This document shows, in pieces, positions 1 through 64,000 of a stretch of DNA of 64,000 nt. Position 1 is the first letter of the stretch; each line of letters starts with the position of its first letter. The translations under genes and the position numbers were made by a program. The notes under the pieces are model-generated. The model had not been told where the DNA came from. It searched no databases and saw nothing but the letters and a program-made list of their open reading frames with translations. Origin of the DNA: Balneola sp. (lineage in GTDB: Bacteria > Bacteroidota > Rhodothermia > Balneolales > Balneolaceae); contig OZ271847.1 in assembly GCA_965601915.1 (NCBI GenBank), positions 2,257,178-2,321,177 of the forward strand, in the 5' to 3' direction.

Positions 1-3000
1 CTTGTTCCAAACCAAAGAGCTTTATTACCTGAATATTGGGCTTACTCTAAAACGGTATTTATTAATACCCCGCCTGTTGCAAGAATTAATAATTCAAAAA
101 ATATTATTTCCCCTTCTGAGACTCTGTTGCTGCGTGGTGACAACTCATACGATATAGAGGGTCGAAGTCTGAGCTACCAATGGTTTGTAAACGGTTCTCC
201 GAGAGGCACAGAATCTACATTCCGATTCTCAAGCACAATTTCGGGACAATACAGAGTTCGATTAAAAGTATCTGATGGAGGAAGCAATCCTCAATGTTCT
301 GTTGACGAACGTGAAATTCTCATCAGGGTAAATACACAGCCTTATGCTGAACTTAATGTTACACCTCTTATCGGAACTGATGAACAGGTTTCTGCTTCCG
401 TTTCTAATCAAACCGACTCTGACAACGATTCTTTGACTTACCGGTGGCAGGGAGCCGGAATAACCGGACCTAACAATGAATCAACGGTAATTCTTAATCA
501 CACTGAACCGGGTGTATATCCTATCACTTTAACTCTGAATGACGGTTCAGGTGCAAGCAACAGTCTATATTCCGTTACAAAGCGTTATGAAGTTAATGCC
601 CCTCCTCAACCTTCCTTTACATTAAGTGAAAAAGCTGCACCGGGCGACAATTTAACACTAGATGGTACTCCTTCATCTGATGCTAATAACAATCCTCTTC
701 AATACAAATGGTTTGTAAATGATAACCTGATCGCTTCTAATTCAGTTACTGATTTCCAGTTTTCAGATCCTGGTACTTATAATGTAAAATTAGTTGTGGA
801 TGATGGGCGTGGTGTTTCGAACTCAATTCAGGAATTGTCAAAAACCATTAGAATAAATACCGCTCCAAACCCTATTATAACTGCTGCTAAAGTTACTTCC
901 AGTTCCAGAGTCGCATTTTCAGCTGAACAAAGTTCCGATTCTGAATCTGCCCTCACTTCTTATAGCTGGGATTTTGGTGATGGCTCTACAGCAACTGGCC
1001 CACGAGTTCAACATACTTACAACAGTACCGGAGAATATCGAGTTACATTAAGAGTGAATGATGGCGAAGGATTATCAAACAGTATTCGTACAACTGAACA
1101 TATTCTTCTCATTAATCAATATCCAACAGCCGATTTCACAGCACCAATTGTTGTTGCTCCGGGACAAGAGTTTACCCTTGACGGGTCTCTTAGTTCTGAT
1201 TCCGATGGTTTGATCACCAGCTATGAATGGTACAACGAAGGCGAATTACTTGGAACAGGGCCTCAACTTACTACTTCACTTCCAAACTCCGGAAACACAA
1301 CTATTTCTCTTCGTGTAAAAGATGATTCAAATTATGAGCTTGCAGAAGGAATTAAAAACAAAAGAATCAGAGTAAATACAACTCCTGTACCCGTCTGGAC
1401 AACAGATTATGATAACGTAGCACCAAATACTGAAATCAGATTTTCTGCAGCTGAATCGTATGATCCTGATGGAAGTATTTCCAGATATATCTGGAGCTTC
1501 AGTGATGGTGTAGAATTAAGAGGACGTGTAATTCAGCGGTTTTTCAGAGAAAGTGGACCTAAATCTTTTACTTTAACAGTAGTTGATAATGATGGATTAA
1601 GTAATTCCAGAGCTTCAATTGATGGCGAGTTAATGGTTAACCACGCTCCTTTGATCATCACAGAGACGCTGATAAGATCTAATGCCTTATCAGTAACGCT
1701 GGACGCTTCCTCAAGTTATGATCTTGATAATAATCCAATTACATTTGAATGGACACTACCAGACGGCACAAAAAGAAATGAATCTTCTTTTACTTGGCAA
1801 GCTACTGAACCCGGGGTTCATATCATTTCTTTAACTGTTGATGATGGTTTAGGTCTTGATAACAGTATTACCACAGAAACAATCAGAGTATTAATCAACC
1901 GCCCTGTAAAAGCTGTTGTTGCATCCCAAATTCAATCGTGTACTGGTCAAACTGTGCTATTTAACAGTTCCAGAAGTTTCGATCCTGACGGCGATCCTTT
2001 CAGCGTAAAATGGGATTTCGGAAACGGAGTAACATCCGACCAGGCTAATCCCTCTTATGTGTACGAAACACCAGGCATCTATGAAGCTCAACTCACATTA
2101 AACGACGGATTTACTGAGCAGGCTTCTGTCGCTAAAATTCCGGTGATCATTGAAGGATCACCGATTGCAAGAATGAATATTTCTGACACAACAATTTGTG
2201 TAAACAACAGCCTTAGATTTGATGGTTCTGCAAGTACGGATCCTTCAGGTGCTCTTCCCTCTTTAAGCTGGGATACAGGTGACGGGCAGACAAAAGCAGG
2301 CTCAGCAATCAATCATGTGTTTACAAGTCCGGGAGTTTACACAGTTACACTTACCGTGGAAGGCTCAGGCTCCGGTCGTTGTAGTAACGTAAGTCAAACA
2401 ACGGCAACAATCACCGTTGTTGAAGGCCCGGAAGCTAATTTTGAGCTTCCTGAATATACAATTCCGGGTGAGACCATCACTCTTAATGGAACTGCATCTC
2501 AGGTAGATGGATCAATCAAATCCGCACGCTGGTTAATAGATGATGAAAATGGACAAGAAGTCGTCGAAGGAATTAATTCAGATTTTACTTTCGAAAAGCC
2601 CGGTGAATATTTCGTTACTCTTGAACTGGAAACGGATTCTGAAACATCCTGCAACACGGTAAGTCTTACAAAGAGTATTAAGGTAAATGCAAAACCTGAA
2701 ATTATCTGGGAACTCCCCTCTTCTATTGCTGCCGGTACCGATTTGAGATTAAATGCATTACAATCCAGAGATAGTGATGGTTTTATTACTTCTTATAAAT
2801 GGTATCTGGATAATGAACTGGTTAGCGAAAATGCTGCAGAGATAATCAAAGCTATTCAGCCTGGAGAGCATGAAGTTCGTCTTGAGATTACAGACAACTC
2901 TTCAGCTTCTAATAACAGTACAGTTCAACGCAAAACATTTGTAGCAAACAGCAAACCTTCACCCAACATCATAGCTCCTGAGCGTGTATTTCTTAACCAA

Positions 3001-3690
3001 CAGGTTTCTTTCAGAAGTAATTCTGAGTTTGATGTCGATGGTGATGCTTTAACGTCGACCTGGGTATTGGATGGAAATGAAATCCCATCACCAACTTTCA
3101 CCGTTACAAAACCAAACGGTCATACCTTGGTGCTGATACAAAATGACGGTAGAGGATTTGCTAATTCCATCGATTCTGCTCGAATTAGTATTATTCCTAA
3201 GTCATTACCTGTAGCAAAACCTGAACTTCCAAAACTGATAGCAGTAGGTGGCGCTCTATCTCTTCCTGACATTAAAATGAATGAACCATGGAGATTTAAA
3301 AACGGAGGATCTTACAGCCTGACCTGGACGGCCAGAAGCGCAGGGTCTCAGCCAATATCACTCGTATATATGAACAATGGTACTGAACTAACTTCACAGA
3401 CTTTTGAAGTTCAGGTTGTTCCAAGATTGCAGTTCTCTGAAACCATTGCAGATAAAACACTCGAATGGAATCCGGCTAACCCTTCTTATATTCTAAACGG
3501 TCCTGCAACTAACCGCGAGACTGGTGATGTACTCTACACATGGAAACGTCAGGGACGAACTATAGGAACAGGCAGACAAATAGGTATTGAACTTGTAAAA
3601 GGTGAAAATAGATTTACACTTCAGGTAACAGATCAGAAGGTCGCAAGGTCTACTCCTGTCACTGTTGATGTTGTGATTATTACCGAATAA
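1..3690 (+). CDS. PKD-repeat surface protein (5' end lies outside the window)
   Basis: Frame 1 is open from base 1 with no stop before the listed TTG at 127, so the gene is cut by the window edge. About a dozen tandem ~85-90 aa units carry PKD-type motifs (WDFGDG..., Y.V.L.V.D..G.SN). Confidence 0.85.
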   Translation, partial: LVPNQRALLPEYWAYSKTVFINTPPVARINNSKNIISPSETLLLRGDNSYDIEGRSLSYQWFVNGSPRGTESTFRFSSTISGQYRVRLKVSDGGSNPQCSVDEREILIRVNTQPYAELNVTPLIGTDEQVSASVSNQTDSDNDSLTYRWQGAGITGPNNESTVILNHTEPGVYPITLTLNDGSGASNSLYSVTKRYEVNAPPQPSFTLSEKAAPGDNLTLDGTPSSDANNNPLQYKWFVNDNLIASNSVTDFQFSDPGTYNVKLVVDDGRGVSNSIQELSKTIRINTAPNPIITAAKVTSSSRVAFSAEQSSDSESALTSYSWDFGDGSTATGPRVQHTYNSTGEYRVTLRVNDGEGLSNSIRTTEHILLINQYPTADFTAPIVVAPGQEFTLDGSLSSDSDGLITSYEWYNEGELLGTGPQLTTSLPNSGNTTISLRVKDDSNYELAEGIKNKRIRVNTTPVPVWTTDYDNVAPNTEIRFSAAESYDPDGSISRYIWSFSDGVELRGRVIQRFFRESGPKSFTLTVVDNDGLSNSRASIDGELMVNHAPLIITETLIRSNALSVTLDASSSYDLDNNPITFEWTLPDGTKRNESSFTWQATEPGVHIISLTVDDGLGLDNSITTETIRVLINRPVKAVVASQIQSCTGQTVLFNSSRSFDPDGDPFSVKWDFGNGVTSDQANPSYVYETPGIYEAQLTLNDGFTEQASVAKIPVIIEGSPIARMNISDTTICVNNSLRFDGSASTDPSGALPSLSWDTGDGQTKAGSAINHVFTSPGVYTVTLTVEGSGSGRCSNVSQTTATITVVEGPEANFELPEYTIPGETITLNGTASQVDGSIKSARWLIDDENGQEVVEGINSDFTFEKPGEYFVTLELETDSETSCNTVSLTKSIKVNAKPEIIWELPSSIAAGTDLRLNALQSRDSDGFITSYKWYLDNELVSENAAEIIKAIQPGEHEVRLEITDNSSASNNSTVQRKTFVANSKPSPNIIAPERVFLNQQVSFRSNSEFDVDGDALTSTWVLDGNEIPSPTFTVTKPNGHTLVLIQNDGRGFANSIDSARISIIPKSLPVAKPELPKLIAVGGALSLPDIKMNEPWRFKNGGSYSLTWTARSAGSQPISLVYMNNGTELTSQTFEVQVVPRLQFSETIADKTLEWNPANPSYILNGPATNRETGDVLYTWKRQGRTIGTGRQIGIELVKGENRFTLQVTDQKVARSTPVTVDVVIITE

Positions 3691-3780
3691 AAAGCTTATT
3701 TATACTCTGTTCAATTTCTTTCATTTCACATGAAAACAGTGTAGCTTTTGATACAATTTTGATGCAAAAATTACATTCAT

Positions 3781-5139
3781 TTGAAAATAGTTATCATCGG
3801 AGCAGGAGAAATCGGGTACGACCTGGCAAGCGTACTCTCCAAAGAGAAACACGATGTCATCGTTATCGATCGGGAAAAAGAATGCCTTTCTAAAACCTCC
3901 GAAACTCTTGATGTACTTGTAAAAGAAGGAAATGCCACTTCGGCTAAGGATCTTGCAGCCGTTGGGGTATCAGATGCAGATATAGTAATCGCAGTTACCA
4001 GTATAGATGAAGTAAATATGATTGCTTCCATGATCAGTAAAAAGCTGGGAGCCAAAAAGGTAATAGCTCGTGTAAGAAATGATGAGTTTTCTCATCATAA
4101 ATCCCCACTTAAGCCCACTGATCTTGGAATTGATATGATGATCAATCCCGAGCTTAGTGCCGCTCAGGAAATTGCACAGCTCTTGAAAAGATCAGCGGCA
4201 AGTGATGTAATTAATCTGGCTGATGATTTGATGCAATTGGTTGGAATCCGACTGGATAGGAATTCACCGCTTATAGGAAAAACCCTGATCGATTATGCTT
4301 CTGAAAATTCAGAGATCACCTTCAGGGTAGTCGCTATAGGCAGAAGAGGCAGAACATTAATGCCACGTGGTCCGATGAAACTACAGACGTTCGATCAGAT
4401 CTTTATACTTGCCAAAACTCAGGACATTCCAGCAATTATTGAAACTACCGGAAAATATGAAACAGATCTAAACAGAGTAATGATTGCCGGAGGAACAGGG
4501 ATTGGAACAACCATAGCTCGCATTTTATGTGGAGATTCTAAAAAAAACTGGTCTGTAAAACTTATAGAACCAGATTACGATAAAGCTGAAGAATTGGCTA
4601 TCGACCTGAAAAATGCTATGATATTGCATGGTAACCCTACCGACCCGGATCTTCTCGCTGCCGAAGGAATTACCGATATGGATGCTTTTATAGCGGTAAC
4701 AGATGACGAAGAGTCCAATATTATTTCCTGTTTAATGGCAAAACATCTGGATGTAAAAAAAACGGTTGCACTCGTATCAAAACCCGATTTCATCCCACTT
4801 AGCCAAACCATTGGCCTGGATGCAGTTGTAAATAAAAAAGTTGCTGCTTCTAATGAAATTCATCGCCATGTTCGTAGCGGACAAGTTATTTCAGTAACTG
4901 AGCTCAGAGGAATTCAGGCAGAAGTGATAGAATTATTAACTGCAAGCAGGTCTAAAATTGCAGGAAAAGAAATTCAAAATCTTAAAATGCCTGATGGATG
5001 TATCATTGGTGGAGTTTTATGCAAAGGATCCGTTGAAATTGCTACCGGACAAACTGTGATTAATTCCGGAGACAGAGTTATGGTATTCTGCCTGCCTGAA
5101 GCAATTGATAAAGTCACAAAAATGTTCAGTAATGGCTGA
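3781..5139 (+). CDS. trkA: Trk potassium uptake protein TrkA (NAD-binding, two RCK units)
   Basis: 452 aa with a TTG start. There are two Rossmann GxGxxG motifs (IIGAGEIG at the N-terminus, IAGGTGIG mid-protein), each followed by an RCK_C-like segment. Its stop overlaps the trkH start (ATGGCTGA). Confidence 0.9.
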   Translation: MKIVIIGAGEIGYDLASVLSKEKHDVIVIDREKECLSKTSETLDVLVKEGNATSAKDLAAVGVSDADIVIAVTSIDEVNMIASMISKKLGAKKVIARVRNDEFSHHKSPLKPTDLGIDMMINPELSAAQEIAQLLKRSAASDVINLADDLMQLVGIRLDRNSPLIGKTLIDYASENSEITFRVVAIGRRGRTLMPRGPMKLQTFDQIFILAKTQDIPAIIETTGKYETDLNRVMIAGGTGIGTTIARILCGDSKKNWSVKLIEPDYDKAEELAIDLKNAMILHGNPTDPDLLAAEGITDMDAFIAVTDDEESNIISCLMAKHLDVKKTVALVSKPDFIPLSQTIGLDAVVNKKVAASNEIHRHVRSGQVISVTELRGIQAEVIELLTASRSKIAGKEIQNLKMPDGCIIGGVLCKGSVEIATGQTVINSGDRVMVFCLPEAIDKVTKMFSNG

Positions 5140-6649
5140 GAAAAGCGTAATTAACGCATTTAACCGCCCAACCATTGATTTTACAGTGGTTCTTGGAGTA
5201 CTTGGAGCATTTATCTTTTTTATGGGTTTTGCTCTTTTGATGCCTTTGTTCATCGACCTCATTTATGGACAGGAAACCTGGCATTCCTTTTTAGTTTCTG
5301 CGGGAATAGCTTTCGTACTTGGTGGACTTCTATGGTATTTCTTTAAGCCTCAATCTGAACTCAGGATACGAGAAGGATTTTTAGTAGTAAGTATGACCTG
5401 GTTGGTGCTTTCACTGGTAGGGGCTCTCCCCTTCACTATTTCCGGTATTCTCCCGAATTATACCGATGCTGTTTTCGAAACCATGAGTGGACTTTCCACA
5501 ACAGGTTCTACTATTCTTGGCGGTACCACCACAACAGGAATTGTTAATCCAGCCATAGAAGAATTACCCAAAAGTTTTTTATTCTGGCGCTCGCTTGCTC
5601 ACTGGTTGGGTGGAATGGGGATAATCGTTCTTTCGCTTGCTATACTTCCATTACTTGGTATTGGTGGAATGCAGCTTTTCCAGGCAGAATCTCCGGGTCC
5701 AACAACCGACAAACTTACTCCAAGAGTACAAGAGACTGCCAAACTACTCTGGGTCGTTTACGTGGCATTTACTGGTACAGAGTTTCTATTACTTTGGGCC
5801 CATCCTTCTATGGATTGGTTTGAAGCGATCAACCACTCATTTGCAACTCTTGCCACCGGCGGATTCTCAACCAAAAATGCCAGCATCGCCGCTTTTGATT
5901 CTGCTTATGTGGACGGAATCATAACGATATTTATGTTTCTTGCCGGAATTAACTTTGCCATGCACTTTCGATTGCTCAGAGGCGAAGTAGGACCTTTTTT
6001 CGCCAATCGCGAAACCCGGTTCTATACCATAATCTGTATGATTGGTGTTTTGGGAATTTCATTTTCACTCTGGTTTTTTGACGGATATTCTTTGCTGGAA
6101 GCCATTCGTTACGGAGCTTTTCAGGCGATAGCAATAATTACCACTACGGGCTTTGGAACAGATGATTACGAACTTTGGTATTCGTTCGGAGCCTTTTTAC
6201 TGCTCCTTTTCTTCTTTACGGGCGGAAGTGCCGGATCAACCGGAGGTGGAATTAAAATGATTCGGCTTATGATTCTGATTCGAAACACAGGTCGGGAGAT
6301 CAAACAGATCATTCACCCAAGAGCTATTCTTCCGGTTAGAATTGGAGACCAGGCGATCAATCAGAATATGCAGAGAACCGTTCTGAGCTTCTTTATTCTT
6401 TACATGATCATGTTTGCACTTGGAGCCTTCATCATTTCTCTATTCGGATATGATATTATGTCTTCTGCGGGAGCAAGTATTGCCGCATTAGGAAACATTG
6501 GTCCGGGTTGGGGAGAATTCGGTCCCACCGACAGCTTTGCTAAAATGCCCTATTTAGGAAAATGGGTGATGATTATGTTGATGATGATCGGAAGACTGGA
6601 AATTTTTACTGTGTTGATCATCTTCTCTCCTGCTTTTTGGAAGCAATAA
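5132..6649 (+). CDS. trkH: Trk potassium transporter membrane subunit TrkH
   Basis: Polytopic membrane protein with repeated pore-loop-like motifs (SGLSTTGST, TGGFST, TTTGFGT, GSTGGGIK). I prefer the ATG at 5132 (MAEKSV...) over the listed TTG at 5105 because it overlaps the trkA stop. Confidence 0.9.
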   Translation: MAEKSVINAFNRPTIDFTVVLGVLGAFIFFMGFALLMPLFIDLIYGQETWHSFLVSAGIAFVLGGLLWYFFKPQSELRIREGFLVVSMTWLVLSLVGALPFTISGILPNYTDAVFETMSGLSTTGSTILGGTTTTGIVNPAIEELPKSFLFWRSLAHWLGGMGIIVLSLAILPLLGIGGMQLFQAESPGPTTDKLTPRVQETAKLLWVVYVAFTGTEFLLLWAHPSMDWFEAINHSFATLATGGFSTKNASIAAFDSAYVDGIITIFMFLAGINFAMHFRLLRGEVGPFFANRETRFYTIICMIGVLGISFSLWFFDGYSLLEAIRYGAFQAIAIITTTGFGTDDYELWYSFGAFLLLLFFFTGGSAGSTGGGIKMIRLMILIRNTGREIKQIIHPRAILPVRIGDQAINQNMQRTVLSFFILYMIMFALGAFIISLFGYDIMSSAGASIAALGNIGPGWGEFGPTDSFAKMPYLGKWVMIMLMMIGRLEIFTVLIIFSPAFWKQ

Positions 6650-6728
6650 TCTAAGTCTTTGATATTAAATTGCTTTTATTCATATTAGCCTTGATATTTT
6701 AAGAATAACATGAATAATACTTACATAT

Positions 6729-6780
6729 GCAATTGGGATAACATGAATAGTGTGCGTGTTATCCCATTGTTGGGGGCAAT
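6729..6780 (+). repeat. Cassette-boundary element: imperfect hairpin plus GTTGGGGGCAATTAAAA core immediately upstream of the Hachiman-like pair
   Basis: CAAT(T)GGGATAAC (6730-6742) pairs with GTTATCCCATTG (6758-6769) with one bulged T. GTTGGGGGCAATTAAAA (6769-6785) recurs as GTTGGCGGTAATTAAAA at 9859-9875. ATAACATGAATA is a direct repeat at 6705-6716 and 6738-6749. Confidence 0.4.
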
Positions 6781-6790
6781 TAAAAAATAA

Positions 6791-7474
6791 ATGAGCACAT
6801 ACAGAGTCATAGACAGAATTCAGATTGAGCCACATATCCTGTTCCTCAGGATTGAGCCAACCGATATTAAGTTAACTCTTGGTGATGTTTTCAAATCATT
6901 GTCCGATATTGCTTGGATAAGTGACTTCGACAAGAAGTATATAAGGGATGCGTTCACAATACGTGCTACTGAAACAATTGATTATATAGCTGATAATATT
7001 ATTGCTGAGACTAATGATGAAATAACTAAGGACTCAGGTGAAATTGTTGTTTCGGAACTAGCAAGATTAGCAATAGTAAACGAAAACAAATACTTAGATA
7101 TACCATTAGCAGAGCTTTTTAAAAGCCAAGCATCAGGAAATGATGGCTTTGACTTTTACTCTAAAAATCTCACTAAAATCATACTTTTTGGTGAGGCTAA
7201 ATTTCTTTCTGATCGCAATGCTTATGGGAAAGCTTTTAATAAAATTGTTGAATTTGTAAGCTTAGAACAAGACTCATCTGATTTACAAGATATCGATAAA
7301 TTTTACTGTGCGGAGTCTTTAGACAATCACTCCAATGGAAAGAAAGGATTTATGGCAGCCTTTTCCAGCAAAAACACAGACACCAATAGAATACTTAATG
7401 GAATAAAAGCGAATACTGACTTTAATGCCCTTAAGGGGTTTGATGAGCTAATCTGTGTTGCAGTCAACGTATGA
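6791..7474 (+). CDS. HamA-like (DUF1837-type) putative PD-(D/E)xK effector of a Hachiman-like defence pair
   Basis: 227 aa with no signal peptide. It carries a D...(x)n...E-A-K arrangement (DGFDFYSKNLTKIILFGEAKF, E135/K137), typical of PD-(D/E)xK nucleases. Its stop overlaps the start of the downstream helicase (ATGA). Size and gene order match HamA-HamB. Confidence 0.5.
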   Translation: MSTYRVIDRIQIEPHILFLRIEPTDIKLTLGDVFKSLSDIAWISDFDKKYIRDAFTIRATETIDYIADNIIAETNDEITKDSGEIVVSELARLAIVNENKYLDIPLAELFKSQASGNDGFDFYSKNLTKIILFGEAKFLSDRNAYGKAFNKIVEFVSLEQDSSDLQDIDKFYCAESLDNHSNGKKGFMAAFSSKNTDTNRILNGIKANTDFNALKGFDELICVAVNV

Positions 7475-9789
7475 ACAATGCAATAAAAAATATCATTGGT
7501 GCCGAGAATATTGGCGATATAGTATCTTTTGTTTTAGACCGAATTTATAAGAATGGGCCCGTGTCAACAACTGATATGGAAATTCTTTCCTATTTAAAGC
7601 TTTATAAACCCGAAGAATTCAATCTTCATCAGGAAAGGGTTTTACACTATATGGGTCTTTTTTATAAAGATGTTGAGCCTCAATCATTAAAAGAAGTTGT
7701 ATTCAGGCAATACAGAAGGCATATTATTGATAATTTTCAACATACATATACACCCGTACAAGCAAGTATAATTAGTGAAATTGAATCAAATAAATGCTTT
7801 AGTTTTTCGGCTCCAACGAGTACAGGAAAGTCTTATGCTTTTATGAATCTTATTCAGGAGAGCACCGATGACATTGTCATTATAGTTCCTTCAAGAGCAC
7901 TCATTAATGAGTATTATCACAAGCTTAATAAATTAATTGATAATAAATCTGTAAACATTTTAACCTTTATAGACAAGATCAACACGAAACATACAGAACG
8001 CAATGTCTTCATAGTTACACCAGAGAGGTGCAGGGAGTTATTTAAGTTTAAAGAGCAATACCAAGTAAATACATTTCTATTTGATGAAGCTCAACTGAGT
8101 AATGAAGACTCAAAACGAGGATTGTATTTTGACAGTATTGTAAGAAGGGCTCAAAAAGCATTTCCTGACTCTAAATTTGTTTTTGCCCATCCTTTTGTAG
8201 AGAATCCTGACTCCCAAATTAAAAAAAATCACTTTGAATTGGATTCATCAAAGTCAATCCGTTTCAAGCAAAAGAATGTTGGACAATTATACCTCTGCTC
8301 AGATGATGATTGGAATTTCTATCACTTCGGAATTGACAAGTCTATAATGGGCAATAGAAGAGAGAAATGTGCCTTTGACCCCATTGAAAGAACAATTAAA
8401 AACGATGGCTCTGTACTTTTCTATGTTTCAAAAAGCAAAATTTACAATAAGGGATTTCTAAATCAATTTGACAGATACATCAACTTATGTTCTGAAATTG
8501 AAGGTGAGAAAATCGATTCCTACATAGAACAGTTAAAAGAATATACAGGTGGAGATACAATAGCGAACAAAAACTATTATTCTCAACTACTTGCTTTATT
8601 AAAGAGAGGCATAGTTATACATCATGGCTCCTTACCTCTTCAAACAAGGTTAATACTTGAGAAATTTACTCAGGACGGTCTATGTAGAATTTGCTTTGCG
8701 ACATCAACCTTGGAACAAGGAGTCAACATGCCTTTTGATATTGTTTTCCTCGACAGATTAGAAAGAAGTAAACCTCTATCAGTAAAGAATCTCATAGGTC
8801 GTGCAGGAAGGTCAACTACTTTAAATGAATTTGATTTTGGCTATGTCATTATTAATGGTCCTTCTAAAATGGCTGCATTCCGAAGTGTTATTGAACAAGA
8901 TGAAATATTAGATGAAGAATCTTCACTAGAAAAGTCTGAGCAAAAAGATGAAGATTACAATGATTTCAAAGAGGCGATATTAAATGATACTTACTCTGAT
9001 GAATTCAACTTAACTGAAAAAGATTTAGAGAAACTAACATCTGAATCTACAGAAGAAGTAATTAAGAAAATTCTTGATACCGTTTTTGACAATAATCAAA
9101 TAGTACCACTAAATAGATTAAATCAAGACCCTAGGAATAGGTTGGAGCTCTACTCCTATTTTCGATTGTTATATTCAATTTATTTAAATCGTTCACTTGG
9201 TGATGGAGAAGGGAATGTATTGGATACTGCAATAAAAATTATGCTTTGGAAAGTTCACGGAAAGACTTTTAAAAACATTTGTTGGTATCGTTACTCACAC
9301 GCAAGCAAGACCAATGAAAGAGCAAGTCTAGAGAAGTATGGAAGAAATACTAATCAAATAACTGCAAACTTTATTACAGGCTACCATCCAATTCCCGATA
9401 AAAATCATAATGTATATAGTCTATTTCCTCCAGGAACAAGAGCAGTAGATGTAGATTATGACCTCATTATGACAGATACCTATGACTTTATTGACAAGCT
9501 AATTAGCTTCAAATTAACGGACGTATTTTATGCATCTTTTATAAAATATTTTCAAAAGGAAAATGATACTCGAGCCGAGAAGCTCGCCAAGTTCATTAAA
9601 TATGGAACGGATAATGAAAGACATATTTGGATGCTCCGATACGGAATGTCATTTGAAGATATTGAAAAATTAGAGCCCCATATCCTCTCTATTAATGCTG
9701 AGGAAATAGTTTTTAAGGAATCGATTTTAGAAGTACCAAAGGAAGAAAGAGAATCAATTGAAAGATTTATTAGAATACAAACAGAATAA
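7471..9789 (+). CDS. SF2 (Ski2/DExH-like) helicase, HamB-like
   Basis: Helicase motifs: Q-like TPVQ, Walker A APTSTGKS (aa 114-121), PSRALINE, motif II DEAQ (nt 8083-8094), HHGSLP...ATSTLEQGVNMP (motif V) and IGRAGR (motif VI). A ~290-aa C-terminal extension has no domain I recognise. Confidence 0.75.
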   Translation: MNNAIKNIIGAENIGDIVSFVLDRIYKNGPVSTTDMEILSYLKLYKPEEFNLHQERVLHYMGLFYKDVEPQSLKEVVFRQYRRHIIDNFQHTYTPVQASIISEIESNKCFSFSAPTSTGKSYAFMNLIQESTDDIVIIVPSRALINEYYHKLNKLIDNKSVNILTFIDKINTKHTERNVFIVTPERCRELFKFKEQYQVNTFLFDEAQLSNEDSKRGLYFDSIVRRAQKAFPDSKFVFAHPFVENPDSQIKKNHFELDSSKSIRFKQKNVGQLYLCSDDDWNFYHFGIDKSIMGNRREKCAFDPIERTIKNDGSVLFYVSKSKIYNKGFLNQFDRYINLCSEIEGEKIDSYIEQLKEYTGGDTIANKNYYSQLLALLKRGIVIHHGSLPLQTRLILEKFTQDGLCRICFATSTLEQGVNMPFDIVFLDRLERSKPLSVKNLIGRAGRSTTLNEFDFGYVIINGPSKMAAFRSVIEQDEILDEESSLEKSEQKDEDYNDFKEAILNDTYSDEFNLTEKDLEKLTSESTEEVIKKILDTVFDNNQIVPLNRLNQDPRNRLELYSYFRLLYSIYLNRSLGDGEGNVLDTAIKIMLWKVHGKTFKNICWYRYSHASKTNERASLEKYGRNTNQITANFITGYHPIPDKNHNVYSLFPPGTRAVDVDYDLIMTDTYDFIDKLISFKLTDVFYASFIKYFQKENDTRAEKLAKFIKYGTDNERHIWMLRYGMSFEDIEKLEPHILSINAEEIVFKESILEVPKEERESIERFIRIQTE

Positions 9790-9793
9790 AAAC

Positions 9794-9865
9794 TGCCCCC
9801 AACAATGTGTATAGTGCATAGCTACCCTGCGGGATAGCTACGACACCATACACGGAACGTTGGCG
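9794..9865 (+). repeat. attC-like imperfect palindrome (about 69 nt) downstream of the helicase
   Basis: Architecture is R''-spacer-L''-loop-L'-spacer-R'. CCCCAAC (9797-9803), AAT, GTGTATAGTG (9807-9816), central hairpin TAGCTACCC/GGG(A)TAGCTA with one extrahelical base, CACCATACAC (9844-9853), GGAAC, GTTGGCG (9859-9865). Confidence 0.5.
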
Positions 9866-9881
9866 GTAATTAAAAGAGACA

Positions 9882-10451
9882 ATGTGCTTACCATTAAAAT
9901 ATATATTAGATAAGATTTTAAAAATAACAGATAAGGATTGGGATATTTTTGAATCTATCCTCGAAACGAAAAAACTCAAAAAGAAAGAATACCTGTTAAA
10001 ACAAGGACAAATCTGTAGAGGAATTTACTTTTTAACGGAAGGAACAATTAGAACTTTTCACATAAATAATGATGGCAAGGAGATAAATACTGCATTCTAT
10101 TTTCAAAATGAATTTCTTCGTGAAATTGAAAGTATGACCAATAATATTCCTTCGCAAAAAAACATCCAAGCAATTGAAAACAGTACAGTTCTATACATTG
10201 ACAAAGCTAAATTGGTAATTCTTTATGAAAAATCTGAATTCTACCAAAAGTTGGGACGAATGATATTGGAAAAGTTAACCATAAGAGAACAAAAATATTC
10301 TTCATTTTTGACAACATATTCGCCTAAAGAAAGGTATTTATACATTCTCGAAAACCGCCCCGAATTTATAGAACGGATTCCCCTTCAATATTTAGCTTCA
10401 TACTTGGGAATAAGCCGAGAGTCTTTAAGTAGAATTCGGAAAAGGGTTTAA
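9882..10451 (+). CDS. Crp/Fnr-family transcriptional regulator
   Basis: 189 aa. The N-terminal part looks like a cNMP-binding beta-roll (GQICRGIYFLTEGTIRTF...DGKEI). The C-terminal part is a winged HTH (LQYLASYLGISRESLSRIRKR). Confidence 0.85.
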   Translation: MCLPLKYILDKILKITDKDWDIFESILETKKLKKKEYLLKQGQICRGIYFLTEGTIRTFHINNDGKEINTAFYFQNEFLREIESMTNNIPSQKNIQAIENSTVLYIDKAKLVILYEKSEFYQKLGRMILEKLTIREQKYSSFLTTYSPKERYLYILENRPEFIERIPLQYLASYLGISRESLSRIRKRV

Positions 10452-10461
10452 TAATTGATTT

Positions 10462-10477
10462 TGTGACTTTCGTCAAA
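10462..10477 (+). promoter_or_regulatory. Candidate CRP-type operator TGTGA-N6-TCAAA
   Basis: TGTGACTTTCGTCAAA lies between the Crp-like gene and the next ORF. It differs at one position from the classical TGTGA-N6-TCACA half-site arrangement. Confidence 0.3.
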
Positions 10478-10532
10478 GGAAGGGGATTGACTTCTCAATA
10501 ATTTTGAGCTTTAATAATTTAACACTCAAAAA

Positions 10533-10970
10533 ATGAGACAATTAATCCTAATGGCTTTTTTAAGCACTATCAGCCTTTCAAACTGTAAGGATCAAAATCA
10601 AAACAATATGAAAAATCAAATTGAAGAAGCAGTAACATCTATTGAAAAAGCTGCTGCAAACAGAGATACAAAACAACTTACGGAGCTCTTACATAAAGAC
10701 TATCGAGTAATAGCAAATCGATTTAAAGGGAGTGAAAATGCTGTAATCATTTCAAAAGAAATCTATATGCAAATGATGAAAAATAAAAAAATTGGTGGCT
10801 CAAGTTATGACATCAAGTTCAACGATATAAAAATTTCAGGACATACAGCAATTGTAGATGTTCTGTATTCATCGGAAACAACTTCAGATATGCATAAATT
10901 CCTTGTCTTAGTTCAAGATGAAAACGATGAATGGAAAGTTGTAAGTGATATTCCAATTGTAGTGGAATAA
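10533..10970 (+). CDS. NTF2-like (SnoaL/DUF4440-type) lipoprotein
   Basis: 145 aa with a signal peptide and lipobox (ISLSNC). The size and alternating pattern fit an NTF2-fold cone (LHKDYRVIANRF..., GHTAIVDVLYS..., EWKVVSD). Confidence 0.55.
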   Translation: MRQLILMAFLSTISLSNCKDQNQNNMKNQIEEAVTSIEKAAANRDTKQLTELLHKDYRVIANRFKGSENAVIISKEIYMQMMKNKKIGGSSYDIKFNDIKISGHTAIVDVLYSSETTSDMHKFLVLVQDENDEWKVVSDIPIVVE

Positions 10971-10988
10971 ATATATAGATGAAAATAG

Positions 10989-11018
10989 CGGTTTAGATTA
11001 TTATCTAAACCGTTTTTT
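10989..11018 (+). terminator. Rho-independent terminator
   Basis: A 10-bp perfect stem CGGTTTAGAT / ATCTAAACCG with a 4-nt loop is followed by TTTTTT. It starts 19 nt after the stop at 10970. Confidence 0.7.
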
Positions 11019-11101
11019 GCATTTAATTAAGTATTTTACGATTCGAAAAGTTAGTACTTAAACACACGCTACTTTTCAAATACAACCGTTGAGCAAAAAT
11101 T

Positions 11102-11932
11102 ATGAAACAAATAATATTAAGTCTAATTCTACTATTAACAGTTGAAATTTCGTACGGACAAGATTTACTCGAAGAAATTAGTGAAACGGGATTTACAATT
11201 GGAGAAACAATAAAAATTAAATCTCAACTACTGAACGAAACAAGAGATTTGAATATCTATCTACCATTGAATTATTCTCAAGACAGCTTGAAAAACTATC
11301 CCGTAATATATTTGCTTGATGGTTCTAGAGATGAGGATTTCATTCATATTTCTGGAATTGTACAATTCGGTTCTTTTTCGTGGGTTAATATGATTCCCGA
11401 ATCAATTGTTGTTGGAATAGCAAATGTAGATAGAAAAAGAGATTTTACTTATCCTTCTCAAAGTGAACTTGATCAAAAAGAGTTTCCTACGTCTGGAAAA
11501 TCTGAAAAATTCATTTCCTTTTTAGAAAAAGAACTTCAGCCCTTTATTGATTCCAAATACAGAACAACGGAAATGAAAACAATTATTGGTCAATCCCTTG
11601 GTGGACTATTAGCAACGGAGATTCTATTCAAAGAACCTGAACTATTTGACAATTATATAATTGTCAGTCCAAGTTTATGGTGGGATGACGAAAAACTGTT
11701 AGACGAAAATCCTAAAACGTATAATTCTAAAAAATCGATTTATATAGCTGGTGGAAAAGAGGGAGAAGTAATGGAACGGACTACGAAGGAGTTGTATGCT
11801 AAATTAAATAAAAATTCAAAACCGAATACAAAATTGTTTTACAAATTTTTGGAAGACAAAACACACGGAGATGCTTTACATATTGCGGTTTATGATGCAT
11901 TTGAGAAACTTTTTGAACAAAAAAAAGAATAA
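11102..11932 (+). CDS. Secreted alpha/beta-hydrolase (putative esterase family)
   Basis: Signal peptide, the YPVIYLLDG motif and the nucleophile elbow GQSLGG, which together mark the esterase-D / enterochelin-esterase-like family. Confidence 0.8.
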   Translation: MKQIILSLILLLTVEISYGQDLLEEISETGFTIGETIKIKSQLLNETRDLNIYLPLNYSQDSLKNYPVIYLLDGSRDEDFIHISGIVQFGSFSWVNMIPESIVVGIANVDRKRDFTYPSQSELDQKEFPTSGKSEKFISFLEKELQPFIDSKYRTTEMKTIIGQSLGGLLATEILFKEPELFDNYIIVSPSLWWDDEKLLDENPKTYNSKKSIYIAGGKEGEVMERTTKELYAKLNKNSKPNTKLFYKFLEDKTHGDALHIAVYDAFEKLFEQKKE

Positions 11933-11939
11933 AAATTGG

Positions 11940-12064
11940 CTACAACAATGGCTATAAGTAATTGCTTGCAGAGGGTTAAACGAACTTGGTTTCCTACTTT
12001 TTCCCTATTTTAGTACTACACCAAAAAACAACCAAAGCAACTACTCATAGCCAGCCCGTTATAG
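11940..12064 (+). repeat. attC-like imperfect palindrome (about 125 nt) downstream of the esterase gene
   Basis: Same architecture as 9794-9865. CTACAAC (11940-11946), AAT, GGCTATAAGTAATTGCTTG (11950-11968), ~64-nt variable loop, CAAAGCAACTACTCATAGCC (12033-12052; 17/19 paired plus one bulge), AGCCC, GTTATAG (12058-12064). Confidence 0.5.
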
Positions 12065-12176
12065 AAGAATTCGCTTCGCTCTTCTTATTCCCAAATTAAA
12101 CATTCAAAGAGGTTTGTAACCTTTCCCGATTTTAAAAGTGACTTTACCATAGTTACTAATATTTAAAAAAAGAGTT

Positions 12177-13637
12177 TTGAAAGTATTTTGTTTTTTAATG
12201 TGTATTTCATTCAGCACAATTTGTTTTGGGCAACAGTTAACACCTGAGCAATATACCCAGATAGATGATTATATTGAACACCTTATAGAACGACAAGGTA
12301 TCCCGGGAGTGTCAATGGCTATTAAAAAGGGAGATCAAATCATCTATAGGAAGAACTTCGGATATGCAAACTTAGAACATCAGGTTCCTGTTACTGATGA
12401 ATCTGTCTTTAGGCTTTATTCTCTCACCAAACCTGTTATTTCTGTTGGTGTGTTTCAATTAATTGAGAGTGGTAAGGTATCATTAGAAGACTTTGCTTCA
12501 GACTATGTTAATGATCTCCCAAAAGAGTGGGAATCAGTACAAATCAAGCATTTGCTTTCTCATTCCTCGGGATTACCTGATATGTCCCCCATTGCAGCAT
12601 TTCAGGATTTATCTGAAGAACAAGCTAAAGAAAAAGTGTTTTCACAAGAGGTAAGATTTAGCCCGGGCAGTAGATATGATTACAATCAAACCGGATTTTG
12701 GTTACTTCAAAAGATCATTGAAAAAGTAACAGGTAAAAGTGTATCTGCTTTTATACTCGATAATCAATTTAAAAAAAGCCAAAACACTTTTTTCTCATCT
12801 GATTCCAGAGATATCATTCGCAACAGAGTTACCCCATACTTTCCATTTACTAAAGGTACTTTGATGATCGATCACTCTTACTTACAGGGTACATACGCAC
12901 ATTCCAAAAATGGACTAAATACAACTGTAGATGATTTCATTGAATGGGATAGCTCTTTAAAACAAGATCTATTCTTAGAAAAAGAAATAAAAGACTTAAT
13001 GTGGGAAGAATATCCGTATACAAATTCTAACAGAACGTTTACTTACGGATGGGATAAAATAATAGTAAACGGTCAAGATTCTTACGGCTTTTCAGGTTCT
13101 TTGTGTACGGCTTATAGAATTTACCCCGACGACGAATTGAGTATCATTTTTCTTTCTAATGGACTTTCAAAATGGTATAACATTGACAATATTATCAATC
13201 ATATAGCCGGATTGATAGATGAGAAGCTAATAATTGCTGAAAATCTTGGTTTTGAATCTGTTCTCAGATCTTCTTTAGAAAACAATTATAAAGCTTTTGT
13301 TGAGGAATATCGTGTAATAAAAGTACACCCGTTACTGGTAAACAATAATTTTGAAACACACCTGAATGATGTGGGATATTTTTTATTAAAAGCATTAAAC
13401 AAACCGTCCAAAGCTATTGAAATTTTTGAGTTCAATACTATCGAACACCCTGATTCCTGGAATACCTATGATAGTCTTGCTGAGGCCTATGAAATAGCTG
13501 GAAATAAGAGCGAAGCAATAACAAATTATGAGAAAGCGATAAAGCTTAATCCTGATCAGGCATATAAACAATCCACTAAATCTAAAATTCAAGAATTAGC
13601 TAAAAAAAATCCACCTTCAGGAAGTCAAAATGACTGA
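12177..13637 (+). CDS. Beta-lactamase-fold serine hydrolase with C-terminal TPR repeats
   Basis: Signal peptide, the SxxK motif (YSLTKPV), a class-C beta-lactamase/DD-peptidase-like body, and a TPR-like C-terminus (WNTYDSLAEAYEIAGNKSEAITNYEKAIKLNPD). Confidence 0.85.
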   Translation: MKVFCFLMCISFSTICFGQQLTPEQYTQIDDYIEHLIERQGIPGVSMAIKKGDQIIYRKNFGYANLEHQVPVTDESVFRLYSLTKPVISVGVFQLIESGKVSLEDFASDYVNDLPKEWESVQIKHLLSHSSGLPDMSPIAAFQDLSEEQAKEKVFSQEVRFSPGSRYDYNQTGFWLLQKIIEKVTGKSVSAFILDNQFKKSQNTFFSSDSRDIIRNRVTPYFPFTKGTLMIDHSYLQGTYAHSKNGLNTTVDDFIEWDSSLKQDLFLEKEIKDLMWEEYPYTNSNRTFTYGWDKIIVNGQDSYGFSGSLCTAYRIYPDDELSIIFLSNGLSKWYNIDNIINHIAGLIDEKLIIAENLGFESVLRSSLENNYKAFVEEYRVIKVHPLLVNNNFETHLNDVGYFLLKALNKPSKAIEIFEFNTIEHPDSWNTYDSLAEAYEIAGNKSEAITNYEKAIKLNPDQAYKQSTKSKIQELAKKNPPSGSQND

Positions 13638-13789
13638 ATGATCTCTCACCTTTTTTAGCCGGTTTGTTCTTAAGAAACTATGTTTCGTTGTTTTTGTAGC
13701 AAAATCTTTTAATGAGTTTCATTTTAAGTTTCAAAATATTTTTGCAAATAAAATTATCTAAACAGATATTCTTTCATCTAAAAAAAAGA

Positions 13790-14584
13790 ATGAAATTCAT
13801 CGCTAAAAAAATTTACAAAACCCTTTTAACCTACGGTTTTGATGCTAAAAAATTTCTTAGATCCATAAATCCAAATCATGATAAATGGTTTTATGACGAT
13901 CTTAATAAATTTAAAAAGCAAAAAGGTTCAGACACCACATTCAAAATGGGTAAAATGTATCCGATTTTGACTGATAAAAGCCAAGAAGGTGGTACAATGA
14001 AAGGGCACTATTTCCATCAGGATTTATATGTAGCCCGTTTAATCAATAATGCGAAACCTGAAAAACACTTGGACATCGGGTCAAGAACGGATGGTTTTGT
14101 TGCTCATGTTGCATCATTCCGTGAAATAGAAATAATTGATATTCGATCTATAACGAGTAAAGTAAAGAATATCTCATTTCGGCAGGCAGATCTTATGCAG
14201 CTTCCCACAGACCTTGTCGAATATTGCGATTCGATTTCTTCCTTACATGCTATCGAACATTTCGGACTCGGCAGATATGGAGATGAAATTGACTATTTCG
14301 GTTATTTAAAAGCCATAAATAATATCACTAAAATGCTAAAACAGAATGGGACTTTTTATTTTTCTGTTCCCATCGGTACTCAAAGGGTAGAATTTAATGC
14401 TCACAGAGTGTTTTCTGTAAAATATCTCCTAGACATCCTTTCAGAGCAATTCGCAATTACATCCTTTTCTTACATAGATGATAACGGAGACTTTTTTGAA
14501 GATTCTGAATTAACTGAGAAGAATGTAAATACAAATTTTGAGTGTGAATACGGCTGTGGAATATTTGTTTGTACAAAAAGATGA
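13790..14584 (+). CDS. SAM-dependent methyltransferase-like protein (DUF268-like)
   Basis: Motif I-like HLDIGSRTDGF, then D-loop IIDIR and RQADLMQLP. The IEHFGLGRYGD motif is, as I recall, characteristic of DUF268-type methyltransferases. I prefer the ATG at 13790 (MKFIAKK) over the listed 13712. Confidence 0.55.
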   Translation: MKFIAKKIYKTLLTYGFDAKKFLRSINPNHDKWFYDDLNKFKKQKGSDTTFKMGKMYPILTDKSQEGGTMKGHYFHQDLYVARLINNAKPEKHLDIGSRTDGFVAHVASFREIEIIDIRSITSKVKNISFRQADLMQLPTDLVEYCDSISSLHAIEHFGLGRYGDEIDYFGYLKAINNITKMLKQNGTFYFSVPIGTQRVEFNAHRVFSVKYLLDILSEQFAITSFSYIDDNGDFFEDSELTEKNVNTNFECEYGCGIFVCTKR

Positions 14585-14596
14585 TTCAGCTAAATC

Positions 14597-15070
14597 TTAC
14601 TTCTCCTTTGCCCCTGCCAACTCATGAATCTTCTTCCATTCACTATCACGAACCGGAGTGATAGAATGTCGGGCTAACCTGAATAACTCCATATCCTGAA
14701 GTTCTCCATCTTCTTTAAGTACTTCCCTACTTACCGGATTCTCAAATTTCTGAGTGAATTTAACATCCACTAACTGCCAGCGTGGGTCTTCTTTAGTGCT
14801 TTTCTCATCGAAGTACTTGGAGTCTTTATCAAATTGAGTAGGATCGGGATAAGGCTCGCTGGCTACTTCCATAGTTCCTACTATCTCAGGTGGAGAAATA
14901 CGAGAATGATAAAAAAGAACTCCGTCCCCTATTTTCATTTCGTCCCGCATATAATTTCGAGCTGCATAGTTTCTGATGCCGTCCCAGGGTTCAACCTGAT
15001 CTCTTTCCAAATCATCTATGCTGTAGGCATCAGGTTCCGATTTCATTAACCAATATCTTCTATTGCTCAT
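14597..15070 (-). CDS. EVE (PUA-like) domain protein
   Basis: 157 aa. YWLMKSEP...YSIDDL...WDGIRNYAARNYMRDEMKIGDGVLFYHS is the canonical EVE/thymocyte-nuclear-protein-1-like N-terminus. Confidence 0.8.
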   Translation of the reverse strand: MSNRRYWLMKSEPDAYSIDDLERDQVEPWDGIRNYAARNYMRDEMKIGDGVLFYHSRISPPEIVGTMEVASEPYPDPTQFDKDSKYFDEKSTKEDPRWQLVDVKFTQKFENPVSREVLKEDGELQDMELFRLARHSITPVRDSEWKKIHELAGAKEK

Positions 15071-15136
15071 TTTACTGAATTAAATATTCAAAATTAAAGA
15101 TGAAAAATCTGAGTCTCATTTTTCATCTTTAATCTT

Positions 15137-16144
15137 TCATTTTGAATTATATTTTTTTGTGTACCACAAAATTGTATCTCTCAACATTCCATCGAAATCG
15201 GAATTGGGTGTCCAATTGAGATCATTTTTAATCTTAGTTGCATCAATAGCATATCTGAAATCGTGTCCAAGACGATCAGTAACAAAAGTGATTAGGTTTT
15301 TATAGTCACCTTCCGGACCATTACCCAACTCCTCGTTAAGTATTTCACAGATCTTATGTACTAGATCTAAATTTTTCCATTCGTTGTTACCGCCAATATT
15401 ATAAACTTCTCCGGCAGTTCCTTTCAGAAAAACGGTTTCCAATGCAGAACAGTGATCCTTTACATTCAACCAATCTCTTACATTCTGTCCTTTTCCATAC
15501 ACAGGGATATCGTTGTGTTTTACGGCATTTCTGATAACAGTAGGAATCAATTTTTCATCATGTTGATGAGGTCCGTAATTGTTTGAACAGTTAGTTGTAA
15601 CTACATTCATCCCATAGGTTTGAAAATATGCTCTTACAATCATATCACTACTTGCTTTTGAAGCACTATATGGAGAATTGGGAGCATACGGAGTAGTTTC
15701 GGTAAACAAACCATCATCTTCTAATTCACCGTAAACTTCGTCTGTTGAAACATGAAGAAACCGATTATTTATCCATGATTCATCGTCGTCTTTCCAGAGT
15801 TGTCGGCATTCCTCAAGAATATTAAAAGTTCCTACAACATTAGACAGAATAAAAGGCTCTGGTCCTGAAATAGAGTTATCTACATGAGATTCAGCAGCAA
15901 GGTGAAAAACACCATCTGGATTAAAAGTCTTGAGAATATCTTTTACTTCATCTCTATTCACCAGATCTATTTTCTTGAAGTAATATCTCTCAGAATCTTT
16001 AAGAGGTTTCAAATAAGACGCATCCGAAGCATACGTTAACTTATCAATATTCATGATTGTCCAGTCCGGATGTTCTTCAAACAGACGTAAAATTAAATTA
16101 GATCCAATAAAACCGGCTCCACCGGTAACAATGATTTTTTTCAA
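15137..16144 (-). CDS. rfbB: dTDP-glucose 4,6-dehydratase
   Basis: TGGAGFIGSN Rossmann motif, the catalytic region STDEVYG and YSASKA (YxxxK), and 335 aa length. Confidence 0.95.
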   Translation of the reverse strand: MKKIIVTGGAGFIGSNLILRLFEEHPDWTIMNIDKLTYASDASYLKPLKDSERYYFKKIDLVNRDEVKDILKTFNPDGVFHLAAESHVDNSISGPEPFILSNVVGTFNILEECRQLWKDDDESWINNRFLHVSTDEVYGELEDDGLFTETTPYAPNSPYSASKASSDMIVRAYFQTYGMNVVTTNCSNNYGPHQHDEKLIPTVIRNAVKHNDIPVYGKGQNVRDWLNVKDHCSALETVFLKGTAGEVYNIGGNNEWKNLDLVHKICEILNEELGNGPEGDYKNLITFVTDRLGHDFRYAIDATKIKNDLNWTPNSDFDGMLRDTILWYTKKYNSK

Positions 16145-16686
16145 AATAAATCCTCTTCTTTAAGCGATGAAAATAATGGTTGTTTTTTGTCTTTTTCAGA
16201 AAGTATAGGGCGACTTACGTCCCAATTAATTCGAATTAAAGGATCGTCCCATCTGATCCCTCTTTCTCCTTCTCTGTTATAATAGTCTGAACATTTATAA
16301 GAAATAATAGCTGTTTCGCTTAATACTGAAAACCCGTGCGCAAACCCTTTTGGTACTAAGAGTGAACGGTGATTTTTCTCTGAAAGCTTAAATGCTACAT
16401 AATTACCAAAAGTTGGGGAATCCTTTCGTACATCAACAGCAACATCCAGGATTTCTCCATACAGACAAGTGATTAATTTATCCTGTGGACTTTCTATCTG
16501 ATAATGCAGACCTCTGATAGTACCCTGATAAGATTTAGAAACATTGTCTTGTACAAATTTTATATCAAAACCGGCTTCTTTTAACTGTGAATTGCGAAAT
16601 GATTCAAAAAAATAACCTCTGTCGTCCTCAAAAACTTTAGGCTCAACAAGAAAAACTCCTTTAATTCTGCTTTCTGTAATTTTCAT
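16141..16686 (-). CDS. rfbC: dTDP-4-dehydrorhamnose 3,5-epimerase
   Basis: FEDDRGYFFE, RGLHYQ and KGFAHGF motifs. The likely start is MKITES at 16686, where the ATG overlaps the rfbD TAA (TAATG). The listed 16725 start adds 13 unlikely residues. Confidence 0.93.
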   Translation of the reverse strand: MKITESRIKGVFLVEPKVFEDDRGYFFESFRNSQLKEAGFDIKFVQDNVSKSYQGTIRGLHYQIESPQDKLITCLYGEILDVAVDVRKDSPTFGNYVAFKLSEKNHRSLLVPKGFAHGFSVLSETAIISYKCSDYYNREGERGIRWDDPLIRINWDVSRPILSEKDKKQPLFSSLKEEDLF

Positions 16687-17543
16687 TATAGTTGTTGTAT
16701 CAATTTCTCTAATCCAAGTTTCCAATCAAGGATTTCAATCCCGCTAATGGTACTAATTTTTTGAGTACTTAACTTAGAAAAAGAAGGTCTTTTTGCCTTC
16801 GTTATAAACTCCTCTGAAGTTACAGCGTTCAATGCTATGTCGATATTTGAAATATTAAAAATTTCAGAAGCGAATTCATACCAGGTGATTATATCGGAAC
16901 TGCTAATATGATAAATCCCTTTTTTATTATTTTGAAGTAGCTTAAATGTTTTTTCAACTACATCACTACAAAATGTCGGGCTACCAAATTGGTCATCCAC
17001 TATGTTTAATGAGTCTCTTTGAGAACCAAGCCTTAACATGGTTTTAACAAAATTGTTCCCATGCTTTCCACATAGCCAGGCTATTCTAATCAATAAATAA
17101 TCACACTCCGATTCCTGAAGTTCCTTTTCTCCCTGCCATTTGGATAAGCCGTACTGGTTAACAGGTTTTGGAACTGCTTCTTCAGGATATCCTGAAGGAA
17201 ATTTAATTTTATCGTTTAACTCCCCACTAAATACATAGTCAGTGGAGTAATGTACCAGTTTTATATTGTTACTTTTACAAAGCCACGAAAGATTCTTTAC
17301 CGCTGTTGAGTTTACCTTAAACGATAATAATTTATTTTCTTCTGCATCATCTACATGAGTATATGCAGCACAATTTATGAGTACATCCGGTTTAATTGTA
17401 TCAAGAACTTCTTTTGCCTGATTAAAATCAGATATATCCAGCTCTTCGGAACCAAATGAGGTATGGTTAATATCGTTTTGCAAACAATACTCAACCCACT
17501 CTTTACCTAATTGTCCACCAGCCCCTGTGATTAACAACTTCAT
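16686..17543 (-). CDS. rfbD: dTDP-4-dehydrorhamnose reductase
   Basis: TGAGGQLG Rossmann motif, STDYVF and YGLSK (YxxxK), 285 aa, and translational coupling to rfbC. Confidence 0.9.
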   Translation of the reverse strand: MKLLITGAGGQLGKEWVEYCLQNDINHTSFGSEELDISDFNQAKEVLDTIKPDVLINCAAYTHVDDAEENKLLSFKVNSTAVKNLSWLCKSNNIKLVHYSTDYVFSGELNDKIKFPSGYPEEAVPKPVNQYGLSKWQGEKELQESECDYLLIRIAWLCGKHGNNFVKTMLRLGSQRDSLNIVDDQFGSPTFCSDVVEKTFKLLQNNKKGIYHISSSDIITWYEFASEIFNISNIDIALNAVTSEEFITKAKRPSFSKLSTQKISTISGIEILDWKLGLEKLIQQL

Positions 17544-17705
17544 AATAAATCCAGACTAACAGTTTATTCGTAAAATTTCAGGATTCTAAACTAAGATAAC
17601 TTTCGGGAAATAAGAAGTATTTACTTATTGAAACATTAATTAAGAATTATTCATTAAACAGCTCTAATTAAGCTATGACGAGCTTTATCGGTATATTACC
17701 AAGCC

Positions 17706-20700
17706 ATGAAAAACCGGTTATTCCTACCACTCCTTATCATTACATCTTTATTGGTTTCCTCACAGGTCCTCGGACAAGATAAAATATGGACTGGAGCAGT
17801 TGATTCCTCATGGCATGTAGCAGGAAATTGGAATCCTTCAGGTGTTCCTGCCTCCGGTCAAACTGTTGGGTTAAGAGGTAACACTACTCCTTATCCGGTT
17901 ATCACTTCCAATGTTACGGTTCGTTCTGTAACTATAAACGCTTGGTATTCTAATCCGGGAGATGAATTAATCATTCGTAATAACGCTACACTTACGATTA
18001 CAGATGATCTTACAATCAACGGAGCCGGAATCCTGAATATAATTAATGGCCATTTAGAGATGACTGCCACAAGTTCCGGTCAAAATAACCTTAATCTGAA
18101 TTCTGCTGAAACTGTAGTTAACATTACTAACGGAAGTTTTACTGCAGGCACAGCTTCTGAAGATGTGGATATGGAAGTTATTGGGACTTTCAACCTTGGA
18201 AATGGAGACCTGACAGTTTACGGAGATTTTGACGTATCCAACAGTGATACTTTTAATGCGGAAGACGGTACCGTTGAAATAAATGGTAATACAACTATAA
18301 ATGGTACCTACAACGGAAATGATGGAGTTACCACTTTCAATGGTGAAGTTGATATACGTAGTGGCGGAGTATTAAACCTTGATTCAGGGACTATTAATTT
18401 TAATGATCAGACCTATGTAGGTAACAGTGGAACAACTAATTTGGGTTCGGGTACTGTTTTCATAAACGATGATATTAATGTTAGCAGTGGTGGTTATTTC
18501 AACGTTGAGGATGCAGACGTTACCGTTACAGGAAATGCAAGTTTCAGCAGCAATGGTAACATGAGTGTAGATAACGGAAGTATCACTATCGGCGGTAACG
18601 CTTCATTAAGTAGTGGTGGGGTTATAGATTTAAACTCAGGTAGTTTAAATGTTGGAGGTGATGCTTCATTTACGGCTGGAGGAACTGTAAATGCGGGAAA
18701 TGCCGATATTAACCTTCAAGGGGATTTTACAGTAAATAATAATTCCAACTTCAATGCAGATTCAAGTACGGTTACCTTTAGCGGCGATTCCACTCAAACC
18801 GTTAATGCGGGAACAGATGTCACGTTTTACAATGTAGTAGTAGATTCCGGCGCCGTATTAAATACTGATGGAGGATCAGGAAACACCGTTATCATTGAAA
18901 ATAATTTAACTGTAGAAGACGGTGGTGGCGTTGAAGTTGAAGGAGATGATCAGATTGATGTTCAGGGAGAAGTAGAGGGAGATTCAGATGAAATACAAAG
19001 CCCTAACCCCTTTGCAGTAAGTGCTACGGCACCAACACTTACCACGGTTGTGATTACATTCAATAAATCGATGGATGAAACAACATCTGAAAATACAGGA
19101 AACTACAGTATAATCAGAAAAAGTGATTCTTCCCCTCTTTCAGTTTCAAATGCGGTTTTAAATACCGGAGGTAACAGCAGAGAAGTTACATTAACAGTTT
19201 CTACAATAACTGAAGATGTAGAATATGAAATTACCATGAATAATCTGGAAAGTACCGATGGTGGAGAAATTTCTGTAAATCACAAAAAAAGGTTTACAAA
19301 GCTTGGAGTGATTACATTTTACAGCCGGCAGTCAGGAAGCTGGTCTTTAAACAGCACCTGGTCAAGAACCAGTCATAGTGGACCAGCTGCTACATCAAAT
19401 CCGGGAAATACAAATAACGCTGTTATAATAATCGGAGATGGAGATATTGTAACTATAACGAGCTCAACTTCGATCGTAAATCAAACTTCAGTAGAAGTAA
19501 AAGTAAGTTCAGTTTTGCGTGTTGCTTCCGGTGGAACTTTAACTACAGGCTCTAAGAGTATTACCGGTTCCGGTTCTTTTGAAGTAACATCGGGAACTCT
19601 CGAAATTGGTTCGTCAAACGGAATTTCAAGTTCAGGAGCATCCGGAAATATCAGAACTACAACAAGATCCTTCAGCAATTCCGGTTCTTACACATACAAC
19701 GGCTCATCTGCTCAGCTAACCGGCAGTGGATTACCTTCTGATGTTAATCATTTTAAACTGGATAACTCTTTCGGAGTTACTCTGGATGCTAATCTTGAAG
19801 TAAATGGTACACTTTTTCTCACGTCCGGAACTTTAACAATTGAATCCGGAAATAATTTGATTGCCAACACTAAATCAATCGGCTCCGGACAGTTAAGAAT
19901 TAAACAAACTATTTCCGGCTCTAATGGTTGGCGATTGCTCTCTTCCCCAATAGACTCAGATTATGATGATTTTCTGGACGGAATTACAACTCAGGGTTAT
20001 TCAGGTTCTTCTCTTGGAAATGCCCCTTTAGATAGCCTGCAACCAAACGTTATGTATTATGATGAATCATATCCCGGAACTGATAATCAGCGATGGAGAG
20101 CTCCTTCAAATGCTTCTGCTTCATTAACACCAGGTCGTGGTCTTTATACTTATGTTTTCGGAAGTATTGCATCAGACCCAAGATACAATTCTCCACTTCC
20201 GGTTGACTTGTCTGTAGAAGGTCAGGAGCATTCCGGCTCTGTTGATTTTGGGGTAACATATACAACTTCTGCGGATTCCGGATGGAATTTAGTTGGTAAC
20301 CCATACGCAGCAACCATTAATTGGGACGATCCAAGCTGGACCAAAACGAATATAGATAATACCGTTTATGTATGGGACTATACCACCAATCAATACAAAA
20401 CATGGAATGGAACCACAGGAGATCTAACGGACGGTAAAATTTCTCCTTTCCAAGGGTTCTGGATAAAAGCTAATGATACCTCTCCCTCTCTTATTGTTGA
20501 TGAAAATGCTAAATCTACCGGTGGTAATTTTGTAGGTAAGTCAGTTTCAACCAATAAAAAGCAAGGACACCCACATTTCACTATTTCAGTTTCCGATGAT
20601 ATCCAAAAATCTTCCACTCATTTTATGTTTTCTGAGGATGCAAGTTTACTGAAAGATCGGAATGATGCCTTCAGGTTAGTTCCTCCACCCGGAATTAGAA

Positions 20701-21350
20701 CCTACTTGGATATTTCATCAGTATCTGAAGCAGGAAACCGGTTTTCTATAAATAATTTACCCAGAAAATTTGGGATCCCTGTGGAAATACCAATTAACCT
20801 TGAATCATATTCAAATGGTTTTTCAAGAGACAAAGAACTTCATTTTTTATTCGAGAATATCCAAAACATTCCAGCCGGCTGGAATGTTTATCTCGTTGAT
20901 ACTAAAACAGGTTTTGAAACAGATATCCTTAATGAATCTACTTATCTGTTCTCTTTTGAAGGAGTTTTAGGTAAAGAAACTCCGAATCGGAAGGGAAAAA
21001 GTCCAAAGATCACTACAAAAGCCGCTCCCGATAAGCAAAGATTTCATTTAAGAATTGAGCCCGGATCAGATGCTTTTGATCTTCCTGATGAGTTTAAACT
21101 TGAGCAAAACTTTCCAAACCCATTCAATCCAAGTACAAAAATCAGATTTAATCTTCCGGTAGAGTCTCAGGTAACAGTAGAAATTTTTAACATTTTAGGG
21201 CAAAAAGTAACCACTTTGGTTTCTGAAAGATTAAGTTCAGGCATCCATACTTATGACTGGAATGCAAATGGTTATGCCAGTGGCGTATATTTGATAAGAC
21301 TTGTTACTTCTAATGAAGTTTTTATAAAAAAAATGACCCTCCTTAAGTAG
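17706..21350 (+). CDS. Large T9SS-sorted surface protein (beta-helical repeats, Ig-like domain, conserved C-terminal module)
   Basis: Signal peptide, then ~20-aa G/N/T-rich beta-helix-like repeats (aa ~130-380) and an SbsA-like Ig domain (PFAVSATAPTLTTVVITFNKSMDE). The GWRLLSSP...PFQGFWIKA module is shared with the next two genes. It ends in a T9SS C-terminal domain (NFPNPFNPSTKI...SGVYLIRL...LLK). Confidence 0.85.
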   Translation: MKNRLFLPLLIITSLLVSSQVLGQDKIWTGAVDSSWHVAGNWNPSGVPASGQTVGLRGNTTPYPVITSNVTVRSVTINAWYSNPGDELIIRNNATLTITDDLTINGAGILNIINGHLEMTATSSGQNNLNLNSAETVVNITNGSFTAGTASEDVDMEVIGTFNLGNGDLTVYGDFDVSNSDTFNAEDGTVEINGNTTINGTYNGNDGVTTFNGEVDIRSGGVLNLDSGTINFNDQTYVGNSGTTNLGSGTVFINDDINVSSGGYFNVEDADVTVTGNASFSSNGNMSVDNGSITIGGNASLSSGGVIDLNSGSLNVGGDASFTAGGTVNAGNADINLQGDFTVNNNSNFNADSSTVTFSGDSTQTVNAGTDVTFYNVVVDSGAVLNTDGGSGNTVIIENNLTVEDGGGVEVEGDDQIDVQGEVEGDSDEIQSPNPFAVSATAPTLTTVVITFNKSMDETTSENTGNYSIIRKSDSSPLSVSNAVLNTGGNSREVTLTVSTITEDVEYEITMNNLESTDGGEISVNHKKRFTKLGVITFYSRQSGSWSLNSTWSRTSHSGPAATSNPGNTNNAVIIIGDGDIVTITSSTSIVNQTSVEVKVSSVLRVASGGTLTTGSKSITGSGSFEVTSGTLEIGSSNGISSSGASGNIRTTTRSFSNSGSYTYNGSSAQLTGSGLPSDVNHFKLDNSFGVTLDANLEVNGTLFLTSGTLTIESGNNLIANTKSIGSGQLRIKQTISGSNGWRLLSSPIDSDYDDFLDGITTQGYSGSSLGNAPLDSLQPNVMYYDESYPGTDNQRWRAPSNASASLTPGRGLYTYVFGSIASDPRYNSPLPVDLSVEGQEHSGSVDFGVTYTTSADSGWNLVGNPYAATINWDDPSWTKTNIDNTVYVWDYTTNQYKTWNGTTGDLTDGKISPFQGFWIKANDTSPSLIVDENAKSTGGNFVGKSVSTNKKQGHPHFTISVSDDIQKSSTHFMFSEDASLLKDRNDAFRLVPPPGIRTYLDISSVSEAGNRFSINNLPRKFGIPVEIPINLESYSNGFSRDKELHFLFENIQNIPAGWNVYLVDTKTGFETDILNESTYLFSFEGVLGKETPNRKGKSPKITTKAAPDKQRFHLRIEPGSDAFDLPDEFKLEQNFPNPFNPSTKIRFNLPVESQVTVEIFNILGQKVTTLVSERLSSGIHTYDWNANGYASGVYLIRLVTSNEVFIKKMTLLK

Positions 21351-21444
21351 CTTGTCAGTCTGTGTTTATTGTTAGAATTGATTAACTATGGCACTCAATT
21401 AGCCGATCATATTTATATTAGTGATCATCTAACGGTTAAATGAC

Positions 21445-24400
21445 TTGAAGTTTAGCAGACGGCATATTGTTTCATTTCTTGTAGTGGTACTAATTCTCAT
21501 TATTTCTACCCAAGAGAGTTATGCTCAGCTCCCGGGATATAATTTCCGTTTGAAAGGACAAGTTAATTCTGCTCAGGTTTCAGGCTCTTCTACCCTTTCT
21601 AATTTTCCCGTTCTTATGAGCTTTACTATAGATGATCTTCGATCAACCGGTAATGGCGGTGGTGTTGAGAATATAAACGGTTATGATATTCGATTTACCT
21701 CTGCGAATGGAAGCACAATCTTAAGTCATCAGTTAGAAAGTTATGATCCGGTTACAGGTGCAATAGAAATGTGGGTTCGTTTCCCTACTCTTTCTGCAAC
21801 AACAGATACTGAATTTTATATCTACTTTGGTAATTCCTCAATTTCTACCGATCAGTCGAGTACAAATGTGTGGGATTCTAACTACAAAATGGTCCTTCAT
21901 CTTAATGGTGATTTTTTAGATGCATCGGGTAATGGAACTAACGGCGTAAACACCGGCACAGTTTCAACTACAGGGCAAATAGGTCTTGCGAGAGACTTCA
22001 ATAGTAATAACGATCGCATTACAGTTGCCGATAACGGAGTCTCTCCTCTTGATATCAGTGGTAACATTACTATTTCTTTATGGACCAGAATAGCAAATTT
22101 AGGAAATGGACCTGATATCATTACAAAAGGGACTTATACTAATGGTTATTCCGTCTGGGTTGATGGAGCTGGCAGACTTCAGTTTCAGATAAATAACGAT
22201 GCGTTAACAAGTCCAACCGGACAGTTGACCAATAATGTTTGGTCTTACATTACTTTTACCAGAGCGTCAAATGGAGATCGGGTTATCTATACAAATGGTG
22301 TACCTGTCGCATCTGATAATTCTCAGGAATCGTTTTCAATCAGTGATGATGATCTGTTCATATCCACCACAACTTTTGACTATTTGGGTGATATTGATGA
22401 AGTAAGAATCTCGAATTCTACAAGAAGCTCCGACTGGATTGCAACAGAATACAACAACCAAAGCAGTCCACTTACTTTTATTGCACAGCTAAATGCAGAA
22501 CCTGTCCTCTCTAATATTGAAGGAAGTGCAATTATTTTTAATTCCGGATCTCCTGCTACAGCTATCACATCTGCACTTACAGTAACTGATGGTGATGATA
22601 CTAACATAGAAAGTGCGACGGTTTCTATTACAAACAATTTCGATTCATCTGAAGATGTATTGAATTTTGCAGATCAACTTGGCATTACGGGGAGTTATGC
22701 ATCTGGAACCGGAATATTAACACTCACAGGAACTGCTACTTTATCAGATTATCAAACTGCATTAAGAAGTGTCACATATCAAAATACAGATCCGGCACCA
22801 AGTGAATTACTTCGTACTATTTCTTTTACTGTTAACGATGGCGATGATGACAGTAATTTGCAAACCAGAAACATTAGTGTTGTTAAGGTAAATAACGCAC
22901 CTGCACTTACAAATATGGAAACCGGATCTATCATATACTTTGCCGGGAATGGTCAGAAAGCTGTTACTTCTTCTATTCAGGTTAATGATTCAGATGACAC
23001 TAATATTGACAGTGCAAGAGTTCAAATTACAAGTGGCTATGTTTCTTCTGAAGATACTTTACGTTTTGTTGATCAGAATGGAATTACTGGAAGTTGGTCA
23101 GAGGTTGCCGGGCGTTTAATTTTAACTGGTTCTGCAACACTCGCTACTTATCAGTCTGCTATAAGATCCATCACATATGAGAATGAATCCGGTTCTCCAA
23201 CAATGACAACACGGACTATTAGCTTTACAGTAAATGACGGAACAGAGAACAGCTCTATAGTTACACGGGATGTAGAATACCCGTCCACGATAACAGACCT
23301 TGCGCTATATAAAGGCAACGGTGTATTCCACTATGACGCATTCGATGTTGATGGAGATTTGGATTTAGGTGATCAGCCTGGAACTCCATCTGCTATTTCT
23401 CCGTGGGGGGATCGTTCTGATAATGTAGCTGCAAGTACGGCTGACCTTTCTGCTACCAATGGAGCCGGAGCACAACGTCCTAATTTTGATCCTGTTTTTT
23501 TAGGAGGCAGAGGTGCTCTTCAGTTTGATGGTACAGATGATAACCTAAGTCTCCCAAACAATTCCATTCTTAATACCGGTAGCTATACTGAAAAATCATT
23601 TGCTATGATGTTCAGAACGGGCTCTTCTACTGCAGGTCTTCAAATTATGTATGAGCAAGGCGGAGGAACTCGTGGGTATCAATTAAGCATAAAAGATGGA
23701 ATTTTGTACGCCTTTGTTTGGAATAATTCAGAATGGCCCGGAACTGATGAATATAAATCAATTAACCTTGGTACAGTTCAGCCTAATACATCATATATCA
23801 TAATTGCCAGCCATGATGCTTCTGCTGGTGCTCTTGTCGATAAAGTTTGGGAAGCAAATGTAAATGGCGGTACAATTTCCACACTTACAAATGTTGATTT
23901 TCAAAGAGCTCACAGTGGTGGTGCTGAAATAGGCGAAGAAGACGGAACACGTGACCCTGCTACTACCGGAAACAACCCTGCCGGCACTAATAATTTTCAG
24001 GGAATTATTGGTGAATTTGTTTCATGGAATTCTGCGTTGTCATCATCAGATTTTACCAATATTTATGGGTATTTAAATGATAAATGGTTCAATACATCTT
24101 CTGTACTTTCAAACATTGAAGTATCCCCTCTCATTTATAATGAGGGAGATCCTGCTTCAATTATTACTTCATCCATCACCGTTTCAGATGAAGATGACAC
24201 TAACCTTGATAGCGCAAGAGTTTACATTTCCTCAGGATTTGATAGTTCGCAAGACGTTTTATCCGGAAGTGGAACTGGTATTTCAGGAAGCTATAACAGT
24301 ACTACGGGGGTACTTTCTCTTACCGGTTCTTCTACGGTAGCGAACTATCAAGCAGCATTACAATCAGTAACTTACGAAAATACAGAAACTACAAGCCCCT

Positions 24401-27400
24401 CTACTACTGCCCGTGAAATCAGCTACATTGTTTATGATTGGGATGATTCGAGTGGAGTTGTGACAAGAGAAATCAATATTAATCCTTCGAATGATGTACC
24501 TCTAATTGTAGGACTTGAAGGGTCCACTCTCTCTTTTACTGAAGGTGATGGCCCCACTCAGGTAACTTCTGCCATAACAATTTCTGATACGGATGATGCC
24601 AATTTACAAGGTGCTACAGTTGCTTTCACCACTAACTATTTTTTAGGCGAAGATGTACTTGATTATACAAACGCACTTGGAATTACCGGCTCTTTTAATG
24701 CCACAACAGGAGTTCTTACTCTTTCTGGAACTACTACATTATCTAATTATCAAACAGCTTTAAGAGCTGTCACCTATGAAAACACTAGTTCGGACCCTGT
24801 TGCCGGTCTTGATCGTAAAATTGAATTCCGAGTATATGATGGTATCGATAGCAGTATAGTAGGAACTACCAGAGATATTTCCGTAACGAGTTTAAATACG
24901 GTTCCAACTCTTGCTAATATTGAAACAGCAAACATTTTTTATAACATCGGCGATTCTTCTTTAGTATCTGAAACCATCACAATAACAGATCCTGACGATA
25001 CAAATATTGAAACCATCGATTTACAAATAACAAGCGGTTACCTACCTGCGGAAGATACATTGGTTTTTCAGGATATTTTTGGGGTTACATCATCCTGGAA
25101 CGATGGTTCAGGAACTTTAACTTTGACCGGTCCTGCTCTTAAAGCTGATTTCCGTTCTGCACTCCGTACGGTTCGGTATAAAAATACTTCCCCTACTCCT
25201 ACTGATTCCGACAGAATCGTAAGTATCACCGCAAATGATGGTGATGGAGACAGTAATACATTGGCAAGAACCATTTCATATAGTATTCCGAAATCGGTTA
25301 CAGACCTTCTATTATGGCTGGATGGAAATGAAGGCACATTCACTACAACGGGAGGTGGAACATCAAGTACTCAGGGAAGCAATGTAGGCAGGTGGGAAGA
25401 TCAAAGTGGTAATGCACGTCATTTTACTGCTACAGGAACATCTCCGATCTATCAAACCAGTGTTGGGAGTATCAATTCTCAAAATGCCATTGAATTTCCG
25501 GGAGGATCTGCTGTTCGTCTTGAGGATACTGATGCTGAAAACTATTTAAACGGACTTGATGAAATTACAATCTTTTTTGTTATTGAATCTGATGGAGTGG
25601 GAACTGACAGAGGCTTCTGGACAACTTATGAACCTAATGGAGGTGGAAACGACGAGGTTTTCAGTATTCGCTATGATGATGTTGGTGATAATGGTAGTGG
25701 CGATGACGTAATTACTACTGGTATGCGTGACCTTCCTGTTGCCTTCGTTCAGGAAAGTTTTGAGGATGCCCAGACAACGAACGGTCAGATTGTTATGCTT
25801 AAATGGAAATCTGAAGAAAACTATGAACTCTATGTAGATGGTGTTTTAAGTAATCCAACTTTTTTCCAAAATATACCAACCGGTGTTTTAACAGATGTCA
25901 CGACCGCAATAATTGGTCAGGGAACTCAGGATCAAAGCGATAGTTGGGATGGTTTAATTGCTGAAGTAATTCTTTATGGAAAAGAGGTTTCATTAACCGA
26001 GCAGCAAGATGTTGAAGATTATCTTTCTACAAAATACAGCATTCCGATACGTTCTTTCACTGCTGCAACGGGTGGAGAGGCTATTTCTGCAGATGATGCA
26101 AATACCACATACACTACCCTTTCAGGTCCACGAGTTCAGGAAAGCTTCCTGGGAGAATTTACGAATGGAGGAACATTTGTCTTCAATGCTCCGACAGGTT
26201 ATGAATGGGATACAAGTGGCGGTGCTCCTTCTGCTTCGGTAGCCCCGGCATTTGGCGGAAGCACAGAATTGACTATTGGTTTCACCAGTAGAACTTCATC
26301 TCAGATAATTTTTACAGTATCTGCTGTTTCTACTACGAACCCGGGAGAAATTACCTTTTCTGATTTCAGAGTCAGACCTACTACAGGAATACTTCCAAAT
26401 ACAGGAAACATTACAAATACAGGCACTACCGGATTAGGAGGTAGTACAAATTATGGTCAGCTTACGATGGTGCCGGGTACACAAGTAGAAATGAAATTTA
26501 CCCAACAACCAACAGCCTCCAATGTAAGTGCGGCAATTTCTCCCGCTGTAAGAGTTCAATTGATTGATCAATTTGGTAACTCTGTAACAGAAAGTCGTGT
26601 AGATATCACTATGAGCCTAAATACTGTTAGTGGCTCAGGAACACTTGGAGGAACAACAACAGAAGAAACCAATGTTTTCGGAATTGCAGAATTTGATGAC
26701 ATAAATATCGATGATATTGGTACTTATAACTTAACTGCATCAAGTACCGGTTTAACTGATGCTACCAGTTCTGACTTTGATGTTGTAGTTGTTGGTCAGC
26801 TTACTCAGTTTACGGTTCAAAGAGTTCCATCCGGTAATATTGCGGATAAATTGGCTGGTCAAAATTTTAATATCACAGTTGTTGCCACTGATGGATTACA
26901 GGATACAGTAGATACATTTACAGGAACAGCCGTACTTACCTCAAATTGTTCACTTGGTACCGGACAGGGAACTACTCCAAACTTTGTTGGAGGAGTACTT
27001 TCAAGCAGAACTGTTTCAATATCGAATGTAGGAACCTGCACTATTACTGCTACCAACAGTGCCGGAACTGAAACCGGTTCGAGTAATTCATTCGATGTAA
27101 CCCCAGGAGTTGCTTCTCCTGCAACATCTGCAATAACAGCAAGTCCAACTGTGATTTTAAACGACGGATTTTCTACTTCAACAATTACTGTTCAACTTAA
27201 AGATAGTGAAGGCAACAACCGCACCACTGGTGGACAAACAATTATACTAAATACCACTGATGGTTCTCTTAGTACAGTAACTGATAATGGAAACGGAACT
27301 TATTCTGCCACTCTAACTTCTTCAGTAATAGCAGGTCTGGCAACTATTACAGGTACTTTGGACGCTGTCGCGATAACAGATAATGCAGAAGTCGAATTTG

Positions 27401-29442
27401 CTGAATTCAATAATCTTTGGCAATCTCAAATTGGATCAGTTCCCGATGCAAGAAACTGGGATTTAGCAGCCAACTGGAGTTCCGGATCTGTTCCTCTTCC
27501 AAGTGATAAAGTACTTATACCGGCAACCCCCGCAGTTGGAAATGAACAACCCGTTATAAATACAACAAATACAACAGTCACTCAGCTTTCAATAGAAGCA
27601 AGTGCATCTGTGACCATTTCCGGTGGAAAGGAGCTTATTGTAACTGGAGAACTATCAGGTGATGGCGAGGTACTTGGTAGTAATACAGATTCTGTAACTA
27701 TAGGTGGTAATCTCAATATTGATATGACAGTAGGCTATGTTAAGCTAAATGGATCTACAAATCAGGAAGTGACAAACCCGAATGATTTTGTTAATCTTGA
27801 ACTTGATAATTCTAACGGGGCTAACTTTTCTGCTAATCTTACCGTTTCAGATTCACTTAAACTTACAGACGGTGTTCTTTTCTTACCAACCGGAACGAAC
27901 CTGATTGCTAATTCTAAAGAATATGGTTCCGGTTCAATAAGAATGCAGAGAAGAATATCCGGTTCCAGAGGTTGGCGTTTACTCTCCTCTCCTTTTAATA
28001 CTACTTATAGTGATTTTCTGGATGGTACATTAACTCAGGGCTACACAGGATCCACTCTTGGAAATGCTCCTTTAGACAGCCTACAACCCAACGTATTAAC
28101 TTACTTGGAAAGCTTTCCGGGAACAGATAATCAACGCTACAGAACACCTTCCAATGCTACTGACCCCGTAGTTCAGGGTCAGGGAGTATTTGTCTTTGTG
28201 TTTGGGGATATTGCAGCGGATGCGAGATACAATGATCCTATCCCCGATACTCTGGATGTTCAGGGACAGGAATGGAATGGAGACGATACTGAAGTAGATT
28301 TTGGCGTAACTTATACTCCTGCCGCTGATACAGGATGGAATCTGGTCGGAAACCCTTTTCTTGCTACTATTGACTGGGATGACTCCGGAAACTGGACTAA
28401 AAACAACATTGAATCCTCGATTTATATCTGGGATCCTGATGCTAACGGAGGAGACGGTGAATACCTGACCTGGAATGGGGTCACCGGTACGTTGCCAACT
28501 GGCGGACTGATTGCTCCTTTTCAAGGGTTTTGGGTTAAAGCGAATGGTCCTAGCCCTGAACTCAAAGTAAATAAAGACGTTAAAACCACCGGCGGAGGGT
28601 TTTTAAGAAAATCACTTCCTGAAACTGATTCAGAAAAAGCAAAACAACAAGGGACTGCAGATCCACAAATTCAACTACGTGTAACATCTCCTTCAGGAAG
28701 AGTAAAAAACACAAATATTATGTTTTCAGAGGAAGGAACCGAAGGAAAAGATAATTTTGATGCTTATCGCCTTCTCCCTCTTTCTTCATCCCATATTGAG
28801 CTTTATACTTTACTTAAAGATGGCACTGAATTGGCAATTAACAGTTTACCTTTAGATTTTAATTCGAGGATCTTTATACCTCTTAACGTCAATTATTTTG
28901 AAAATAATCGACCGGTTAATGAAGAGCTTAATATGGTCTGGGCAGGACTTAGAAACATACCTGATGACTGGATTCTAACACTCGTTGATAATGAAACCGG
29001 TCAGGAAATTAATATGCTTGAAGAACTCTCATATACTTTCAATCAAACTACAAGATCAAAATTAGCCAAAAACAGCAATCCTCTTGTTCCAGCAACTGCA
29101 GTCAGAAAAAAATCGATCTCACAAAGTACCAGATTTACTTTAAAAATAAGCACTGAACAAATTGAGAGAGATGTTCCTGAAGAAGTATTTCTGAGTCAGA
29201 ATTATCCTAACCCCTTTAATCCTACTACTACCATTCCATTTGGTATTAATGAAGATATGGATGTAAATCTGGTTATTTATGATATCCTTGGAAGAAAAAT
29301 AAGTACCATTTATGATGAAAGATTAACTGCAGGAAGATATAATCCTGTGTTTCGCGGTGATCATCTTGCAAGTGGTGTTTATTTTTACCGCCTTATAACC
29401 AATAACAAGGTTATTGTTCAGAAGTTTACTTTGATAAAGTAA
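21445..29442 (+). CDS. Giant T9SS-sorted adhesin-like protein (DUF2341-like N-terminus, LamG-like domains, ~100-aa cadherin-like repeats, Ig-like domains)
   Basis: 2665 aa with a TTG start and a signal peptide. The DUF2341-like segment reads GYDIRFTSANGS..LSHQLESYD...EMWVRFPTL...FYIYFGN. It has three LamG-like segments, five ~100-aa repeats ending ...YQTALRSVTYENT...R.ISF.V.DG, and Big-like Ig domains. It also carries the shared C-terminal module and a T9SS C-terminal domain. Confidence 0.85.
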   Translation: MKFSRRHIVSFLVVVLILIISTQESYAQLPGYNFRLKGQVNSAQVSGSSTLSNFPVLMSFTIDDLRSTGNGGGVENINGYDIRFTSANGSTILSHQLESYDPVTGAIEMWVRFPTLSATTDTEFYIYFGNSSISTDQSSTNVWDSNYKMVLHLNGDFLDASGNGTNGVNTGTVSTTGQIGLARDFNSNNDRITVADNGVSPLDISGNITISLWTRIANLGNGPDIITKGTYTNGYSVWVDGAGRLQFQINNDALTSPTGQLTNNVWSYITFTRASNGDRVIYTNGVPVASDNSQESFSISDDDLFISTTTFDYLGDIDEVRISNSTRSSDWIATEYNNQSSPLTFIAQLNAEPVLSNIEGSAIIFNSGSPATAITSALTVTDGDDTNIESATVSITNNFDSSEDVLNFADQLGITGSYASGTGILTLTGTATLSDYQTALRSVTYQNTDPAPSELLRTISFTVNDGDDDSNLQTRNISVVKVNNAPALTNMETGSIIYFAGNGQKAVTSSIQVNDSDDTNIDSARVQITSGYVSSEDTLRFVDQNGITGSWSEVAGRLILTGSATLATYQSAIRSITYENESGSPTMTTRTISFTVNDGTENSSIVTRDVEYPSTITDLALYKGNGVFHYDAFDVDGDLDLGDQPGTPSAISPWGDRSDNVAASTADLSATNGAGAQRPNFDPVFLGGRGALQFDGTDDNLSLPNNSILNTGSYTEKSFAMMFRTGSSTAGLQIMYEQGGGTRGYQLSIKDGILYAFVWNNSEWPGTDEYKSINLGTVQPNTSYIIIASHDASAGALVDKVWEANVNGGTISTLTNVDFQRAHSGGAEIGEEDGTRDPATTGNNPAGTNNFQGIIGEFVSWNSALSSSDFTNIYGYLNDKWFNTSSVLSNIEVSPLIYNEGDPASIITSSITVSDEDDTNLDSARVYISSGFDSSQDVLSGSGTGISGSYNSTTGVLSLTGSSTVANYQAALQSVTYENTETTSPSTTAREISYIVYDWDDSSGVVTREININPSNDVPLIVGLEGSTLSFTEGDGPTQVTSAITISDTDDANLQGATVAFTTNYFLGEDVLDYTNALGITGSFNATTGVLTLSGTTTLSNYQTALRAVTYENTSSDPVAGLDRKIEFRVYDGIDSSIVGTTRDISVTSLNTVPTLANIETANIFYNIGDSSLVSETITITDPDDTNIETIDLQITSGYLPAEDTLVFQDIFGVTSSWNDGSGTLTLTGPALKADFRSALRTVRYKNTSPTPTDSDRIVSITANDGDGDSNTLARTISYSIPKSVTDLLLWLDGNEGTFTTTGGGTSSTQGSNVGRWEDQSGNARHFTATGTSPIYQTSVGSINSQNAIEFPGGSAVRLEDTDAENYLNGLDEITIFFVIESDGVGTDRGFWTTYEPNGGGNDEVFSIRYDDVGDNGSGDDVITTGMRDLPVAFVQESFEDAQTTNGQIVMLKWKSEENYELYVDGVLSNPTFFQNIPTGVLTDVTTAIIGQGTQDQSDSWDGLIAEVILYGKEVSLTEQQDVEDYLSTKYSIPIRSFTAATGGEAISADDANTTYTTLSGPRVQESFLGEFTNGGTFVFNAPTGYEWDTSGGAPSASVAPAFGGSTELTIGFTSRTSSQIIFTVSAVSTTNPGEITFSDFRVRPTTGILPNTGNITNTGTTGLGGSTNYGQLTMVPGTQVEMKFTQQPTASNVSAAISPAVRVQLIDQFGNSVTESRVDITMSLNTVSGSGTLGGTTTEETNVFGIAEFDDINIDDIGTYNLTASSTGLTDATSSDFDVVVVGQLTQFTVQRVPSGNIADKLAGQNFNITVVATDGLQDTVDTFTGTAVLTSNCSLGTGQGTTPNFVGGVLSSRTVSISNVGTCTITATNSAGTETGSSNSFDVTPGVASPATSAITASPTVILNDGFSTSTITVQLKDSEGNNRTTGGQTIILNTTDGSLSTVTDNGNGTYSATLTSSVIAGLATITGTLDAVAITDNAEVEFAEFNNLWQSQIGSVPDARNWDLAANWSSGSVPLPSDKVLIPATPAVGNEQPVINTTNTTVTQLSIEASASVTISGGKELIVTGELSGDGEVLGSNTDSVTIGGNLNIDMTVGYVKLNGSTNQEVTNPNDFVNLELDNSNGANFSANLTVSDSLKLTDGVLFLPTGTNLIANSKEYGSGSIRMQRRISGSRGWRLLSSPFNTTYSDFLDGTLTQGYTGSTLGNAPLDSLQPNVLTYLESFPGTDNQRYRTPSNATDPVVQGQGVFVFVFGDIAADARYNDPIPDTLDVQGQEWNGDDTEVDFGVTYTPAADTGWNLVGNPFLATIDWDDSGNWTKNNIESSIYIWDPDANGGDGEYLTWNGVTGTLPTGGLIAPFQGFWVKANGPSPELKVNKDVKTTGGGFLRKSLPETDSEKAKQQGTADPQIQLRVTSPSGRVKNTNIMFSEEGTEGKDNFDAYRLLPLSSSHIELYTLLKDGTELAINSLPLDFNSRIFIPLNVNYFENNRPVNEELNMVWAGLRNIPDDWILTLVDNETGQEINMLEELSYTFNQTTRSKLAKNSNPLVPATAVRKKSISQSTRFTLKISTEQIERDVPEEVFLSQNYPNPFNPTTTIPFGINEDMDVNLVIYDILGRKISTIYDERLTAGRYNPVFRGDHLASGVYFYRLITNNKVIVQKFTLIK

Positions 29443-29534
29443 TTGAATACATCTCTTTTAATGTGGAAGTTAGAATTGGTTAATGAAGCCAAATAAACTT
29501 GGTTAATTGCTATCTTTCTTTATATATCAAGAAG

Positions 29535-32500
29535 ATGCATACAGGTAAGAGAATTCATATTGCTATTGTCATTTTTTTCATGACATTTCTGTGGTCAGAT
29601 ATTCTGATGGCACAGTTACCCGGCTATTCAAATCGTAAAAAATTTTCTATCGATAATACTCAGGTTAGTGGTGTTACCGATCTTACCAATTTTCCTGTAT
29701 TATTTAGTTTTACTGATAACGATTTAAGAACTACAGCCAATGGTGGTAATGTTGAAAACTCAAATGGTTTTGATATCACCTTTACTTCTGCAGACGGGTC
29801 AACACAGCTTGATCATCAATTAGAAAGCTACAATGCTGTAACCGGTGAAATTATTGCTTGGGTAAAATTCCCAACTCTTGGAGCGACCACTGATACTGAC
29901 TTCTATGTGTATTATGGGAATTCATCTCAAACCACCGATCAATCTACCACAAATACATGGAACAGTAATTATCAGGCAGTTTTGCATTTTGATGATTTTG
30001 CGGATGCAACTTCAAATGGAAATAACGGAACAAATAATGGCACAACATCCACTTCTGGTAAAATTGGGAATGCCCGTTCTTTTACCACCGCCGGCGGCAA
30101 TGATTTTGTTTCCGTAACTGATGATGCCACACTCGATATTACCGGTGAAATAACATTATCGGCTTGGCTTAATGTAAATAATTTCGGAGATACTCCGGAT
30201 CTTATCACAAAAGGCGATTACACGGAAGCGTATTCAACGTGGATCAGGTCTGATGGAACTCTTCGGTTTGCAACTGATGGATCTACCCTGACAAGCAGTT
30301 CCTCAATTACCTCAGGTTCAACAGTTTATGTTACTTTTACTAAAACTGCTTCCGGAAGGAATATCTACATAAATGGTACCGCTGCAGGAAGTGACGCGGT
30401 AACAACTGCATTTTCTACAAATAATAACCCTCTTTATATTTCAACTTCCGGTTTCGGAATTAATGGCTTTATTGATGAAGTGAGAGTGTCTAACACAGCC
30501 CATTCTTCTGACTGGATATCAACAGAATATAATAATCAGAATAACCCTGGTACTTTTTACTCTGAGGTATCAGATCCTCCTGTACTATCAGATATTGAAA
30601 ACGACCCTATAACTTTTACAAGTGGTGGGTCTGCTGTTTTTATTACATCCGATATATCTATATCAGCACCTTATATTGCAAACCTTGCAAGTGCAGAAAT
30701 TCAAATTACAGGAAATTACCTCTCCTCTGACGATACTCTTACTTTTATTGATACAGGATCAATCAGCGGAAGCTGGAATGACGGCTCCGGAACTCTCACT
30801 CTGACCGGAACAGCTTCGATTGCCAACTACCAAACTGCTTTGCGTAATATCAGATATGAAAACACCAATAACTCTCCCGATCAATCTACAAGAACTATTT
30901 CATTTACGGTAAGTGATGGCAGTAACGATAGTAATACGGAGTCGAGAGAGTTAGATATCATTACCTCTCTTTCTGATCTTTCAACAGATTTTGCAAATAC
31001 AGTTTTCCATTTTGATGCACAGGATGTTGATGGAGATCTTTTAACAAATGATCAACCAACAGATGGAGCTTCAGTTACAACATGGGGAGATCGTTCAGAC
31101 AATGCTGGAGGAAGTGGAGCAAATATAGTTGCGACTGCTCCGGGTGGTGATGAACCTGTTTTTAATTCAGACTATTTTGGTGAAAGAGGTGGTTTATTCT
31201 TTGATTTTAATTCCGGAGATGCAGGAGATAACTTTCAGTTAAATGACGATGCATTATTAAATACAGGTGGACCTTATGATGAAAAATCTTTTGCATTAGT
31301 TTTCCGAACAGGAACTGATTTATCAGGATTACAAATCATTTATGAACAAGGTGGTGGATCAAATGGTTACCAATTTTCCATTAAGGATGGTGATTTATTT
31401 GCTTATGCATGGAGTACAAATGCTGAGTGGGTTGACGGAGATGATCAATCTATAAACTTGGGATCCCTGGAAACCAATACTTCATATATTCTGGTAGCTT
31501 CTCATGATGCAAATGCACTTATCTGGGAAGCATCAGTAAACGGTAATGCCAGAATTCAAAGTGCCGGAGCAGCTGGTACAATGAATAATCATGGTGGTGA
31601 TGCTACCATTGCTGAAGAAGATGGTACCAACGACCCGGTTACTTTTGGTAACCCAGCAACTACAAATAATTTTGACGGATATATAGCCGAATTGATTTCC
31701 TGGAACACCACTTTGAATGGAGGTCAGTTTGCCAGTATTAACGATTTTCTTTGTGATAAGTGGTGCAATACTCCACCACAATTAGCCAATGTTGAAGCTA
31801 CAAATTTAGATTATACGGAAGGCGACGCTGCTACTGTTGTCACTTCTGCGTTAACAGTATCTGATGTTGATAATACCATTTTAGATAGTGCTTACGTTTC
31901 TATAACGTCTAATTTTGAGAGTTCTGAAGATGTTCTGGATTTTACACCAATTGGAAATATTTCAGGATCTTATAATTCAACAGAAGGTATATTAGTAATT
32001 ACCGGAACTGATACTAAAGCAAATTACCAAACAGCCTTACGTTCCGTAACATATGAAAATTTAAATGGAGTCGATCCTTCTACTTCTTTACGACAGGTCG
32101 ATTTTATGGTTTTTGACTGGGATGATTCCAGTAATGTTGATTCACGAACTATTAATGTGATAGCGGATAACAGTACTCCGGTACTAACTTCAATAGAAGG
32201 TGGAACCTTATCTTATACTGAAAATGATGGGGCTGTATCGATAACATCATCTATTACAATCAGCGACCCTGATGACACAAACTTTGAAAGCGCTGAAATT
32301 GAGATCTCAGGAAATTACTTTTTAGGAGAAGATGTACTTGGTTTTGCAAATACTGCTAATATAATAGGTTCATGGAACTCAACTACTGGTATTTTAACTC
32401 TATCTGGAACAGCAACTTTAGCTGAGTACCAAGCCGCGTTAAGAAATGTGACTTATGAGAATTCAAGTTCAGATCCTGTAGAACTGGACAGAACTATTTC

Positions 32501-35500
32501 ATTTACGGTTAATGATGGAGATGCAGATAGCAATACACAATCCCGGGATGTTTCCGTTACATCTACTAATTCTAAGCCATTACTTTCAAATATAGAAGCA
32601 ACTACTCCTACTTATCAGGGCACCGATCTTCAAATTACGAATACCATCGAAGTTTCTGACCCGGATGACACTTCCGTTGACAGTGCAATAGTTGTAATTA
32701 ATGGAAACTTTAAAGCAGCTGAAGATTCTCTAATTTATTTTCCTGTATTTGGAATCTCCGGCACCTATAACGATTCAAACGGCAGATTAAAATTGTCCGG
32801 CACCTCCTCCTTTTCTGACTATCAGACAGCGCTGAGGTCGGTCAAATACCGTAATTTCGGCTCGATCCCTACCGGTCCAGCTCGTGAGATTTCTTTTATT
32901 GTAAGTGATGGAGAACTCAAAAGTGACTCACTAAAAAGAACTATTGAAGTTAACGCTGTTGAAGCTATCAATGGGCTGGAAGTTTGGCTCAGAGCAGATG
33001 TTGGTGTAGTTACCAGTGGTTCTGAAGTTGTTACATGGCAGGATCAAAGTGGAAACAGTAATGATTTTACTGGTACTGCAGGATCAGGAAACCGTCCAAC
33101 TTTTATTTCCAGTTCCGTTCCTCTTGGTGAACAACCTTCAATTGATTTTGCAGGAAATGGAGATCACTTTTTAGATAATGACGGGGAAACGAATTACATA
33201 AATGGAATGACAGAGTTTACTCTGTTTCTTGTTTATAAATCAGATGAAACAAATTCAGATCAAGGAATGTGGATTGCTGACGACCCTAATGGTTCAGATG
33301 AAATTTTTACTATGCGGTATGATGCTTCAGGAGCTAACACTGGTGGCTCATTTACAAATGTAGTAAAAGTTGGAATTCTTGGGAATGATGCTGATAATCA
33401 GCTAGAAAGTTTTTCGGATATTCAAAATACACAAACTCAAATAACCAGTTTACATTGGGAAAGCGGAACAACTTTTGATTTGTATGTTGATGGAATCCTG
33501 AATAACCCAAGTGCTGCAGGCACCCCTCCTTCAGGATCAATTAGTAATGCAACTAAAGCCATTGTTGGTAAAGGTGGAAAAGATACAGGAAATAACAGCT
33601 GGAATGGTCAGATAGCTGAAGTCATTCTTTATGGTAAAAATCTTAATGAAGATGAAAGAGAAAAAGTTGAAGATTATCTTGCTGAAAAGTATTCAACAGC
33701 AATTAGAAAGATAACTGCTGCAACCGGCGGTGAAGCAATTTCTGCAGATGATGCTAATTCGTCATACACATCATTAAGTGGACCAATCATTCAAGAAGGT
33801 TTTGCAGGAGAACTTACAGGTTCGGGCACCATTGTTTTACAAGCGCCTGTAGGTTATGAATGGAATACAGGAGCTACAGTCACAGTTACAGAAGCTGCGG
33901 CCTATGGAGGTAGTACAACCCTTGACGCCTCTTTTACAAGCATTACTTCCAGCCTTTTAACGATTACTATTGATACAGAATCCTCATCAAACCCGGGAGA
34001 AATCACGCTCTCAGGTTTACAAATAAGACCTACAACCGGAGTTTTACCTAATACCGGCAATATTCAAAATGTTGGATCTACCGGTCTTGGAGGAGCCACC
34101 AATTACGGAACACTTGAAATGGTTCCAGGTACTCAGGATAGTTTGATATTTATACAACAACCTTCTGATACAAATAAGGACAGTATCATCACCCCTTCAG
34201 TTAGAGCTCAGATTGTTGACCAGTTTGGAAATGAGGTTGAAAACGCAGGTGTGTCTATTTCAATGGCACTTACAACAGGATCAGGAATATTAAGTGGTAC
34301 TTTATCAGATAACACAAATTCTTTGGGAATTGCTGATTTTGCTGATTTGACTATAGATGAAATTGGCTCAAAAAGAATCACCGCAAGTGCACCCGGTATA
34401 AGCTCCACCATAAGTAATGAATTCGATATTGTTAACGCCGGAACACTCATTGCTTTCAGAGTTGAAAGAACCCCTTCAGGAAATATCAGTGCTAAGACTG
34501 CAGGACAAACTTTTAACACAGTAATCACTGCCATTGACGGAACAGGTTCAACCGTAACAAGCTTTAATGGAACAGTAGTTGTTACTTCAAATTGTACATT
34601 AGAAACCGGCCAAGGTACAACTGCCAATTTTTCAAGTGGTGTTTTATCGACGCATTCGTTAAGTATTTCAAGTGTAGGCAACTGTTCGATTACAGCAACA
34701 AATTCTGCCGGAGCGCAAACAGGAATAAGTAATACATTTAACGTTTCAGCCGGCGCACCTTCAGAAGAAACATCTATAATTACCGCTTCCCCAACAGTTA
34801 TTCTAAATAATGGCAGCAGTACATCTACCATCACTGTAGATGTAAAAGATGAATTCGGTAATAATGTAAGTTCAGGTGGTTCTACTGTTACGCTAATGAT
34901 AACGCCAACCGCTTTGGGAAGCCTAGGTTCGGTGACTGATAATGGAAATGGAACTTACACCGCAACACTTACTTCATCCCTTTCTACTGGAACAGATAAT
35001 ATAACCGGCACATTAAATGGAAGTGCTATTACTGATGATGCGAATGTGGAGTATGCCTCTTTTACTCACATTTGGGAAAGTCAGTTAGGATCTGCAAGTG
35101 CAGCATCCGATTGGGAAGATGTAGATAACTGGAATGTCGGCTCTGTTCCCGGAGTAACTTCTGTAGTACTGATACCTGCAGATCCCGAAGTTGGTAACGA
35201 GTATCCTGTAGTTGATGTTTCAGGAGGGATTGCTTCATCCATTACCTTTGAACCAGGTGCAAATCTGACAATTTCTGGAGGAATAAACTTTACTGTCGGT
35301 GGTGATTTGAATGGAGGAAGTGTTTTAGGAAGTAACACTGACAGTCTAACCATTGGAGGAGATGTAATCAATGTTTCAGAAATCACCGTTGGTACTGTGG
35401 TATTAAATGGATCATCCGAACAAGCTATCACAGATCCTCATGAATACACAAATTTAGTAATTGATAACTCAAATGGTGTATCCGTAATAGATAATCTTGT

Positions 35501-37055
35501 AATATCGGATTCACTGAAAATGAATGATGGAGAACTTCTTATTCCAAGTGGCAAAAACTTGATAGCTGATGGGATATCTTACGGAACAGGCGTTCTGCGT
35601 TTTCAGAGGAAAATTTCAGGGGTGCGTGGATGGCGGCTCCTCTCCTCTCCAGTTGCTTCTACCTACGGAGATTTCCTGGATGGAACACTAACCCAGGGCT
35701 ATTCAGGTTCAACTTTGGGAAACACACCATTAGATAGCTTACAACCTAACGTATTAACATATCTTGAAAGCTTCCCCGGTACAGATAATCAAAGATATCG
35801 TGCTCCGTCAAGTTCTGCGGCTTCACTAAACGCGGGCCAGGGAATGTTCGTATTCTTTTTTGGTGATGTTCCTGCGGATGCCCGCTACAATGATCCTCTA
35901 CCGGATACATTGGATGTAGTTGGGCAGGAATTTTTTGGAACTGCGGGAGAAATAGATTTTGGTGTCACCTATACTACAGCTGCAGACTCAGGATGGAATC
36001 TGGTCGGAAATCCGTTTGGCGCCACAATCGATTGGGATGATTCTCCAAACTGGACAAAAACCAATATCGAATCAACCATTTATATTTGGGACCCTGCCGC
36101 AAATGGCGGAAATGGAGAATACCTGACGTGGAACGGTGTAACAGGAACTTTAGGAAGCGGACTAATTGCTCCTTTTCAGGGCTTTTGGGTTAAGGCTTCT
36201 TCATCCAGCCCGGAATTAAAAGTAACTAAAGACGCCAAAACAACAGGTGGGAATTTTCTTAGAAAAGAAAATTTGAGCTCAACTCCTGTAATTCAATTAA
36301 CTGCTTCCGTCAACAGTCTCAGTAAAAGAACTAATTTCATGTTCAGTGATCAAGGAAGTAAAAGCAGGGATCCTAAAGATGGATTTAGATTAATTCCATT
36401 TTCAAGCTCAAATATTGAATTCTATTCTTTACTTGACGATGGTACCCAACTATCGATAAACAGTCTACCACTGGAATTAACAAACCGCCTCAAAATTCCT
36501 TTACAGTTAAATGCTTTTGAAAATCAGCTTCCTGTTAATGGAACGTTCAGAATTTCTGCCAGTGGGATTAAAGGAGCTCCCGATGAGTGGTTAATTTGGT
36601 TAATAGATAATGAAAAAGGAATCAAAATTAATCTTAGAGAAGAAAACACTTACGAGTTTAATCATAGCACTAAAAGTAAGATGTCCTCTAATGTATCACA
36701 CGGAAAAGTTAAGCTCAAGGAAAAAGAACGCTCAACGTCGACAAGATTTACACTTCAAATAACTACTGAAGAAATTGAAGCAAACATCCCTGAAACAGCT
36801 TTTTTAAATCAAAATTATCCCAATCCATTTAATCCAAAAACTACTATTCCTTTTGGCATCGATAAAGATTCTGAGGTTACACTCGAAATATTCGACATTT
36901 TGGGCCGTAAAATAAGTACAGTAATTGATCAGAGATTAACTGCTGGTTCGTATAACATTAGCTATCAGGCTCAAAATCTTGCCAGCGGTGTATACTTTTA
37001 CAGATTAACTACAGACTCTAAAACTTTTATCCAGAAATTCACTCTTATAAAATAA
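29535..37055 (+). CDS. Giant T9SS-sorted adhesin-like protein, paralog of 21445-29442
   Basis: It has the same domain order as the preceding gene and is diverged at nucleotide level. I prefer the start MHTGKRIH... at 29535 (signal peptide ...ILMAQLPGY) over the listed 29499. Confidence 0.85.
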   Translation: MHTGKRIHIAIVIFFMTFLWSDILMAQLPGYSNRKKFSIDNTQVSGVTDLTNFPVLFSFTDNDLRTTANGGNVENSNGFDITFTSADGSTQLDHQLESYNAVTGEIIAWVKFPTLGATTDTDFYVYYGNSSQTTDQSTTNTWNSNYQAVLHFDDFADATSNGNNGTNNGTTSTSGKIGNARSFTTAGGNDFVSVTDDATLDITGEITLSAWLNVNNFGDTPDLITKGDYTEAYSTWIRSDGTLRFATDGSTLTSSSSITSGSTVYVTFTKTASGRNIYINGTAAGSDAVTTAFSTNNNPLYISTSGFGINGFIDEVRVSNTAHSSDWISTEYNNQNNPGTFYSEVSDPPVLSDIENDPITFTSGGSAVFITSDISISAPYIANLASAEIQITGNYLSSDDTLTFIDTGSISGSWNDGSGTLTLTGTASIANYQTALRNIRYENTNNSPDQSTRTISFTVSDGSNDSNTESRELDIITSLSDLSTDFANTVFHFDAQDVDGDLLTNDQPTDGASVTTWGDRSDNAGGSGANIVATAPGGDEPVFNSDYFGERGGLFFDFNSGDAGDNFQLNDDALLNTGGPYDEKSFALVFRTGTDLSGLQIIYEQGGGSNGYQFSIKDGDLFAYAWSTNAEWVDGDDQSINLGSLETNTSYILVASHDANALIWEASVNGNARIQSAGAAGTMNNHGGDATIAEEDGTNDPVTFGNPATTNNFDGYIAELISWNTTLNGGQFASINDFLCDKWCNTPPQLANVEATNLDYTEGDAATVVTSALTVSDVDNTILDSAYVSITSNFESSEDVLDFTPIGNISGSYNSTEGILVITGTDTKANYQTALRSVTYENLNGVDPSTSLRQVDFMVFDWDDSSNVDSRTINVIADNSTPVLTSIEGGTLSYTENDGAVSITSSITISDPDDTNFESAEIEISGNYFLGEDVLGFANTANIIGSWNSTTGILTLSGTATLAEYQAALRNVTYENSSSDPVELDRTISFTVNDGDADSNTQSRDVSVTSTNSKPLLSNIEATTPTYQGTDLQITNTIEVSDPDDTSVDSAIVVINGNFKAAEDSLIYFPVFGISGTYNDSNGRLKLSGTSSFSDYQTALRSVKYRNFGSIPTGPAREISFIVSDGELKSDSLKRTIEVNAVEAINGLEVWLRADVGVVTSGSEVVTWQDQSGNSNDFTGTAGSGNRPTFISSSVPLGEQPSIDFAGNGDHFLDNDGETNYINGMTEFTLFLVYKSDETNSDQGMWIADDPNGSDEIFTMRYDASGANTGGSFTNVVKVGILGNDADNQLESFSDIQNTQTQITSLHWESGTTFDLYVDGILNNPSAAGTPPSGSISNATKAIVGKGGKDTGNNSWNGQIAEVILYGKNLNEDEREKVEDYLAEKYSTAIRKITAATGGEAISADDANSSYTSLSGPIIQEGFAGELTGSGTIVLQAPVGYEWNTGATVTVTEAAAYGGSTTLDASFTSITSSLLTITIDTESSSNPGEITLSGLQIRPTTGVLPNTGNIQNVGSTGLGGATNYGTLEMVPGTQDSLIFIQQPSDTNKDSIITPSVRAQIVDQFGNEVENAGVSISMALTTGSGILSGTLSDNTNSLGIADFADLTIDEIGSKRITASAPGISSTISNEFDIVNAGTLIAFRVERTPSGNISAKTAGQTFNTVITAIDGTGSTVTSFNGTVVVTSNCTLETGQGTTANFSSGVLSTHSLSISSVGNCSITATNSAGAQTGISNTFNVSAGAPSEETSIITASPTVILNNGSSTSTITVDVKDEFGNNVSSGGSTVTLMITPTALGSLGSVTDNGNGTYTATLTSSLSTGTDNITGTLNGSAITDDANVEYASFTHIWESQLGSASAASDWEDVDNWNVGSVPGVTSVVLIPADPEVGNEYPVVDVSGGIASSITFEPGANLTISGGINFTVGGDLNGGSVLGSNTDSLTIGGDVINVSEITVGTVVLNGSSEQAITDPHEYTNLVIDNSNGVSVIDNLVISDSLKMNDGELLIPSGKNLIADGISYGTGVLRFQRKISGVRGWRLLSSPVASTYGDFLDGTLTQGYSGSTLGNTPLDSLQPNVLTYLESFPGTDNQRYRAPSSSAASLNAGQGMFVFFFGDVPADARYNDPLPDTLDVVGQEFFGTAGEIDFGVTYTTAADSGWNLVGNPFGATIDWDDSPNWTKTNIESTIYIWDPAANGGNGEYLTWNGVTGTLGSGLIAPFQGFWVKASSSSPELKVTKDAKTTGGNFLRKENLSSTPVIQLTASVNSLSKRTNFMFSDQGSKSRDPKDGFRLIPFSSSNIEFYSLLDDGTQLSINSLPLELTNRLKIPLQLNAFENQLPVNGTFRISASGIKGAPDEWLIWLIDNEKGIKINLREENTYEFNHSTKSKMSSNVSHGKVKLKEKERSTSTRFTLQITTEEIEANIPETAFLNQNYPNPFNPKTTIPFGIDKDSEVTLEIFDILGRKISTVIDQRLTAGSYNISYQAQNLASGVYFYRLTTDSKTFIQKFTLIK

Positions 37056-37150
37056 CAGTGAAATTATAGTTCACATTAGAACGTTCTTATTAAAAAGAAT
37101 TAACTGGTTAATTAGTGATTAGATTTCAATCTTTGTTTAAAAAGTCAGCA

Positions 37151-37654
37151 ATGAACCGTTTTTGTGCATTTATATTCTCTTTTCTCTTAGTGACATCGGC
37201 AAAAGCACAGGATAATTCCAAAAAAAGCTTTAATGCGGATATAAATATAACTGCAACTGTAATACAAACAATTGAAATTGTTACTGTACAGAATATAAGA
37301 CTTGCGGGTATGGATCCGGTAAACAATCAATTCCTGATACCTCCCACTACAAGTGCTAACGCAGGATTTATGATTGCAAGAGGTAATCCGGATGCTGAAA
37401 TAAGGATCACTTATCAACCTTCTCAGATTTTAAATCAAATCAATGGTGATGGAATTATCCGGGTAAATTACCAGCTTTCCGGAAATGATATTGAAGAACA
37501 ATTGACTTCTGAAATACTTCAGGTCGAAAACAGAAATTTCACTTTCAACAGTGAAGGTGAATTCTTTATATGGGTTGGTGGAAGAGTTTTTATTGAGCAA
37601 GCAAAACCTGGGAGTTACGAAGGCGAATTCACCGTAGAAATCGATTATATCTAA
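37151..37654 (+). CDS. DUF4402 / spore-coat-U-like pilin paralog 1
   Basis: Signal peptide (MNRFCAFIFSFLLVTSAKAQ). The C-terminal motif is WVGGRVFIEQAKPGSYEGEFTVEIDYI, of the form G.Y.G.f.V...Y followed by the stop. I prefer the ATG at 37151 over the listed GTG at 37115. Confidence 0.6.
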   Translation: MNRFCAFIFSFLLVTSAKAQDNSKKSFNADINITATVIQTIEIVTVQNIRLAGMDPVNNQFLIPPTTSANAGFMIARGNPDAEIRITYQPSQILNQINGDGIIRVNYQLSGNDIEEQLTSEILQVENRNFTFNSEGEFFIWVGGRVFIEQAKPGSYEGEFTVEIDYI

Positions 37655-37658
37655 TCCA

Positions 37659-38249
37659 TTGAAAAAAGCATTGTACATATCAACCTTCTTGATAGTGTTT
37701 TTGACTGGTACTACTGTTTCAGCTCAGGAAATAGATTTCGGAGATTATTATAACTATACACTAACAGTTGCTGAACTTAACCCTGGAACTGATTTTGAAT
37801 TCGGAACTATTGTTTCCGGATCAGGATCTAATGTACTAACAATTGCTAATTCTAAAGTTATCACTATTACGGGCGTCAAATATTTAGATGTGTTTGTTAC
37901 CGTAACAGCAGATGATGAATTACTATTGGGAGGAAATCCCGGGTGTGTTGGTGACCCGAGCTGCAGTATAGATTTTGAACTAGAAGCTGCATACGCAAAT
38001 CGGGGAAGTAATAATATAGGACAGGCCCGTATTATCTCTGTAACTGCCAACTCAGGAACAGCACAATTTCCAATCAAATATAGAACAACTGCTCCACCTT
38101 CACCTCCCCCAACTCCGGTCTATGAAGGTTACAATCCTGCAGCCTTTAATGAAACAGCTTACTTATATATATACGGCTCTTTGAGTGTTGGTACTGTTAA
38201 TGCCGGAAGTTATACCGGAAATATTGACGTTACTTTGATATATGATTAA
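37659..38249 (+). CDS. DUF4402 / spore-coat-U-like pilin paralog 2
   Basis: TTG start 4 nt after the previous stop, and a signal peptide. It has an FEFGTIVSGSG motif and the C-terminus IYGSLSVGTVNAGSYTGNIDVTLIYD. A proline-rich insert (TAPPSPPPTPVYEGY) is present. Confidence 0.6.
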   Translation: MKKALYISTFLIVFLTGTTVSAQEIDFGDYYNYTLTVAELNPGTDFEFGTIVSGSGSNVLTIANSKVITITGVKYLDVFVTVTADDELLLGGNPGCVGDPSCSIDFELEAAYANRGSNNIGQARIISVTANSGTAQFPIKYRTTAPPSPPPTPVYEGYNPAAFNETAYLYIYGSLSVGTVNAGSYTGNIDVTLIYD

Positions 38250-38778
38250 TAAGATTATCAAATATAATAGCGTCTTATCCCTTTTTCTGATTCTGTTTTT
38301 ATTAAATCCTTTATTAGGGTTTGGACAATACATAAATATCCAGATAGAACTTGAACCTGAATTTCAAACAGAAGTAGTTTCTGAACTAAATTTTGGAGAT
38401 ATAGTCGTTGGCTCGGGTGAAAAATCCATTCAATTAGGAGATTCTAATATGGGAATCTTTTCTGTTACAGGAATAAATTCTCAATCTGTACGACTTTCTA
38501 TAGACACTCCTTCAACACTTACACATTCAGATCCATCTATTACAGATAGCATACCTTTCGATATCCGAGCATCTTATAACAATAGTGGAGAGAACACAAT
38601 TCAGGGTTCTGAGCCTATAAACGGCGATATTGCTTATACCGTAATCAACAGAAATGCTTTAAAAAATCAATTCGAATGGCAAACCATGTACGTATTTATA
38701 TATGGAACTATAATGGTTGGCAATATACAGGATGGAGTTTATAACGGGTTTATCCGCCTAACCGTGGATTATGAGTAA
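38242..38778 (+). CDS. DUF4402 / spore-coat-U-like pilin paralog 3
   Basis: It overlaps the previous gene by 8 nt and has a signal peptide. It carries LNFGDIVVGSGE and the C-terminus IYGTIMVGNIQDGVYNGFIRLTVDYE. Confidence 0.6.
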   Translation: MINKIIKYNSVLSLFLILFLLNPLLGFGQYINIQIELEPEFQTEVVSELNFGDIVVGSGEKSIQLGDSNMGIFSVTGINSQSVRLSIDTPSTLTHSDPSITDSIPFDIRASYNNSGENTIQGSEPINGDIAYTVINRNALKNQFEWQTMYVFIYGTIMVGNIQDGVYNGFIRLTVDYE

Positions 38779-38862
38779 ATCTTAATTAAAGACTTCTAAC
38801 TTGGAATCACATTTTGATATTCCGAACTTTTTCTCAACGAACAAATTAAACTAATTTCGATC

Positions 38863-39366
38863 ATGAAAAATTTAAAATCACTTTTCGCTCTTATCGCAGT
38901 ATTCGCATTTGCAGGTTCTGCTGCATTCGCTCAGGAAACCGCTAACGTTGCAGTTACAGCTCAAGTTGAAGCAGCTCTTGTTTTAACTCCAACTGACATC
39001 GCTCTTGGAACTATCCAAACTGGCGCTGCATCAATTATTGATGCTAACGCTAACGATGATGCTACTGAAGCTAACTTAGGTGACGGTGCTTCTGCTGGTT
39101 CTCTTCAGATTGTTGGTACTTCAGGTGTTGACGTTGTTGTTGCATGGGACGACGCTACTCTTGACAATGCAGGTACTACTGATGCAATTGCTTTTGTACC
39201 TTCTGTATGGTTAGGTGCTTCTGAAGTAACTGATGGTGGAACTGTTACATTAACAGGTGGAGATATTACTCTTGATGTTGGTGGTGCGCTTGCAGCTCCA
39301 TCCGGAACTGGTGCTTACAGTACTGCTAACGGAACTCCAATCGTATTCACTATTACTTACGATTAA
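38863..39366 (+). CDS. DUF4402 / spore-coat-U-like pilin paralog 4 (probable major subunit)
   Basis: Signal peptide (...GSAAFAQE) and an Ala/Thr/Gly/Val/Asp-rich mature protein with the C-terminus GAYSTANGTPIVFTITYD. It shows a strong preference for GCT, GTT, ACT and GGT codons, unlike its neighbours. It has its own 84-nt leader and a strong terminator after the stop. Confidence 0.65.
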   Translation: MKNLKSLFALIAVFAFAGSAAFAQETANVAVTAQVEAALVLTPTDIALGTIQTGAASIIDANANDDATEANLGDGASAGSLQIVGTSGVDVVVAWDDATLDNAGTTDAIAFVPSVWLGASEVTDGGTVTLTGGDITLDVGGALAAPSGTGAYSTANGTPIVFTITYD

Positions 39367-39382
39367 TAGAGTTTAAAATTCT

Positions 39383-39416
39383 AAAAAGTCTCGTTGTTAA
39401 ACGAGACTTTTTTTTT
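39383..39416 (+). terminator. Rho-independent terminator or attenuator after the putative major pilin gene
   Basis: Stem GTCTCGTT (39388-39395) / AACGAGAC (39400-39407) with a 4-nt loop, followed by nine T and preceded by AAAAA. Confidence 0.75.
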
Positions 39417-39498
39417 GTCTCATTCACACTGAAAAATTCAAATACTAATTTGCACTTGAATTTGTTAATTTGAGCATCATTTAATAAATCTACAGAAA

Positions 39499-40332
39499 AT
39501 GAAAAAGCTTTTATTGTTACTTATAGTAACTTTGACAATTGGTGTTGATTATAGTTTTTCCCAGATAACAATCTCTCCAACCAACCTTTTTATTGAAGAA
39601 AACACAAAGTTTGGGACGTATCTGGTAATAAATGGGTCTAACGAACCTCAGGAAGTATCCGTTGATTTTATCTTCGCATACACAACCTCTGATAACGAAG
39701 GAACCAGAAGTGTAATTTATGATGATGCTGAAACAGAAGCAGCATTTTCTGCTCATGAGTGGGTTCGTGCTTTCCCAAAAACTTTCACTTTGCAGCCAGG
39801 ACAACGACAAATTGTTAGGTTAAGGGTTTCCCCAACATCCGGATTGGACGATGGAACCTACTGGGCTCGTATAAAAACCTCTTCCTCGGCGCAAACACCT
39901 CCGGTTGAACTACAGGAATCAGGCGCTGTATCTGCAAGGGTGGGAATCACAATAGAACAAATAACAGGACTTTTTTATAAAAAAGGTAATGTGACAACTG
40001 GAATCAATGTAACAGAAACCAGAACAGAGATGTTAGATAATAATAATACCCTCGCAGTTATCTCTGATTATGTAAGAGGTGGGAATTCTCCTTTCCTAGG
40101 TTCTATTACACTGAATATTAAAGACTCAGGTAATAAAGTAGTCGCTTCATCTTTCAGATCGACTTCACTTTATTTTGATGGTACACATCGACAGGAAGTT
40201 GATATAAGTAATTTACCTAATGGGTCGTATTCTGTTGAGCTAATTTTTGAAGCTCAGAGAAATGATGTATCAGCGGACGATATTGTTCCAATGGATACAG
40301 AAACTGTTACTACACAATTTGTTAAGAGTTGA
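39499..40332 (+). CDS. PapD-like periplasmic pilus chaperone candidate
   Basis: 277 aa with a signal peptide. ITISPTNLFIEENTKFGTYLVINGSNEPQEVSV ... FPKTFTLQPGQRQIVRLRV follows the pattern of the chaperone-usher chaperone N-domain (i.v.P....l......l.v.N....p..v.v ... l.P..f.l.pg..q.vRl). Confidence 0.55.
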   Translation: MKKLLLLLIVTLTIGVDYSFSQITISPTNLFIEENTKFGTYLVINGSNEPQEVSVDFIFAYTTSDNEGTRSVIYDDAETEAAFSAHEWVRAFPKTFTLQPGQRQIVRLRVSPTSGLDDGTYWARIKTSSSAQTPPVELQESGAVSARVGITIEQITGLFYKKGNVTTGINVTETRTEMLDNNNTLAVISDYVRGGNSPFLGSITLNIKDSGNKVVASSFRSTSLYFDGTHRQEVDISNLPNGSYSVELIFEAQRNDVSADDIVPMDTETVTTQFVKS

Positions 40333-43322
40333 TATTTGAAAAATGGAAATATATTTCTCTACTTTTAATCATCTTCAGCCTTCTTGCTTATACAAAACCT
40401 GTATCCGCTCAAGAAGAACCAGAAGATGAAATAGAAGTATATCTTTCATTTTCTTACCGTAGTGCAGTAAATTCAGTAGTTATCGCCTACTATAAAAATG
40501 ATAAATTTTACCTCCCCTATCGTGAGTTATTTCAGTTACTTGAAATTGATCAAAATACAGATCTAACTAACAATAAGATCATACTAAAAGGTCGTTTTTT
40601 AGAGGAACAGACCCCTTACTCAATAAATTTATCCGACAACCAGGCAACATTCGGTGATCAAAGCTTCCAATTAACGCAGGAAGAATATATGATCAAGGAA
40701 TTGGATTATTATTTGGAAAGCTCTTTATATGATAAAATATTTGATTTAAAATTTTCGGTGGATTTTAACAACCTCGCAATCCAACTGGATACACCAAATA
40801 ATATTCCTGTAGTTGAACGCATTATGAGGCGTAATCAAAGACAGTTGATTGCTCGAAATCAAACCTTAGTTGATAAAAACTATGAACTGAAGTATGACCG
40901 TAATCGTAAAGTATTTGGGGCCGGTTTTCTTGATTACAACCTCTCTACAATAAATACTGTTGATTCCGACCTTTTTATTTACAACGCATCTATTGGCGGT
41001 GAACTATTGGGCGGAGATGTACAAGGTGCATTGAACGGAGCTATATCTTCTGATATCAATAATTTTACAACAGACAATTTACGCTGGAGGTATGCAATCC
41101 CTGGTAGTGAAATACTCACTTCAATACAAGCTGGCCAGGTTGCATCTGACGGATATTTAGGAGCTCCATATACCGGAGTCAGACTCACGAACCAACCAAT
41201 AGAGCCTCGAAGATTATATGATGAGTTCATTATACAGGGAAATACAATCCCTAGATCAGAAATTGAACTTTATTTGAATAACACACTTGTTGATTTTCAG
41301 GAATCTGATGCTGCAGGAAACTATCGGTTTATTACTCCATTGACGTATGGTACTTCCTCATATGATATTAAGATTTTTGGACCGACCGGTGAAATCATCG
41401 AACAATCAAAAAGAATCCAAGTCCCTTTTTCTTTCCTACCTAGTGGAGAAATCAATTATAACGTAAATGTTGGTAGACTTAACAATCCGATAATCGGAAC
41501 CAATGATAGAGGAATGCTTGGCCAGGGTAATGTGAGAGTAGGTCTTTCAAATTGGCTAACTGCTAATGCCGGTGTTGAATATTTTGAAGATTATCATTCA
41601 GATATCCCTACTTTCAATGGTGGTTTTTCTGCAAGATTGATGAATAAATATCTTATTACAACCGAATTCCTTTCTGGGATCTTAGCAAAGACTCGCGGAA
41701 GTGTGATTTTAGCCAACTCTTCCAGTATAGGTCTTAGTTATACTAACTTTTTTGAAAATACGGGTATCTATAATACTGCAGGTGTTGATCAAGAGATTCA
41801 GGGAAGTTTATTCTACCCGTTTCGTTTTGGAGACATTCCCTTAAACGTGCGGTTATTTGCTTCCAGATTAGAAAGAAAACCTCGCCCCCTTTCAAGATAT
41901 CGGGTAGATTTAAGTACGCGTTTTGGAAGACTTAATTTACGTTCAGGTTTCAGTAATTCGAGTTCAGGAGAGAACTTTTTTGATATTGCAGAAAACGCTG
42001 AAGTTACACTTTCAGCTACTTATACCTTTCCCAGATATCAGACTACTCCTAAATTTTTTCACGGTTTATTTGCAAGATCTGAGCTTTCATTTTTGCCTAA
42101 TACTAATGAACTCGGCGAAGCTGGCTTGTTTGTCTCTAAAAGTGTTTTCAGACAGGGCAATTTACAGCTAAACTATTCCAGAAATTTCAAGTTCTCTTAT
42201 GATGCTTTCTCTTTCGGATTGGTTATTGATTTTAATAAAGTCAGGGTAAATTCAAGATTAAACAGCCTTCGTGGAAATAATACGTTCACGAATACAATCA
42301 GAGGATCTGTTGGATATGATCCTATTAATAGAAATGTATTATTAACAAGTAGAAATCAGGTTGGGAGATCTGCAGCAGCTGTTCGTTTATTCGTTGATTA
42401 TAACGGAGACGGAATCTACAATGAAGGGGATGATATCATTGATAGTGACGCGGTTAGAATTGATAGAACCGGAAGTAAATCAGGTACAAAAAATGGAATC
42501 ACCTATATCACACAAATGCAACCTTATTACAGGTATAACATGGAGGTTAATAAAGGGGCAATTCAAAATCCTTTACTGGTTCCTGAAAACGATAAATTTG
42601 CATTAATTACTGACCCAAACTTTTTCAAACAGATTGAAATACCATTTTATTCATCAGGAATAATTGAAGGAATGGTTAACAGATATTTTTCATCAACTAC
42701 AAAAAGTGGAATTGGAGGAGTAAGGTTATTTCTCAGCAATAAGGTAAATGATGAAGTACTTGAAATAAGAACGTTTTCTGATGGTAGTTTTTACTCCTAT
42801 GAAATTCCTCCGGGCAAGTACCGTCTCAGAATTGATCAGAACCAGTTAGATGTATTGCAAGCTTCTTCAGATCCTGAATTCATAGACTTTGAAATAAAAG
42901 CCCTTGCTGAAGGCGATTTTATAGAGGGTATGATCTTTAATATAATTCCTGATGGAGTTATACCTGAAGAAGATAAAATCAATGAAAACGCAATACTTAC
43001 AGATCTGGAAAACAGCTCTGAACTCAATGAGTATGAAAATGAACTCAGATCTAAAGTAGATGAAACACTACGTTTAATTGTAAAAGCTCAGAACGCTTTT
43101 TACAGCAGAAACACTAATCAAGCATTAGATTTTGTTAATCAATCTTTGGAAATATTCAAAACCGCCCAAGGATATGCTTTAAGGGGCAGTTTACTCTACC
43201 TTCAAGGGAATAAAGAAGAGGCCCAAAAAAGCTGGGATATGGCTACAAGATTCAATCCAGATATTTATATTCCTGATACTGAAACATTGGATCAGATCAT
43301 CAAAACAGAACATGGCGATTAA
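40329..43322 (+). CDS. Usher-like outer-membrane beta-barrel protein with C-terminal TPR module
   Basis: TTG start overlapping the chaperone stop (TTGA), and a signal peptide. It has an usher-like N-domain, a plug-like segment (IELYLNNTLVDFQESDAAGNYRF...YDIKIFGPTGE) and a long stretch of amphipathic beta strands. A CarboxypepD_reg-like domain (GGVRLFLSN...SDGSFYSYEIPPGKYRLRI) and a TPR-like tail complete it. Confidence 0.5.
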   Translation: MIFEKWKYISLLLIIFSLLAYTKPVSAQEEPEDEIEVYLSFSYRSAVNSVVIAYYKNDKFYLPYRELFQLLEIDQNTDLTNNKIILKGRFLEEQTPYSINLSDNQATFGDQSFQLTQEEYMIKELDYYLESSLYDKIFDLKFSVDFNNLAIQLDTPNNIPVVERIMRRNQRQLIARNQTLVDKNYELKYDRNRKVFGAGFLDYNLSTINTVDSDLFIYNASIGGELLGGDVQGALNGAISSDINNFTTDNLRWRYAIPGSEILTSIQAGQVASDGYLGAPYTGVRLTNQPIEPRRLYDEFIIQGNTIPRSEIELYLNNTLVDFQESDAAGNYRFITPLTYGTSSYDIKIFGPTGEIIEQSKRIQVPFSFLPSGEINYNVNVGRLNNPIIGTNDRGMLGQGNVRVGLSNWLTANAGVEYFEDYHSDIPTFNGGFSARLMNKYLITTEFLSGILAKTRGSVILANSSSIGLSYTNFFENTGIYNTAGVDQEIQGSLFYPFRFGDIPLNVRLFASRLERKPRPLSRYRVDLSTRFGRLNLRSGFSNSSSGENFFDIAENAEVTLSATYTFPRYQTTPKFFHGLFARSELSFLPNTNELGEAGLFVSKSVFRQGNLQLNYSRNFKFSYDAFSFGLVIDFNKVRVNSRLNSLRGNNTFTNTIRGSVGYDPINRNVLLTSRNQVGRSAAAVRLFVDYNGDGIYNEGDDIIDSDAVRIDRTGSKSGTKNGITYITQMQPYYRYNMEVNKGAIQNPLLVPENDKFALITDPNFFKQIEIPFYSSGIIEGMVNRYFSSTTKSGIGGVRLFLSNKVNDEVLEIRTFSDGSFYSYEIPPGKYRLRIDQNQLDVLQASSDPEFIDFEIKALAEGDFIEGMIFNIIPDGVIPEEDKINENAILTDLENSSELNEYENELRSKVDETLRLIVKAQNAFYSRNTNQALDFVNQSLEIFKTAQGYALRGSLLYLQGNKEEAQKSWDMATRFNPDIYIPDTETLDQIIKTEHGD

Positions 43323-43343
43323 GACGGCTTTGCTAAAAGTGCA

Positions 43344-45206
43344 ATGATTAAGACATATACTTCTTTTACTGTTAAAAGAATTTTTATTCAGCCTTACATA
43401 TGTATTGCAGTATTCTTTTTTTTCTTTTTTCCTGATGTAAATGCTCAATCCAATACTTCAAGTCTTGCTCAGTCATCTGATATTCAAATTGCTACTCTTG
43501 AACAAGGTTATGACTCTCAGGTAATTCAGGTTATTGCTAATCACTTTGATCGTAAAAAGTTTTTTGTTGATGTAAATATTGACGCTGAATTTACTGAGGA
43601 AACTGTTACCACAACCGGAAACGCGGCAGTAACTCAACGACCTCAAAACGTCTTACTTCCCGGACTCCCATTTCTTCCACAAGAAAACCTGCAAAACACT
43701 CCTCAGTCAACTACTACCAATGAACCGGTAGTTAATCAAAATGTAGTTCGAAGACTTCAACTCAATAACATCGTCGTAAATATCTATGCTGATACAAGTT
43801 TTTCTGTAGACGAATTAGACTTTATGAGACAAATTGCTGGGTTTGCAGCCAAAATAAACCCGGCCAGAGGAGATCAAATCAATATTACTCAGCTGGCAAT
43901 TCCAGATCCCGATTTCAAACCAATTCCCATTGAAACAACCGATATTACTGAGCAAACAGCTGAACCAACTACTTTTATTTCTTCTTTAAGTAATTACATT
44001 ACTGAATTTATACTTATTGGTTTATTTATTCTTTCTCTGATCGCTCAAAATATTTTTAATAAAGACAAAAGCTCGTCTTCAAATCTGAGATTAGAAAGAG
44101 GAAGTTTGCAGGGAAGTTTAAGTTTAGATGGTGGTGGGTTACCCTCTTCAATGGGAAGTGAAAATCCTGGAAATTTCAGTAATCAGTCATTTAATATTAC
44201 CACTTCAGAAGAAGAGTTTTCTATGAAAGAGTTTGATGAACTCTCAAAAAATTTCTTCACTAAACCCGAAGAAACCGCACTTCTCCTAGAATACTGGATT
44301 GATGAAGACCCAATTAACGGAGCTAATAAAGCAGCTGAAATTATTGCATCTGGCGACTCTACTCTTATACGTTCTATCAAAAAAGATTTGCCAGAGGATA
44401 AATACAGTGATATAGTACAGGCTTTGGAAGAACTGCCCCCAATGACTATTGAAGAAAAGAATAAAGCCGCTAAATACTTTAATACCCTGATCAAGGAGGG
44501 CGAAAACAAAACATCAAAAAAGAAAAATTACGCCAACCTGGGGCTCTTTAAATTTCTTGAGCACGTTACCAATACTCAGTTGATGGAGCTACTTAAGAAT
44601 GAAACTAATCAAACAGCAGCATTGGTTATAGATTACCTTCCGGAAGAAAAAGCAGCTGAAATAATCAATAAACTTGATGGCGAAAAAGCAACAGAAATAA
44701 TGCTTAAGATGTCAACGCTGCATAATCTTACTTACAAACAACATAGTTTAATATCATCCAGACTTTTTGATAAGGTTGTTGAAATCAGAGATGTTGAAAA
44801 ACAAGAAAAGCTTGGGATGGATAACATTCTGCCAATTCTAGAGAAACTTCCTATAAAAGAACAAAAACGCTATATCCAACAAATAAAAGAGTCCGGATCG
44901 GCACTGGGAGAAATGCTTGAAGCCAGATTTTTGACTGTTGATCAGATACCGGAACTCTCTGAAGAGATAGTAAAAGAAGGCATTGAGCCACTAAACACAC
45001 CTACCTTGCTTGAGGCTTTAATTGGATTAGAGAAAGCTGCTGTTGATAAAATCTTATCTGCACGTCCTAAGAGAGAGCAGAAATTGATCAGGATGGAGCT
45101 CGAAAATGTAAGTGATTCTGAAGGAACTGACGAAGCTAAGACCATACTTCTAAGTTCGCTCAGAAAAGCTTACGCCGTACATCTCGAAGAAGAAGTTGTA
45201 GATTAA
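43344..45206 (+). CDS. Fusion protein: FliF/YscJ-like periplasmic ring domain, one TM helix, then FliG-like N, middle and C domains
   Basis: It has a signal peptide. VVRRLQLNNIVVNIYAD...DELDFMRQIAGFAAKINPARGDQINITQ resembles the FliF C-terminal periplasmic region (..RLSVAVvvn...ie.lv..a.Gf...RGD.l.V). A TM helix follows (FILIGLFILSLIAQNIF). The cytoplasmic part has FliG-like segments: GANKAAEIIASGDS (N), LLKNETNQTAALVIDYLPEEKAAEIINKLDGEKATEIMLKMSTL (middle, compare LKNEHPQTIALVLSYL...) and FLTVDQIPELSEEIV...LLEALIGLEKAAVDKIL...KREQKLIRMELEN...DEAKTILLSSLRK (C). Confidence 0.7.
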   Translation: MIKTYTSFTVKRIFIQPYICIAVFFFFFFPDVNAQSNTSSLAQSSDIQIATLEQGYDSQVIQVIANHFDRKKFFVDVNIDAEFTEETVTTTGNAAVTQRPQNVLLPGLPFLPQENLQNTPQSTTTNEPVVNQNVVRRLQLNNIVVNIYADTSFSVDELDFMRQIAGFAAKINPARGDQINITQLAIPDPDFKPIPIETTDITEQTAEPTTFISSLSNYITEFILIGLFILSLIAQNIFNKDKSSSSNLRLERGSLQGSLSLDGGGLPSSMGSENPGNFSNQSFNITTSEEEFSMKEFDELSKNFFTKPEETALLLEYWIDEDPINGANKAAEIIASGDSTLIRSIKKDLPEDKYSDIVQALEELPPMTIEEKNKAAKYFNTLIKEGENKTSKKKNYANLGLFKFLEHVTNTQLMELLKNETNQTAALVIDYLPEEKAAEIINKLDGEKATEIMLKMSTLHNLTYKQHSLISSRLFDKVVEIRDVEKQEKLGMDNILPILEKLPIKEQKRYIQQIKESGSALGEMLEARFLTVDQIPELSEEIVKEGIEPLNTPTLLEALIGLEKAAVDKILSARPKREQKLIRMELENVSDSEGTDEAKTILLSSLRKAYAVHLEEEVVD

Positions 45207-45736
45207 TGAGACCTAAAAAGCTGCACATATTATCATTGTTCTTTATTTTAGGCATCTTAGTATTTTTTGAAACCGGATGTAGATCATCTGAAAAAGCATC
45301 CGGAAATTTAAATTCTGCAACTGAGAATTCAGATTCTTCTCCAGAGAGTTTTTCTGAAGCTCCGGAAACCCGATCTGACGATGAAATCCGTGATTCCTTA
45401 AGCTCATTTTTAAAAGATGAATTGAAGGATTATTATCATGCACAAGCCAACCGCCTAACTTCTTTTTATATTCTTGCCCAACAAAGATTTTACAGTGCTG
45501 AGTATGATCAGGCATTACTACTTATAAACAGAGCTGCAAACATCAAAGAAACAGCAGATGTTTTGGCGTTGAAAGGAAGTATTTATTACGGCTTGGGATC
45601 TATTGAAAACTTTGTATCAAATTGGAAACAAGCTCTGGACTTGGATAAAAATGTACCCATTCCGCCTTCTCCACCCATAGTTGAAGAACTTAAACGTCAG
45701 GGTTTATTGAATGATAACCTTGAAAGAAATTACTAA
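45206..45736 (+). CDS. TPR-like lipoprotein
   Basis: The ATG overlaps the previous TAA (TAATG). It has a lipobox (FFETGC) and an acidic, serine-rich linker. The C-terminal TPR-like module ALLLINRAANIKETADVLALKGSIYYGLGSIENFVSNWKQALDLDKNVPIP is paralogous to the tail of the usher-like protein. Confidence 0.6.
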   Translation: MRPKKLHILSLFFILGILVFFETGCRSSEKASGNLNSATENSDSSPESFSEAPETRSDDEIRDSLSSFLKDELKDYYHAQANRLTSFYILAQQRFYSAEYDQALLLINRAANIKETADVLALKGSIYYGLGSIENFVSNWKQALDLDKNVPIPPSPPIVEELKRQGLLNDNLERNY

Positions 45737-45742
45737 CGCTTA

Positions 45743-46540
45743 ATGAAGATCTCTTTTTCAAATATTATCAGCTTTTTGGTTTCTCTTGGAATTCTGGTTT
45801 GGGGGTCATTAATGGTTATAGGGTTTACAGAATATAATGTGATTCCATCTGAGCTTGATTTTTTAAACCTACCGAGTCTTGCCATAGTCTTCGGAGGTAT
45901 TTCGGCAAGTGTATTTATCAGTTACCCTTTTGGAAAAGTGATCAGAGCGTTCAGAGAAAGTTTCCGGTTGTTTTCTCAAAGTAATATTGATGATAAACTC
46001 CTTGAACAGGATATTGAAAATATACTTGAATGGCAGAAGATGATACGTATAGACAGAAATGCCGCAGTATCTCAACTTAGCGAACAATACAGTAATCGTT
46101 TTGAAGGGTATCTATTTTCAATTCTGGATACTAATTATTCAACCGAAGAATTCCGCGAATTAGGTCAAATTAATATTCAGGAAACGTATACCCGTCAACA
46201 GCAGATCAATCAAATAATGGTAAGTATGGGTAAAACTGCTCCTGTTTTTGGGATGTTGGGAACCCTTTTTGGCTTGATTGTTATTCTATCTGGTTTTAAT
46301 GAAGTTGAATCTTTGCTTTCAGGATTGGCTGCGGCATTAATGACTACTTTATATGGAATTTTGATAGGAAATTTCCTCTTCACCCCTATGGCAAAGAAAA
46401 TGAATAATATTGCCTCTCTTCAATATTTCAGAGAAAAAATGATTCTTGAAGGCGTTTTACTTATTCAAGATCAGAAATCATCTTTGCAGATTTATGACAA
46501 GCTTAAAGCTCATATGCATCGCAATGTTCAACAGTTTTAA
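45743..46540 (+). CDS. motA: MotA/PomA-type stator channel protein (MotA/TolQ/ExbB family)
   Basis: 265 aa with a four-TM layout and a large cytoplasmic loop. The signature is GKTAPVFGMLGTLFGLIVIL...GLAAALMTTLYGILIGNFLFTPMAKKM. Confidence 0.8.
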   Translation: MKISFSNIISFLVSLGILVWGSLMVIGFTEYNVIPSELDFLNLPSLAIVFGGISASVFISYPFGKVIRAFRESFRLFSQSNIDDKLLEQDIENILEWQKMIRIDRNAAVSQLSEQYSNRFEGYLFSILDTNYSTEEFRELGQINIQETYTRQQQINQIMVSMGKTAPVFGMLGTLFGLIVILSGFNEVESLLSGLAAALMTTLYGILIGNFLFTPMAKKMNNIASLQYFREKMILEGVLLIQDQKSSLQIYDKLKAHMHRNVQQF

Positions 46541-46552
46541 TTATTGTGAACC

Positions 46553-48280
46553 GTGAGTTTAGAAGATCCATACAAACAAAAAAATTCTCTCTACCCTGAT
46601 CAGGAAATTGAATCCGCTGATGATGACAGCTGGCAGGTTAGTTATCTGGATATAATAACCATTATTCTGGGCTTTCTGATCATTCTTCTTTCTGTTTCTT
46701 CTTTGAATGATATAGAAACATTTTCGGTCTCCGATTTATTTAAATCATCTGAAAATGAAACAGAATTCATCACAACTCCGATTGAGCAAATAAAAGAAAG
46801 ACTGGAAGCTTTATTAGCCCAAGAAATTGAAGCAGGTCAGCTGGAAATATTTAGGGAATTAAATGACGTCAAGATAAAACTTAGAAGCGATGATATATAT
46901 CGCTCTGGAAGCGCTGAAATTCAGCCTTCATCTAAAGAGATGCTTAATCGGGTTTTAGCAGCTTTCAGACTCATTGAGTATGATGATTTTGAAATAGATG
47001 TGGAAGGACATACAGATAACGTTCCTATAACTACGGCATCTTACCCTTCCAACTGGGAACTTTCAACAGCCAGGGCATCAAATGTGGTTAAATACTTCAA
47101 TCAAATGGGAATAGACGAAGAAAGACTTAAAGCATCCGGATATGCTTCTTCCCGACCTGTAATTGAATTTGATGATCAGGGAAACCCTATTGCAGCGTCA
47201 AGAAGTAAGAACCGCAGAGTTGTTTTGAGATTATACTATTCTACGCCTGAGCAATTGATTGCTGAAAATTCAGACTCTAAAAACTCTGAGAGCCCCTCTT
47301 CAGACACTCAACAGAATAATCCTGAAGAAGAAGGTTCTGAAATTTCAAATACTACTGATGAAGCTAATACTGAAACTGAAGAAACAGCCCCTTTAACAGA
47401 AAACACTGTTGAAGATAAAGCCGATAACAAAAAAGAAGAGCTTGCCGAAGCTACTCCCTCCCCTGTTATCAAGTCTGAAGACATAAGCAAGCAGCCAAGA
47501 GCAAATAATCAATTGTCTGTTGTTGATGCTGAAGGCTGTAGTTTTTCTGTAGAAGCAGGAAATTATGAATCTTTTGCCAACAGCATCAGGGCTGCTAATC
47601 AAGCTGAAACAGCTACAGGCACCGATTTTGAGATCGTATACAACAATTTTTTATTTTCGGTTAGAAGTACTCCTCAAAATTCAATAAGACAAGCAATTAC
47701 TCTCCAGAAAAGTGCTCAAAGTTCCATTTCCAGTTCTGAATCTGCCTCTGTTATCAATCAATGTTATTCGCAGCCTTATCAATATCCCGAGAATCTTAAA
47801 TACATTATTCAGTTAGGTTTTTTCTCGAGCGAACAAAATGCTGCAAATTTCAGAGATAATTTAAATTCTGAATATAACATAGACGCTAAATTGGAAAATC
47901 TATCTGTTCAGGCGCATACTGTTTATGCTGGACCATTTGTAAATCGAAGTGCAGCCCAACAAAGGATCTCAGAATTCCGAGAGATCGAATTACTTAACAA
48001 CGCATTTATTAAATATGATCAGGGTACAGTTTCTGATTACTCTTATGATTATCAGATCTTGGCTGGCTCTTATCCTAGTAAAACCAAAGCCTTTCAGATA
48101 TCTCAAAGCCTTCAGAATCAATATAATATCAGATCAGAAGTAAAAACTAAAGCAGACGGTTATTCTTATGTAATTACTGAAAATCAGAATGATATGGACA
48201 GGGCTTTGATCGTAATAGATCAATTGACCGGATCAAATCTGGATATTGACCCGGTCATATTTTTAACAGAGAAAAATTAA
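46553..48280 (+). CDS. motB: MotB/OmpA-family stator protein with acidic linker and two C-terminal SPOR-like domains
   Basis: GTG start. The TM segment carries a conserved Asp (WQVSYLDIITIILGF, D33, GAT at 46649-46651). The OmpA-like peptidoglycan-binding domain reads EGHTDNVPI...SNWELSTARASNVVKYF...NRRVVLRL. An acidic low-complexity linker follows, then two SPOR-like repeats (YIIQLGFFSSEQNAANFRDNL...; YQILAGSYPSKTKAFQISQSL...). Confidence 0.85.
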   Translation: MSLEDPYKQKNSLYPDQEIESADDDSWQVSYLDIITIILGFLIILLSVSSLNDIETFSVSDLFKSSENETEFITTPIEQIKERLEALLAQEIEAGQLEIFRELNDVKIKLRSDDIYRSGSAEIQPSSKEMLNRVLAAFRLIEYDDFEIDVEGHTDNVPITTASYPSNWELSTARASNVVKYFNQMGIDEERLKASGYASSRPVIEFDDQGNPIAASRSKNRRVVLRLYYSTPEQLIAENSDSKNSESPSSDTQQNNPEEEGSEISNTTDEANTETEETAPLTENTVEDKADNKKEELAEATPSPVIKSEDISKQPRANNQLSVVDAEGCSFSVEAGNYESFANSIRAANQAETATGTDFEIVYNNFLFSVRSTPQNSIRQAITLQKSAQSSISSSESASVINQCYSQPYQYPENLKYIIQLGFFSSEQNAANFRDNLNSEYNIDAKLENLSVQAHTVYAGPFVNRSAAQQRISEFREIELLNNAFIKYDQGTVSDYSYDYQILAGSYPSKTKAFQISQSLQNQYNIRSEVKTKADGYSYVITENQNDMDRALIVIDQLTGSNLDIDPVIFLTEKN

Positions 48281-48289
48281 TTCTGATAA

Positions 48290-49579
48290 TTAAAGAAGCA
48301 TTGAAAGTGGATTCTCAAGCAGATTCCTAACCGTATTAAGGAACTGTGCTGCTTTGGCACCATCTACAATTCTGTGATCGCTGGACAATGTTACTTTCAT
48401 GCGTTTTCCCGGAACTACTTCTCCATTTTCAATAACAGGAACATCACGAATTGCTCCAACTGCAAGAATACAAGCGTTCGGTGGATTGATGATCGCTGTA
48501 AATTCTTCTATGCCAAACATTCCTAAATTAGAGATTGTAAAAGTACTTCCTTCCATCTGGTCCGGCTGTAACTTTCGGTCTCTCGCTAAACCGGCAAGTT
48601 CTCTGGTTTCAGCTGAGATTTCTGCTAGCCCCTTTTTATCAGCATGAGTAACAACAGGAGTCATTAAGCCTTCATCAATAGCCACAGCAACCGCTACATG
48701 AACGTCTCCGTGTTCTTTGATAGTGTCTTCATGCCAGGAACTGTTTACCGCCTGATGACGCGTTAGAGCAATAGCACAGGCTTTTACTACAATATCATTA
48801 AAACTGATCTTGACATCGTTGGCTTCGTTCATAGCTGAACGAGCAGCCATAGCAGCCTTCATATCGATATCAATTGTTTCATAAAAATGAGGATTCGTAA
48901 ATTTACTCTCTGAAAGTCTGCGGGCAATTGTTTTTCTCATTTGAGAAACTTTAACCTCTTTGCTCTCTATACTTTGGAAAGTTCTTGATGCTGTGGATGC
49001 CGAAGTACTTGATGGCTTGGATAATCCACTTCCTGAACTACTTTCTTTAAAGTTCTCGATATCAGACTTAACAATTCTTCCATCCGGGCCGGAACCATTT
49101 ACCGAATTCAGATCAATCCCTTTATCCTCAGCCATTTTACGTGCTAATGGAGACGCTTTTACTCTTCCATCATCAGATGATGAAGTACTACTTTCCTCTT
49201 TTACATCTTTATCTGAATTCTCAGAATCTTCTTCACTTTTACTGTCTTCTTCAACTGAAGTTTTAGTCTCTTCCTCATCAGAATCCGAAGATCCACTATC
49301 ATCTGAATCAGCTCCGTCCAGTAAATCAGAAATATCTTCTCCTTCCTCACCAATTATGGCTATGAGTCCGCCTAATGGAACAGAATCGCCTTCTGCGGGG
49401 ATAATTTTCAGAAGAGTTCCGTCATCAAACGCTTCCACGTCCATTGTTGCTTTATCAGTTTCTACTTCTGCAATGATATCTCCGGCAGAAATTTTATCGC
49501 CTTCTTGAACATTCCATTTAGCGATTACCCCTTCTTCCATGGTATCGCTGAGCTTCGGCATTTCTATCTTAATAGCCAT
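48290..49579 (-). CDS. pdhC: Pyruvate dehydrogenase E2 (dihydrolipoamide acetyltransferase)
   Basis: Lipoyl domain (EVETDKATMDVEA), acidic Ser/Asp/Glu linker, E3-binding domain (ASPLARKMA...GSGPDGRI) and catalytic DHRIVDG motif. Confidence 0.92.
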   Translation of the reverse strand: MAIKIEMPKLSDTMEEGVIAKWNVQEGDKISAGDIIAEVETDKATMDVEAFDDGTLLKIIPAEGDSVPLGGLIAIIGEEGEDISDLLDGADSDDSGSSDSDEEETKTSVEEDSKSEEDSENSDKDVKEESSTSSSDDGRVKASPLARKMAEDKGIDLNSVNGSGPDGRIVKSDIENFKESSSGSGLSKPSSTSASTASRTFQSIESKEVKVSQMRKTIARRLSESKFTNPHFYETIDIDMKAAMAARSAMNEANDVKISFNDIVVKACAIALTRHQAVNSSWHEDTIKEHGDVHVAVAVAIDEGLMTPVVTHADKKGLAEISAETRELAGLARDRKLQPDQMEGSTFTISNLGMFGIEEFTAIINPPNACILAVGAIRDVPVIENGEVVPGKRMKVTLSSDHRIVDGAKAAQFLNTVRNLLENPLSMLL

Positions 49580-49603
49580 ATTTCTTCAATTAGTAAGTGA
49601 GTT

Positions 49604-50587
49604 TTAATTTCTGTAAGTAACCTGATTCACGGCATCAACAACTTGCTTAACACTTGGATACCATAAATCGAATAAATTTTTTGCAAATGGGGCACAAACA
49701 TCTGGGAGTGTTACTCTTTGTACAGGAGCATCCAGGTAATCAAATGCTTCACGTTGAATCAGGAATCCAACTTCCGCTGCTAAACCTCCAAACGGATGTG
49801 CTTCATCAAGTATAACACAACGATTGGTTTTCTTGATTGATTCTATGATCAGAGGAAGATCCAACGGCTTAACCGTTCTTGGATCAATTATCTCACATTC
49901 AACACCATCTTTTGCTAATTCTTTAGCGGCCTGTACAGCCAGATGATACATTTTACCGTGAGCGACCAAAGTTACGTGATCGCCTTCGCGTTTTACTTTT
50001 CCTTTTCCTATTGGAATGATGTAATCATCATCTTCCGGAACTTCGCCTTTTAGTCCATACATTTGCTCCGATTCCATAAAAAGTACCGGATTATCGTCAC
50101 GAATAGCCGATTTCAATAATCCTTTTGCATCCGCAGGTTCCGAAGTGTATATCACTTTTAGTCCCGGGAAATGAGCGTACATAGAATCGTAAGCCACAGA
50201 GTGAGTAGCTCCTAATTGTCCGGCTGAAGCATTAGGTCCTCTGAAGACTATAGGGCAATTAATTTGTCCACCAGTCATATACTTCACCTTAGATGCATGA
50301 TTTATGATCTGATCTGCAGCTAATACTGCAAAGTTAAAGGTCATAAATTCAACTATTGGGCGTAACCCATTCATCGCGGCACCAACACCAATTCCTGCAA
50401 AACCAAGTTCTGAGATCGGGGTATCGATTACTCTTTTATATCCGTATTTGTCGAGAAGTCCTTCGGTAGTTTTATAAGCGCCATTATATTCGGCAACTTC
50501 CTCACCCATGATAAAGACTTTCTCATCGTTTGCCATCTCTTCATCGATGGCAGCTTTAATTGCTTCTCTAAATTGTAATTCAGCCAT
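49604..50587 (-). CDS. pdhB: Pyruvate dehydrogenase E1 beta subunit
   Basis: 327 aa with a transketolase-like pyrimidine-binding domain (VFIMGEEVAEYNGAYK...DTPISE) and a typical C-terminal domain. Confidence 0.95.
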   Translation of the reverse strand: MAELQFREAIKAAIDEEMANDEKVFIMGEEVAEYNGAYKTTEGLLDKYGYKRVIDTPISELGFAGIGVGAAMNGLRPIVEFMTFNFAVLAADQIINHASKVKYMTGGQINCPIVFRGPNASAGQLGATHSVAYDSMYAHFPGLKVIYTSEPADAKGLLKSAIRDDNPVLFMESEQMYGLKGEVPEDDDYIIPIGKGKVKREGDHVTLVAHGKMYHLAVQAAKELAKDGVECEIIDPRTVKPLDLPLIIESIKKTNRCVILDEAHPFGGLAAEVGFLIQREAFDYLDAPVQRVTLPDVCAPFAKNLFDLWYPSVKQVVDAVNQVTYRN

Positions 50588-50610
50588 TATTTTATTCTTT
50601 GAAATTCTTT

Positions 50611-51711
50611 TTAGGTGTGGAAATATGGATCTTCTTCAACGAACATATCTTCGTATAGCTCTTCCTCTTTCGGGAAATCAGAATTATCAGCAAATTCTAC
50701 AGCATCCAGTACTTCCTGCTCTACTTTTTCCTCAATTTTTTTAAGAGCCGATTCAGTAGCAATTTTGTTTTCAAGTAAATATGTTTTTAAACGAGCAATC
50801 GGATCAATATTCTGATATTCTTCCAACTCTTCTTTGGTTCGGTATTTCTGAGGATCAGACATTGAATGTCCTCTGTAACGATACGTTCTGATTTCAACAA
50901 ACCAAGGTTCTGAATTTTTTCGTACATCATCAGCAATCTCTTTCATTTTCTCATACACAGAAAATACATCCATTCCATTAATTACTGCACTTTTCATACC
51001 ATAACCTTTTGCTCGATCAACAATTTCGGCAACAGTATGTCTTTTTGCAGCAGTTCCCATCGAATATCCGTTGTTTTCAACAACAAAAATCGCTGGAAGC
51101 CCCCAAAGCTGCGCAATGTTAAAAGTCTCATGTAAAGCTCCTTGATCAACAGCTCCATCACCGAAAAAACAAGTAGCTACACGTCCGTTCTGCTCATATT
51201 TATTAGTAAAAGCAAGTCCGCCACCAATAGGAATATGTCCGCCTACGATTCCATAGCCACCCCAAAAATGATTTTCTGCTTTGGCAAAGTGCATGGAGCC
51301 ACCTTTACCACGGGAACAACCGGTTGCTTTACCAAAAAGCTCTGCCATACCTTCATTAGCTGAAATACCACGGCATAACCCCCAGCCATGATCACGATAC
51401 GCTGTTATGATGTCATCATCATCATTCAGTGCATAGGTTGTTCCAGTTGAAACTGCTTCTTGTCCAATATAAAGGTGTAGAAACCCACCAAACTTTCCTT
51501 TCTGATACTGTTGCATTGCACGCTCTTCAAATCTGCGTTGCAAATACATTTGCTCATACATCTCTTTAAGCTTTTTTGCAGAAAGTTTAAGGTCTTTGTG
51601 AGTTGATTTGGTTGCGTCCGGAAGATCCACTCCCTTTTGTACCGCACCCGATTTTTCATCTCCAATTCCTCTTGGAGCAAATTCTACGTTATCCGTTTTC
51701 TTTTTCGCCAT
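50611..51711 (-). CDS. pdhA: Pyruvate dehydrogenase E1 alpha subunit (TPP-dependent)
   Basis: TPP-binding motif (GDGAVDQGALHETFNIAQLWGLPAIFVVENNGY) and the YRYRGHSMSDP motif. Confidence 0.95.
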   Translation of the reverse strand: MAKKKTDNVEFAPRGIGDEKSGAVQKGVDLPDATKSTHKDLKLSAKKLKEMYEQMYLQRRFEERAMQQYQKGKFGGFLHLYIGQEAVSTGTTYALNDDDDIITAYRDHGWGLCRGISANEGMAELFGKATGCSRGKGGSMHFAKAENHFWGGYGIVGGHIPIGGGLAFTNKYEQNGRVATCFFGDGAVDQGALHETFNIAQLWGLPAIFVVENNGYSMGTAAKRHTVAEIVDRAKGYGMKSAVINGMDVFSVYEKMKEIADDVRKNSEPWFVEIRTYRYRGHSMSDPQKYRTKEELEEYQNIDPIARLKTYLLENKIATESALKKIEEKVEQEVLDAVEFADNSDFPKEEELYEDMFVEEDPYFHT

Positions 51712-51798
51712 AATTAGTTTTTAATGCTTAGCCCGTCAAAAAGGGCTTGAATATATTCAATTTTTAGGAAGTTTTCGTAATCAGCTTATTCAGATTTT

Positions 51799-54495
51799 TT
51801 AAAGTGATTCTGATATAATTTCATTCACTTTCTCAAGAGCCTCTGAAAGCTTTTCAGGTTGACGTCCACCTGCTGTTGCAAGATTTGGCTGACCGCCGCC
51901 GCCGCCTCCAACTAAGCGCCCCAGTTGCCCGACTAAGGCTCCGGCTTTCAACCCTTTTTCTTTAGTTAAATCTTCAGTTACAGATACCATAAGATAAACT
52001 TTTCCTTCACTCTCATCTTTAGAACCCAGAACGGTTATCGTATTTTTTTTGGATTTTTCGAGTGAATCATAACCAAGTTGTTTTAGAACATCCATATCTG
52101 CTCCAGAGATTTCACCTTTTACCAAAGAGATATCACCGTTTATTTTTTCCGGATTCTTCATAAGGTCGCTTAAAACAGCGCCGGTATTTTGAAGGTTTTG
52201 TTCCGTTAGTTGCTTTTCAAGAGATTTCTTTTCTTCTTGGAGTTTTTTGATATCAGCTACGAGATCGTTGCTCTGTCCAATAGTTAATTTAATTTCTTTC
52301 ACTAAATTATTTTCTTCACGAAGTAATTTATCGGCAGCCTTTCCGCAAACCGCTTCAATTCTTCTAACTCCGGCAGCTACCGATGTTTCCTGAGTAAACC
52401 GGAAATAACCAATTTCACCGGTAGCTTTAACATGTGTTCCTCCGCAAAGCTCACGGGAATAATCGGGATCAAAAGTTATCACTCGTACTTCATCACCGTA
52501 TTTCTCTCCGAATAACATCATCGCACCCATTTCTTTCGCTTCATCAATAGGAACATTTCTTTTTTCATCCAGAGATATGTTTTCCTGAATCTTTTCATTT
52601 ACTCTTTGTTCAATTCGAGCAAGTTCTTCATCTGTAACAGCTTCATAATGGGAAAAGTCAAAACGCAAATGCTGATCATCTACTAAAGACCCTTTCTGAG
52701 CTACATGATCACCTAATTCTTGTCTTAGCGCAGCATGAACTAAATGTGTTGCAGAGTGATGTTTTTGAATTTCATTTCTGCGATTAACATCTACTTTTGC
52801 TGTCCACGTTCCTGTGAGATCACTTGGTATCTTTTCAGTAAAATGAAGTATTTGATTATTACTTTTTTGTACATCAAGTATTCTAATTTCTTTACCACTT
52901 TTCAATAGCACACCTGTATCAGCTACTTGCCCACCACTTTCAGCATAAAATGGAGTTTTATCAAAAATTAAAGCATGTCTACCGTCTATACTTTTTTCTA
53001 AAAATATTTCAACTGTAATTTCTGTTTCATCATAACCTAGAAAAATTGAATCGGATACAGTCTCTTTGTCAGGGTACAACTCTTTCGGATAAATCGACCT
53101 CCATATTGAAAGCCCACTCTGATCAACAGAAAATTTTCCAGCAGCACGAGCTCTGTCTTTCTGCTCTTTCATTAACTCATTGAAACGGTCTTCATCCACT
53201 TGAATTTCTTGTTCACGAGCCATCAACTGAGTAAGATCTATCGGGAAGCCGTAAGTATCATGAAGCTTGAAAGCATCATCACCAGAAATTACTTTTTTCC
53301 CTTTCGATACTTCTTTGAACAGTTCGATTCCTTGACCTAATGTCTTAAGAAAGCTTTTTTCTTCTGATTTGATCACATTGATCACATACTCTTTCTGAGC
53401 TTTCAATTCCGGAAAAACATCCTTGAATTGCTCAGCTAAAACATCAACCAGTTTAAAAAAGAACGGTTCTTTGAAATTCAATTTATCCCAACCGTATCGA
53501 ATTCCTCTTCTAAGAATTCTACGAATCACATAACCTCGTCCGTCATTTCCGGGAGATGCGCCGTCTGCAATCGAGAAAGCAACTGCACGAATATGATCCG
53601 CAATAACACGCATTGCAATATCAGTTTCACTGTCTGAACTATTGTATTTAATTCCTGCTAATTCCGATATCTGATCGAGTAAACCTGTAAAAACATCGGA
53701 ATCATAATTTGAAGTCTTGCCCTGTAATACCGCACAAATACGTTCAAAACCCATTCCTGTGTCCACATGCTGAGCCGGAAGTGTTTTTAACGAACCATCT
53801 GACTGTCGGTTAAATTGAATAAATACCAGATTCCAGATTTCCATCACTCTAGGATCATCTGCGTTTACAAGCGAAGCTCCATCCACTTTTTTACGCTCTT
53901 CCTCCGATCGAAGATCAATATGAATTTCTGAACAAGGTCCACAAGGTCCGGTTTCTCCCATTTCCCAGAAATTATCTTTCTTACCACATTTCAGAATATG
54001 ACTATGATCAATGGAAGTTTCACTTTTCCACAACTCAATTGCTTCTTCATCAACCGGAAGCCCATCTTCTTCATCACCACCAAATACTGTGGCATATAAC
54101 TGATCAGGATTTAATCCCCAATTATCAACCAGTAATTCCCATGCCCATGAGATAGCTTCTTTTTTGAAGTAATCACCAAACGACCAATTACCTAACATCT
54201 CAAACAGAGTATGGTGATAAGTGTCATACCCTACTTCTTCAAGATCATTATGCTTACCGCTTACGCGAATACATTTCTGAGTATCAGCCGCTCTATTCCA
54301 TTCTTTTCCTTCATGTGTGAGCGTATTTTCTTCACCAAGAAATATCGGTTTAAACTGATTCATCCCCGCGTTTGTAAATAATAGCGTAGGGTCGTTCTTA
54401 GGAGCAACCGGTGCACTGTCAACTATAGCGTGGTTTTTTTCAGCAAAAAAGTCTAAAAATTCTTGTCTGATTTCAGATGATGTCTTGATGGACAT
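51799..54495 (-). CDS. alaS: Alanine--tRNA ligase
   Basis: 898 aa. FTNAGMNQFK, RVSGKHNDLEEVG..YHHTLFEMLGNWSFGDYFK, the editing-domain HxxxH (HSATHLVH) with CGGTHV, and a C-terminal DHHA1-like GGGGG region. Confidence 0.97.
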   Translation of the reverse strand: MSIKTSSEIRQEFLDFFAEKNHAIVDSAPVAPKNDPTLLFTNAGMNQFKPIFLGEENTLTHEGKEWNRAADTQKCIRVSGKHNDLEEVGYDTYHHTLFEMLGNWSFGDYFKKEAISWAWELLVDNWGLNPDQLYATVFGGDEEDGLPVDEEAIELWKSETSIDHSHILKCGKKDNFWEMGETGPCGPCSEIHIDLRSEEERKKVDGASLVNADDPRVMEIWNLVFIQFNRQSDGSLKTLPAQHVDTGMGFERICAVLQGKTSNYDSDVFTGLLDQISELAGIKYNSSDSETDIAMRVIADHIRAVAFSIADGASPGNDGRGYVIRRILRRGIRYGWDKLNFKEPFFFKLVDVLAEQFKDVFPELKAQKEYVINVIKSEEKSFLKTLGQGIELFKEVSKGKKVISGDDAFKLHDTYGFPIDLTQLMAREQEIQVDEDRFNELMKEQKDRARAAGKFSVDQSGLSIWRSIYPKELYPDKETVSDSIFLGYDETEITVEIFLEKSIDGRHALIFDKTPFYAESGGQVADTGVLLKSGKEIRILDVQKSNNQILHFTEKIPSDLTGTWTAKVDVNRRNEIQKHHSATHLVHAALRQELGDHVAQKGSLVDDQHLRFDFSHYEAVTDEELARIEQRVNEKIQENISLDEKRNVPIDEAKEMGAMMLFGEKYGDEVRVITFDPDYSRELCGGTHVKATGEIGYFRFTQETSVAAGVRRIEAVCGKAADKLLREENNLVKEIKLTIGQSNDLVADIKKLQEEKKSLEKQLTEQNLQNTGAVLSDLMKNPEKINGDISLVKGEISGADMDVLKQLGYDSLEKSKKNTITVLGSKDESEGKVYLMVSVTEDLTKEKGLKAGALVGQLGRLVGGGGGGQPNLATAGGRQPEKLSEALEKVNEIISESL

Positions 54496-54758
54496 TCGGT
54501 TTATTTATGGTATTAAAATTTTAAGAAGGTGAAGATAAAAAAAATATGTCTCACACTCGATGGTTGATTTAGTTCCTAAACTACAATCCATCCAAGTTGG
54601 ACTGAAGCCCCGGGCATATCTATTTGCTCGATAAAATCTTGTGCTTAATTAAGAAGGGAATAATACACAAATTAACCTTCGCAATTAATTCTGATAACAT
54701 TCATTTTGTGCTTTCGGGATTTTGTCGCGACATTTATTCAAACAAATTTATTCAAGTC

Positions 54759-55334
54759 ATGAAAACCATTCTGAATTTCTTTCTTCGCGGATTATTAATC
54801 GTTTTCCCGGTTGGAGCCACACTTTATTTAGTTTCAATTGCCATTGGTTGGGCAAATGAAACTATGAATTATCTTTTCTTCAGATGGTTTGAATACAATA
54901 TTCCTGGACTTGGTATAATTACCGGATTTATTGCGATTACTCTTCTTGGTTTCATATTCACGAGAGCTTTCACAAAACCTATAGTACATCTCTTTGAAAA
55001 GTTACTATCCAGAACCCCTTTAGTTAGTATCATTTACAGCTCTCTTAAAGATCTTACCGAAGCATTTGTTGGAGATAAAAAAAAATTTACAAAACCTGTA
55101 GTAGTAGATTTTGGCGTTCCGGGTGTAAAAAGATTAGGATTCATTACACAGGAATCTTTAGAAGATATTGATCTGATAGATGAAATCGCAGTTTACTGCC
55201 CTCACTCCTATAATTTTTCAGGAAATCTGTACATAGTTGAAAAAAAACATGTTAAACCTGTAAGAAAAGACTCCGCCGACTTTATGAAATTTATCGTCTC
55301 AGGCGGAGTATCTGATTTAAACAAAGTACATTAA
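54759..55334 (+). CDS. DUF502-family membrane protein
   Basis: The N-terminal TM hairpin (FFLRGLLIVFPVGATLYLV...GLGIITGFIAITLLGF) and the length fit DUF502. I prefer the start MKTILNFF at 54759 over the listed 54624. Confidence 0.65.
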   Translation: MKTILNFFLRGLLIVFPVGATLYLVSIAIGWANETMNYLFFRWFEYNIPGLGIITGFIAITLLGFIFTRAFTKPIVHLFEKLLSRTPLVSIIYSSLKDLTEAFVGDKKKFTKPVVVDFGVPGVKRLGFITQESLEDIDLIDEIAVYCPHSYNFSGNLYIVEKKHVKPVRKDSADFMKFIVSGGVSDLNKVH

Positions 55335-55337
55335 GTG

Positions 55338-56261
55338 TTAATACACTTCCTCAAACGTACGTGCTGAAGGTTTAATATTCTTCTTCATATCTTCCCAATC
55401 CCATTTCTCCGGTTCTATTTCAGGAAGATCACCGCGAAGCTGTAAGTAATCTATATGGCCTCTCAGTGCAAGGTTATGGTAGATTCCTGTTTCCATTCCT
55501 TTCATTCCGCAGATATAAATCAAGGTGTTCTCTTTACCCAAAATTGGGTCTAATTTATCAGCATGATCATTGATCACACTCTGAACATAATATTTACTTC
55601 CATCTTCCCTACGATCCTCTCTTGATACACAACTCAGGTAATGAAAGTTTGAATGTTTTTCCCCCATTTCTCGAATAAAGTCCGGATATAGTATGTCAGT
55701 TCGATAAGCACATCCGAAAATCAAAGCTACATCCCCTTCATAACCGTTTTCGAATAGCTCCATTATCATTCCTCTGAATGGTGCGATTCCGGTTCCTGTC
55801 GCAAAAAATACATAATTAAAATCTTTTGCATTTTCAGGCAAAAGATATCTTTTCCCACTCGGTCCTGTTAGCTTTACTTTGTCTCCCGGTTTAAGATCAG
55901 AGAGATAATTTGATGCTACGCCCAAGTATAGTTTTCCGTCTACTTCATCAATAGACCTTTTTACAGTTGTAGAAACAAGATGAGATTTTCCTCCTTCACC
56001 TTTAGTTGGAGAAGAAACAGAATAAAGTCTGAGTTTATGTGGTCTACCTTTTTCATTTTCACCGGGAGGCAGAACGCCCACAGATTGACCAACTCTGATT
56101 CGATCTACCAAGTCTGTACCTGAGATATCAAAAGTGATATGGCGAACAATGTTGGGACTATTCTCTGCTGTACAAATATAATTTTCAACAATTGTTGCCT
56201 CTGTTGGCTCTTTTGGGGAATAAATGTTTAACTCAACTTCAGGTAGTACGATCTCAGCCAT
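55338..56261 (-). CDS. Ferredoxin--NADP+ reductase (plant-type FNR)
   Basis: RLYSVSS (FAD-binding RLYSI-type motif), GTGIAPFRG (NADP-binding), ICGMKGM, and a C-terminal Tyr (…EEVY). Confidence 0.9.
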   Translation of the reverse strand: MAEIVLPEVELNIYSPKEPTEATIVENYICTAENSPNIVRHITFDISGTDLVDRIRVGQSVGVLPPGENEKGRPHKLRLYSVSSPTKGEGGKSHLVSTTVKRSIDEVDGKLYLGVASNYLSDLKPGDKVKLTGPSGKRYLLPENAKDFNYVFFATGTGIAPFRGMIMELFENGYEGDVALIFGCAYRTDILYPDFIREMGEKHSNFHYLSCVSREDRREDGSKYYVQSVINDHADKLDPILGKENTLIYICGMKGMETGIYHNLALRGHIDYLQLRGDLPEIEPEKWDWEDMKKNIKPSARTFEEVY

Positions 56262-56292
56262 TCTCTAAATTAATTTTAAAACTTTAGTAAAT

Positions 56293-56321
56293 AAAAAAAC
56301 CCGCTTCCAAAAGAAGCAGGT
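56293..56321 (-). terminator. Rho-independent terminator for the OMP gene (minus strand)
   Basis: On the minus strand, the stem ACCTGCTTC / GAAGCGGGT (8 of 9 paired) with a 5-nt loop is followed by TTTTTTT. It lies 22 nt after the stop at 56343. Confidence 0.6.
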
Positions 56322-56342
56322 TTAAAATAGAATAATTTTAGC

Positions 56343-56912
56343 TTAGAAATAAAATGTTAAACCAGCTGATATCACATTCCCGCTAAATTCAGTATCATTA
56401 AGATCATCACCCTGATCATCCAGATATAAATATCTGTAATCAACATTTAGTCCAGCACTCTCATTGAGTGGCAAATCTAAACCAAATCCAAGGTGGTAGC
56501 CAATATTGAATTCAGCATCATCTCCCGGACTTATGAAACCTCCATTATAATCATAAAAAGTATAATAAGCTCCTAATCCTATTAGTCCATAAGGTTGAAA
56601 ATTAGATGCTAAAGGCACATGTGCTAATAATGAAGCCGTTACCGGGATTTGTTTAATTGTAAGATCACCGTTCGCTGTAGAATAACTTTGTTCACCTCTA
56701 TATTCGGCAGCCATCTCAAATCCAAAAACTTCACCTCTTGTTCTTGTCTGTACTCCGATAAACATGGTTCCGTCTTCGGCATCAGGGGCTTTATAGTAAC
56801 CTATCTTAGGACCAAAACCTGATTTGTTTTTAGTTGGGGCATCCTGAGCTTGTATTAAGCCGGAAAAACTCAATGCAATAGAAAATGTTAGTGCAGTAAT
56901 TAATGTCTTCAT
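56343..56912 (-). CDS. Small outer-membrane beta-barrel protein (OmpW/OmpA-beta-barrel-like)
   Basis: Signal peptide, alternating amphipathic strands and a C-terminal ...GLTFYF aromatic terminus. Confidence 0.75.
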   Translation of the reverse strand: MKTLITALTFSIALSFSGLIQAQDAPTKNKSGFGPKIGYYKAPDAEDGTMFIGVQTRTRGEVFGFEMAAEYRGEQSYSTANGDLTIKQIPVTASLLAHVPLASNFQPYGLIGLGAYYTFYDYNGGFISPGDDAEFNIGYHLGFGLDLPLNESAGLNVDYRYLYLDDQGDDLNDTEFSGNVISAGLTFYF

Positions 56913-57002
56913 TGATGTTAGTTTTGTTATAAGTTTACTAACATCTTAAACAGCATGTAGTTAGGATAGTTCCAAGATTTAAGAAAAGCTAATTTGAGAT
57001 CC

Positions 57003-57683
57003 TTATTGATTGCTGATTTTATATCGAATAAGCTCATCTACAGTAGGCCTTGTTCCATTTTGATCAATAAGATATTGTGCGGTTCTATCGGTTACATCCA
57101 CACCTCTCATTCTCATTAGGTTTTCTTTGGTTAACTCTTCCTGAGTATAACCTAAATCCATCATTCGGCTTGTAAAATTAGCCGTAACCCCTGCTCTTCT
57201 TGTTTCGGCAAGCTCTGGAACAGTAAGTTCATAACCCAGTTCCTGCATCATCCCAGCATAAGTAGCACTAACCTCTGCATTCTGAAGCTCAATGAGCTGA
57301 TCTAAAGTAATATCTGTATACCCAAGATCGTGAAGTCTCTGAGTTTCTGTGGCTGTAACTCCTTCATCCCTTAGAGCAGATAACTCTTCGTTGGTTAGTT
57401 CTCCGTAACCTAGTTGCTCCATCCAGGTACCCATTCCTGCAAGTAATTCAGGATCGTACTCATTAAAAGATTGAACAACTTCAGTTAAAGGGTTCTCTAT
57501 ATCGAAATCTATTTGAGAGCCAACGTAAAAGGTAAGGGTAGCAACAAAAGCGAATAGTAATATATAATTAGAAAGCTTTCCGGAATTGGACGATTTATCC
57601 AATTTACTTTGATTTAATTGTGATGTTGTATCTTCCTCAAGATCTTTCAGATCATTTTTTAAATTTTTAAATCTGGTAGTCAT
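57003..57683 (-). CDS. Membrane-anchored protein with four ~33-aa LGY...GVT repeats
   Basis: One TM segment (YILLFAFVATLTFYVGS) is followed by repeats: MEQLGYGELTNEELSALRDEGVTA, LHDLGYTDITLDQLIELQNAEVSA, MQELGYELTVPELAETRRAGVTA, MMDLGYTQEELTKENLMRMRGVDVT. Confidence 0.5.
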   Translation of the reverse strand: MTTRFKNLKNDLKDLEEDTTSQLNQSKLDKSSNSGKLSNYILLFAFVATLTFYVGSQIDFDIENPLTEVVQSFNEYDPELLAGMGTWMEQLGYGELTNEELSALRDEGVTATETQRLHDLGYTDITLDQLIELQNAEVSATYAGMMQELGYELTVPELAETRRAGVTANFTSRMMDLGYTQEELTKENLMRMRGVDVTDRTAQYLIDQNGTRPTVDELIRYKISNQ

Positions 57684-57745
57684 AGTGCCCTTTTAAGTTC
57701 CCGAATAGTTACGAATACTTTACAAAAAAGATGCGAAAAATATAA

Positions 57746-58111
57746 TCAGCTTACCAATTTCAATGATTTATCAAGATCACCAATAGTAAACGGCTTAACA
57801 ATCAAATCAGCAAAATCTGTATCTTTAGCTCTTTCAAAGTTTAATCGGTCAGAGTTCCCGGTTAAATATATAACCTGAGCATTGATATGCTCTTTAATCT
57901 TTGCAACAGTATCAATACCGTCCATTTCTCCTTTTAACCGAATATCCATCAAAAGAATATCAGGTTTTTCTTGTTTCGCAATTTTAACAGCTTCTTCACC
58001 CGAAACCGCCTTTCCTGCTACTGTATAACCCAGTTCTTTGACCATATTTTCTACAACCAAAGATATGATCATATCATCTTCTACTATTAATATTTTCTTC
58101 ATTTTACTCAT
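57746..58111 (-). CDS. Stand-alone response-regulator receiver protein (CheY-like)
   Basis: ILIVEDD, the phospho-acceptor context PDILLMDIRL, LTG and a downstream K (VKPF). At 121 aa it has no output domain. Confidence 0.9.
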   Translation of the reverse strand: MSKMKKILIVEDDMIISLVVENMVKELGYTVAGKAVSGEEAVKIAKQEKPDILLMDIRLKGEMDGIDTVAKIKEHINAQVIYLTGNSDRLNFERAKDTDFADLIVKPFTIGDLDKSLKLVS

Positions 58112-58183
58112 TGCTAATTTTACTGATTATCGACAGCTTCAGTATACTCTTAATCATTAATTAATATATAATTTTCCTTCTAA

Positions 58184-59029
58184 TCAAATAGTCTCAACAG
58201 AAAGAATATCTCCGGAAATTGTACTAATGTTAATTTCCCATTTTTTCGTTTTCGTTCCATTTTGATACACGAATAATTTCCAGACTTTGTGAATTTCGGC
58301 ACCATCGTTTCTTTTAATCAACTGATAGAACAACTGTGGTTTTTCGTCAATATGTTCTTCATAGATCTCCTGTTCAAGGATTTGATTTTGTTCGTTTCTA
58401 TACCTTAAACGTTCACCTATCAATTTTTCTCTGGCAGCTTTTGAACCTACTATAACAAAACCAGGGTCAACAATATCTTTATACCAATTACCCCAGATCC
58501 TGTTTACTCCGTTTACATCCTGATAAACAGCAATTGATGAACCGGATACAGGAATATCATTAACTTTCTGAGAAGAAAAAGTAATCTTCCATTGTAAAGG
58601 AACATTGTTTATATCCGGTCCTTCACAAATTGTACATCCATCTAAAGAGATAATTTCTTCAATTTGTAGATCTGAGACATTTTCTACTCCAGTAAATTGC
58701 GAATTGAATACCAAAGATTGCCTTGCTATTTCTAGAATTGATTCTGAAAAAGGAAGCTCAACTAATGTTTCTTTTCTACTTAAGCACGGGTTTTCGTCAC
58801 TAGGAAAAAGAATCCGACTAAAACCGGTGAAACCATATTCATTCAGAGGAGAACAAATTTGTCCATTATTAGTTGAATGGTATTGCTCATTAAGAGAGTT
58901 TAACGTTGCTCTTTCAAGTTCGGGAATAAAGGCAGGATAATCTTTTGGATCTTCGGAATCGGAAATAGTTTCACACGCCGAAAAACTAACAGCAAAAAAT
59001 AAAATAGCGATGAATTTTCTTTTTCTCAT
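58184..59029 (-). CDS. Hypothetical lipoprotein
   Basis: Signal peptide with lipobox (AVSFSAC). I recognise no domain. Confidence 0.5.
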   Translation of the reverse strand: MRKRKFIAILFFAVSFSACETISDSEDPKDYPAFIPELERATLNSLNEQYHSTNNGQICSPLNEYGFTGFSRILFPSDENPCLSRKETLVELPFSESILEIARQSLVFNSQFTGVENVSDLQIEEIISLDGCTICEGPDINNVPLQWKITFSSQKVNDIPVSGSSIAVYQDVNGVNRIWGNWYKDIVDPGFVIVGSKAAREKLIGERLRYRNEQNQILEQEIYEEHIDEKPQLFYQLIKRNDGAEIHKVWKLFVYQNGTKTKKWEINISTISGDILSVETI

Positions 59030-59109
59030 CTATGTCCTAAGGTTTATATAACTTAATCAGATATGCGGTTTAGTTCAAGATTGAAGCCAAATATTAGTAA
59101 CTTTTATAA

Positions 59110-60255
59110 ATGGAAAATCAAGTTGAAATAATTGTTGTTGGAGCCGGCATTTCAGGTTTTACCACAGCCCTGCTTCTCAAAAAGGCTGGTTATAAAGTGT
59201 CAATATATTATGAGGAGTTTCCTTTAAGTAAATTGAGTGATCCTACTTTTGCAAGTTTGTATCCGGCAGCCTCTGTTATTCCACACTCGGTTTATCATCC
59301 TGAACTAAATCAGATTTTTGAAATTAGTCAGAGTATTTTTTCCACATTGTATCAGAATGATTATCCGGGATTAAAAAAACACAAACACTTTGAACTTTTC
59401 TGCTTTAAAACAGATGCTCCGGATTATCTCAATAGAATGAGCAACCTGAAGATAGTTTCAGATATTGATTGGATGCCACATCACCCGGAGTTCAAAATAC
59501 AAGAAGGTTGGGTTTTCAACTGCTACTTCGCCGATTGGGATTTATATTTTCCCGAAATCATTAAAGAATTTATGAGGTTGGACGGAATTATTATTAATAA
59601 AAAAATTGATCTCAATTCATTAAATGAATTACCTGCCGATGTCATCATCAACTGTTCCGGCATAGGTAGTAATGAAATTGAAAGTGAAACCTCTTCCCCT
59701 TTACTTTTACTTGGGCATCTTTTAAAGATTCCGAATACAATAACACCTATGGATCCTGATGGGAATATTGTTTCTTATAACTTCAGTCCCGGAAAAGAAA
59801 TTTATTCAAATACTGAACATCAGCCTTTGGATGTATATTTCTATCCCGGTAAAAAAAACTGGACTTTAGGAGGAAGTCGTTTTAAAGTTTCACTTGATAC
59901 GACCAAAGATAACTATTTTAAAATCCATGATGAATTTCCCCATCAAATAAAAAAAATCAACTTTGAGATCTTAGCTCACACATTTGGGATAACTACTCCA
60001 GACACTGATAAAGAACTCAAAAAAACCGGTATTAGATATCTCAGAAATAGAGAAAATGGTTTAAGATTGGAATCAGAGAACGTTAAAGAAAAAAAGATAA
60101 TCCATAATTATGGTCATGGGGGTGCCGGAGTTACCTTAAGCTGGGGGTGTTCTTTTAGGATATTGAATATGGTTAATAACTTTACCGGAATTGCCAATAC
60201 ATCATTGGATGAAGCGAATCAACTTTTATTAGATGGCTTAATTTTAGATCGGTAA
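59110..60255 (+). CDS. FAD-dependent oxidoreductase, D-amino-acid-oxidase-like
   Basis: N-terminal dinucleotide fold VVGAGISGFTTALLL and the C-terminal HNYGHGGAGVTLSWGC motif typical of the DAAO family. Confidence 0.8.
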   Translation: MENQVEIIVVGAGISGFTTALLLKKAGYKVSIYYEEFPLSKLSDPTFASLYPAASVIPHSVYHPELNQIFEISQSIFSTLYQNDYPGLKKHKHFELFCFKTDAPDYLNRMSNLKIVSDIDWMPHHPEFKIQEGWVFNCYFADWDLYFPEIIKEFMRLDGIIINKKIDLNSLNELPADVIINCSGIGSNEIESETSSPLLLLGHLLKIPNTITPMDPDGNIVSYNFSPGKEIYSNTEHQPLDVYFYPGKKNWTLGGSRFKVSLDTTKDNYFKIHDEFPHQIKKINFEILAHTFGITTPDTDKELKKTGIRYLRNRENGLRLESENVKEKKIIHNYGHGGAGVTLSWGCSFRILNMVNNFTGIANTSLDEANQLLLDGLILDR

Positions 60256-60611
60256 TTAACCCAATGACCTATTATTAAAAAAATACTTCCTACTAGAGTA
60301 ATACCTGCCTCTCCATATTCTCCCAGTGTTTCATTAAATAACCATGCCAGGAAAATTATGAGCAATCCTGAAATCAAAAATATGGATGCCCATATCGAGT
60401 TGTGTTTGTTCTTTAATGAGAAAAAAACAGTTGGTGCAATCGCTACAAAGAATATAAAGTGTGTATAGCCGTGAAATTCTTCGAATGCAGGCCATAGCGG
60501 AATTAAAGCAACTATTACAGGAACCAATAAACAATGTATAGCACAAATACCCGATAGTCCAATTCCTAATCTGTCCCAAAACGCGGGCTTATTTTTTTTT
60601 ATATCCTGCAT
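60219..60611 (-). CDS. MerC-family small membrane protein
   Basis: 130 aa with four TM segments and the MerC-like motif GICAIHCLLVPV. Confidence 0.55.
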   Translation of the reverse strand: MQDIKKNKPAFWDRLGIGLSGICAIHCLLVPVIVALIPLWPAFEEFHGYTHFIFFVAIAPTVFFSLKNKHNSIWASIFLISGLLIIFLAWLFNETLGEYGEAGITLVGSIFLIIGHWVNYRSKIKPSNKS

Positions 60612-60699
60612 TTAGTGAATTTATTCCCATTTTTAACAAGCCCCTAATATATTAATATACCGAATGATTTCTGAACAATTGTTTGATGAAAAATTGCCT

Positions 60700-61998
60700 C
60701 TACTCAACTTCTTTCAAACTATATGAAAGAAATATACTGACAATTAACATGCCGATAAGAAATAGGAAAAGGACATTCAATGAAAATAGCTCAGCAATAA
60801 ATCCTACTCCTGCTGCTAAAATTGTAAATAGACCTATAAAAGTATTCGATAGTGAGATATATAACGGTCTTTCTTTTTCAGGAGCAAAATCAGCTAAATA
60901 GGTTTTCCGACTTAATCTAGCTCCGCTATGTATCATCATATTCAACAAAATTATAACTGAAAATGTATAAATATTTTGAATTGAACTATTCAGAAGATCA
61001 AAGAAGAGTACTAAGAGTAAATTCAATATTCCAAGCCCTGCAATTACCATCATTAACTTTCTGCTTGACCTATCTGCGAACTTTCCCCAAAAGGGACTGC
61101 TTATAAACCCTGCAACTCCACTTACAATTACAAATAATCCCAATCCCCTGAAATCTGCACCTGTTATATCTTTACCGTATAGTATCAAAAATGGCTGAGC
61201 TAAGGGAATAGCCATTAACATTGCTCTTGAAAAAATAAAGTTTCTCAGGTTTGTATCTGACAAAAATAGATCCCAGCCCTTCTGAATCTCTTTTATAGGT
61301 GTTCTACCTCCTTCCGTTGCTCCAGGTTGTTCTTTGATCAAAAGAAAAAAAATACCTGCTCCAATCCACAAAATGACACTTAACGAAATGATAATTGCGA
61401 TCGGAACTTCAGATTCGCTTCCCTGCAGAAAGAAATACATAAACACACCTGCAAGTAGAGTAAGAATTCCTCCACCGGTAGCTCTTGTTGCAAGCAACCT
61501 CCCTCGTCGCCCTTTGGGGATGGTTTTTGCCATCACGTCTTTAAAACTTACGGAACCTACACCACTTGCTATACTAAATAAAAATAAAGCTGATATGATG
61601 ATCGTTCCTGAGATGTTTTTTTCAAAAAACAAGAACCCAATCAACATTAATAAAATCATGCCTGCCTGAAAAAGAGCAGCAAGCCCCCAAAAATACTTTC
61701 TCTTTTTATATGCCCTGATTTTAGCAGAAACCAATAATTGAGGAAGCAAAGATCCTGCGTTCTTTAAAGGGATTAATAGCCCTGCTAAACCTGATGATGC
61801 TCCGATGACATTAAGTATCCATGGCAAAGTTACCCCCGGACTCACAAGTTGTTCAGCTAATTTTGAACACAATCCACTTAATGAGTTTTTTAAAAAATTT
61901 CCCGGTACATCCGTACATTGTTCTTCAGAAATTGCGGAACAAGCTCTCTCCTCCCCTTCATCTGTGATCCATCTGTAAATTTTCTCATCAAATTTCAT
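60700..61998 (-). CDS. MFS transporter
   Basis: 432 aa with about 12 TM segments. The loop motifs PKGRRGRLLA and GKFADRSSRK are of the MFS D-R-x-G-R-R/K type. Confidence 0.8.
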   Translation of the reverse strand: MKFDEKIYRWITDEGEERACSAISEEQCTDVPGNFLKNSLSGLCSKLAEQLVSPGVTLPWILNVIGASSGLAGLLIPLKNAGSLLPQLLVSAKIRAYKKRKYFWGLAALFQAGMILLMLIGFLFFEKNISGTIIISALFLFSIASGVGSVSFKDVMAKTIPKGRRGRLLATRATGGGILTLLAGVFMYFFLQGSESEVPIAIIISLSVILWIGAGIFFLLIKEQPGATEGGRTPIKEIQKGWDLFLSDTNLRNFIFSRAMLMAIPLAQPFLILYGKDITGADFRGLGLFVIVSGVAGFISSPFWGKFADRSSRKLMMVIAGLGILNLLLVLFFDLLNSSIQNIYTFSVIILLNMMIHSGARLSRKTYLADFAPEKERPLYISLSNTFIGLFTILAAGVGFIAELFSLNVLFLFLIGMLIVSIFLSYSLKEVE

Positions 61999-62086
61999 GT
62001 GGTAGTAACTTTCAATCCTAACAAATCATTCAAACTATTTACAAATAGTTAATCCTTATCATAGCTCAGAGCTATATCTTCAACTC

Positions 62087-62956
62087 ATGAAAAAACTTTT
62101 AAAAATCCTAAAGTGGTTTTTTGTAAGCATAACGGCTTTTGTTGTTGTAGGCATTATGTTCTTACACACGTTAGATTTTTCTTTAAGTGAAGATGAGATT
62201 CTCAGTTCATTTCAAAATCTTAAATTTGATCCTGATTTTACTTTTGCAGAAACAGATTTTAGCGATATTCATTATGTAGCCATTGGTGATACTTCAAAAA
62301 CTAAAGTTATATTTGTGCATGGCTCTCCGGGTTCATGGGATAATTTCAGAAGATTTTTAACCGACGAACAGCTATTGAAGTCTTTCAGAATTATTTCTAT
62401 CGATCGCCCGGGATATGGTAAGTCTGATTCAGGAAAACCCGCACGAAAATTATCTAATCAGGCTAAAGCTATTTTAGCAGTACTTGAGAAAGAGAATAAT
62501 TCAACGAAAAATATTTTTGTAGGACATTCATATGGAGGTCCGGTTATAGCCAGATTTGCCATTGAATATCCCGAGCTTACAAACGGTTTAATATTTGTAG
62601 CTGCATCTGTAGATCCTGATCTTGAAAAGACAAAATGGTTTCAAGTTCCAGTTCATTATAAAGTATTATCATGGATTTTACCTGATATGCTTTACTCTGC
62701 AAATGAAGAAATTTTAGCTTTAAAAAATGAATTGACAATCCTTGAGAATAAGTGGAATCAGGTTAAGGTTCCGGTTTCTGTAATTCAGGGAACCAAAGAC
62801 AGACTGGTACCTTATGAGAATGCAGAATTTCTTAAAGAAAAACTGAGCAATACTAAACCAAAAATGGTTATAGAAGACATTAATCATTTTATTCCTTGGG
62901 AAAATTCACATCTTATTAAACAGGAAATTCTTTGGTTTAACGACGATTCAAATTAA
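62087..62956 (+). CDS. Alpha/beta hydrolase
   Basis: N-terminal TM or signal segment, oxyanion region HGSPGS, nucleophile elbow GHSYGG, and a late DxxxP...H (NHFIPWE). Confidence 0.85.
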   Translation: MKKLLKILKWFFVSITAFVVVGIMFLHTLDFSLSEDEILSSFQNLKFDPDFTFAETDFSDIHYVAIGDTSKTKVIFVHGSPGSWDNFRRFLTDEQLLKSFRIISIDRPGYGKSDSGKPARKLSNQAKAILAVLEKENNSTKNIFVGHSYGGPVIARFAIEYPELTNGLIFVAASVDPDLEKTKWFQVPVHYKVLSWILPDMLYSANEEILALKNELTILENKWNQVKVPVSVIQGTKDRLVPYENAEFLKEKLSNTKPKMVIEDINHFIPWENSHLIKQEILWFNDDSN

Positions 62957-63075
62957 TCTTTTACAAAAGCTTAATAAGAGAAAACCCCTTTCATAATGTG
63001 CATAATGTGTTTTTGAAATGCTTAATTGGTATTTTCCTAAACATAAATCTTTACGCTAATATATTATTTACTTTA

Positions 63076-64000
63076 ATGGCGAATACTACAGTAAGACCTG
63101 AATTCAGAAAGTTTGAAAAAATTCACACTAACAGTTTTGAAAATGCACGTGAGGCTTCATTACATGTTGCTCAACAAATCGCATCTTTAATAAAAGAGAA
63201 AGCCAAAAAAGGTGAAAATGCTGTTCTAGGTCTTGCAACAGGTTCTACCCCAACTCAAATTTATGATGAGTTGGTAAGACTTCACAAAGAAGAAGGACTA
63301 AGCTTTCAGAATGTAATTACATTCAATCTTGATGAATACTACCCTATGGAACCCGATTCAATCCATAGCTACGTGTATTTTATGAATGAGTATCTTTTTG
63401 ACCATATCGATATTAAGCCTGAAAACATTCATATTCCCGATGGTACACTTGACAGGGATAATGTTTATGAATTTTGTCAAAATTATGAGAAAAAGATAAA
63501 GGAAGTTGGTGGGCTTGATATTCAAATCCTTGGTATTGGACGAACAGGTCATGTTGGCTTTAACGAACCCGGCTCGTCTGTGAATTCAACAACCAGACTT
63601 ATTGCATTAGATAGCTTGACTATTTTAGATGCTGCAAGTGGATTTTTTGGGGTAGAAAATGTTCCCAGAAGAGCAATTACTATGGGTGTAGGCACTATTT
63701 TAAGTGCTGAAAAAATCTATTTGATGGCTTGGGGTGAAGGAAAAGCCGGTATTATCCAGAAAACGGTGGAAGGTGAAATAACCTCTTCCATCCCCGCTAC
63801 TTTCCTTCAAGAACATGGTAATACAGAGATTATACTTGATGAAGCCTCATCTGCTGAACTTACAAGAGTTAAAACCCCATGGTTAGTTGGACCTATTGAC
63901 TGGACCGATGAAATTCTCAGAAAAGCAGTAGTCTGGCTTAGTTTACATTTAGGCAAACCTATTCTAAAGCTTACTGATGAGGATTATAGTGAATATGGAA
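63076..64000 (+). CDS. nagB: Glucosamine-6-phosphate deaminase, long form (3' end outside the window)
   Basis: The frame is open from the ATG at 63076 to the window end, so it is absent from the ORF track because no stop is reached. Motifs: GLATGSTP, FNLDEYYP, GIGRTGHVGFNEPGS. The continuation past the deaminase core fits the long Bacteroidota-type NagB. Confidence 0.9.
   Translation, partial: MANTTVRPEFRKFEKIHTNSFENAREASLHVAQQIASLIKEKAKKGENAVLGLATGSTPTQIYDELVRLHKEEGLSFQNVITFNLDEYYPMEPDSIHSYVYFMNEYLFDHIDIKPENIHIPDGTLDRDNVYEFCQNYEKKIKEVGGLDIQILGIGRTGHVGFNEPGSSVNSTTRLIALDSLTILDAASGFFGVENVPRRAITMGVGTILSAEKIYLMAWGEGKAGIIQKTVEGEITSSIPATFLQEHGNTEIILDEASSAELTRVKTPWLVGPIDWTDEILRKAVVWLSLHLGKPILKLTDEDYSEYG

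Follow-up and report, generated by a model that had tools for sequence, protein, structure and literature searches.

Gene content of the locus

The window, a 64,000-nucleotide stretch of Balneola sp. (Balneolaceae) DNA, carries at positions 6651-12091, downstream of trkH, a nine-codon integrase remnant, an attI-like site, three cassettes, and three attC-like hairpins, the middle one of which is decayed (Table 1). The trkA-trkH pair is kept in 80 Balneolaceae loci, with variable content downstream. All open reading frames from 6791 to 14584 are co-oriented, in agreement with an earlier sequence-only reading of this DNA. That reading also assigned the two genes of cassette 1 to a Hachiman pair, an assignment that holds for the helicase. 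As in Type I Hachiman (HamA/HamB), a HamB confirmed by PADLOC forms a two-gene operon with an overlapping upstream partner; in contrast to that system, the 227-aa partner matches no Pfam or PADLOC profile, including those for HamA/DUF1837.

Table 1. Features of the cassette locus and its trkH border (window coordinates; a slash marks the crossover position)
Feature	Position	Strand	Evidence or remark
trkH	5105-6649	+	Pfam TrkH, 241 bits; conserved chromosomal anchor adjoining the platform
Integrase gene remnant	6651-6683	-	Reads MNKSNLISKT-stop; codons 1-9 (6683-6657) homologous, rest deleted
attI-like site, four boxes	6679-6772	+	Crossover G6769/T6770
attI box 1, inverted	6679-6690		Overlaps integrase ATG
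attI box 2	6703-6717		GAATAACATGAATAA
attI box 3	6735-6750		GGGATAACATGAATAG
attI box 4, inverted	6757-6765		TGTTATCCC
Cassette 1	6770-9859	+	hamA-like gene, hamB, and attC1
hamA-like gene, 227 aa	6791-7474	+	4-nt overlap with hamB start
hamB, Hachiman DEAD-box helicase, 772 aa	7471-9789	+	PADLOC HamB, 189 bits, E 3e-56; Pfam DEAD, Helicase_C
attC1, 69 nt	9797-9865	+	R'' CCCCAAC (9797-9803), R' GTTGGCG (9859-9865), crossover G9859/T9860
Cassette 2	9860-11088	+	Pfam; bounded by R' boxes of attC1 and attC2
crp-like cNMP-binding regulator (cassette 2)	9882-10451		Pfam
DUF4440 protein (cassette 2)	10533-10970		Pfam
attC2, decayed	10963-11094	+	R'' mutated, R' GTTGAGC (11088-11094) intact
Cassette 3	11089-12058	+	Esterase gene and attC3
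Esterase gene	11102-11932	+	Pfam Esterase, 92.9 bits
attC3, 125 nt	11940-12064	+	R'' CTACAAC, R' GTTATAG (12058-12064), crossover G12058/T12059
Degenerate copy of 35-nt ORF-less hairpin element	12059-12091	+	GAATTCGCTYCGCTCTTC common to L013, L014, L085, L131, L132

The 69-nt and 125-nt elements, attC1 and attC3, do share the architecture previously attributed to them (R''-AAT-stem...stem-5 nt-R'), while the bulged bases described on their top strand prove for the most part to be A·C mismatches whose bottom-strand equivalents are G·T wobbles. On R1, a model of these sites, they score 61 and 84.8 bits, respectively, each being itself a seed sequence. Homologues of attC1, 67-69 nt long, follow hamB at the comparison loci L088 and L089, with others at L085, and the arms of attC3 are near-identical to L012:13961-14090. 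In attC2, the R'' position reads GGAATAA in place of xxxxAAC and overlaps the DUF4440 stop codon. This site aligns full-length with class-A attC sites and gives a partial R1 match (10982-11075, 25.8 bits, E about 1e-3); a terminator scan places a terminator-like hairpin inside it, at 10987-11014. The core-like GTTGAGC reported before the esterase gene is the R' of attC2 and lies 7 nt, rather than the proposed 8, upstream of the ATG. The array has no defined end, given the decay of attC2 and the lack of any attC behind the beta-lactamase-like and methyltransferase genes, and we count this against our main reading. In relatives, further copies of the 35-nt ORF-less hairpin element stand behind attI and attC sites.

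Repeats at the cassette boundaries

Both repeats that had been described around hamAB are present. The perfect 14-nt inverted repeat (CATTGTTGGGGGCA at 6765-6778, TGCCCCCAACAATG at 9794-9807) is not rare by chance in this AT-rich window, which holds 8 pairs of perfect 14-nt inverted repeats within 4 kb against 2.6 expected from Markov simulations, with at least one in 88 of 100 simulations; its weight therefore rests on position and comparative data, not on statistics. There are exactly two copies of the direct repeat GTTGGSGGYAATTAAAA, one at 6769 and one at 9859, which lie 22 and 23 nt upstream of the hamA-like and crp-like start codons, respectively; no exact match arose in 100 shuffles.

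As anticipated from the cassette model, the R'' box TGCCCCCAAC forms a perfect 10-bp pairing with its own cassette's 5' end, GTTGGGGGCA, compared with 8 of 10 positions for the next cassette's GTTGGCGGTA. The rule is kept in seven other cassettes (7-10 bp over the eight in all). The hamAB cassette of L088 has the 5' end GTTAGGGGC and its own R'' GCCCCTAAC, a pair that is compensatory with respect to GTTGGGGGC and GCCCCCAAC of the window. That of L090, a metagenome contig, has the same 5' end as the window cassette (G/TTGGGGGCAATTAAAAAATAAATG) and is preceded by the 133-nt attC of another cassette.

A covarying site family confined to arrays

The sites are imperfect palindromes with a common plan, R'' (xxxxAAC)-3 nt-18-bp L stem-variable loop-L stem-5 nt-R' (GTTxxxx). 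They span 60-194 nt, all in one orientation, with stems of at least 18 bp and loops of 20-150 nt. Pairing covers 93.6% of cells across the 33 distinct sites, and compensatory changes occur at 16 of the 18 L-stem pairs, a covariation score reached by 0 of 500 shuffles. The L stem lacks a bulge in 27 of 33 sites, and three G·T wobbles are near-invariant (32/33, 31/33, and 23/33 sites). Stability favors the bottom strand in 25/33 sites (median -2.1 kcal/mol, Wilcoxon p = 1e-4). For the attC1 region 9790-9880, the folding energy is -19.9 kcal/mol (z = -5.5) on the bottom strand and -13.7 on the top strand, in line with the folding check suggested earlier. Because the stem covaries and the three wobbles pair in the bottom strand only, the folded bottom strand is most likely the recombined form. 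The energy advantage of this strand is modest and absent in 8/33 sites, which we count against our main reading.

Recombination of duplex DNA in the manner of Xer, with the palindromy representing a pair of inverted arms for protein binding instead of a folded strand, would leave the platform itself real. In its favor, the cognate integrase resembles Xer/XerA and is without the domain that serves IntI in its specialized single-strand pathway (PMC4792948), and inverted boxes of the kind usual in duplex core sites occur in the attI-like site. However, stem pairs that covary while their sequence varies freely point to selection on intra-strand pairing rather than sequence-specific arm binding. 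Together with the one-strand wobbles, the systematic stability difference, and dimensions far from those of a 28-bp dif-type site, this makes duplex recombination unlikely, and we favor a folded single strand as the substrate.

Over 1.58 Mb of loci, each of the 27 R1 matches falls within an array and on its bottom strand. In the 64-kb window the model finds only the three sites, and it returned no member of the family in ~800 kb of core flanks or the rest of the window. The sites thus constitute a covarying family confined to arrays, and not the dispersed REP/MITE-type repeat that had been named as a possible refutation. A proxy canonical attC model finds a canonical-type attC array in Balneola (L017) but not the window sites, and R1 does not detect class 1 attC sites; the window sites are a class distinct from canonical attC. 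We count the miss by the proxy model against our main reading.

Natural breakpoints in relatives

The comparison of strains envisaged by the sequence-only reading bears out cassette gain and loss at G/TT junctions. The integrase of L082, L083, and L084 is identical (P0004) and their core flank is the same, yet their arrays differ by whole cassettes; a 4.4-kb mer cassette occupies the attI-proximal position in L084. The same cassette lies behind attI in one strain and behind different attC sites in others, and identity always begins at G/TT. The attI-like site is common to three strains up to ...CCATTG/TTG, with divergence beyond. Likewise, L131 and L132 share an identical integrase (P0051) and differ in the first gene cassette after ...GGAACCG/TT. 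Every breakpoint falls at the G/TT of the R' box, and this is exactly where natural gain and loss of cassettes occurs.

These breakpoints also bear on a reading of the hairpins as REP or MITE copies, terminators, or chance repeats that take no part in moving cassettes. The chance expectation for the 14-nt inverted repeat, the terminator-like hairpin in attC2, and the position of hairpins directly after stop codons would all suit it. It is nevertheless already contradicted by the restriction of the family to arrays, the exactness of the breakpoints, and the compensated pairing of R'' with its own 5' end, and its probability is negligible.

The integrase and its decay

The deletion of the integrase gene accounts for the earlier impression that no integrase was in view: no intact gene is present, while the attI-like site and the first nine integrase codons survive. 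These features also place the locus at the integrase-proximal end, not in the distal part of a sedentary integron as had been considered. The same gene is a frameshifted pseudogene in L001, starting MNKTELISKYNHHL, and further decayed copies have an internal deletion (L014) or are reduced to an N-terminal fragment (L040).

Intact homologues of the remnant (P0001-P0120) encode a 280-aa tyrosine recombinase and, in the platforms examined, are always divergent from attI and the array. The attI-like site adjoins the integrase start in L081, L082, L085, L020, L131, and L133 and adjoins trkH in L004, L005, L012, L013, and L021. Its box sequences change jointly between integrase lineages. The protein scores 231-237 bits on the XerA-type profile NF040815, above the cut-off of 220, and 205-209 bits on TIGR02249 (NCBI integron-integrase), below the cut-off of 265. 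By sequence, its best solved structures are XerA (5hxy, 4a8e), followed by IntI4 (2a3v), and it lacks ~43 residues where IntI4 has its IntI-specific domain. By these sequence measures, the cognate integrase is not a canonical IntI. Nor is the family a housekeeping enzyme, since it adjoins cassette arrays, single genomes carry it at more than one locus (CP030887 is the source of both L013 and L085), and it has been pseudogenized repeatedly. Integron activity is held to require the IntI-specific insertion (Messier and Roy 2001, as cited in PMC4889954; PMC4792948). We count the absence of this insertion from the 280-aa protein against our main reading.

A probable decapitated cassette platform

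We interpret 6651-12091 as the integrase-proximal end of a sedentary integron-like cassette platform (probability about 0.8). Judged from sequence comparison, the palindromes are strongly supported as real attC-type recombination sites that delimit mobile cassettes, one of them Hachiman-like, and this gene-capture platform has been decapitated by deletion of its integrase gene. We found no prior account of such a platform in the searchable literature. In intact relatives, the 280-aa recombinase, transcribed divergently from the attI-like site, would insert cassettes there, the unit running from the first bases TT to the last base G of the attC-like site. That R'' pairs with the cassette's own first bases would follow from strand exchange between G and TT of R'. 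With the local integrase cut down to nine codons, the three window cassettes would no longer move, save through a paralogous integrase acting in trans from another part of the genome.

An ordinary integron remnant (CALIN), with standard attC sites served by a canonical IntI elsewhere and an adjacent recombinase unrelated to the cassettes, would explain the R''/R' logic, the G/TT crossover, and the own-5'-end rule, which are exactly as in integrons, and canonical-type arrays do exist in Balneola genomes. Like a CALIN, the window combines multiple attC-type sites with the lack of an integrase gene. Unlike one, it retains an attI-like site and an integrase remnant, which indicates a complete platform decapitated. 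Moreover, the 280-aa gene lies, divergently oriented, next to the attI-like site of each intact platform examined, the attI boxes vary along with the integrase lineage, the loci with these arrays yielded no canonical IntI, the spacers measure 3 and 5 nt versus the canonical 5 and 6 nt, and the L'' extrahelical G is absent. We consider a CALIN very unlikely. Because the two site models do not cross-detect, the term in its IntegronFinder sense is not established, and of the proposed integron-site identity the R''/R' logic stands, while the canonical IntI and attC class do not.

Our platform reading shares much with sedentary chromosomal integrons such as the Vibrio cholerae superintegron (IntIA, attIA, VCR-type attC): a divergent integrase, attI, co-oriented cassettes entering beside attI, R'' (..AAC) and R' (GTT..) boxes, arrays that vary between strains, and imperfect palindromes whose unpaired spacer is asymmetric and whose loop varies. 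Defense systems as cassettes are also common to both, having been reported in Vibrio (bioRxiv 10.1101/2024.07.02.601686). Yet both the integrase family and the sites depart from classical integrons in features thought essential, namely the missing insertion and conserved G·T wobbles standing in for extrahelical bases; the spacer lengths differ as well, and the host belongs to Balneolota. The closest integrase profile belongs to the XerA-type or "integron-like subgroup" of simple tyrosine recombinases (NF040815; Smyshlyaev et al. 2021, PMC8138268), although XerA itself resolves chromosome dimers at dif and the present family adjoins cassette arrays.

Discrete gene modules bounded by sites for Xer-family recombinases are also found on Acinetobacter plasmids, where the pdif sites are 28-bp dif-like duplexes in alternating orientation with neither a dedicated adjacent integrase nor attI, whereas the Balneola sites are long hairpins in one orientation. 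Several cassettes of the platform family carry 2-6 genes, which is unusual for integrons and which we also count against our main reading.

Organization of the region downstream of trkH

We show that the region 3' of trkH in the window is a cassette array, laid out as ΔintI-attI-(hamA-like hamB)-attC-(crp-like DUF4440)-attC (decayed)-(esterase)-attC and followed by a degenerate 35-nt hairpin element that holds no ORF. A scan with trkH, which covered one genome per species, places the window in Balneola (Balneolaceae), the best matches having about 90% protein identity. None of the 80 relatives carries any of the window's genes within 10 kb downstream of trkH, and the region 3' of this gene is therefore variable. 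The hamB product is recognized by PADLOC, while the 227-aa protein encoded upstream of it has no significant profile match to HamA (DUF1837) or to any other family. Rfam, at its gathering threshold, has no match in the window.

Features of the window (empty cells, nothing reported)
Feature	Position (nt)	Strand	Remark
trkA, trkH	end at 6649	+	
Integrase remnant (ΔintI)	6683-6657		first nine codons, MNKSNLISK
attI-like site	6679-6772		
TTGATA-16 nt-AATAAT	6691-6718	+	sigma-70-like, inside attI-like site
14-nt inverted repeat, arms	6765-6778 and 9794-9807		
Direct repeat GTTGGSGGYAATTAAAA	starts at 6769 and 9859		
hamA-like gene	6791-7474	+	227 aa, no profile match
hamB	7471-9789	+	PADLOC, 189 bits
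attC1	9797-9865		
cNMP-binding Crp-like regulator	9882-10451	+	
DUF4440 protein	10533-10970	+	
attC2	10963-11094		decayed; R' GTTGAGC at 11088-11094
12-bp hairpin, then T-run	10987-11014		inside attC2, intrinsic-terminator-like
Esterase	11102-11932	+	
attC3	11940-12064		
ORF-less element	12059-12091		
Beta-lactamase-fold/TPR protein, then methyltransferase	3' of esterase	+	
Two adjacent giant ORFs	21445-29442 and 29499-37055	+	2665 aa and 2518 aa

The sequence-only reading had proposed attC-like cassette boundaries here, and its coordinates and sequences were correct on re-checking, apart from the spacing before the esterase ATG. The perfect 14-bp inverted repeat that it placed around the Hachiman pair is present, but is not unusual by itself: eight perfect 14-nt inverted repeats with arms within 4 kb are seen where 2.6 would be expected, and at least one occurs in 88 of 100 simulations, which rules out significance on statistics alone. 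The argument is therefore built on position and comparison. The direct repeat reported at both boundaries occurs nowhere else, and an exact match appeared in none of 100 shuffles. Likewise, the core-like GTTGAGC before the esterase is real, although 7 nt rather than 8 separate it from the ATG. It is the intact R' box (GTTxxxx, the outer box that holds the crossover point, G/TT) of a third site that can be aligned end to end with long attC sites, and its identification as a further core was therefore correct.

A covarying family of attC-like sites

A covariance model, R1, was built from 13 sites aligned as bottom strands. Their alignment supports a structure in which an asymmetric unpaired spacer separates an R box of five pairs from an 18-bp L stem. 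Seeds were picked with a hand-written scanner for hairpins (AAC...GTT and pairing in the L box), which was too noisy for any other use, with 414 candidates at -10 kcal/mol or below. In the window, R1 recovers its two seed sites and a partial match at 10982-11075 and nothing else; the third site has a mutated R'' box (xxxxAAC, the partner of R'). R1 has 27 matches in 1.58 Mb of related loci, every one of them within an array and on its bottom strand, and none in core flanks. The possibility that the repeats belong to a dispersed REP or MITE family, which would have detached them from cassette boundaries, was rejected: no match falls outside arrays, either in the window with filters off or in the related loci.

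Across 33 distinct sites, 93.6% of the cells are paired and compensatory changes occur in 16 of the 18 L-stem pairs, with a covariation score that none of 500 shuffles reached. AAC and GTT show little or no variation, G·T wobbles are near-invariant at three positions (32/33, 31/33 and 23/33), and the unpaired spacer measures 4-6 nt against 2 nt. Site length ranges from 60 to 194 nt, with clusters at 60-73 and 112-133 nt. The extrahelical bases that attC sites carry in the L box, on the L'' side of the folded bottom strand, were not found: the 18-bp L stem is uninterrupted in 27 of the 33 sites, and the remaining six are bulged on the other (L') side. The bottom strand is the more stable one in 25 of 33 sites (median 2.1 kcal/mol, p = 1e-4).

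Within the decayed site between the DUF4440 and esterase genes, a 12-bp hairpin precedes a T-run, which suggests that this attC has been co-opted to terminate the crp-like/DUF4440 operon. We also noted two ORF-less elements found repeatedly, in different genera, immediately 3' of attI or attC sites: a 35-nt hairpin (TTGGAGAAGAATTCGCTCCGCTCTTCTTCTCCAACG) and a palindrome of about 100 nt that runs from CAAC to GTT. They lie at 3587-3688, 5861-5962 and 7781-7882 of locus L085, after attI in L131/L132, L013 and L014, and at the end of the window's array, and they resemble empty cassettes or minimal attC sites. A blastn-short search of the array end (12041-12400) against all loci gave no match, and the only thing common to it and its relatives is the hairpin element of about 30 nt, spotted by eye.

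Cassette exchange between relatives

The sequence-only reading had suggested that strains be compared for cassette turnover precisely at G/TT, and natural breakpoints at this position, between cassettes delimited by R'' and R' boxes, were found in L082-L084, L090, L131 and L132. In three of these loci, L082, L083 and L084, the integrase is identical and the core flank the same, while their arrays differ by whole blocks and their common sequence ends at ...CCATTG/TTG. The cassette that begins TTGGCAGTAATTATT adjoins attI in L082 and the attC of a 4.4-kb, six-gene mer cassette in L084, and the cassette that begins TTAGCTCTCACCC is preceded by a different attC site in each of the three. Similarly, L131 and L132 have an identical integrase (P0051) and differ in their first gene cassette, with the break after ...CCG/TT. 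In eight cassettes, taken from the window and from L012 (two), L082, L083, L084 and L088, the R'' box can pair over 7-10 bp with the 5' end of the cassette to which it belongs. The cassettes of L085 carry restriction-modification, Mrr-like and AAA_21 genes.

A complete mer operon, with an HTH regulator, merT, HMA proteins, merB and merA, occupies L084:5728-9714 on the array strand and behaves as a single 4.4-kb cassette with one attC. Of three strains that are otherwise near-identical, one has it, inserted as the attI-proximal cassette.

The Hachiman-like cassette

Comparison with metagenome relatives of HamB indicates that the Hachiman-like cassette is mobile. In L090, whose HamB is 94% identical, the cassette has the same start, G/TTGGGGGCAATTAAAAAATAAATG, directly behind another cassette's 133-nt attC, which holds the place that attI holds in the window. 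In L088 (79%), the cassette begins GTTAGGGGC and its R'' box reads GCCCCTAAC, where the window has GTTGGGGGC and GCCCCCAAC, a compensatory change; L088 and L089 both keep a homologous attC of 67-68 nt. More distant hamAB pairs (56-66%) in L093, L095, L101 and L111 are likewise flanked by sites of this attC-like family.

Two further loci depart from this arrangement. In L087 (HamB 91% identical), direct repeats of about 70 nt take the place of attC sites. They bracket hamAB and, separately, the ORF after it (5196-5265/8438-8507 and 9130-9196/9808-9874), and the 5' junction of the cassette is kept (...ATCATTG/TTGGGGACAATTAAAAA). These repeats may represent a different repeat-delimited array or a rearranged attI. 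At L121:560-760, the 3' end of hamB is followed by the same R'' box, TGCCCCCAAC, and then, where the 69-nt site would stand, by the L arm of a long (class A) attC. This implies exchange or replacement inside an attC rather than at G/TT.

The attI-like site and its integrase

In every locus fetched, the intact integrase gene diverges from an attI-like site, which is followed by co-oriented small genes. This four-box site ends in G/TT and constitutes the insertion point, between the integrase and the first cassette: in L084, compared with L082, the additional mer cassette lies between attI and the cassette that adjoins attI in L082. The site is kept 3' of trkH in L004, L005, L012, L013 and L021, always ending ...TG/TT. 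Its four boxes change together between lineages (GGATAACATGAA, GGATAAAGTGAA, GGAATATGATGAA, GGATAACACCAA), a pattern that would be expected of binding sites co-evolving with their integrase. It also contains a sigma-70-like TTGATA-16 nt-AATAAT that faces into the cassettes and is a possible Pc-type promoter. A sigma-70 scan of the region returned 16 sites against 25 expected, not above chance, and this candidate is therefore treated as a lead.

The earlier observation that no integrase is in view holds across the 64-kb window, where the only trace of a recombinase gene is a remnant of nine codons, to be compared with MNKTELISK in L001; the break point lies 7 nt past the trkH stop codon. Related loci retain more of the gene. 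A minus-strand tyrosine-recombinase gene, broken by frameshifts, precedes the attI-like site in L001, the gene of L014 has an internal deletion, and an N-terminal fragment is all that is left in L040. Since the trkH platform L013, which lacks an integrase, and the dCTP deaminase platform L085, which has an intact one, belong to the same genome and have almost identical attI sites, it is plausible that the integrase of one platform could act in trans on another.

The intact homologues form a family of 280-aa proteins, most of them from Balneolaceae. The XerA-type model NF040815 (NCBIfam) scores 219-237 bits against its cut-off of 220, with two of three tested members above it, while the integron integrase model TIGR02249 matches in two stretches and stays below its cut-off (205-209 bits against 265). 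Residues 11-183 and 204-276 of one member, P0004, align with chain residues 10-182 and 246-318 of IntI4 (PDB 2a3v). Between these blocks, 20 residues replace the 63 of IntI4, and P0004 therefore lacks the IntI-specific additional domain (intI_Cterm, near patch III). This domain is regarded in the literature as the hallmark of integron integrases and has been described as serving their specialized single-strand pathway (PMC4792948). The nearest relatives in a library of 1.8 billion proteins are also XerA/IntI-like without the insertion, many with N-terminal extensions.

Relation to known recombination systems

The platform in the window shares the cassette logic of the classical integron, while its integrase and the fine structure of its sites are not canonical. 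We infer that the 280-aa integrase would catalyze the exchange and that its substrate would be single-stranded. Xer/dif-type modules use duplex sites of about 28 bp, in which a 6-8 bp spacer separates two arms that bind recombinase, and differ from the 60-194-nt sites described here, with their covarying 18-bp stems and long loops. Hairpin-guided transposition of the IS200/IS605 type was dropped as an explanation; there is no HUH transposase and the boundaries obey the integron rule. Under the definition of a CALIN (at least two attC sites, no integrase nearby), R1 gives two full sites and one partial in the window, and R2, a weak proxy of the canonical attC, gives none.

R2 was built from six attC sites of class 1 integrons on plasmids, which show the expected 5- and 6-nt spacers and a G bulge on the L'' side. 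R1 detected none of these six sites, while R2 has no match at the window's sites and scores 9.7-12.4 bits for those of L085. The R2 result shows divergence from class 1 attC and does not prove that the sites would escape IntegronFinder.

We put at about even odds (a probability of roughly 0.5) that Balneolaceae, and probably other bacteria too, possess a distinct integron class, in which an IntI/XerA-like recombinase works without the domain considered indispensable for attC recombination and the recombinogenic attC strand is marked by conserved G·T wobbles instead of extrahelical bases. Such a class, stocked with Hachiman, restriction-modification and mer genes, would represent a stage that preceded IntI and has survived, or else a solution to hairpin-guided cassette capture that arose independently. 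Both the computational and the mechanistic definition of an integron call for an integrase with a unique extra domain and for attC hairpins with extrahelical bases, yet this natural system keeps an attI, exchange at G/TT, self-complementary R boxes and strain-level turnover with neither defining feature. The finding also accounts for the presence of a Hachiman-like pair between palindromes beside trkH and for the integrase that is not visible in the window.

In Bacteroidetes, IntegronFinder 2.0 reported a single complete integron, in Salinibacter ruber, and a full-text literature search for integrons or attC in Balneola, Balneolaceae and related names, with subscription literature outside its scope, returned nothing relevant. 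If confirmed, our findings would mean that current integron finders under-count cassette platforms outside Proteobacteria, would offer a tractable comparison for the evolution of single-strand hairpin recombination from Xer-like enzymes, and would extend to the FCB group the idea of defense systems as integron cassettes.

A separate array in Balneola has a canonical appearance. R2, and not R1, finds six near-identical 90-nt sites at L017:15013-17728 (also in L018), at 15-23 bits for those of L017, with an extrahelical G in GCTT(G)AAAC and no integrase within the locus; the L017 sites were left out of the canonical alignment, since MAFFT shifted their L box by one column. There are therefore two classes of attC in Balneola genomes.

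What the first reader, a model, noticed from the sequence alone, without database searches (positions are those of the whole stretch)
6791..9789. Two-gene Hachiman-like anti-phage module (small PD-(D/E)xK-like protein plus SF2 helicase)
A 227-aa protein with a D...EAK nuclease-like motif is translationally coupled (ATGA overlap at 7471-7474) to a 772-aa DExH/DEAQ helicase. The helicase has all SF2 motifs and a long uncharacterised C-terminal region.

Size, order and coupling match HamA (DUF1837) and HamB of the Hachiman defence system. The pair sits in an AT-rich accessory segment bounded by repeats. If the small protein does not match DUF1837, this would be an undescribed nuclease-helicase defence pair.
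Basis: partly seen in the sequence, partly recalled or inferred. Interest (0 to 1): 0.65.

Follow-up and report, generated by a model that had tools for sequence, protein, structure and literature searches.

The report
Divergent compact Hachiman (HamA–HamB) defence pair
The two overlapping genes are a horizontally acquired Hachiman-type anti-phage nuclease–helicase pair whose small nuclease is so diverged that standard annotation models miss it; it is a known kind of system, not a new one.

Summary
There are two ORFs, 6791-7474 (227 aa) and 7471-9789 (772 aa), joined by an ATGA overlap. The small protein has an invariant E84…D121…E135-x-K137 signature. The helicase has all SF2 motifs (K120, DEAQ 205-208, GRAGR 443-447).

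The helicase is HamB: PADLOC E = 3e-56, and full-length profile homology to canonical HamB (probability 100 %, 727 columns), C-terminal region included.

The small protein itself hits no curated HamA/DUF1837 model. It is nevertheless a remote HamA relative:
- HamA is the only recurrent Pfam/PADLOC hit among 99 divergent family members.
- A canonical HamA HMM separates real family members from 932 decoys.
- The catalytic motifs align in register.
- The predicted secondary-structure order matches a canonical HamA model.

Foldseek does not link it to solved HamA structures, although a canonical control does hit one of them.

The pair recurs as a self-contained overlapping unit in 52 of 58 loci across Bacteroidota and Bacillota. 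It sometimes lies beside type I R-M genes or on viral contigs. It is absent from Balneola relatives and sits in an ~8-kb low-GC insertion after trkH.

Verdict: a divergent type I-A-like Hachiman system. It is a new member of a known kind and of modest interest.

The parts
6650..14590 (.). Low-GC (~0.30-0.34 against ~0.40-0.45) accessory insertion between the conserved trkH gene and the conserved EVE-domain gene. Cargo: hamA-like, hamB, a cNMP-binding regulator, DUF4440, an esterase, a beta-lactamase/TPR protein and a DUF268 methyltransferase.
   Evidence: Composition. Synteny with 80 Balneolaceae loci: L082 and L084 pass from trkH through one small ORF to the EVE-gene homologue. Pfam on the cargo genes.
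6691..6718 (+). Best sigma-70-like promoter match upstream of the operon (TTGATA-16-AATAAT, 10 of 12). A consensus match only.
   Evidence: Promoter-like sites are not enriched over shuffles, and Bacteroidota-type promoters are not covered by the scan.
6765..6781 (-). Left arm of the 17-nt inverted repeat (CATTGTTGGGGGCAATT), ending 10 nt before the hamA-like ATG. It adjoins a short hairpin (GGGATAAC...GTTATCCC).
6791..7474 (+). hamA-like gene: a 227-aa PD-(D/E)xK nuclease and divergent HamA/DUF1837 relative. Predicted catalytic residues are E84, D121, E135 and K137.
   Evidence: invariant residues. (AF2 model, pLDDT 86.7, alpha-beta-beta-beta-alpha-beta core). (remote homology to HamA). (weak Foldseek hits mostly to PD-(D/E)xK nucleases).
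7471..9789 (+). hamB gene: a 772-aa SF2 Ski2-like helicase with Walker A K120, DEAQ 205-208 and GRAGR 443-447. Its start overlaps the hamA-like stop by 4 nt.
   Evidence: PADLOC HamB E = 3.4e-56. (best solved match 9wh1_B, the trypsin-HamAB HamB, E = 8e-23; 8vx9_B HamB, 1.8e-10). (hhalign probability 100 %, E = 5.9e-53, 727 columns)..
9791..9868 (+). Right arm of the inverted repeat (9791-9807) inside a 75-nt imperfect hairpin (9794-9868, -34 kcal/mol, z = -5.0). It starts just after the hamB stop, has no T-run, and its function is unknown.

Best explanation
This is a two-gene Hachiman-type (HamAB) anti-phage system. Its architecture is type I-A-like: a stand-alone catalytically intact HamA nuclease plus a HamB helicase. 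It belongs to a compact and highly diverged clade, and a Balneola chromosome acquired it horizontally.

Shown here:
- Gene structure and the 4-nt overlap.
- HamB identity over its full length.
- An invariant E...D...ExK nuclease signature on a predicted restriction-endonuclease-like core.
- Remote homology of the small protein's family to HamA.
- Strict pairing of the two genes across phyla.
- Accessory, patchy distribution.

Inferred from published work on E. coli and Streptococcus Hachiman (PMC12278908, PMC11914072, PMC13064477):
- The two proteins form a heterodimer.
- HamB surveys DNA and restrains HamA.
- On sensing phage-induced DNA damage or free DNA ends, HamB's ATP-dependent helicase activity activates HamA.
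- HamA then degrades DNA non-specifically, which aborts the infection.
For: - **HamB identity.** PADLOC HamB models score E = 3.4e-56 and 4.3e-54, while housekeeping Hel308/Ski2 equivalogs score about 46-52 bits against cut-offs of about 890-1200. The family's HamB profile aligns to HamBs that partner annotated DUF1837 HamAs at probability 100 %, E = 5.9e-53, over 727 columns.
- **HamA relationship.** PF08878 is the only recurrent Pfam family, found in 10 of 99 members with best E = 1.1e-5. The seven most recurrent PADLOC families are all HamA models, with best E = 1.6e-5. A canonical HamA HMM scores 97 of 233 real members above 5 bits (max 17.9; window protein 9.1), against 2 of 932 decoys (max 5.9). 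hhalign aligns up to ~200 columns with G-E, G-x-D and G-E-x-K in register, P = 2.5e-4 to 5.9e-3. The order of secondary-structure elements is the same in the AF2 models of the window protein and of a PF08878-positive HamA. Some sources already name relatives of 56-78 % identity as 'AbpA/HamA C-terminal domain' or 'DUF1837' proteins.
- **Pairing.** 52 of 58 genome loci have a >700-aa helicase ORF (mostly 761-787 aa) immediately downstream, mostly with the same 4-nt overlap. Six of 7 viral contigs also do. No third gene is conserved; the largest neighbour cluster is in 6 of 52 loci.
- **Defence context and mobility.** Type I R-M hsdM-hsdS lies directly upstream in 6 loci. The pair is absent from Balneola relatives at the conserved trkH site. 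Its GC is low.
Against: - The window protein itself hits no curated HamA/DUF1837 model in Pfam, PADLOC or NCBIfam at E <= 1.
- Family profiles find no HamA among PDB sequences.
- An exhaustive profile search stays within a compact family of 318 representatives and does not run into the large DUF1837 family.
- HH-suite probabilities are only 6-43 %.
- Foldseek of a good model (pLDDT 86.7) lists no HamA in its top 50, with best E = 0.3. A canonical HamA model run the same way hits 8zue_A at E = 1.1e-5.
- No experiment exists for this clade. Complex formation, the trigger and nuclease activity are all inferred.
Confidence: 0.8

Rival explanations
1. Effector replacement. HamB is genuine, but the small protein is an unrelated PD-(D/E)xK nuclease that displaced HamA. 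The pair would then be an undescribed nuclease-helicase system that only resembles Hachiman.
For: There is no curated HamA hit for the window protein. No PDB HamA is found by sequence profile or by Foldseek, while a canonical control does hit 8zue_A. HH-suite probabilities are low.
Against: HamA is the only recurrent family among divergent members in two independent HMM libraries. The decoy-calibrated separation is clear. Alignment is co-linear over the N-terminal region as well as the catalytic core, and the secondary-structure order is the same. HamA and HamB are reported to co-evolve (PMC13064477), and this HamB is itself a diverged, shortened form.
Confidence: 0.1
2. The pair is a housekeeping DNA-repair or RNA helicase (Hel308/Ski2/Lhr-like) with an accessory nuclease, and is not an immune system.
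For: The helicase core resembles Ski2, Hel308 and Pol-theta helicases. Its neighbours in the window are not defence genes.
Against: Scores to the housekeeping equivalogs are far below their cut-offs: 46-52 bits against about 890-1200. The distribution is patchy, with 58 loci among 185,579 species representatives spanning Bacteroidota and Bacillota. The pair is absent from all Balneola relatives at a conserved site. It has low GC, lies beside R-M genes in some loci and occurs on viral contigs.
Confidence: 0.05
3. The cassette is an inactive relic of a transferred element and no longer functions.
For: In some other genomes the helicase partner is truncated (L026, L033, L047, L048, L061), which shows that decay happens in this family.
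Against: In the window both ORFs are intact and full length. All catalytic and SF2 motifs are preserved, and the 4-nt coupling is retained.
Confidence: 0.04

Closest known systems
Type I-A Hachiman (HamA with a DUF1837-only, catalytically active domain, plus HamB), e.g. E. coli ECOR31 (PDB 8VX9; PMC12278908) and E. coli DEC14B (PMC11914072)
   Same: Two genes in the order hamA-hamB. The nuclease is a stand-alone protein with a D-ExK active site: E135/K137 here, E138/K140 in ECOR31 and E150/K152 in DEC14B. The partner is an SF2 Ski2-like HamB. There are no extra effector domains.
   Different: HamA is shorter (227 aa against about 270-345) and falls outside the detection range of Pfam PF08878, PADLOC HamA and NCBIfam models. 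HamB is shorter than the ECOR31 protein (772 aa against the 1174-residue 8vx9_B chain) and matches it only at E = 1.8e-10 over one motif block. Foldseek finds no link to solved HamA.
Canonical plasmid-borne Hachiman of Actinomycetota, haloarchaea and Alphaproteobacteria (Rhodococcus, Arthrobacter, Haloplanus, Natrinema, Paracoccus and Bartonella loci L065-L071)
   Same: These carry the closest HamB relatives found in annotated records (tblastn E down to 7e-26). HamB is homologous over its full length. HamA invariants (G-E, G-x-D-G, G-E-x-K) occur in the same order with similar spacing.
   Different: Their HamAs are 299-345 aa and those in RefSeq records are annotated DUF1837; the related HamAs retrieved with their profile are all PF08878-positive. 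Their HamBs are 841-890 aa. The window HamB lacks about 65 N-terminal residues and some C-terminal residues.
Trypsin-HamAB-MBL Hachiman (PDB 9WH1; bioRxiv 2025.09.03.673762)
   Same: Its HamB is the best solved-structure match to the window helicase (E = 8.4e-23, residues 50-447).
   Different: That system has a trypsin-like protease fused to or associated with HamA, plus an MBL-fold effector. Neither is present here, nor in the 52 related loci.
AbpAB / type I-B Hachiman of E. coli K-12 (YfjL/YfjK; PDB 8ZUE; PMC11914072, PMC10732053)
   Same: A nuclease-helicase pair with a 4-nt overlap. AbpA carries a C-terminal HamA (PF08878) domain.
   Different: AbpA is 538 aa. It has an N-terminal Cap4 nuclease domain and a catalytically inactive DUF1837 domain (PMC11914072). 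The window protein has no Cap4 domain and keeps its active-site residues.

Membership tests
Hachiman (HamAB) | HamB: an SF2 Ski2-like helicase recognised by HamB-specific models and homologous to HamB over its full length | tested here: met
   PADLOC HamB1 PDLC00190 E = 3.4e-56, and 17 of the 25 listed hits are HamB models. hhalign against HamBs that partner annotated DUF1837 proteins gives probability 100 %, E = 5.9e-53, 727 columns. All SF2 motifs are present.
Hachiman (HamAB) | HamA is homologous to the DUF1837 / PF08878 PD-(D/E)xK domain (biological criterion, at remote-homology level) | tested here: met
   PF08878 is hit by 10 of 99 family members, best E = 1.1e-5, and is the only recurrent family. 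Ten PADLOC HamA models are hit, best E = 1.6e-5. The canonical HamA HMM scores the window protein at 9.1 bits against a maximum of 5.9 in 932 decoys. hhalign is co-linear with P = 2.5e-4 to 5.9e-3, but probability is only 6-43 %. The signal is real but weak.
Hachiman (HamAB) | HamA detected by current curated models at their cut-offs (an operational criterion used by Pfam, PADLOC and PGAP, not a biological feature) | tested here: not met
   The window protein has no HamA hit at E <= 1 in Pfam, PADLOC-DB v2.0.0 or NCBIfam 20.0. Seven close relatives also have none in Pfam. No NCBIfam HamA hit occurs in any of the 99 members. PADLOC v2 would therefore not call this system. DefenseFinder could not be run.
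Hachiman (HamAB) | HamA carries a conserved D-E-x-K metal-dependent nuclease active site | tested here: met
   D121, E135 and K137 are invariant, and G83/E84 nearly so, in 99 members. In the AF2 model E84 opens helix 83-99, D121 precedes strand 122-125, and E135/K137 lie in strand 131-137. The pattern matches E138/K140 of ECOR31 (PMC12278908) and G-D...E...D...E-x-K of S. thermophilus HamA (PMC13064477).
Hachiman (HamAB) | Structural similarity of HamA to solved HamA structures (8VX9_A, 8ZUE_A) | tested here: inconclusive
   Foldseek against the PDB gives best E = 0.3 and no HamA in the top 50; the weak hits are mostly PD-(D/E)xK nucleases. A canonical HamA model used as a control hits 8zue_A (E = 1.1e-5) but not 8vx9_A in its top 50. 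The order of secondary-structure elements is the same in both models. No pairwise superposition tool was available.
Hachiman (HamAB) | hamA directly upstream of hamB as one conserved operon, with a patchy accessory distribution | tested here: met
   52 of 58 loci have the pair, mostly with a 4-nt overlap. It is absent from Balneola relatives. It lies beside R-M genes in 6 loci.
Hachiman (HamAB) | HamA-HamB heterodimer, ATP-dependent activation of the nuclease, and protection against phage | not testable with these tools
   This needs biochemistry and phage assays, or at least a multimer structure prediction, which was not available.
Type II Hachiman (HamABC) | A third gene, hamC (DUF3223) | tested here: not met
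   No third gene is conserved across 52 loci. The window's neighbours are trkH and a cNMP-binding regulator.
AbpAB / type I-B Hachiman | An N-terminal Cap4 nuclease domain on HamA together with an inactive DUF1837 domain | tested here: not met
   The protein is 227 aa with no Cap4_nuclease hit and a conserved active site. For comparison, AbpA carries both domains.
Housekeeping Hel308 / Ski2 / Lhr helicases | Reaches the equivalog score and sits at a conserved position in relatives | tested here: not met
   NCBIfam Hel308 scores 45.9 bits against a cut-off of 1200, and Lhr-type PRK09751 scores 12.7 against 1496. The gene is absent at the syntenic site in 80 Balneolaceae loci.

The most novel reading that the evidence does not exclude
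The compact clade (HamA ~227 aa, HamB ~770 aa; 318 cluster representatives, mainly Bacteroidota and Bacillota) may be a functionally distinct Hachiman lineage. It lies beyond current detection models and could differ in its HamA-HamB interface or its trigger. In this Balneola genome it may also have been inserted as a discrete cassette by a recombination mechanism marked by the exact-bracketing 17-nt inverted repeat and the 75-nt hairpin.
Probability: 0.1. Interest if true: 0.5.

Novelty: new member of a known kind. Interest (0 to 1): 0.3.

Why it matters
Hachiman is a widespread and mechanistically characterised defence system, so one more instance is not surprising. The value here is practical. 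A whole clade pairs a bona fide HamB with a HamA that PADLOC-DB v2, the Pfam cut-off and NCBIfam all fail to detect: 318 representatives at 50 % identity, 58 species-level genomes and some viral contigs. These systems are therefore likely under-counted in defence censuses of Bacteroidota and gut or oral Bacillota. Adding this clade to the HamA models would fix that. The clade's small size could also make it a convenient minimal HamAB for structural work.

Tried and rejected
- Direct hmmscan of the small protein and seven close relatives against Pfam, PADLOC and NCBIfam gave no HamA hit.
- phmmer and profile searches against PDB sequences gave only chance-level hits such as cytochrome c and TIP30.
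- Foldseek of the AF2 model against the PDB found nothing significant.
- Seeding a homologue search with the E. coli AbpA C-terminal domain returned only 16 close fragments and was of little use for building a profile. A single-sequence hhalign against AbpA was uninformative.
- tblastn of the small protein against plasmids found no match.
- An exact look-up of the window protein and of P0014 in the assembly index found nothing on record.
- The idea that the flanking inverted repeat is a property of the cassette family was rejected. None of about 50 other loci has one with z > 3.
- The idea that the repeat is a multi-copy host or REP element is not supported. There are no copies in 155 fetched loci, and only 6 scattered hits in unrelated taxa among 185,579 genomes.
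- An integron attC reading was considered because the outer hairpin arms, CCCCAAC...GTTGGCG, loosely resemble R''/R' boxes as I recall them. I set it aside for four reasons: the upstream copy is inverted, the third copy has no hairpin, the window has no tRNA, and there is no Rfam hit. No recombinase was sought systematically in the window.
- A defence-island reading of the window's ~8-kb insertion was rejected, because its other cargo genes are metabolic or regulatory.
Full report
**1. Observation**

ORF listing confirms a 227-aa ORF at 6791-7474 and a 772-aa ORF at 7471-9789 on the + strand. The junction reads ...AACGT-ATGA-ACAATG, so the helicase ATG (7471-7473) overlaps the upstream TGA (7472-7474). 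The region is AT-rich: GC drops from about 0.41 upstream to 0.30-0.34 between about 6500 and 14000. The helicase carries the following SF2 motifs:
- a Q-like YTPVQ at 93
- motif I, APTSTGKS, at 114-121 (K120)
- motif Ia, PSRAL, at 140
- motif II, DEAQ, at 205-208
- motif V, TSTLEQGVN, at 411
- motif VI, GRAGR, at 443-447

**2. The helicase is HamB**

PADLOC HamB models dominate the hit list: PDLC00190 at E = 3.4e-56 and PDLC00176 at 4.3e-54, and 17 of the 25 listed hits are HamB models. Pfam sees only generic DEAD, Helicase_C and ResIII domains. NCBIfam housekeeping equivalogs (Hel308, Lhr-type and others) score 13-52 bits against cut-offs of 785-1496.

Among solved structures the best match is 9wh1_B (E = 8.4e-23). 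A paper search identifies this as the trypsin-HamAB complex. ECOR31 HamB, 8vx9_B, follows at 1.8e-10.

I then built a profile of 52 HamB sequences of this clade: the window's own plus those from 51 related loci. I compared it with eight HamBs from plasmid loci. In six of these the upstream gene is annotated 'DUF1837 domain-containing protein' or 'Hachiman antiphage defense system protein HamA'. hhalign gives probability 100 %, E = 5.9e-53, over 727 columns (7-777 against 6-870). The 'long uncharacterised C-terminal region' is therefore the ordinary HamB C-terminal region. This clade's HamB is about 70-120 residues shorter, mostly at the N-terminus.

**3. The small protein: where it fails**

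The small protein has no hit to HamA/DUF1837 at E <= 1 in Pfam, PADLOC-DB v2.0.0 or NCBIfam 20.0. Seven close relatives also have none in Pfam. Sequence and profile searches of PDB chains return only chance-level hits.

A word-indexed search of 5.8 billion proteins found 410 relatives, nearly all about 227 aa and mostly from Bacteroidota. A few carry UniRef names such as 'AbpA/HamA C-terminal domain-containing protein' or 'DUF1837 domain-containing protein'. An exhaustive profile search of 1.84 billion cluster representatives found only 318 hits at E <= 1e-3. The family is thus compact, and the profile does not run into the much larger DUF1837 family.

**4. The small protein: nuclease signature and fold**

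In an alignment of 99 members at 22-52 % identity to the window protein, D121, E135, K137 and F191 are invariant. G83, E84 and S88 are nearly invariant.

An AlphaFold2 model (pLDDT 86.7, pTM 0.85) places these residues on a classical restriction-endonuclease-like alpha-beta-beta-beta-alpha-beta core:
- E84 lies at the start of helix 83-99.
- D121 lies just before strand 122-125.
- E135 and K137 lie in strand 131-137.

Foldseek against the PDB gives no significant match (best E = 0.3). The weak top hits are mostly PD-(D/E)xK nucleases: ACE1/Cas4-family, EndoMS/NucS, SfsA, Card1, EcoO109I and Hjc. No HamA chain appears in the top 50.

**5. The small protein: remote homology to HamA**

Five lines of evidence converge.

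(a) Scanning all 99 members against Pfam, PF08878 (HamA) is the only recurrent family. It is hit by 10 members, with best E = 1.1e-5; the next family has 4 members at E = 0.027.

(b) In PADLOC the seven most recurrent families are all HamA models, and ten different HamA HMMs appear, with best E-values of 1.6e-5 to 3.6e-5. NCBIfam shows nothing.

(c) I assembled canonical HamAs from annotated plasmid Hachiman loci and from a profile search in which all 120 listed hits carry PF08878. An HMM built from 31 de-redundified canonical HamAs was scored against 233 family members. It scores 97 of them above 5 bits, with a maximum of 17.9 and the window protein at 9.1. Only 2 of 932 reversed or shuffled decoys exceed 5 bits, with a maximum of 5.9.

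(d) hhalign of the family profile against canonical HamA profiles gives the same co-linear alignment each time, spanning up to about 200 columns. G83-E84 aligns with G-E(106), G-F-D121 with G-S-D(140), and G-E135-A-K137 with G-E(158)-S-K(160). P-values are 2.5e-4 to 5.9e-3, but probabilities are only 6-43 %.

(e) An AF2 model of a PF08878-positive HamA (P0290, pLDDT 84.8) shows the same order of elements as the window protein: a beta-hairpin, three helices, the G-E helix, three strands carrying D and E-x-K, three helices, a strand, two helices and a strand.

My reading is that this is a genuine but outlying HamA clade. Effector replacement by an unrelated PD-(D/E)xK nuclease remains possible at about 10 %.

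**6. Pairing and distribution**

Among 58 loci in species-representative genomes, 52 have a >700-aa helicase ORF (mostly 761-787 aa) immediately downstream, mostly with the same 4-nt overlap. These genomes include Flavobacteriia, Bacteroidia, Sphingobacteriia, Cytophagia, Streptococcus, Lachnospiraceae, Oscillospiraceae and Acholeplasmataceae. The exceptions are contig ends or truncated genes.

Six of seven IMG/VR viral contigs that carry a relative also have the helicase. No third gene is conserved; the largest neighbour cluster covers 6 of 52 loci. Those six loci, four Streptococcus and two Bacteroidales, have type I R-M hsdM-hsdS ending 7-29 nt upstream. Three Flavobacterium loci have an RlaP-family gene overlapping the hamA-like start.

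**7. Context in the window**

TrkH is about 90 % identical to Balneola genomes. The upstream block, a repeat-rich 1187-aa protein followed by trkA and trkH, is conserved across most of the Balneolaceae loci tabulated. None of them carries the pair.

In L082 and L084, trkH is followed by one small ORF and then by the homologue of window gene 14597-15070, an EVE-domain gene next to dTDP-rhamnose genes. The window therefore holds an ~8-kb low-GC insertion (about 6650-14590). Its other cargo is a cNMP-binding regulator, DUF4440, an esterase, a beta-lactamase/TPR protein and a DUF268 methyltransferase. It is an accessory patch but not a defence island. There is no tRNA in the window.

**8. The bracketing repeat**

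A 17-nt inverted repeat (6765-6781 / 9791-9807, with a perfect 14-mer TGCCCCCAACAATG) brackets the cassette exactly. The 3' copy opens a 75-nt imperfect hairpin (-34 kcal/mol, z = -5.0). A degenerate third copy follows the esterase gene, without a hairpin.

The repeat is specific to this genome. No comparable flanking repeat occurs in about 50 related loci, and there is no copy in 155 fetched loci. Only six scattered matches occur across 185,579 genomes, and there is no Rfam family. Its meaning is unresolved.

**9. Mechanism**

The steps shown here are the anatomy, the catalytic signatures, the homologies, the pairing and the accessory status. The rest is inferred from the characterised systems:
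- HamA and HamB form a heterodimer in which HamB restrains HamA on intact dsDNA.
- Phage-induced DNA damage or DNA ends trigger ATP-dependent HamB activity. This activates HamA to degrade DNA indiscriminately, which aborts infection (PMC12278908).
- HamA alone is inactive, and the nuclease depends on the E-x-K residues and on HamB ATP binding (PMC11914072, PMC13064477).

By the scheme of Cui et al., the architecture is type I-A: a DUF1837-only HamA with an intact active site. It is not type I-B/AbpAB (no Cap4 domain). It is not type II (no hamC). It is not the trypsin-MBL form.

**10. Verdict**

The pair is a new member of a known kind, from a diverged compact clade that current HMM-based pipelines would miss. 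Interest is modest (0.3). The main value is improved detection, plus a possible minimal HamAB for structural study.

Noticed in passing
window 6765-6785 (-), 9789-9868 (+), 11932-11956 (+): A ~22-nt motif, AAYTGSCYMCAACAATG..ATA, occurs three times inside the low-GC insertion. The first two copies form an exact-bracketing inverted repeat around hamAB. The second opens a very stable 75-nt hairpin directly after the hamB stop. It is not found in related loci or enriched in any reference genome, has no Rfam family, and its function is unknown (insertion scar, operator or recombination site).
   Followed up: partly
window ~6650-14590: An ~8-kb low-GC block lies between conserved trkH and the EVE-domain/rml genes and carries mixed cargo: a cNMP-binding regulator, DUF4440, an esterase, a beta-lactamase/TPR protein and a DUF268 methyltransferase. 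Balneola relatives have different content after trkH, so this looks like a variable integration spot. No integrase or tRNA was seen nearby.
   Followed up: partly
L018 9249-10004, and L020 and L031 (Flavobacterium); also L002/L003: In three Flavobacterium genomes a ~250-aa RlaP-family (PF10127) nucleotidyltransferase-like gene overlaps the hamA-like start by 4 nt. This suggests an occasional three-gene variant of this clade.
   Followed up: no
L032, L034, L036, L037 (Streptococcus); L045, L046 (Bacteroidales): Here the hamAB-like pair sits 7-29 nt downstream of type I R-M hsdM (N6_Mtase) and hsdS (Methylase_S) genes, so it is embedded in an R-M locus.
   Followed up: yes
P0007, P0015, P0065, P0073, P0115 (relatives of the window's 227-aa protein): UniRef names these proteins 'AbpA/HamA C-terminal domain-containing' or 'DUF1837 domain-containing'. 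Yet hmmscan with the Pfam-A copy used here gives no PF08878 hit at E <= 10, and NCBI calls them hypothetical. The public names seem to come from a more permissive annotation route.
   Followed up: partly
L024 13000-13539, and L025 and L029: A conserved ~179-aa ORF with no Pfam match follows hamB by 13-16 nt in three Flavobacterium/Chryseobacterium loci.
   Followed up: no
window 127-3690, 17706-21350, 21445-29442, 29499-37055: There are very large ORFs of 1187, 1214, 2665 and 2518 aa. The first is repeat-rich and PKD-like by eye, and is conserved upstream of trkA in Balneolaceae. The others were not examined.
   Followed up: no

What the first reader, a model, noticed from the sequence alone, without database searches (positions are those of the whole stretch)
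37151..48280. Ten-gene operon joining a chaperone-usher-like pilus system to a non-flagellar rotor-stator module (FliF/FliG fusion plus MotA/MotB)
All ten ORFs are on the same strand, with overlaps or gaps of 21 nt or less. The exceptions are the 84-nt leader of the putative major pilin gene and the 132-nt spacer after it.

Gene order is four DUF4402/spore-coat-U-like pilins, a PapD-like chaperone, an usher-like outer-membrane barrel, a FliF/YscJ-FliG fusion, a TPR lipoprotein, MotA, and MotB-OmpA-SPOR. Classical chaperone-usher assembly needs no energy source and no inner-membrane component. FliG plus MotAB is the torque-generating pair of the flagellum.

The window shows no flagellin, hook or rod genes, no FliM/FliN, no type III export gate and no ATPase. 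The arrangement therefore suggests a previously undescribed envelope-spanning machine driven by proton-motive force. An inner-membrane rotor-stator could power, rotate or gate an outer-membrane pilus or adhesin apparatus, by analogy with GldLM in T9SS gliding or AglRQS. It sits directly downstream of three giant T9SS adhesin-like genes.
Basis: partly seen in the sequence, partly recalled or inferred. Interest (0 to 1): 0.92.

Follow-up and report, generated by a model that had tools for sequence, protein, structure and literature searches.

The report
Flagellar-type motor joined to a pilus system
A marine Balneola-like bacterium has one tight operon that joins a chaperone-usher pilus kit to a stripped-down flagellar rotor (a FliF-FliG fusion) and MotA/MotB stator with no other flagellar genes nearby, and the same motor module recurs in several phyla, pointing to an undescribed ion-driven machine that spans the cell envelope.

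Summary
Ten co-directional genes lie at 37151-48280 with the stated spacings.

- **Pilus half:** four DUF4402-type pilins (g1-g4), a two-domain periplasmic protein that annotation pipelines call a PapD-like chaperone (g5), and a true usher fold (g6; FimD Foldseek E 4e-30).
- **Motor half:** g7 joins a FliF RBM3/collar-like periplasmic domain, one membrane helix and a full FliG. It is followed by a TPR lipoprotein (g8), a flagellar-type MotA (g9) and a MotB-plug-OmpA-SPOR protein (g10).
- **Key residues:** the MotB Asp, two MotA Pro residues and the FliG torque-helix charges are invariant among the Balneolaceae relatives compared.
- **No flagellar context:** no flagellar gene occurs in the 64 kb window.
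- **Conservation:** about 40 Balneolaceae species keep the order. So do distant lineages at 20-36% protein identity, including Bacteroidia.
- **Separability:** sister lineages keep the pilus genes without the motor, and their usher then carries the SPOR tail that g10 has here. Elusimicrobiota, Fibrobacterales and other lineages carry the motor module with a small outer-membrane protein instead of an usher.
- **Literature:** I found no description of this system.

The most likely mechanism is an ion-driven rotor-stator coupled through TPR domains to an outer-membrane usher. The output (rotation, gating or pulling) is inferred, not shown.

The parts
17706..37055 (+). Context: three giant surface proteins with a T9SS C-terminal sorting domain (17706-21350, 21445-29442, 29499-37055)
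   Evidence: Por_Secre_tail is found in all three; DUF2341, Laminin_G_3 and Invasin_D3 are found in the two largest. A Por_Secre_tail protein also precedes the cluster in L045, L047, L051 and L054.
37151..37654 (+). g1, DUF4402-type minor pilin with a signal peptide
   Evidence: DUF4402 25.6 bits against a cut-off of 25.2. Orthologues occur in L051 and L054 at 31-35% identity.
37659..38249 (+). g2, DUF4402-like pilin
   Evidence: DUF4402 E 0.0013. Conserved in all loci.
38242..38778 (+). g3, DUF4402-like pilin; overlaps g2 by 8 nt in 36 of the 40 loci with both genes (14-17 nt in the other four)
   Evidence: DUF4402 E 0.0022. The overlap is conserved.
38863..39366 (+). g4, probable major pilin
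   Evidence: The g4 family profile matches the g1 family profile (hhalign probability 98%, E 2.4e-13). 5 of 18 orthologues hit DUF4402. It has its own 84-nt leader and is followed by a hairpin.
39383..39412 (+). Terminator-like hairpin after g4 (13-bp stem plus T run); probably an attenuator that sets the pilin:assembly-protein ratio
   Evidence: The attenuator role is inferred by analogy with major-pilin genes of classical chaperone-usher operons.
39499..40332 (+). g5, periplasmic protein; probable PapD-like chaperone
   Evidence: Signal peptide present; 4-nt overlap with the usher gene. PapD_N is weak, in 4 of 17 orthologues. hhalign against FimC is not significant. Sources name orthologues 'fimbrial biogenesis chaperone' or 'PapD'. 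It is always next to the usher.
40329..43322 (+). g6, outer-membrane usher: N-terminal domain, barrel with plug, Ig-like C-terminal domains, TPR tail
   Evidence: AF2 model pLDDT 84.8. Foldseek: FimD 3rfz E 3.8e-30 over 914 columns, PapC E 1e-23.
42984..43322 (+). C-terminal TPR tail of the usher (residues about 886-997), a paralogue of g8
   Evidence: TPR_2 in 15 of 16 orthologues. g8 against the g6 tail: E 1e-10. The tail is replaced by SPOR repeats in motor-less relatives.
43344..45206 (+). g7, rotor protein: FliF(RBM3/collar)-TM-FliG fusion
   Evidence: Pfam FliG_N/M/C. AF2 pLDDT 76. Foldseek matches both FliG and the FliF S-ring.
43464..43895 (+). Periplasmic RBM3/beta-collar-like domain of g7 (residues 41-184)
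   Evidence: Foldseek against the FliF RBM3/S-ring (7d84, 8zdt, 6scn, 8z4g): E 3e-4 to 2e-3, TM-score (target) 0.5-0.6.
43656..43679 (+). LPGLPFLP motif in the flexible loop at the collar tip; the most conserved stretch of the whole superfamily and a candidate docking peptide
   Evidence: L, P, G, L and P are conserved in 71-78 of 79 diverse members. Coordinates checked. The docking role is inferred.
43974..44057 (+). Single transmembrane helix of g7 (residues 211-238)
   Evidence: AF2 helix 211-238 and hydropathy.
44205..45200 (+). Cytoplasmic full-length FliG-like part of g7 (N, M and C domains)
   Evidence: Foldseek: 3hjl full-length FliG E 1.6e-7; 8wiw, 8umx. TIGR00207 fliG E 8e-15, far below its cut-off.
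45063..45107 (+). Torque-helix equivalent, RPKREQKLIRMELEN
   Evidence: R574, R577, E578 and E585 are invariant in 62 Balneolaceae sequences. R577 is R or K in 78 of 79 across the superfamily. Coordinates checked. The correspondence to E. coli FliG R281/D289 is by eye, from my own knowledge.
45206..45736 (+). g8, small TPR lipoprotein (lipobox ...ETGC)
   Evidence: Weak TPR. Paralogue of the g6 tail. A g8-like TPR protein or domain is present in every motor locus examined. It is fused in frame to the rotor ORF in L054.
45743..46540 (+). g9, MotA/PomA-type stator A subunit
   Evidence: MotA_ExbB 60 bits. NCBIfam MotP/MotA/PomA 97-109 bits against ExbB 15 bits. PDB MotA 8ucs E 6e-24. P167 and P215 invariant. 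66-95% identity across Balneolaceae.
46553..48280 (+). g10, MotB-type stator B subunit with plug, OmpA peptidoglycan-binding domain and a long SPOR-repeat tail
   Evidence: MotB_plug, OmpA and SPOR all above cut-off. D33 invariant.
47504..48280 (+). SPOR-repeat tail of g10 (residues 318-575), homologous to the C-terminal tail of 'long' ushers in motor-less relatives
   Evidence: Colinear BLASTP matches to P0208, P0164, P0190 and P0238: E 1e-15 to 2e-7.

Best explanation
The operon encodes one envelope-spanning machine. It is an archaic-style chaperone-usher pilus system with an added non-flagellar rotor-stator module that derives from, or shares ancestry with, the flagellar motor.

**Shown**
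- g6 is a true usher.
- g1-g4 are DUF4402 pilins.
- g7 is a single polypeptide that joins a FliF RBM3/collar-like periplasmic domain, one membrane helix and a complete FliG.
- g9/g10 are flagellar-type MotA/MotB. Their ion-path Asp and Pro residues are intact, and g10 has a plug, an OmpA domain and SPOR domains that bind peptidoglycan.
- A TPR domain occurs twice, as the lipoprotein g8 and as the usher's C-terminal tail.
- The genes are inherited together across very deep divergence.

**Inferred**
- g7 assembles into a ring in the inner membrane, as FliF and FliG do.
- Peptidoglycan-anchored MotA5B2-like stators convert H+ or Na+ flow into torque on the FliG torque helix. There is no FliM/FliN, so there is no switch.
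- The ring's periplasmic collar presents the invariant LPGLP loop. The TPR domains of g8 and of the usher tail dock there, and so link inner-membrane energy to the outer-membrane usher.
- The output is a mechanical action on the usher or pilus (turning, pulling or gating). It is not basic pilus assembly, because sister lineages run the same pilus genes without the motor.
For: **Gene identities**
- Pfam and NCBIfam assignments.
- Folds: g7 matches FliG plus the FliF S-ring; g6 matches FimD/PapC at E about 1e-30.
- Stator type.
- Functional residues invariant: g10 D33; g9 P167 and P215; g7 R574, R577, E578 and E585. R577 is conserved across the whole superfamily.

**Linkage of the two halves**
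- Order and overlaps are kept in about 40 Balneolaceae species with g7 down to 38% identity.
- The same layout recurs in L049, L051, L054 and L058-L061 at 20-36% identity.
- The usher and rotor genes overlap in L049 and L051.

**Coupling element**
- The usher TPR tail and g8 are paralogues.
- A g8-like TPR is present in every motor locus examined.
- In the two motor-less loci compared against g10 (L045, L046) the SPOR repeats that g10 carries here follow directly on the usher core; in L047 the tail is long and only its last part matches g10.

**Independence from flagella**
- No flagellar genes in the window.
- The module is found in housekeeping contexts in Elusimicrobiota, Fibrobacterales and other lineages.

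**Breadth**
- 144 representatives at 50% clustering score E<1e-30, and most are full-length fusions.
Against: - **No experimental data.** Ring formation, rotation and the TPR-LPGLP contact are inferred from homology only.
- **g5 is unverified.** It is not statistically identified as a PapD-like chaperone.
- **No axial element.** No rod- or shaft-like gene that could carry rotation through the peptidoglycan was recognised.
- **The link is not obligatory in either direction.** Motor-less pilus loci exist, and so do usher-less motor loci.
- **Weak stator interface.** The MotA cytoplasmic loop does not show the canonical R90/E98-type motif in the alignment to solved MotA. Other charged residues there are invariant.
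- **Rest of the genome unseen.** I could not inspect the remainder of this genome for a flagellar regulon. Some Balneolaceae (Aliifodinibius) do carry flagellar genes (PMC9909488 and its supplement).
Confidence: 0.6

Rival explanations
1. The rotor-stator-TPR module is an independent envelope system, for example a Tol-Pal-like or TonB-like energiser or tether for outer-membrane or septal integrity. It is only co-located or co-regulated with the pilus genes and is not mechanically coupled to the usher.
For: - The five-gene module stands alone among housekeeping genes in Elusimicrobiota, Fibrobacterales and other lineages.
- The pilus genes work without it in sister Balneolaceae.
- The SPOR tail on g10 suggests targeting to septal peptidoglycan (the SPOR function is from my own knowledge).
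Against: - Usher and rotor genes stay adjacent or overlapping across 20-36% identity in four separate subfamilies.
- The usher carries a TPR tail paralogous to the module's own TPR protein in every locus examined that has the motor, and the two motor-less ushers checked in context (P0164, P0208) lose homology to g6 before that tail.
- Stand-alone modules carry their own putative outer-membrane protein in the usher's place. An outer-membrane partner therefore looks like an integral part of the module.
Confidence: 0.15
2. The motor drives surface movement or display of the neighbouring giant T9SS adhesins in a gliding-like function. The pilus/usher serves as an anchor or track and is not itself the driven element.
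For: - A Por_Secre_tail or SprB/CHU_C giant protein lies next to the cluster in the window, L045, L047, L051, L052 and L054.
- There is precedent for inner-membrane MotAB-like motors moving SprB (own knowledge; T9SS/GldLM).
Against: - Such giant proteins are numerous in these phyla, so adjacency may be chance.
- Motor-less loci (L045, L047) also have the adhesin.
- Subfamily A loci have no such neighbour.
- Gliding has not been reported for Balneolaeota (PMC5167729).
Confidence: 0.1
3. g7, g9 and g10 are decaying leftovers of a lost flagellar system that happen to sit next to a pilus operon.
For: - A published genome comparison reads the partial flagellar-assembly pathway of some Balneolaceae (Aliifodinibius) as a sign of gradual loss of flagellar motility in the family (PMC9909488).
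- 11% of non-motile species carry a rotor protein without a filament (bioRxiv 10.1101/2024.12.05.626484).
Against: - The ORFs are intact, and MotA is 66-95% identical across the family.
- The functional residues compared are invariant among the Balneolaceae relatives.
- The FliF-FliG fusion architecture is fixed and is shared by more than 130 representative clusters in several phyla.
- The module always comes with TPR and outer-membrane partners and never with other flagellar genes.
Confidence: 0.03
4. It is a Zorya-like anti-phage system built on MotAB homologues.
For: g10 matches the ZorB models (E 9e-18), which are themselves MotB-like.
Against: g9 has no ZorA match, and there is no ZorC/D or other defence family. 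g9 is closest to flagellar stators. The neighbours are a FliG rotor and pilus genes.
Confidence: 0.01

Closest known systems
Bacterial flagellar motor core (FliF MS-ring, FliG, MotA5B2 or PomAB stator)
   Same: g7 carries the FliF RBM3/collar fold and all three FliG domains with conserved torque-helix charges. g9/g10 are flagellar-type stator subunits with the Asp, Pro, plug and OmpA features. Engineered FliF-FliG fusions are known to form rings (PMC11481574, listed).
   Different: - FliF and FliG are naturally fused.
- RBM1/RBM2 are missing, and the N-terminal hydrophobic segment looks like a cleavable signal peptide.
- There is no FliM/FliN switch, type III export gate, rod, hook, filament or L/P ring.
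- The partners are TPR proteins and an outer-membrane usher or a small outer-membrane protein.
- All NCBIfam flagellar equivalog scores fall far below their cut-offs.
Chaperone-usher pili, especially archaic/sigma types (Csu pili, Myxococcus spore coat protein U systems)
   Same: The predicted usher fold aligns with FimD over 914 columns and so spans more than the barrel. The operon has several small Ig-like pilins with a shared C-terminal motif, a periplasmic two-domain protein just upstream of the usher, and a major-pilin gene followed by a hairpin.
   Different: - Classical chaperone-usher assembly uses no inner-membrane component or energy source (own knowledge). Here the usher gene is linked to a rotor-stator.
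- The usher has an extra C-terminal TPR tail, or SPOR repeats in motor-less relatives.
- Sequence similarity to the Pfam Usher and PapD families is marginal.
T9SS/gliding motor GldLM (PorLM); also Agl-Glt, Tol-Pal and ExbBD-TonB
   Different: Those systems use a periplasm-spanning stator partner (GldM, TolA, TonB) and no FliG/FliF rotor ring. Here the stator is of the flagellar clade and faces a FliG ring. No GldL/M, TolA or TonB family was detected in the operon.
Zorya (ZorAB) anti-phage defence
   Same: It has a MotB-like subunit with a peptidoglycan-binding domain.
   Different: There is no ZorA-type long tail and no ZorC/D, and the gene context is different.

Membership tests
FliG (flagellar rotor/switch protein) | FliG_N, FliG_M and FliG_C domains and fold | tested here: met
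   Pfam scores of 32, 48 and 32 bits, all above cut-off. Foldseek to full-length FliG 3hjl: E 1.6e-7.
FliG (flagellar rotor/switch protein) | Conserved charged residues on the C-terminal torque helix | tested here: met
   R574, R577, E578 and E585 are invariant in 62 sequences. R577 is R or K in 78 of 79 across the superfamily. The mapping to E. coli R281/D289 is by eye.
FliG (flagellar rotor/switch protein) | Partnership with FliM/FliN and an EHPQR motif; equivalog-level similarity | tested here: not met
   No FliM/FliN in the window or in any related locus. The motif is only E..Q here and degenerates across the superfamily. TIGR00207 scores 55 bits against a cut-off of 226.7.
FliF (MS-ring protein, Pfam YscJ_FliF) | RBM3 plus beta-collar fold | tested here: met
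   Foldseek to FliF S-ring/RBM3 chains: E 3e-4 to 2e-3, TM-score (target) 0.5-0.6. An 'RGD' motif ends the domain, as it does in FliF (by eye).
FliF (MS-ring protein, Pfam YscJ_FliF) | RBM1/RBM2 (the YscJ_FliF domain) and two transmembrane helices | tested here: not met
   No YscJ_FliF hit at E<0.1. The periplasmic part is only about 150 residues. The N-terminal hydrophobic segment ends in a signal-peptidase-like A-Q site; cleavage there is inferred.
MotA/MotB flagellar stator | MotA_ExbB channel domain with the two conserved Pro residues; MotB with the conserved Asp, a plug and an OmpA domain | tested here: met
   (P167, P215; D33).
MotA/MotB flagellar stator | Equivalog-level similarity and the canonical MotA R90/E98 interface motif | tested here: inconclusive
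   The best NCBIfam score is 109 bits against a cut-off of 394. The loop aligns poorly with solved MotA, but D90, K99, E121, D129, R138 and E147 are conserved.
Chaperone-usher pathway | Outer-membrane usher: N-terminal domain, barrel with plug, C-terminal domains | tested here: met
   Foldseek: FimD E 3.8e-30 over 914 columns, PapC E 1e-23, barrel-only TM-score 0.6. Sequence-level Pfam Usher is only 19 bits.
Chaperone-usher pathway | PapD-like periplasmic chaperone | tested here: inconclusive
   No PDB hit. PapD_N is found in 4 of 17 orthologues at E>=0.003. hhalign against FimC gives probability 0.13. Pipelines name orthologues 'fimbrial biogenesis chaperone' or 'PapD'.
Chaperone-usher pathway | Pilin subunits of a recognised chaperone-usher pilin family | tested here: inconclusive
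   DUF4402 is found in g1 (above cut-off) and is weak in g2 and g3. g4 is linked by profile. I recall from memory that DUF4402 proteins are chaperone-usher pilins related to spore coat protein U; I did not test this. No paper in the library mentions DUF4402.
Chaperone-usher pathway | Energy-independent, with no inner-membrane component | tested here: not met
   The usher gene is linked to the rotor-stator genes.
Zorya defence system | ZorA plus ZorB plus ZorC/D (or E) | tested here: not met
   Only a generic ZorB-like match for g10.

The most novel reading that the evidence does not exclude
The cluster builds a second kind of rotary surface filament. A flagellar-type FliF/FliG-MotAB motor, with no type III export apparatus, spins or whirls a chaperone-usher pilus, or the usher itself. 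This would give motility or active adhesion.

The stand-alone five-gene module in Elusimicrobiota, Fibrobacterales and other lineages would then be a free-living rotor-stator unit. It could be close to the ancestral state from which the flagellar motor was assembled, or it could be an exaptation of that motor.

A loose lead: Balneola vulgaris was described as motile with flagella (Urios 2006, via PMC5167729). A later genome comparison reports no flagellar-assembly genes in the genus (PMC9909488). B. vulgaris has at least the g5-like chaperone. I could not check whether it has the motor.
Probability: 0.12. Interest if true: 0.97.

Novelty: categorically new. Interest (0 to 1): 0.88.

Why it matters
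**A FliG rotor outside the flagellum.** FliG and the MS-ring are described only as parts of the flagellum, and every other known MotAB-family machine (Tol, Ton, Gld/Por, Agl, Zorya) works without a FliG rotor. A conserved, widespread rotor-stator unit that lacks the type III export apparatus shows that the torque-generating core can exist and be selected on its own.

[quoted passage not shown] A recent survey found rotor proteins in 11% of non-motile species and left their role open (bioRxiv 10.1101/2024.12.05.626484). This module is one candidate explanation for some of those cases.

**Pilus biology.** This would also be the first chaperone-usher system coupled to an energy source.

**Testability.** The system comes as natural plus-motor and minus-motor variants at the same chromosomal locus. 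At least one named cultured strain carries it (Balneola sp. EhC07, L008). Cryo-ET, deletions and bead or tethered-cell assays could therefore test it directly.

Tried and rejected
- **Sequence identification of g5 and g6 gave nothing useful.** Profile searches against PDB sequences and per-member Pfam scans were only marginal. g6 was settled by structure. g5 stayed unresolved: hhalign against E. coli FimC gave probability 0.13.
- **The pilin profile has no solved relative.** The search against PDB sequences returned no credible match, only three chance-level hits at E>=1.5.
- Alignments A6, A7 and A8 had no stretch conserved enough to search with.
- **Literature searches found no description of this system.**
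  - 'DUF4402' returned 0 papers.
  - FliG/non-flagellar/MotA/chaperone-usher, FliG-like, FliF-FliG fusion (engineered fusions only), FliG+MotA+usher+Bacteroidota, Fibrobacter+FliG+MotA and a broader search all found nothing relevant.
  - PMC13070061 looked promising but was irrelevant.
  - The MotAB evolution paper PMC12505986 does not discuss it, as far as my term search showed.
- **Zorya was rejected**. A flagellar relic was rejected on conservation.
- **Polarity of motor gain or loss is unresolved.** A neighbour-joining tree of the usher core interleaves the short (TPR-tail, motor-type) and long (SPOR-tail) forms many times. Repeated deletion and recombination cannot be told apart.
- **The apparent rotor-g8 fusion in L054 is only a hint.** It may be two genes without an intervening stop codon.

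Full report
**1.

Ten ORFs lie on the + strand between 37115/37151 and 48280. Their spacings are +4, -8, +84, +132, -4, +21, -1, +6 and +12 nt. A strong hairpin with a T run (39383-39412) sits in the 132-nt spacer after the fourth gene. This suits a highly expressed major pilin gene followed by attenuation.

The three giant genes upstream (17706-37055) all end in the T9SS sorting domain Por_Secre_tail. Pfam scans of the other ORFs of at least 150 aa in the 64 kb window found no flagellar, type III export or ATPase family. The downstream neighbours on the opposite strand are E2, E1-beta, E1-alpha and AlaRS.

**2. What the genes are**

*Pilins (g1-g4).*
- g1 reaches Pfam's cut-off for DUF4402; g2 and g3 match weakly.
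- g4 has no Pfam hit of its own. A profile of its orthologues matches the g1 profile (hhalign probability 98%, E 2.4e-13), and 5 of 18 orthologues hit DUF4402.

*Chaperone candidate (g5).*
- My own tests do not identify g5. There was no PDB hit. PapD_N appeared in 4 of 17 orthologues at E>=0.003. hhalign against FimC gave probability 0.13.
- It has a signal peptide, overlaps the usher gene by 4 nt, and lies beside the usher in every related locus examined that has one.
- NCBI and JGI name orthologues 'fimbrial biogenesis chaperone', 'molecular chaperone' or 'PapD'.

*Usher (g6).*
- Sequence searches do not identify it.
- Its AlphaFold model (pLDDT 84.8) matches FimD over 914 columns at E 3.8e-30 and PapC at E 1e-23. 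It is an usher.
- It carries an extra C-terminal TPR tail.

*Rotor (g7).*
- It has FliG_N, FliG_M and FliG_C above Pfam cut-offs.
- Its model (pLDDT 76) matches full-length FliG (3hjl, E 1.6e-7).
- Its periplasmic half matches the RBM3/S-ring of FliF (7d84, 8zdt, 6scn, 8z4g; E 3e-4 to 2e-3).
- There is no YscJ_FliF (RBM1/2) match, so it is a minimal FliF(RBM3/collar)-TM-FliG fusion.

*TPR lipoprotein (g8).* It is a small lipoprotein. Its TPR part is a paralogue of the usher tail (E 1e-10).

*Stator (g9, g10).*
- g9 is closest to flagellar stators: NCBIfam MotP/MotA/PomA 97-109 bits against ExbB 15 bits, and PDB MotA 8ucs E 6e-24.
- g10 has MotB_plug, OmpA and SPOR domains.
- Across orthologues, g10 D33 and g9 P167 and P215 are invariant. 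So are R574, R577, E578 and E585 on the presumed g7 torque helix.
- PADLOC gives only a generic ZorB-like hit.

**3. Conservation within the family**

The rotor protein has full-length relatives (36-100% identity) in Balneola and other Balneolaceae. In 44 species-level genome loci the ten genes keep their order and tight spacing wherever the contig is long enough. The g2/g3 8-nt overlap and the g5/g6 4-nt overlap are also kept. MotA is the most conserved protein, at 66-95% identity. The flanks are often syntenic too, so this alone shows inheritance within one family and not necessarily functional linkage.

**4. A natural minus-motor variant**

The usher has two architectures.
- Short forms (about 1000 aa) carry the TPR tail, as in the window.
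- Long forms (1140-1690 aa) end in SPOR repeats. They occur in Gracilimonas, Rhodohalobacter, Aliifodinibius, Fodinibius and Halalkalibaculum.

I examined three long-usher loci (L045, L046, L047). All have the pilins, the g5-like gene and the usher, and none has g7-g10. In two of the three, the genes that follow on the opposite strand are the same E2/E1/AlaRS set as in the window.

The long usher's tail aligns colinearly with the SPOR tail of g10, residues 318-575. Relative to the motor-less loci, the usher TPR tail, g7, g8, g9 and the N-terminal half of g10 therefore behave as one cassette lying between the usher core and the SPOR repeats.

A tree of the usher core interleaves the two forms many times. 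The cassette has therefore been lost, gained or exchanged repeatedly. Two conclusions follow. The pilus system does not need the motor for basic function. The motor is tied physically and genetically to the usher.

**5. Distant relatives**

An exhaustive HMMER search with the rotor profile found 144 representatives (50% clustering) at E<1e-30. More than 130 of them are full-length proteins of 570-810 aa with the same fused architecture. They fall into about ten subfamilies. Source names include Elusimicrobiota, Fibrobacterales, Bacteroidia and Pseudomonadota MAGs.

Their gene neighbourhoods are of two types.

*Type 2: pilins, chaperone-like gene, usher with TPR tail, rotor, sometimes a separate TPR gene, MotA, MotB.*
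- Found in L049, L051 (a Bacteroidia MAG with the full ten-gene order behind a Por_Secre_tail giant), L054 and L058-L061.
- Protein identities to the window are only 20-36%.

*Type 1: a compact five-gene unit of rotor, a roughly 360-aa protein X, a TPR protein, MotA and MotB.*
- Found among housekeeping genes in L048 (Elusimicrobiota), L055, L056, L057 (Fibrobacterales) and L052.
- X has a signal peptide and a faint FlgO-like N-domain. In four of the five sequences it ends in Y/F-x-F, as outer-membrane barrels often do. It is probably the outer-membrane partner in place of the usher.

Across 79 diverse members, the best-conserved positions are:
- an LPGLP motif in the flexible loop at the tip of the collar;
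- the RGD that ends RBM3;
- two FliG_N positions;
- the torque-helix Arg.

**6. Mechanism**

*Shown:*
- the parts list;
- their intact functional residues;
- their co-inheritance;
- the TPR paralogy;
- the SPOR-tail swap.

*Inferred:*
- g7 forms an inner-membrane ring.
- Peptidoglycan-anchored MotAB units turn it using H+ or Na+. There is no FliM/FliN switch.
- The TPR domains of g8 and of the usher tail bind the ring's periplasmic face, and the LPGLP loop is the obvious candidate ligand. Ion-motive energy would thereby reach the usher.
- The output is an added mechanical action on the pilus or usher (rotation, pulling or gating), because the motor is dispensable for the pilus genes in sister lineages. 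How torque would cross the peptidoglycan without a rod is unexplained.

**7. Comparison with known systems**

It works like a flagellar motor core attached to a chaperone-usher pilus, but it is not a member of either system.
- It fails flagellar membership: no FliM/N, no export gate, no RBM1/2, no rod or filament, and scores far below equivalog cut-offs.
- It fails the chaperone-usher property of being energy-independent.
- It resembles GldLM, Tol and Ton only in concept, because none of those has a FliG rotor.

**8. Novelty**

Seven targeted full-text searches found only engineered FliF-FliG fusions and general stator or flagellar-loss studies. One preprint notes rotor proteins in 11% of non-motile species and leaves their function open. 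A Balneolaceae genome paper reports a partial flagellar pathway in Aliifodinibius and reads it as a sign that the family has been losing flagellar motility. The library lacks most subscription journals, so prior description cannot be fully excluded.

**9. Caveats**
- All functional statements rest on homology and gene context.
- g5 is unverified by structure.
- I could not inspect the rest of this genome.
- Taxon labels of MAGs are as deposited.
- The usher tree is a quick neighbour-joining tree.

Noticed in passing
L045 3490-6217; L047 3768-6594: In motor-less Balneolaceae loci, four or five extra small genes sit between the giant adhesin and the DUF4402 pilins. One of them carries DUF4900. 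They are absent from the window, where the adhesin-to-g1 gap is under 100 nt.
   Followed up: no
L052 15204-22019: In a marine Bacteroidota-like contig, the stand-alone rotor-X-TPR-MotA-MotB module is followed directly by a giant protein of more than 5800 aa with SprB repeats and a CHU_C (type B T9SS) domain. Giant T9SS cargo genes also flank the cluster in the window, L045, L047, L051 and L054.
   Followed up: partly
L049 9755-11928; L054 13859-16080: Two distant type 2 loci have a response regulator and a histidine kinase directly after MotB (on the same strand in L049, on the opposite strand in L054). The window has no regulator next to the operon.
   Followed up: no
L054 10001-12265: The rotor ORF runs in frame, with no stop codon, into a g8-like lipoprotein (MKRHYLIILFVLPFFWTSC...). 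This is either a true rotor-TPR fusion or two genes read as one.
   Followed up: partly
L049 5844-8267: This rotor homologue (807 aa) carries an N-terminal LysM peptidoglycan-binding domain. A different peptidoglycan-binding domain is therefore attached to a different subunit than in the window, where SPOR is on MotB.
   Followed up: no
window 8001-14000: This stretch has a clearly lower G+C content (0.31-0.33 against 0.38-0.41 elsewhere). It holds a DEAD/ResIII helicase-like gene, a cNMP-binding protein, an esterase and a beta-lactamase-TPR protein, and could be an acquired island.
   Followed up: no
window 15137-17543 (- strand): dTDP-rhamnose pathway genes (rmlB-like, rmlC, rmlD) lie immediately upstream of the three giant T9SS adhesin genes. 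They may be linked to surface glycosylation.
   Followed up: no
window 127-3690: A large protein with ten PKD-domain repeats. The listed ORF starts close to the window edge, so the gene may extend beyond it.
   Followed up: no
Literature: PMC5167729 Table 1; PMC9909488: Balneola vulgaris is recorded as motile with flagella. A later genome comparison says the genus Balneola lacks flagellar-assembly genes. B. vulgaris has a g5 orthologue named 'molecular chaperone' (P0453). I could not check whether it has the motor genes.
   Followed up: partly
L053 1-6683: A contig labelled Pseudomonadota has TPR protein, rotor fusion, a 212-aa OMP_b-brl protein and a 945-aa TPR protein. MotA/MotB are not on the part of the contig that was recovered. 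This may be a third outer-membrane partner type.
   Followed up: no
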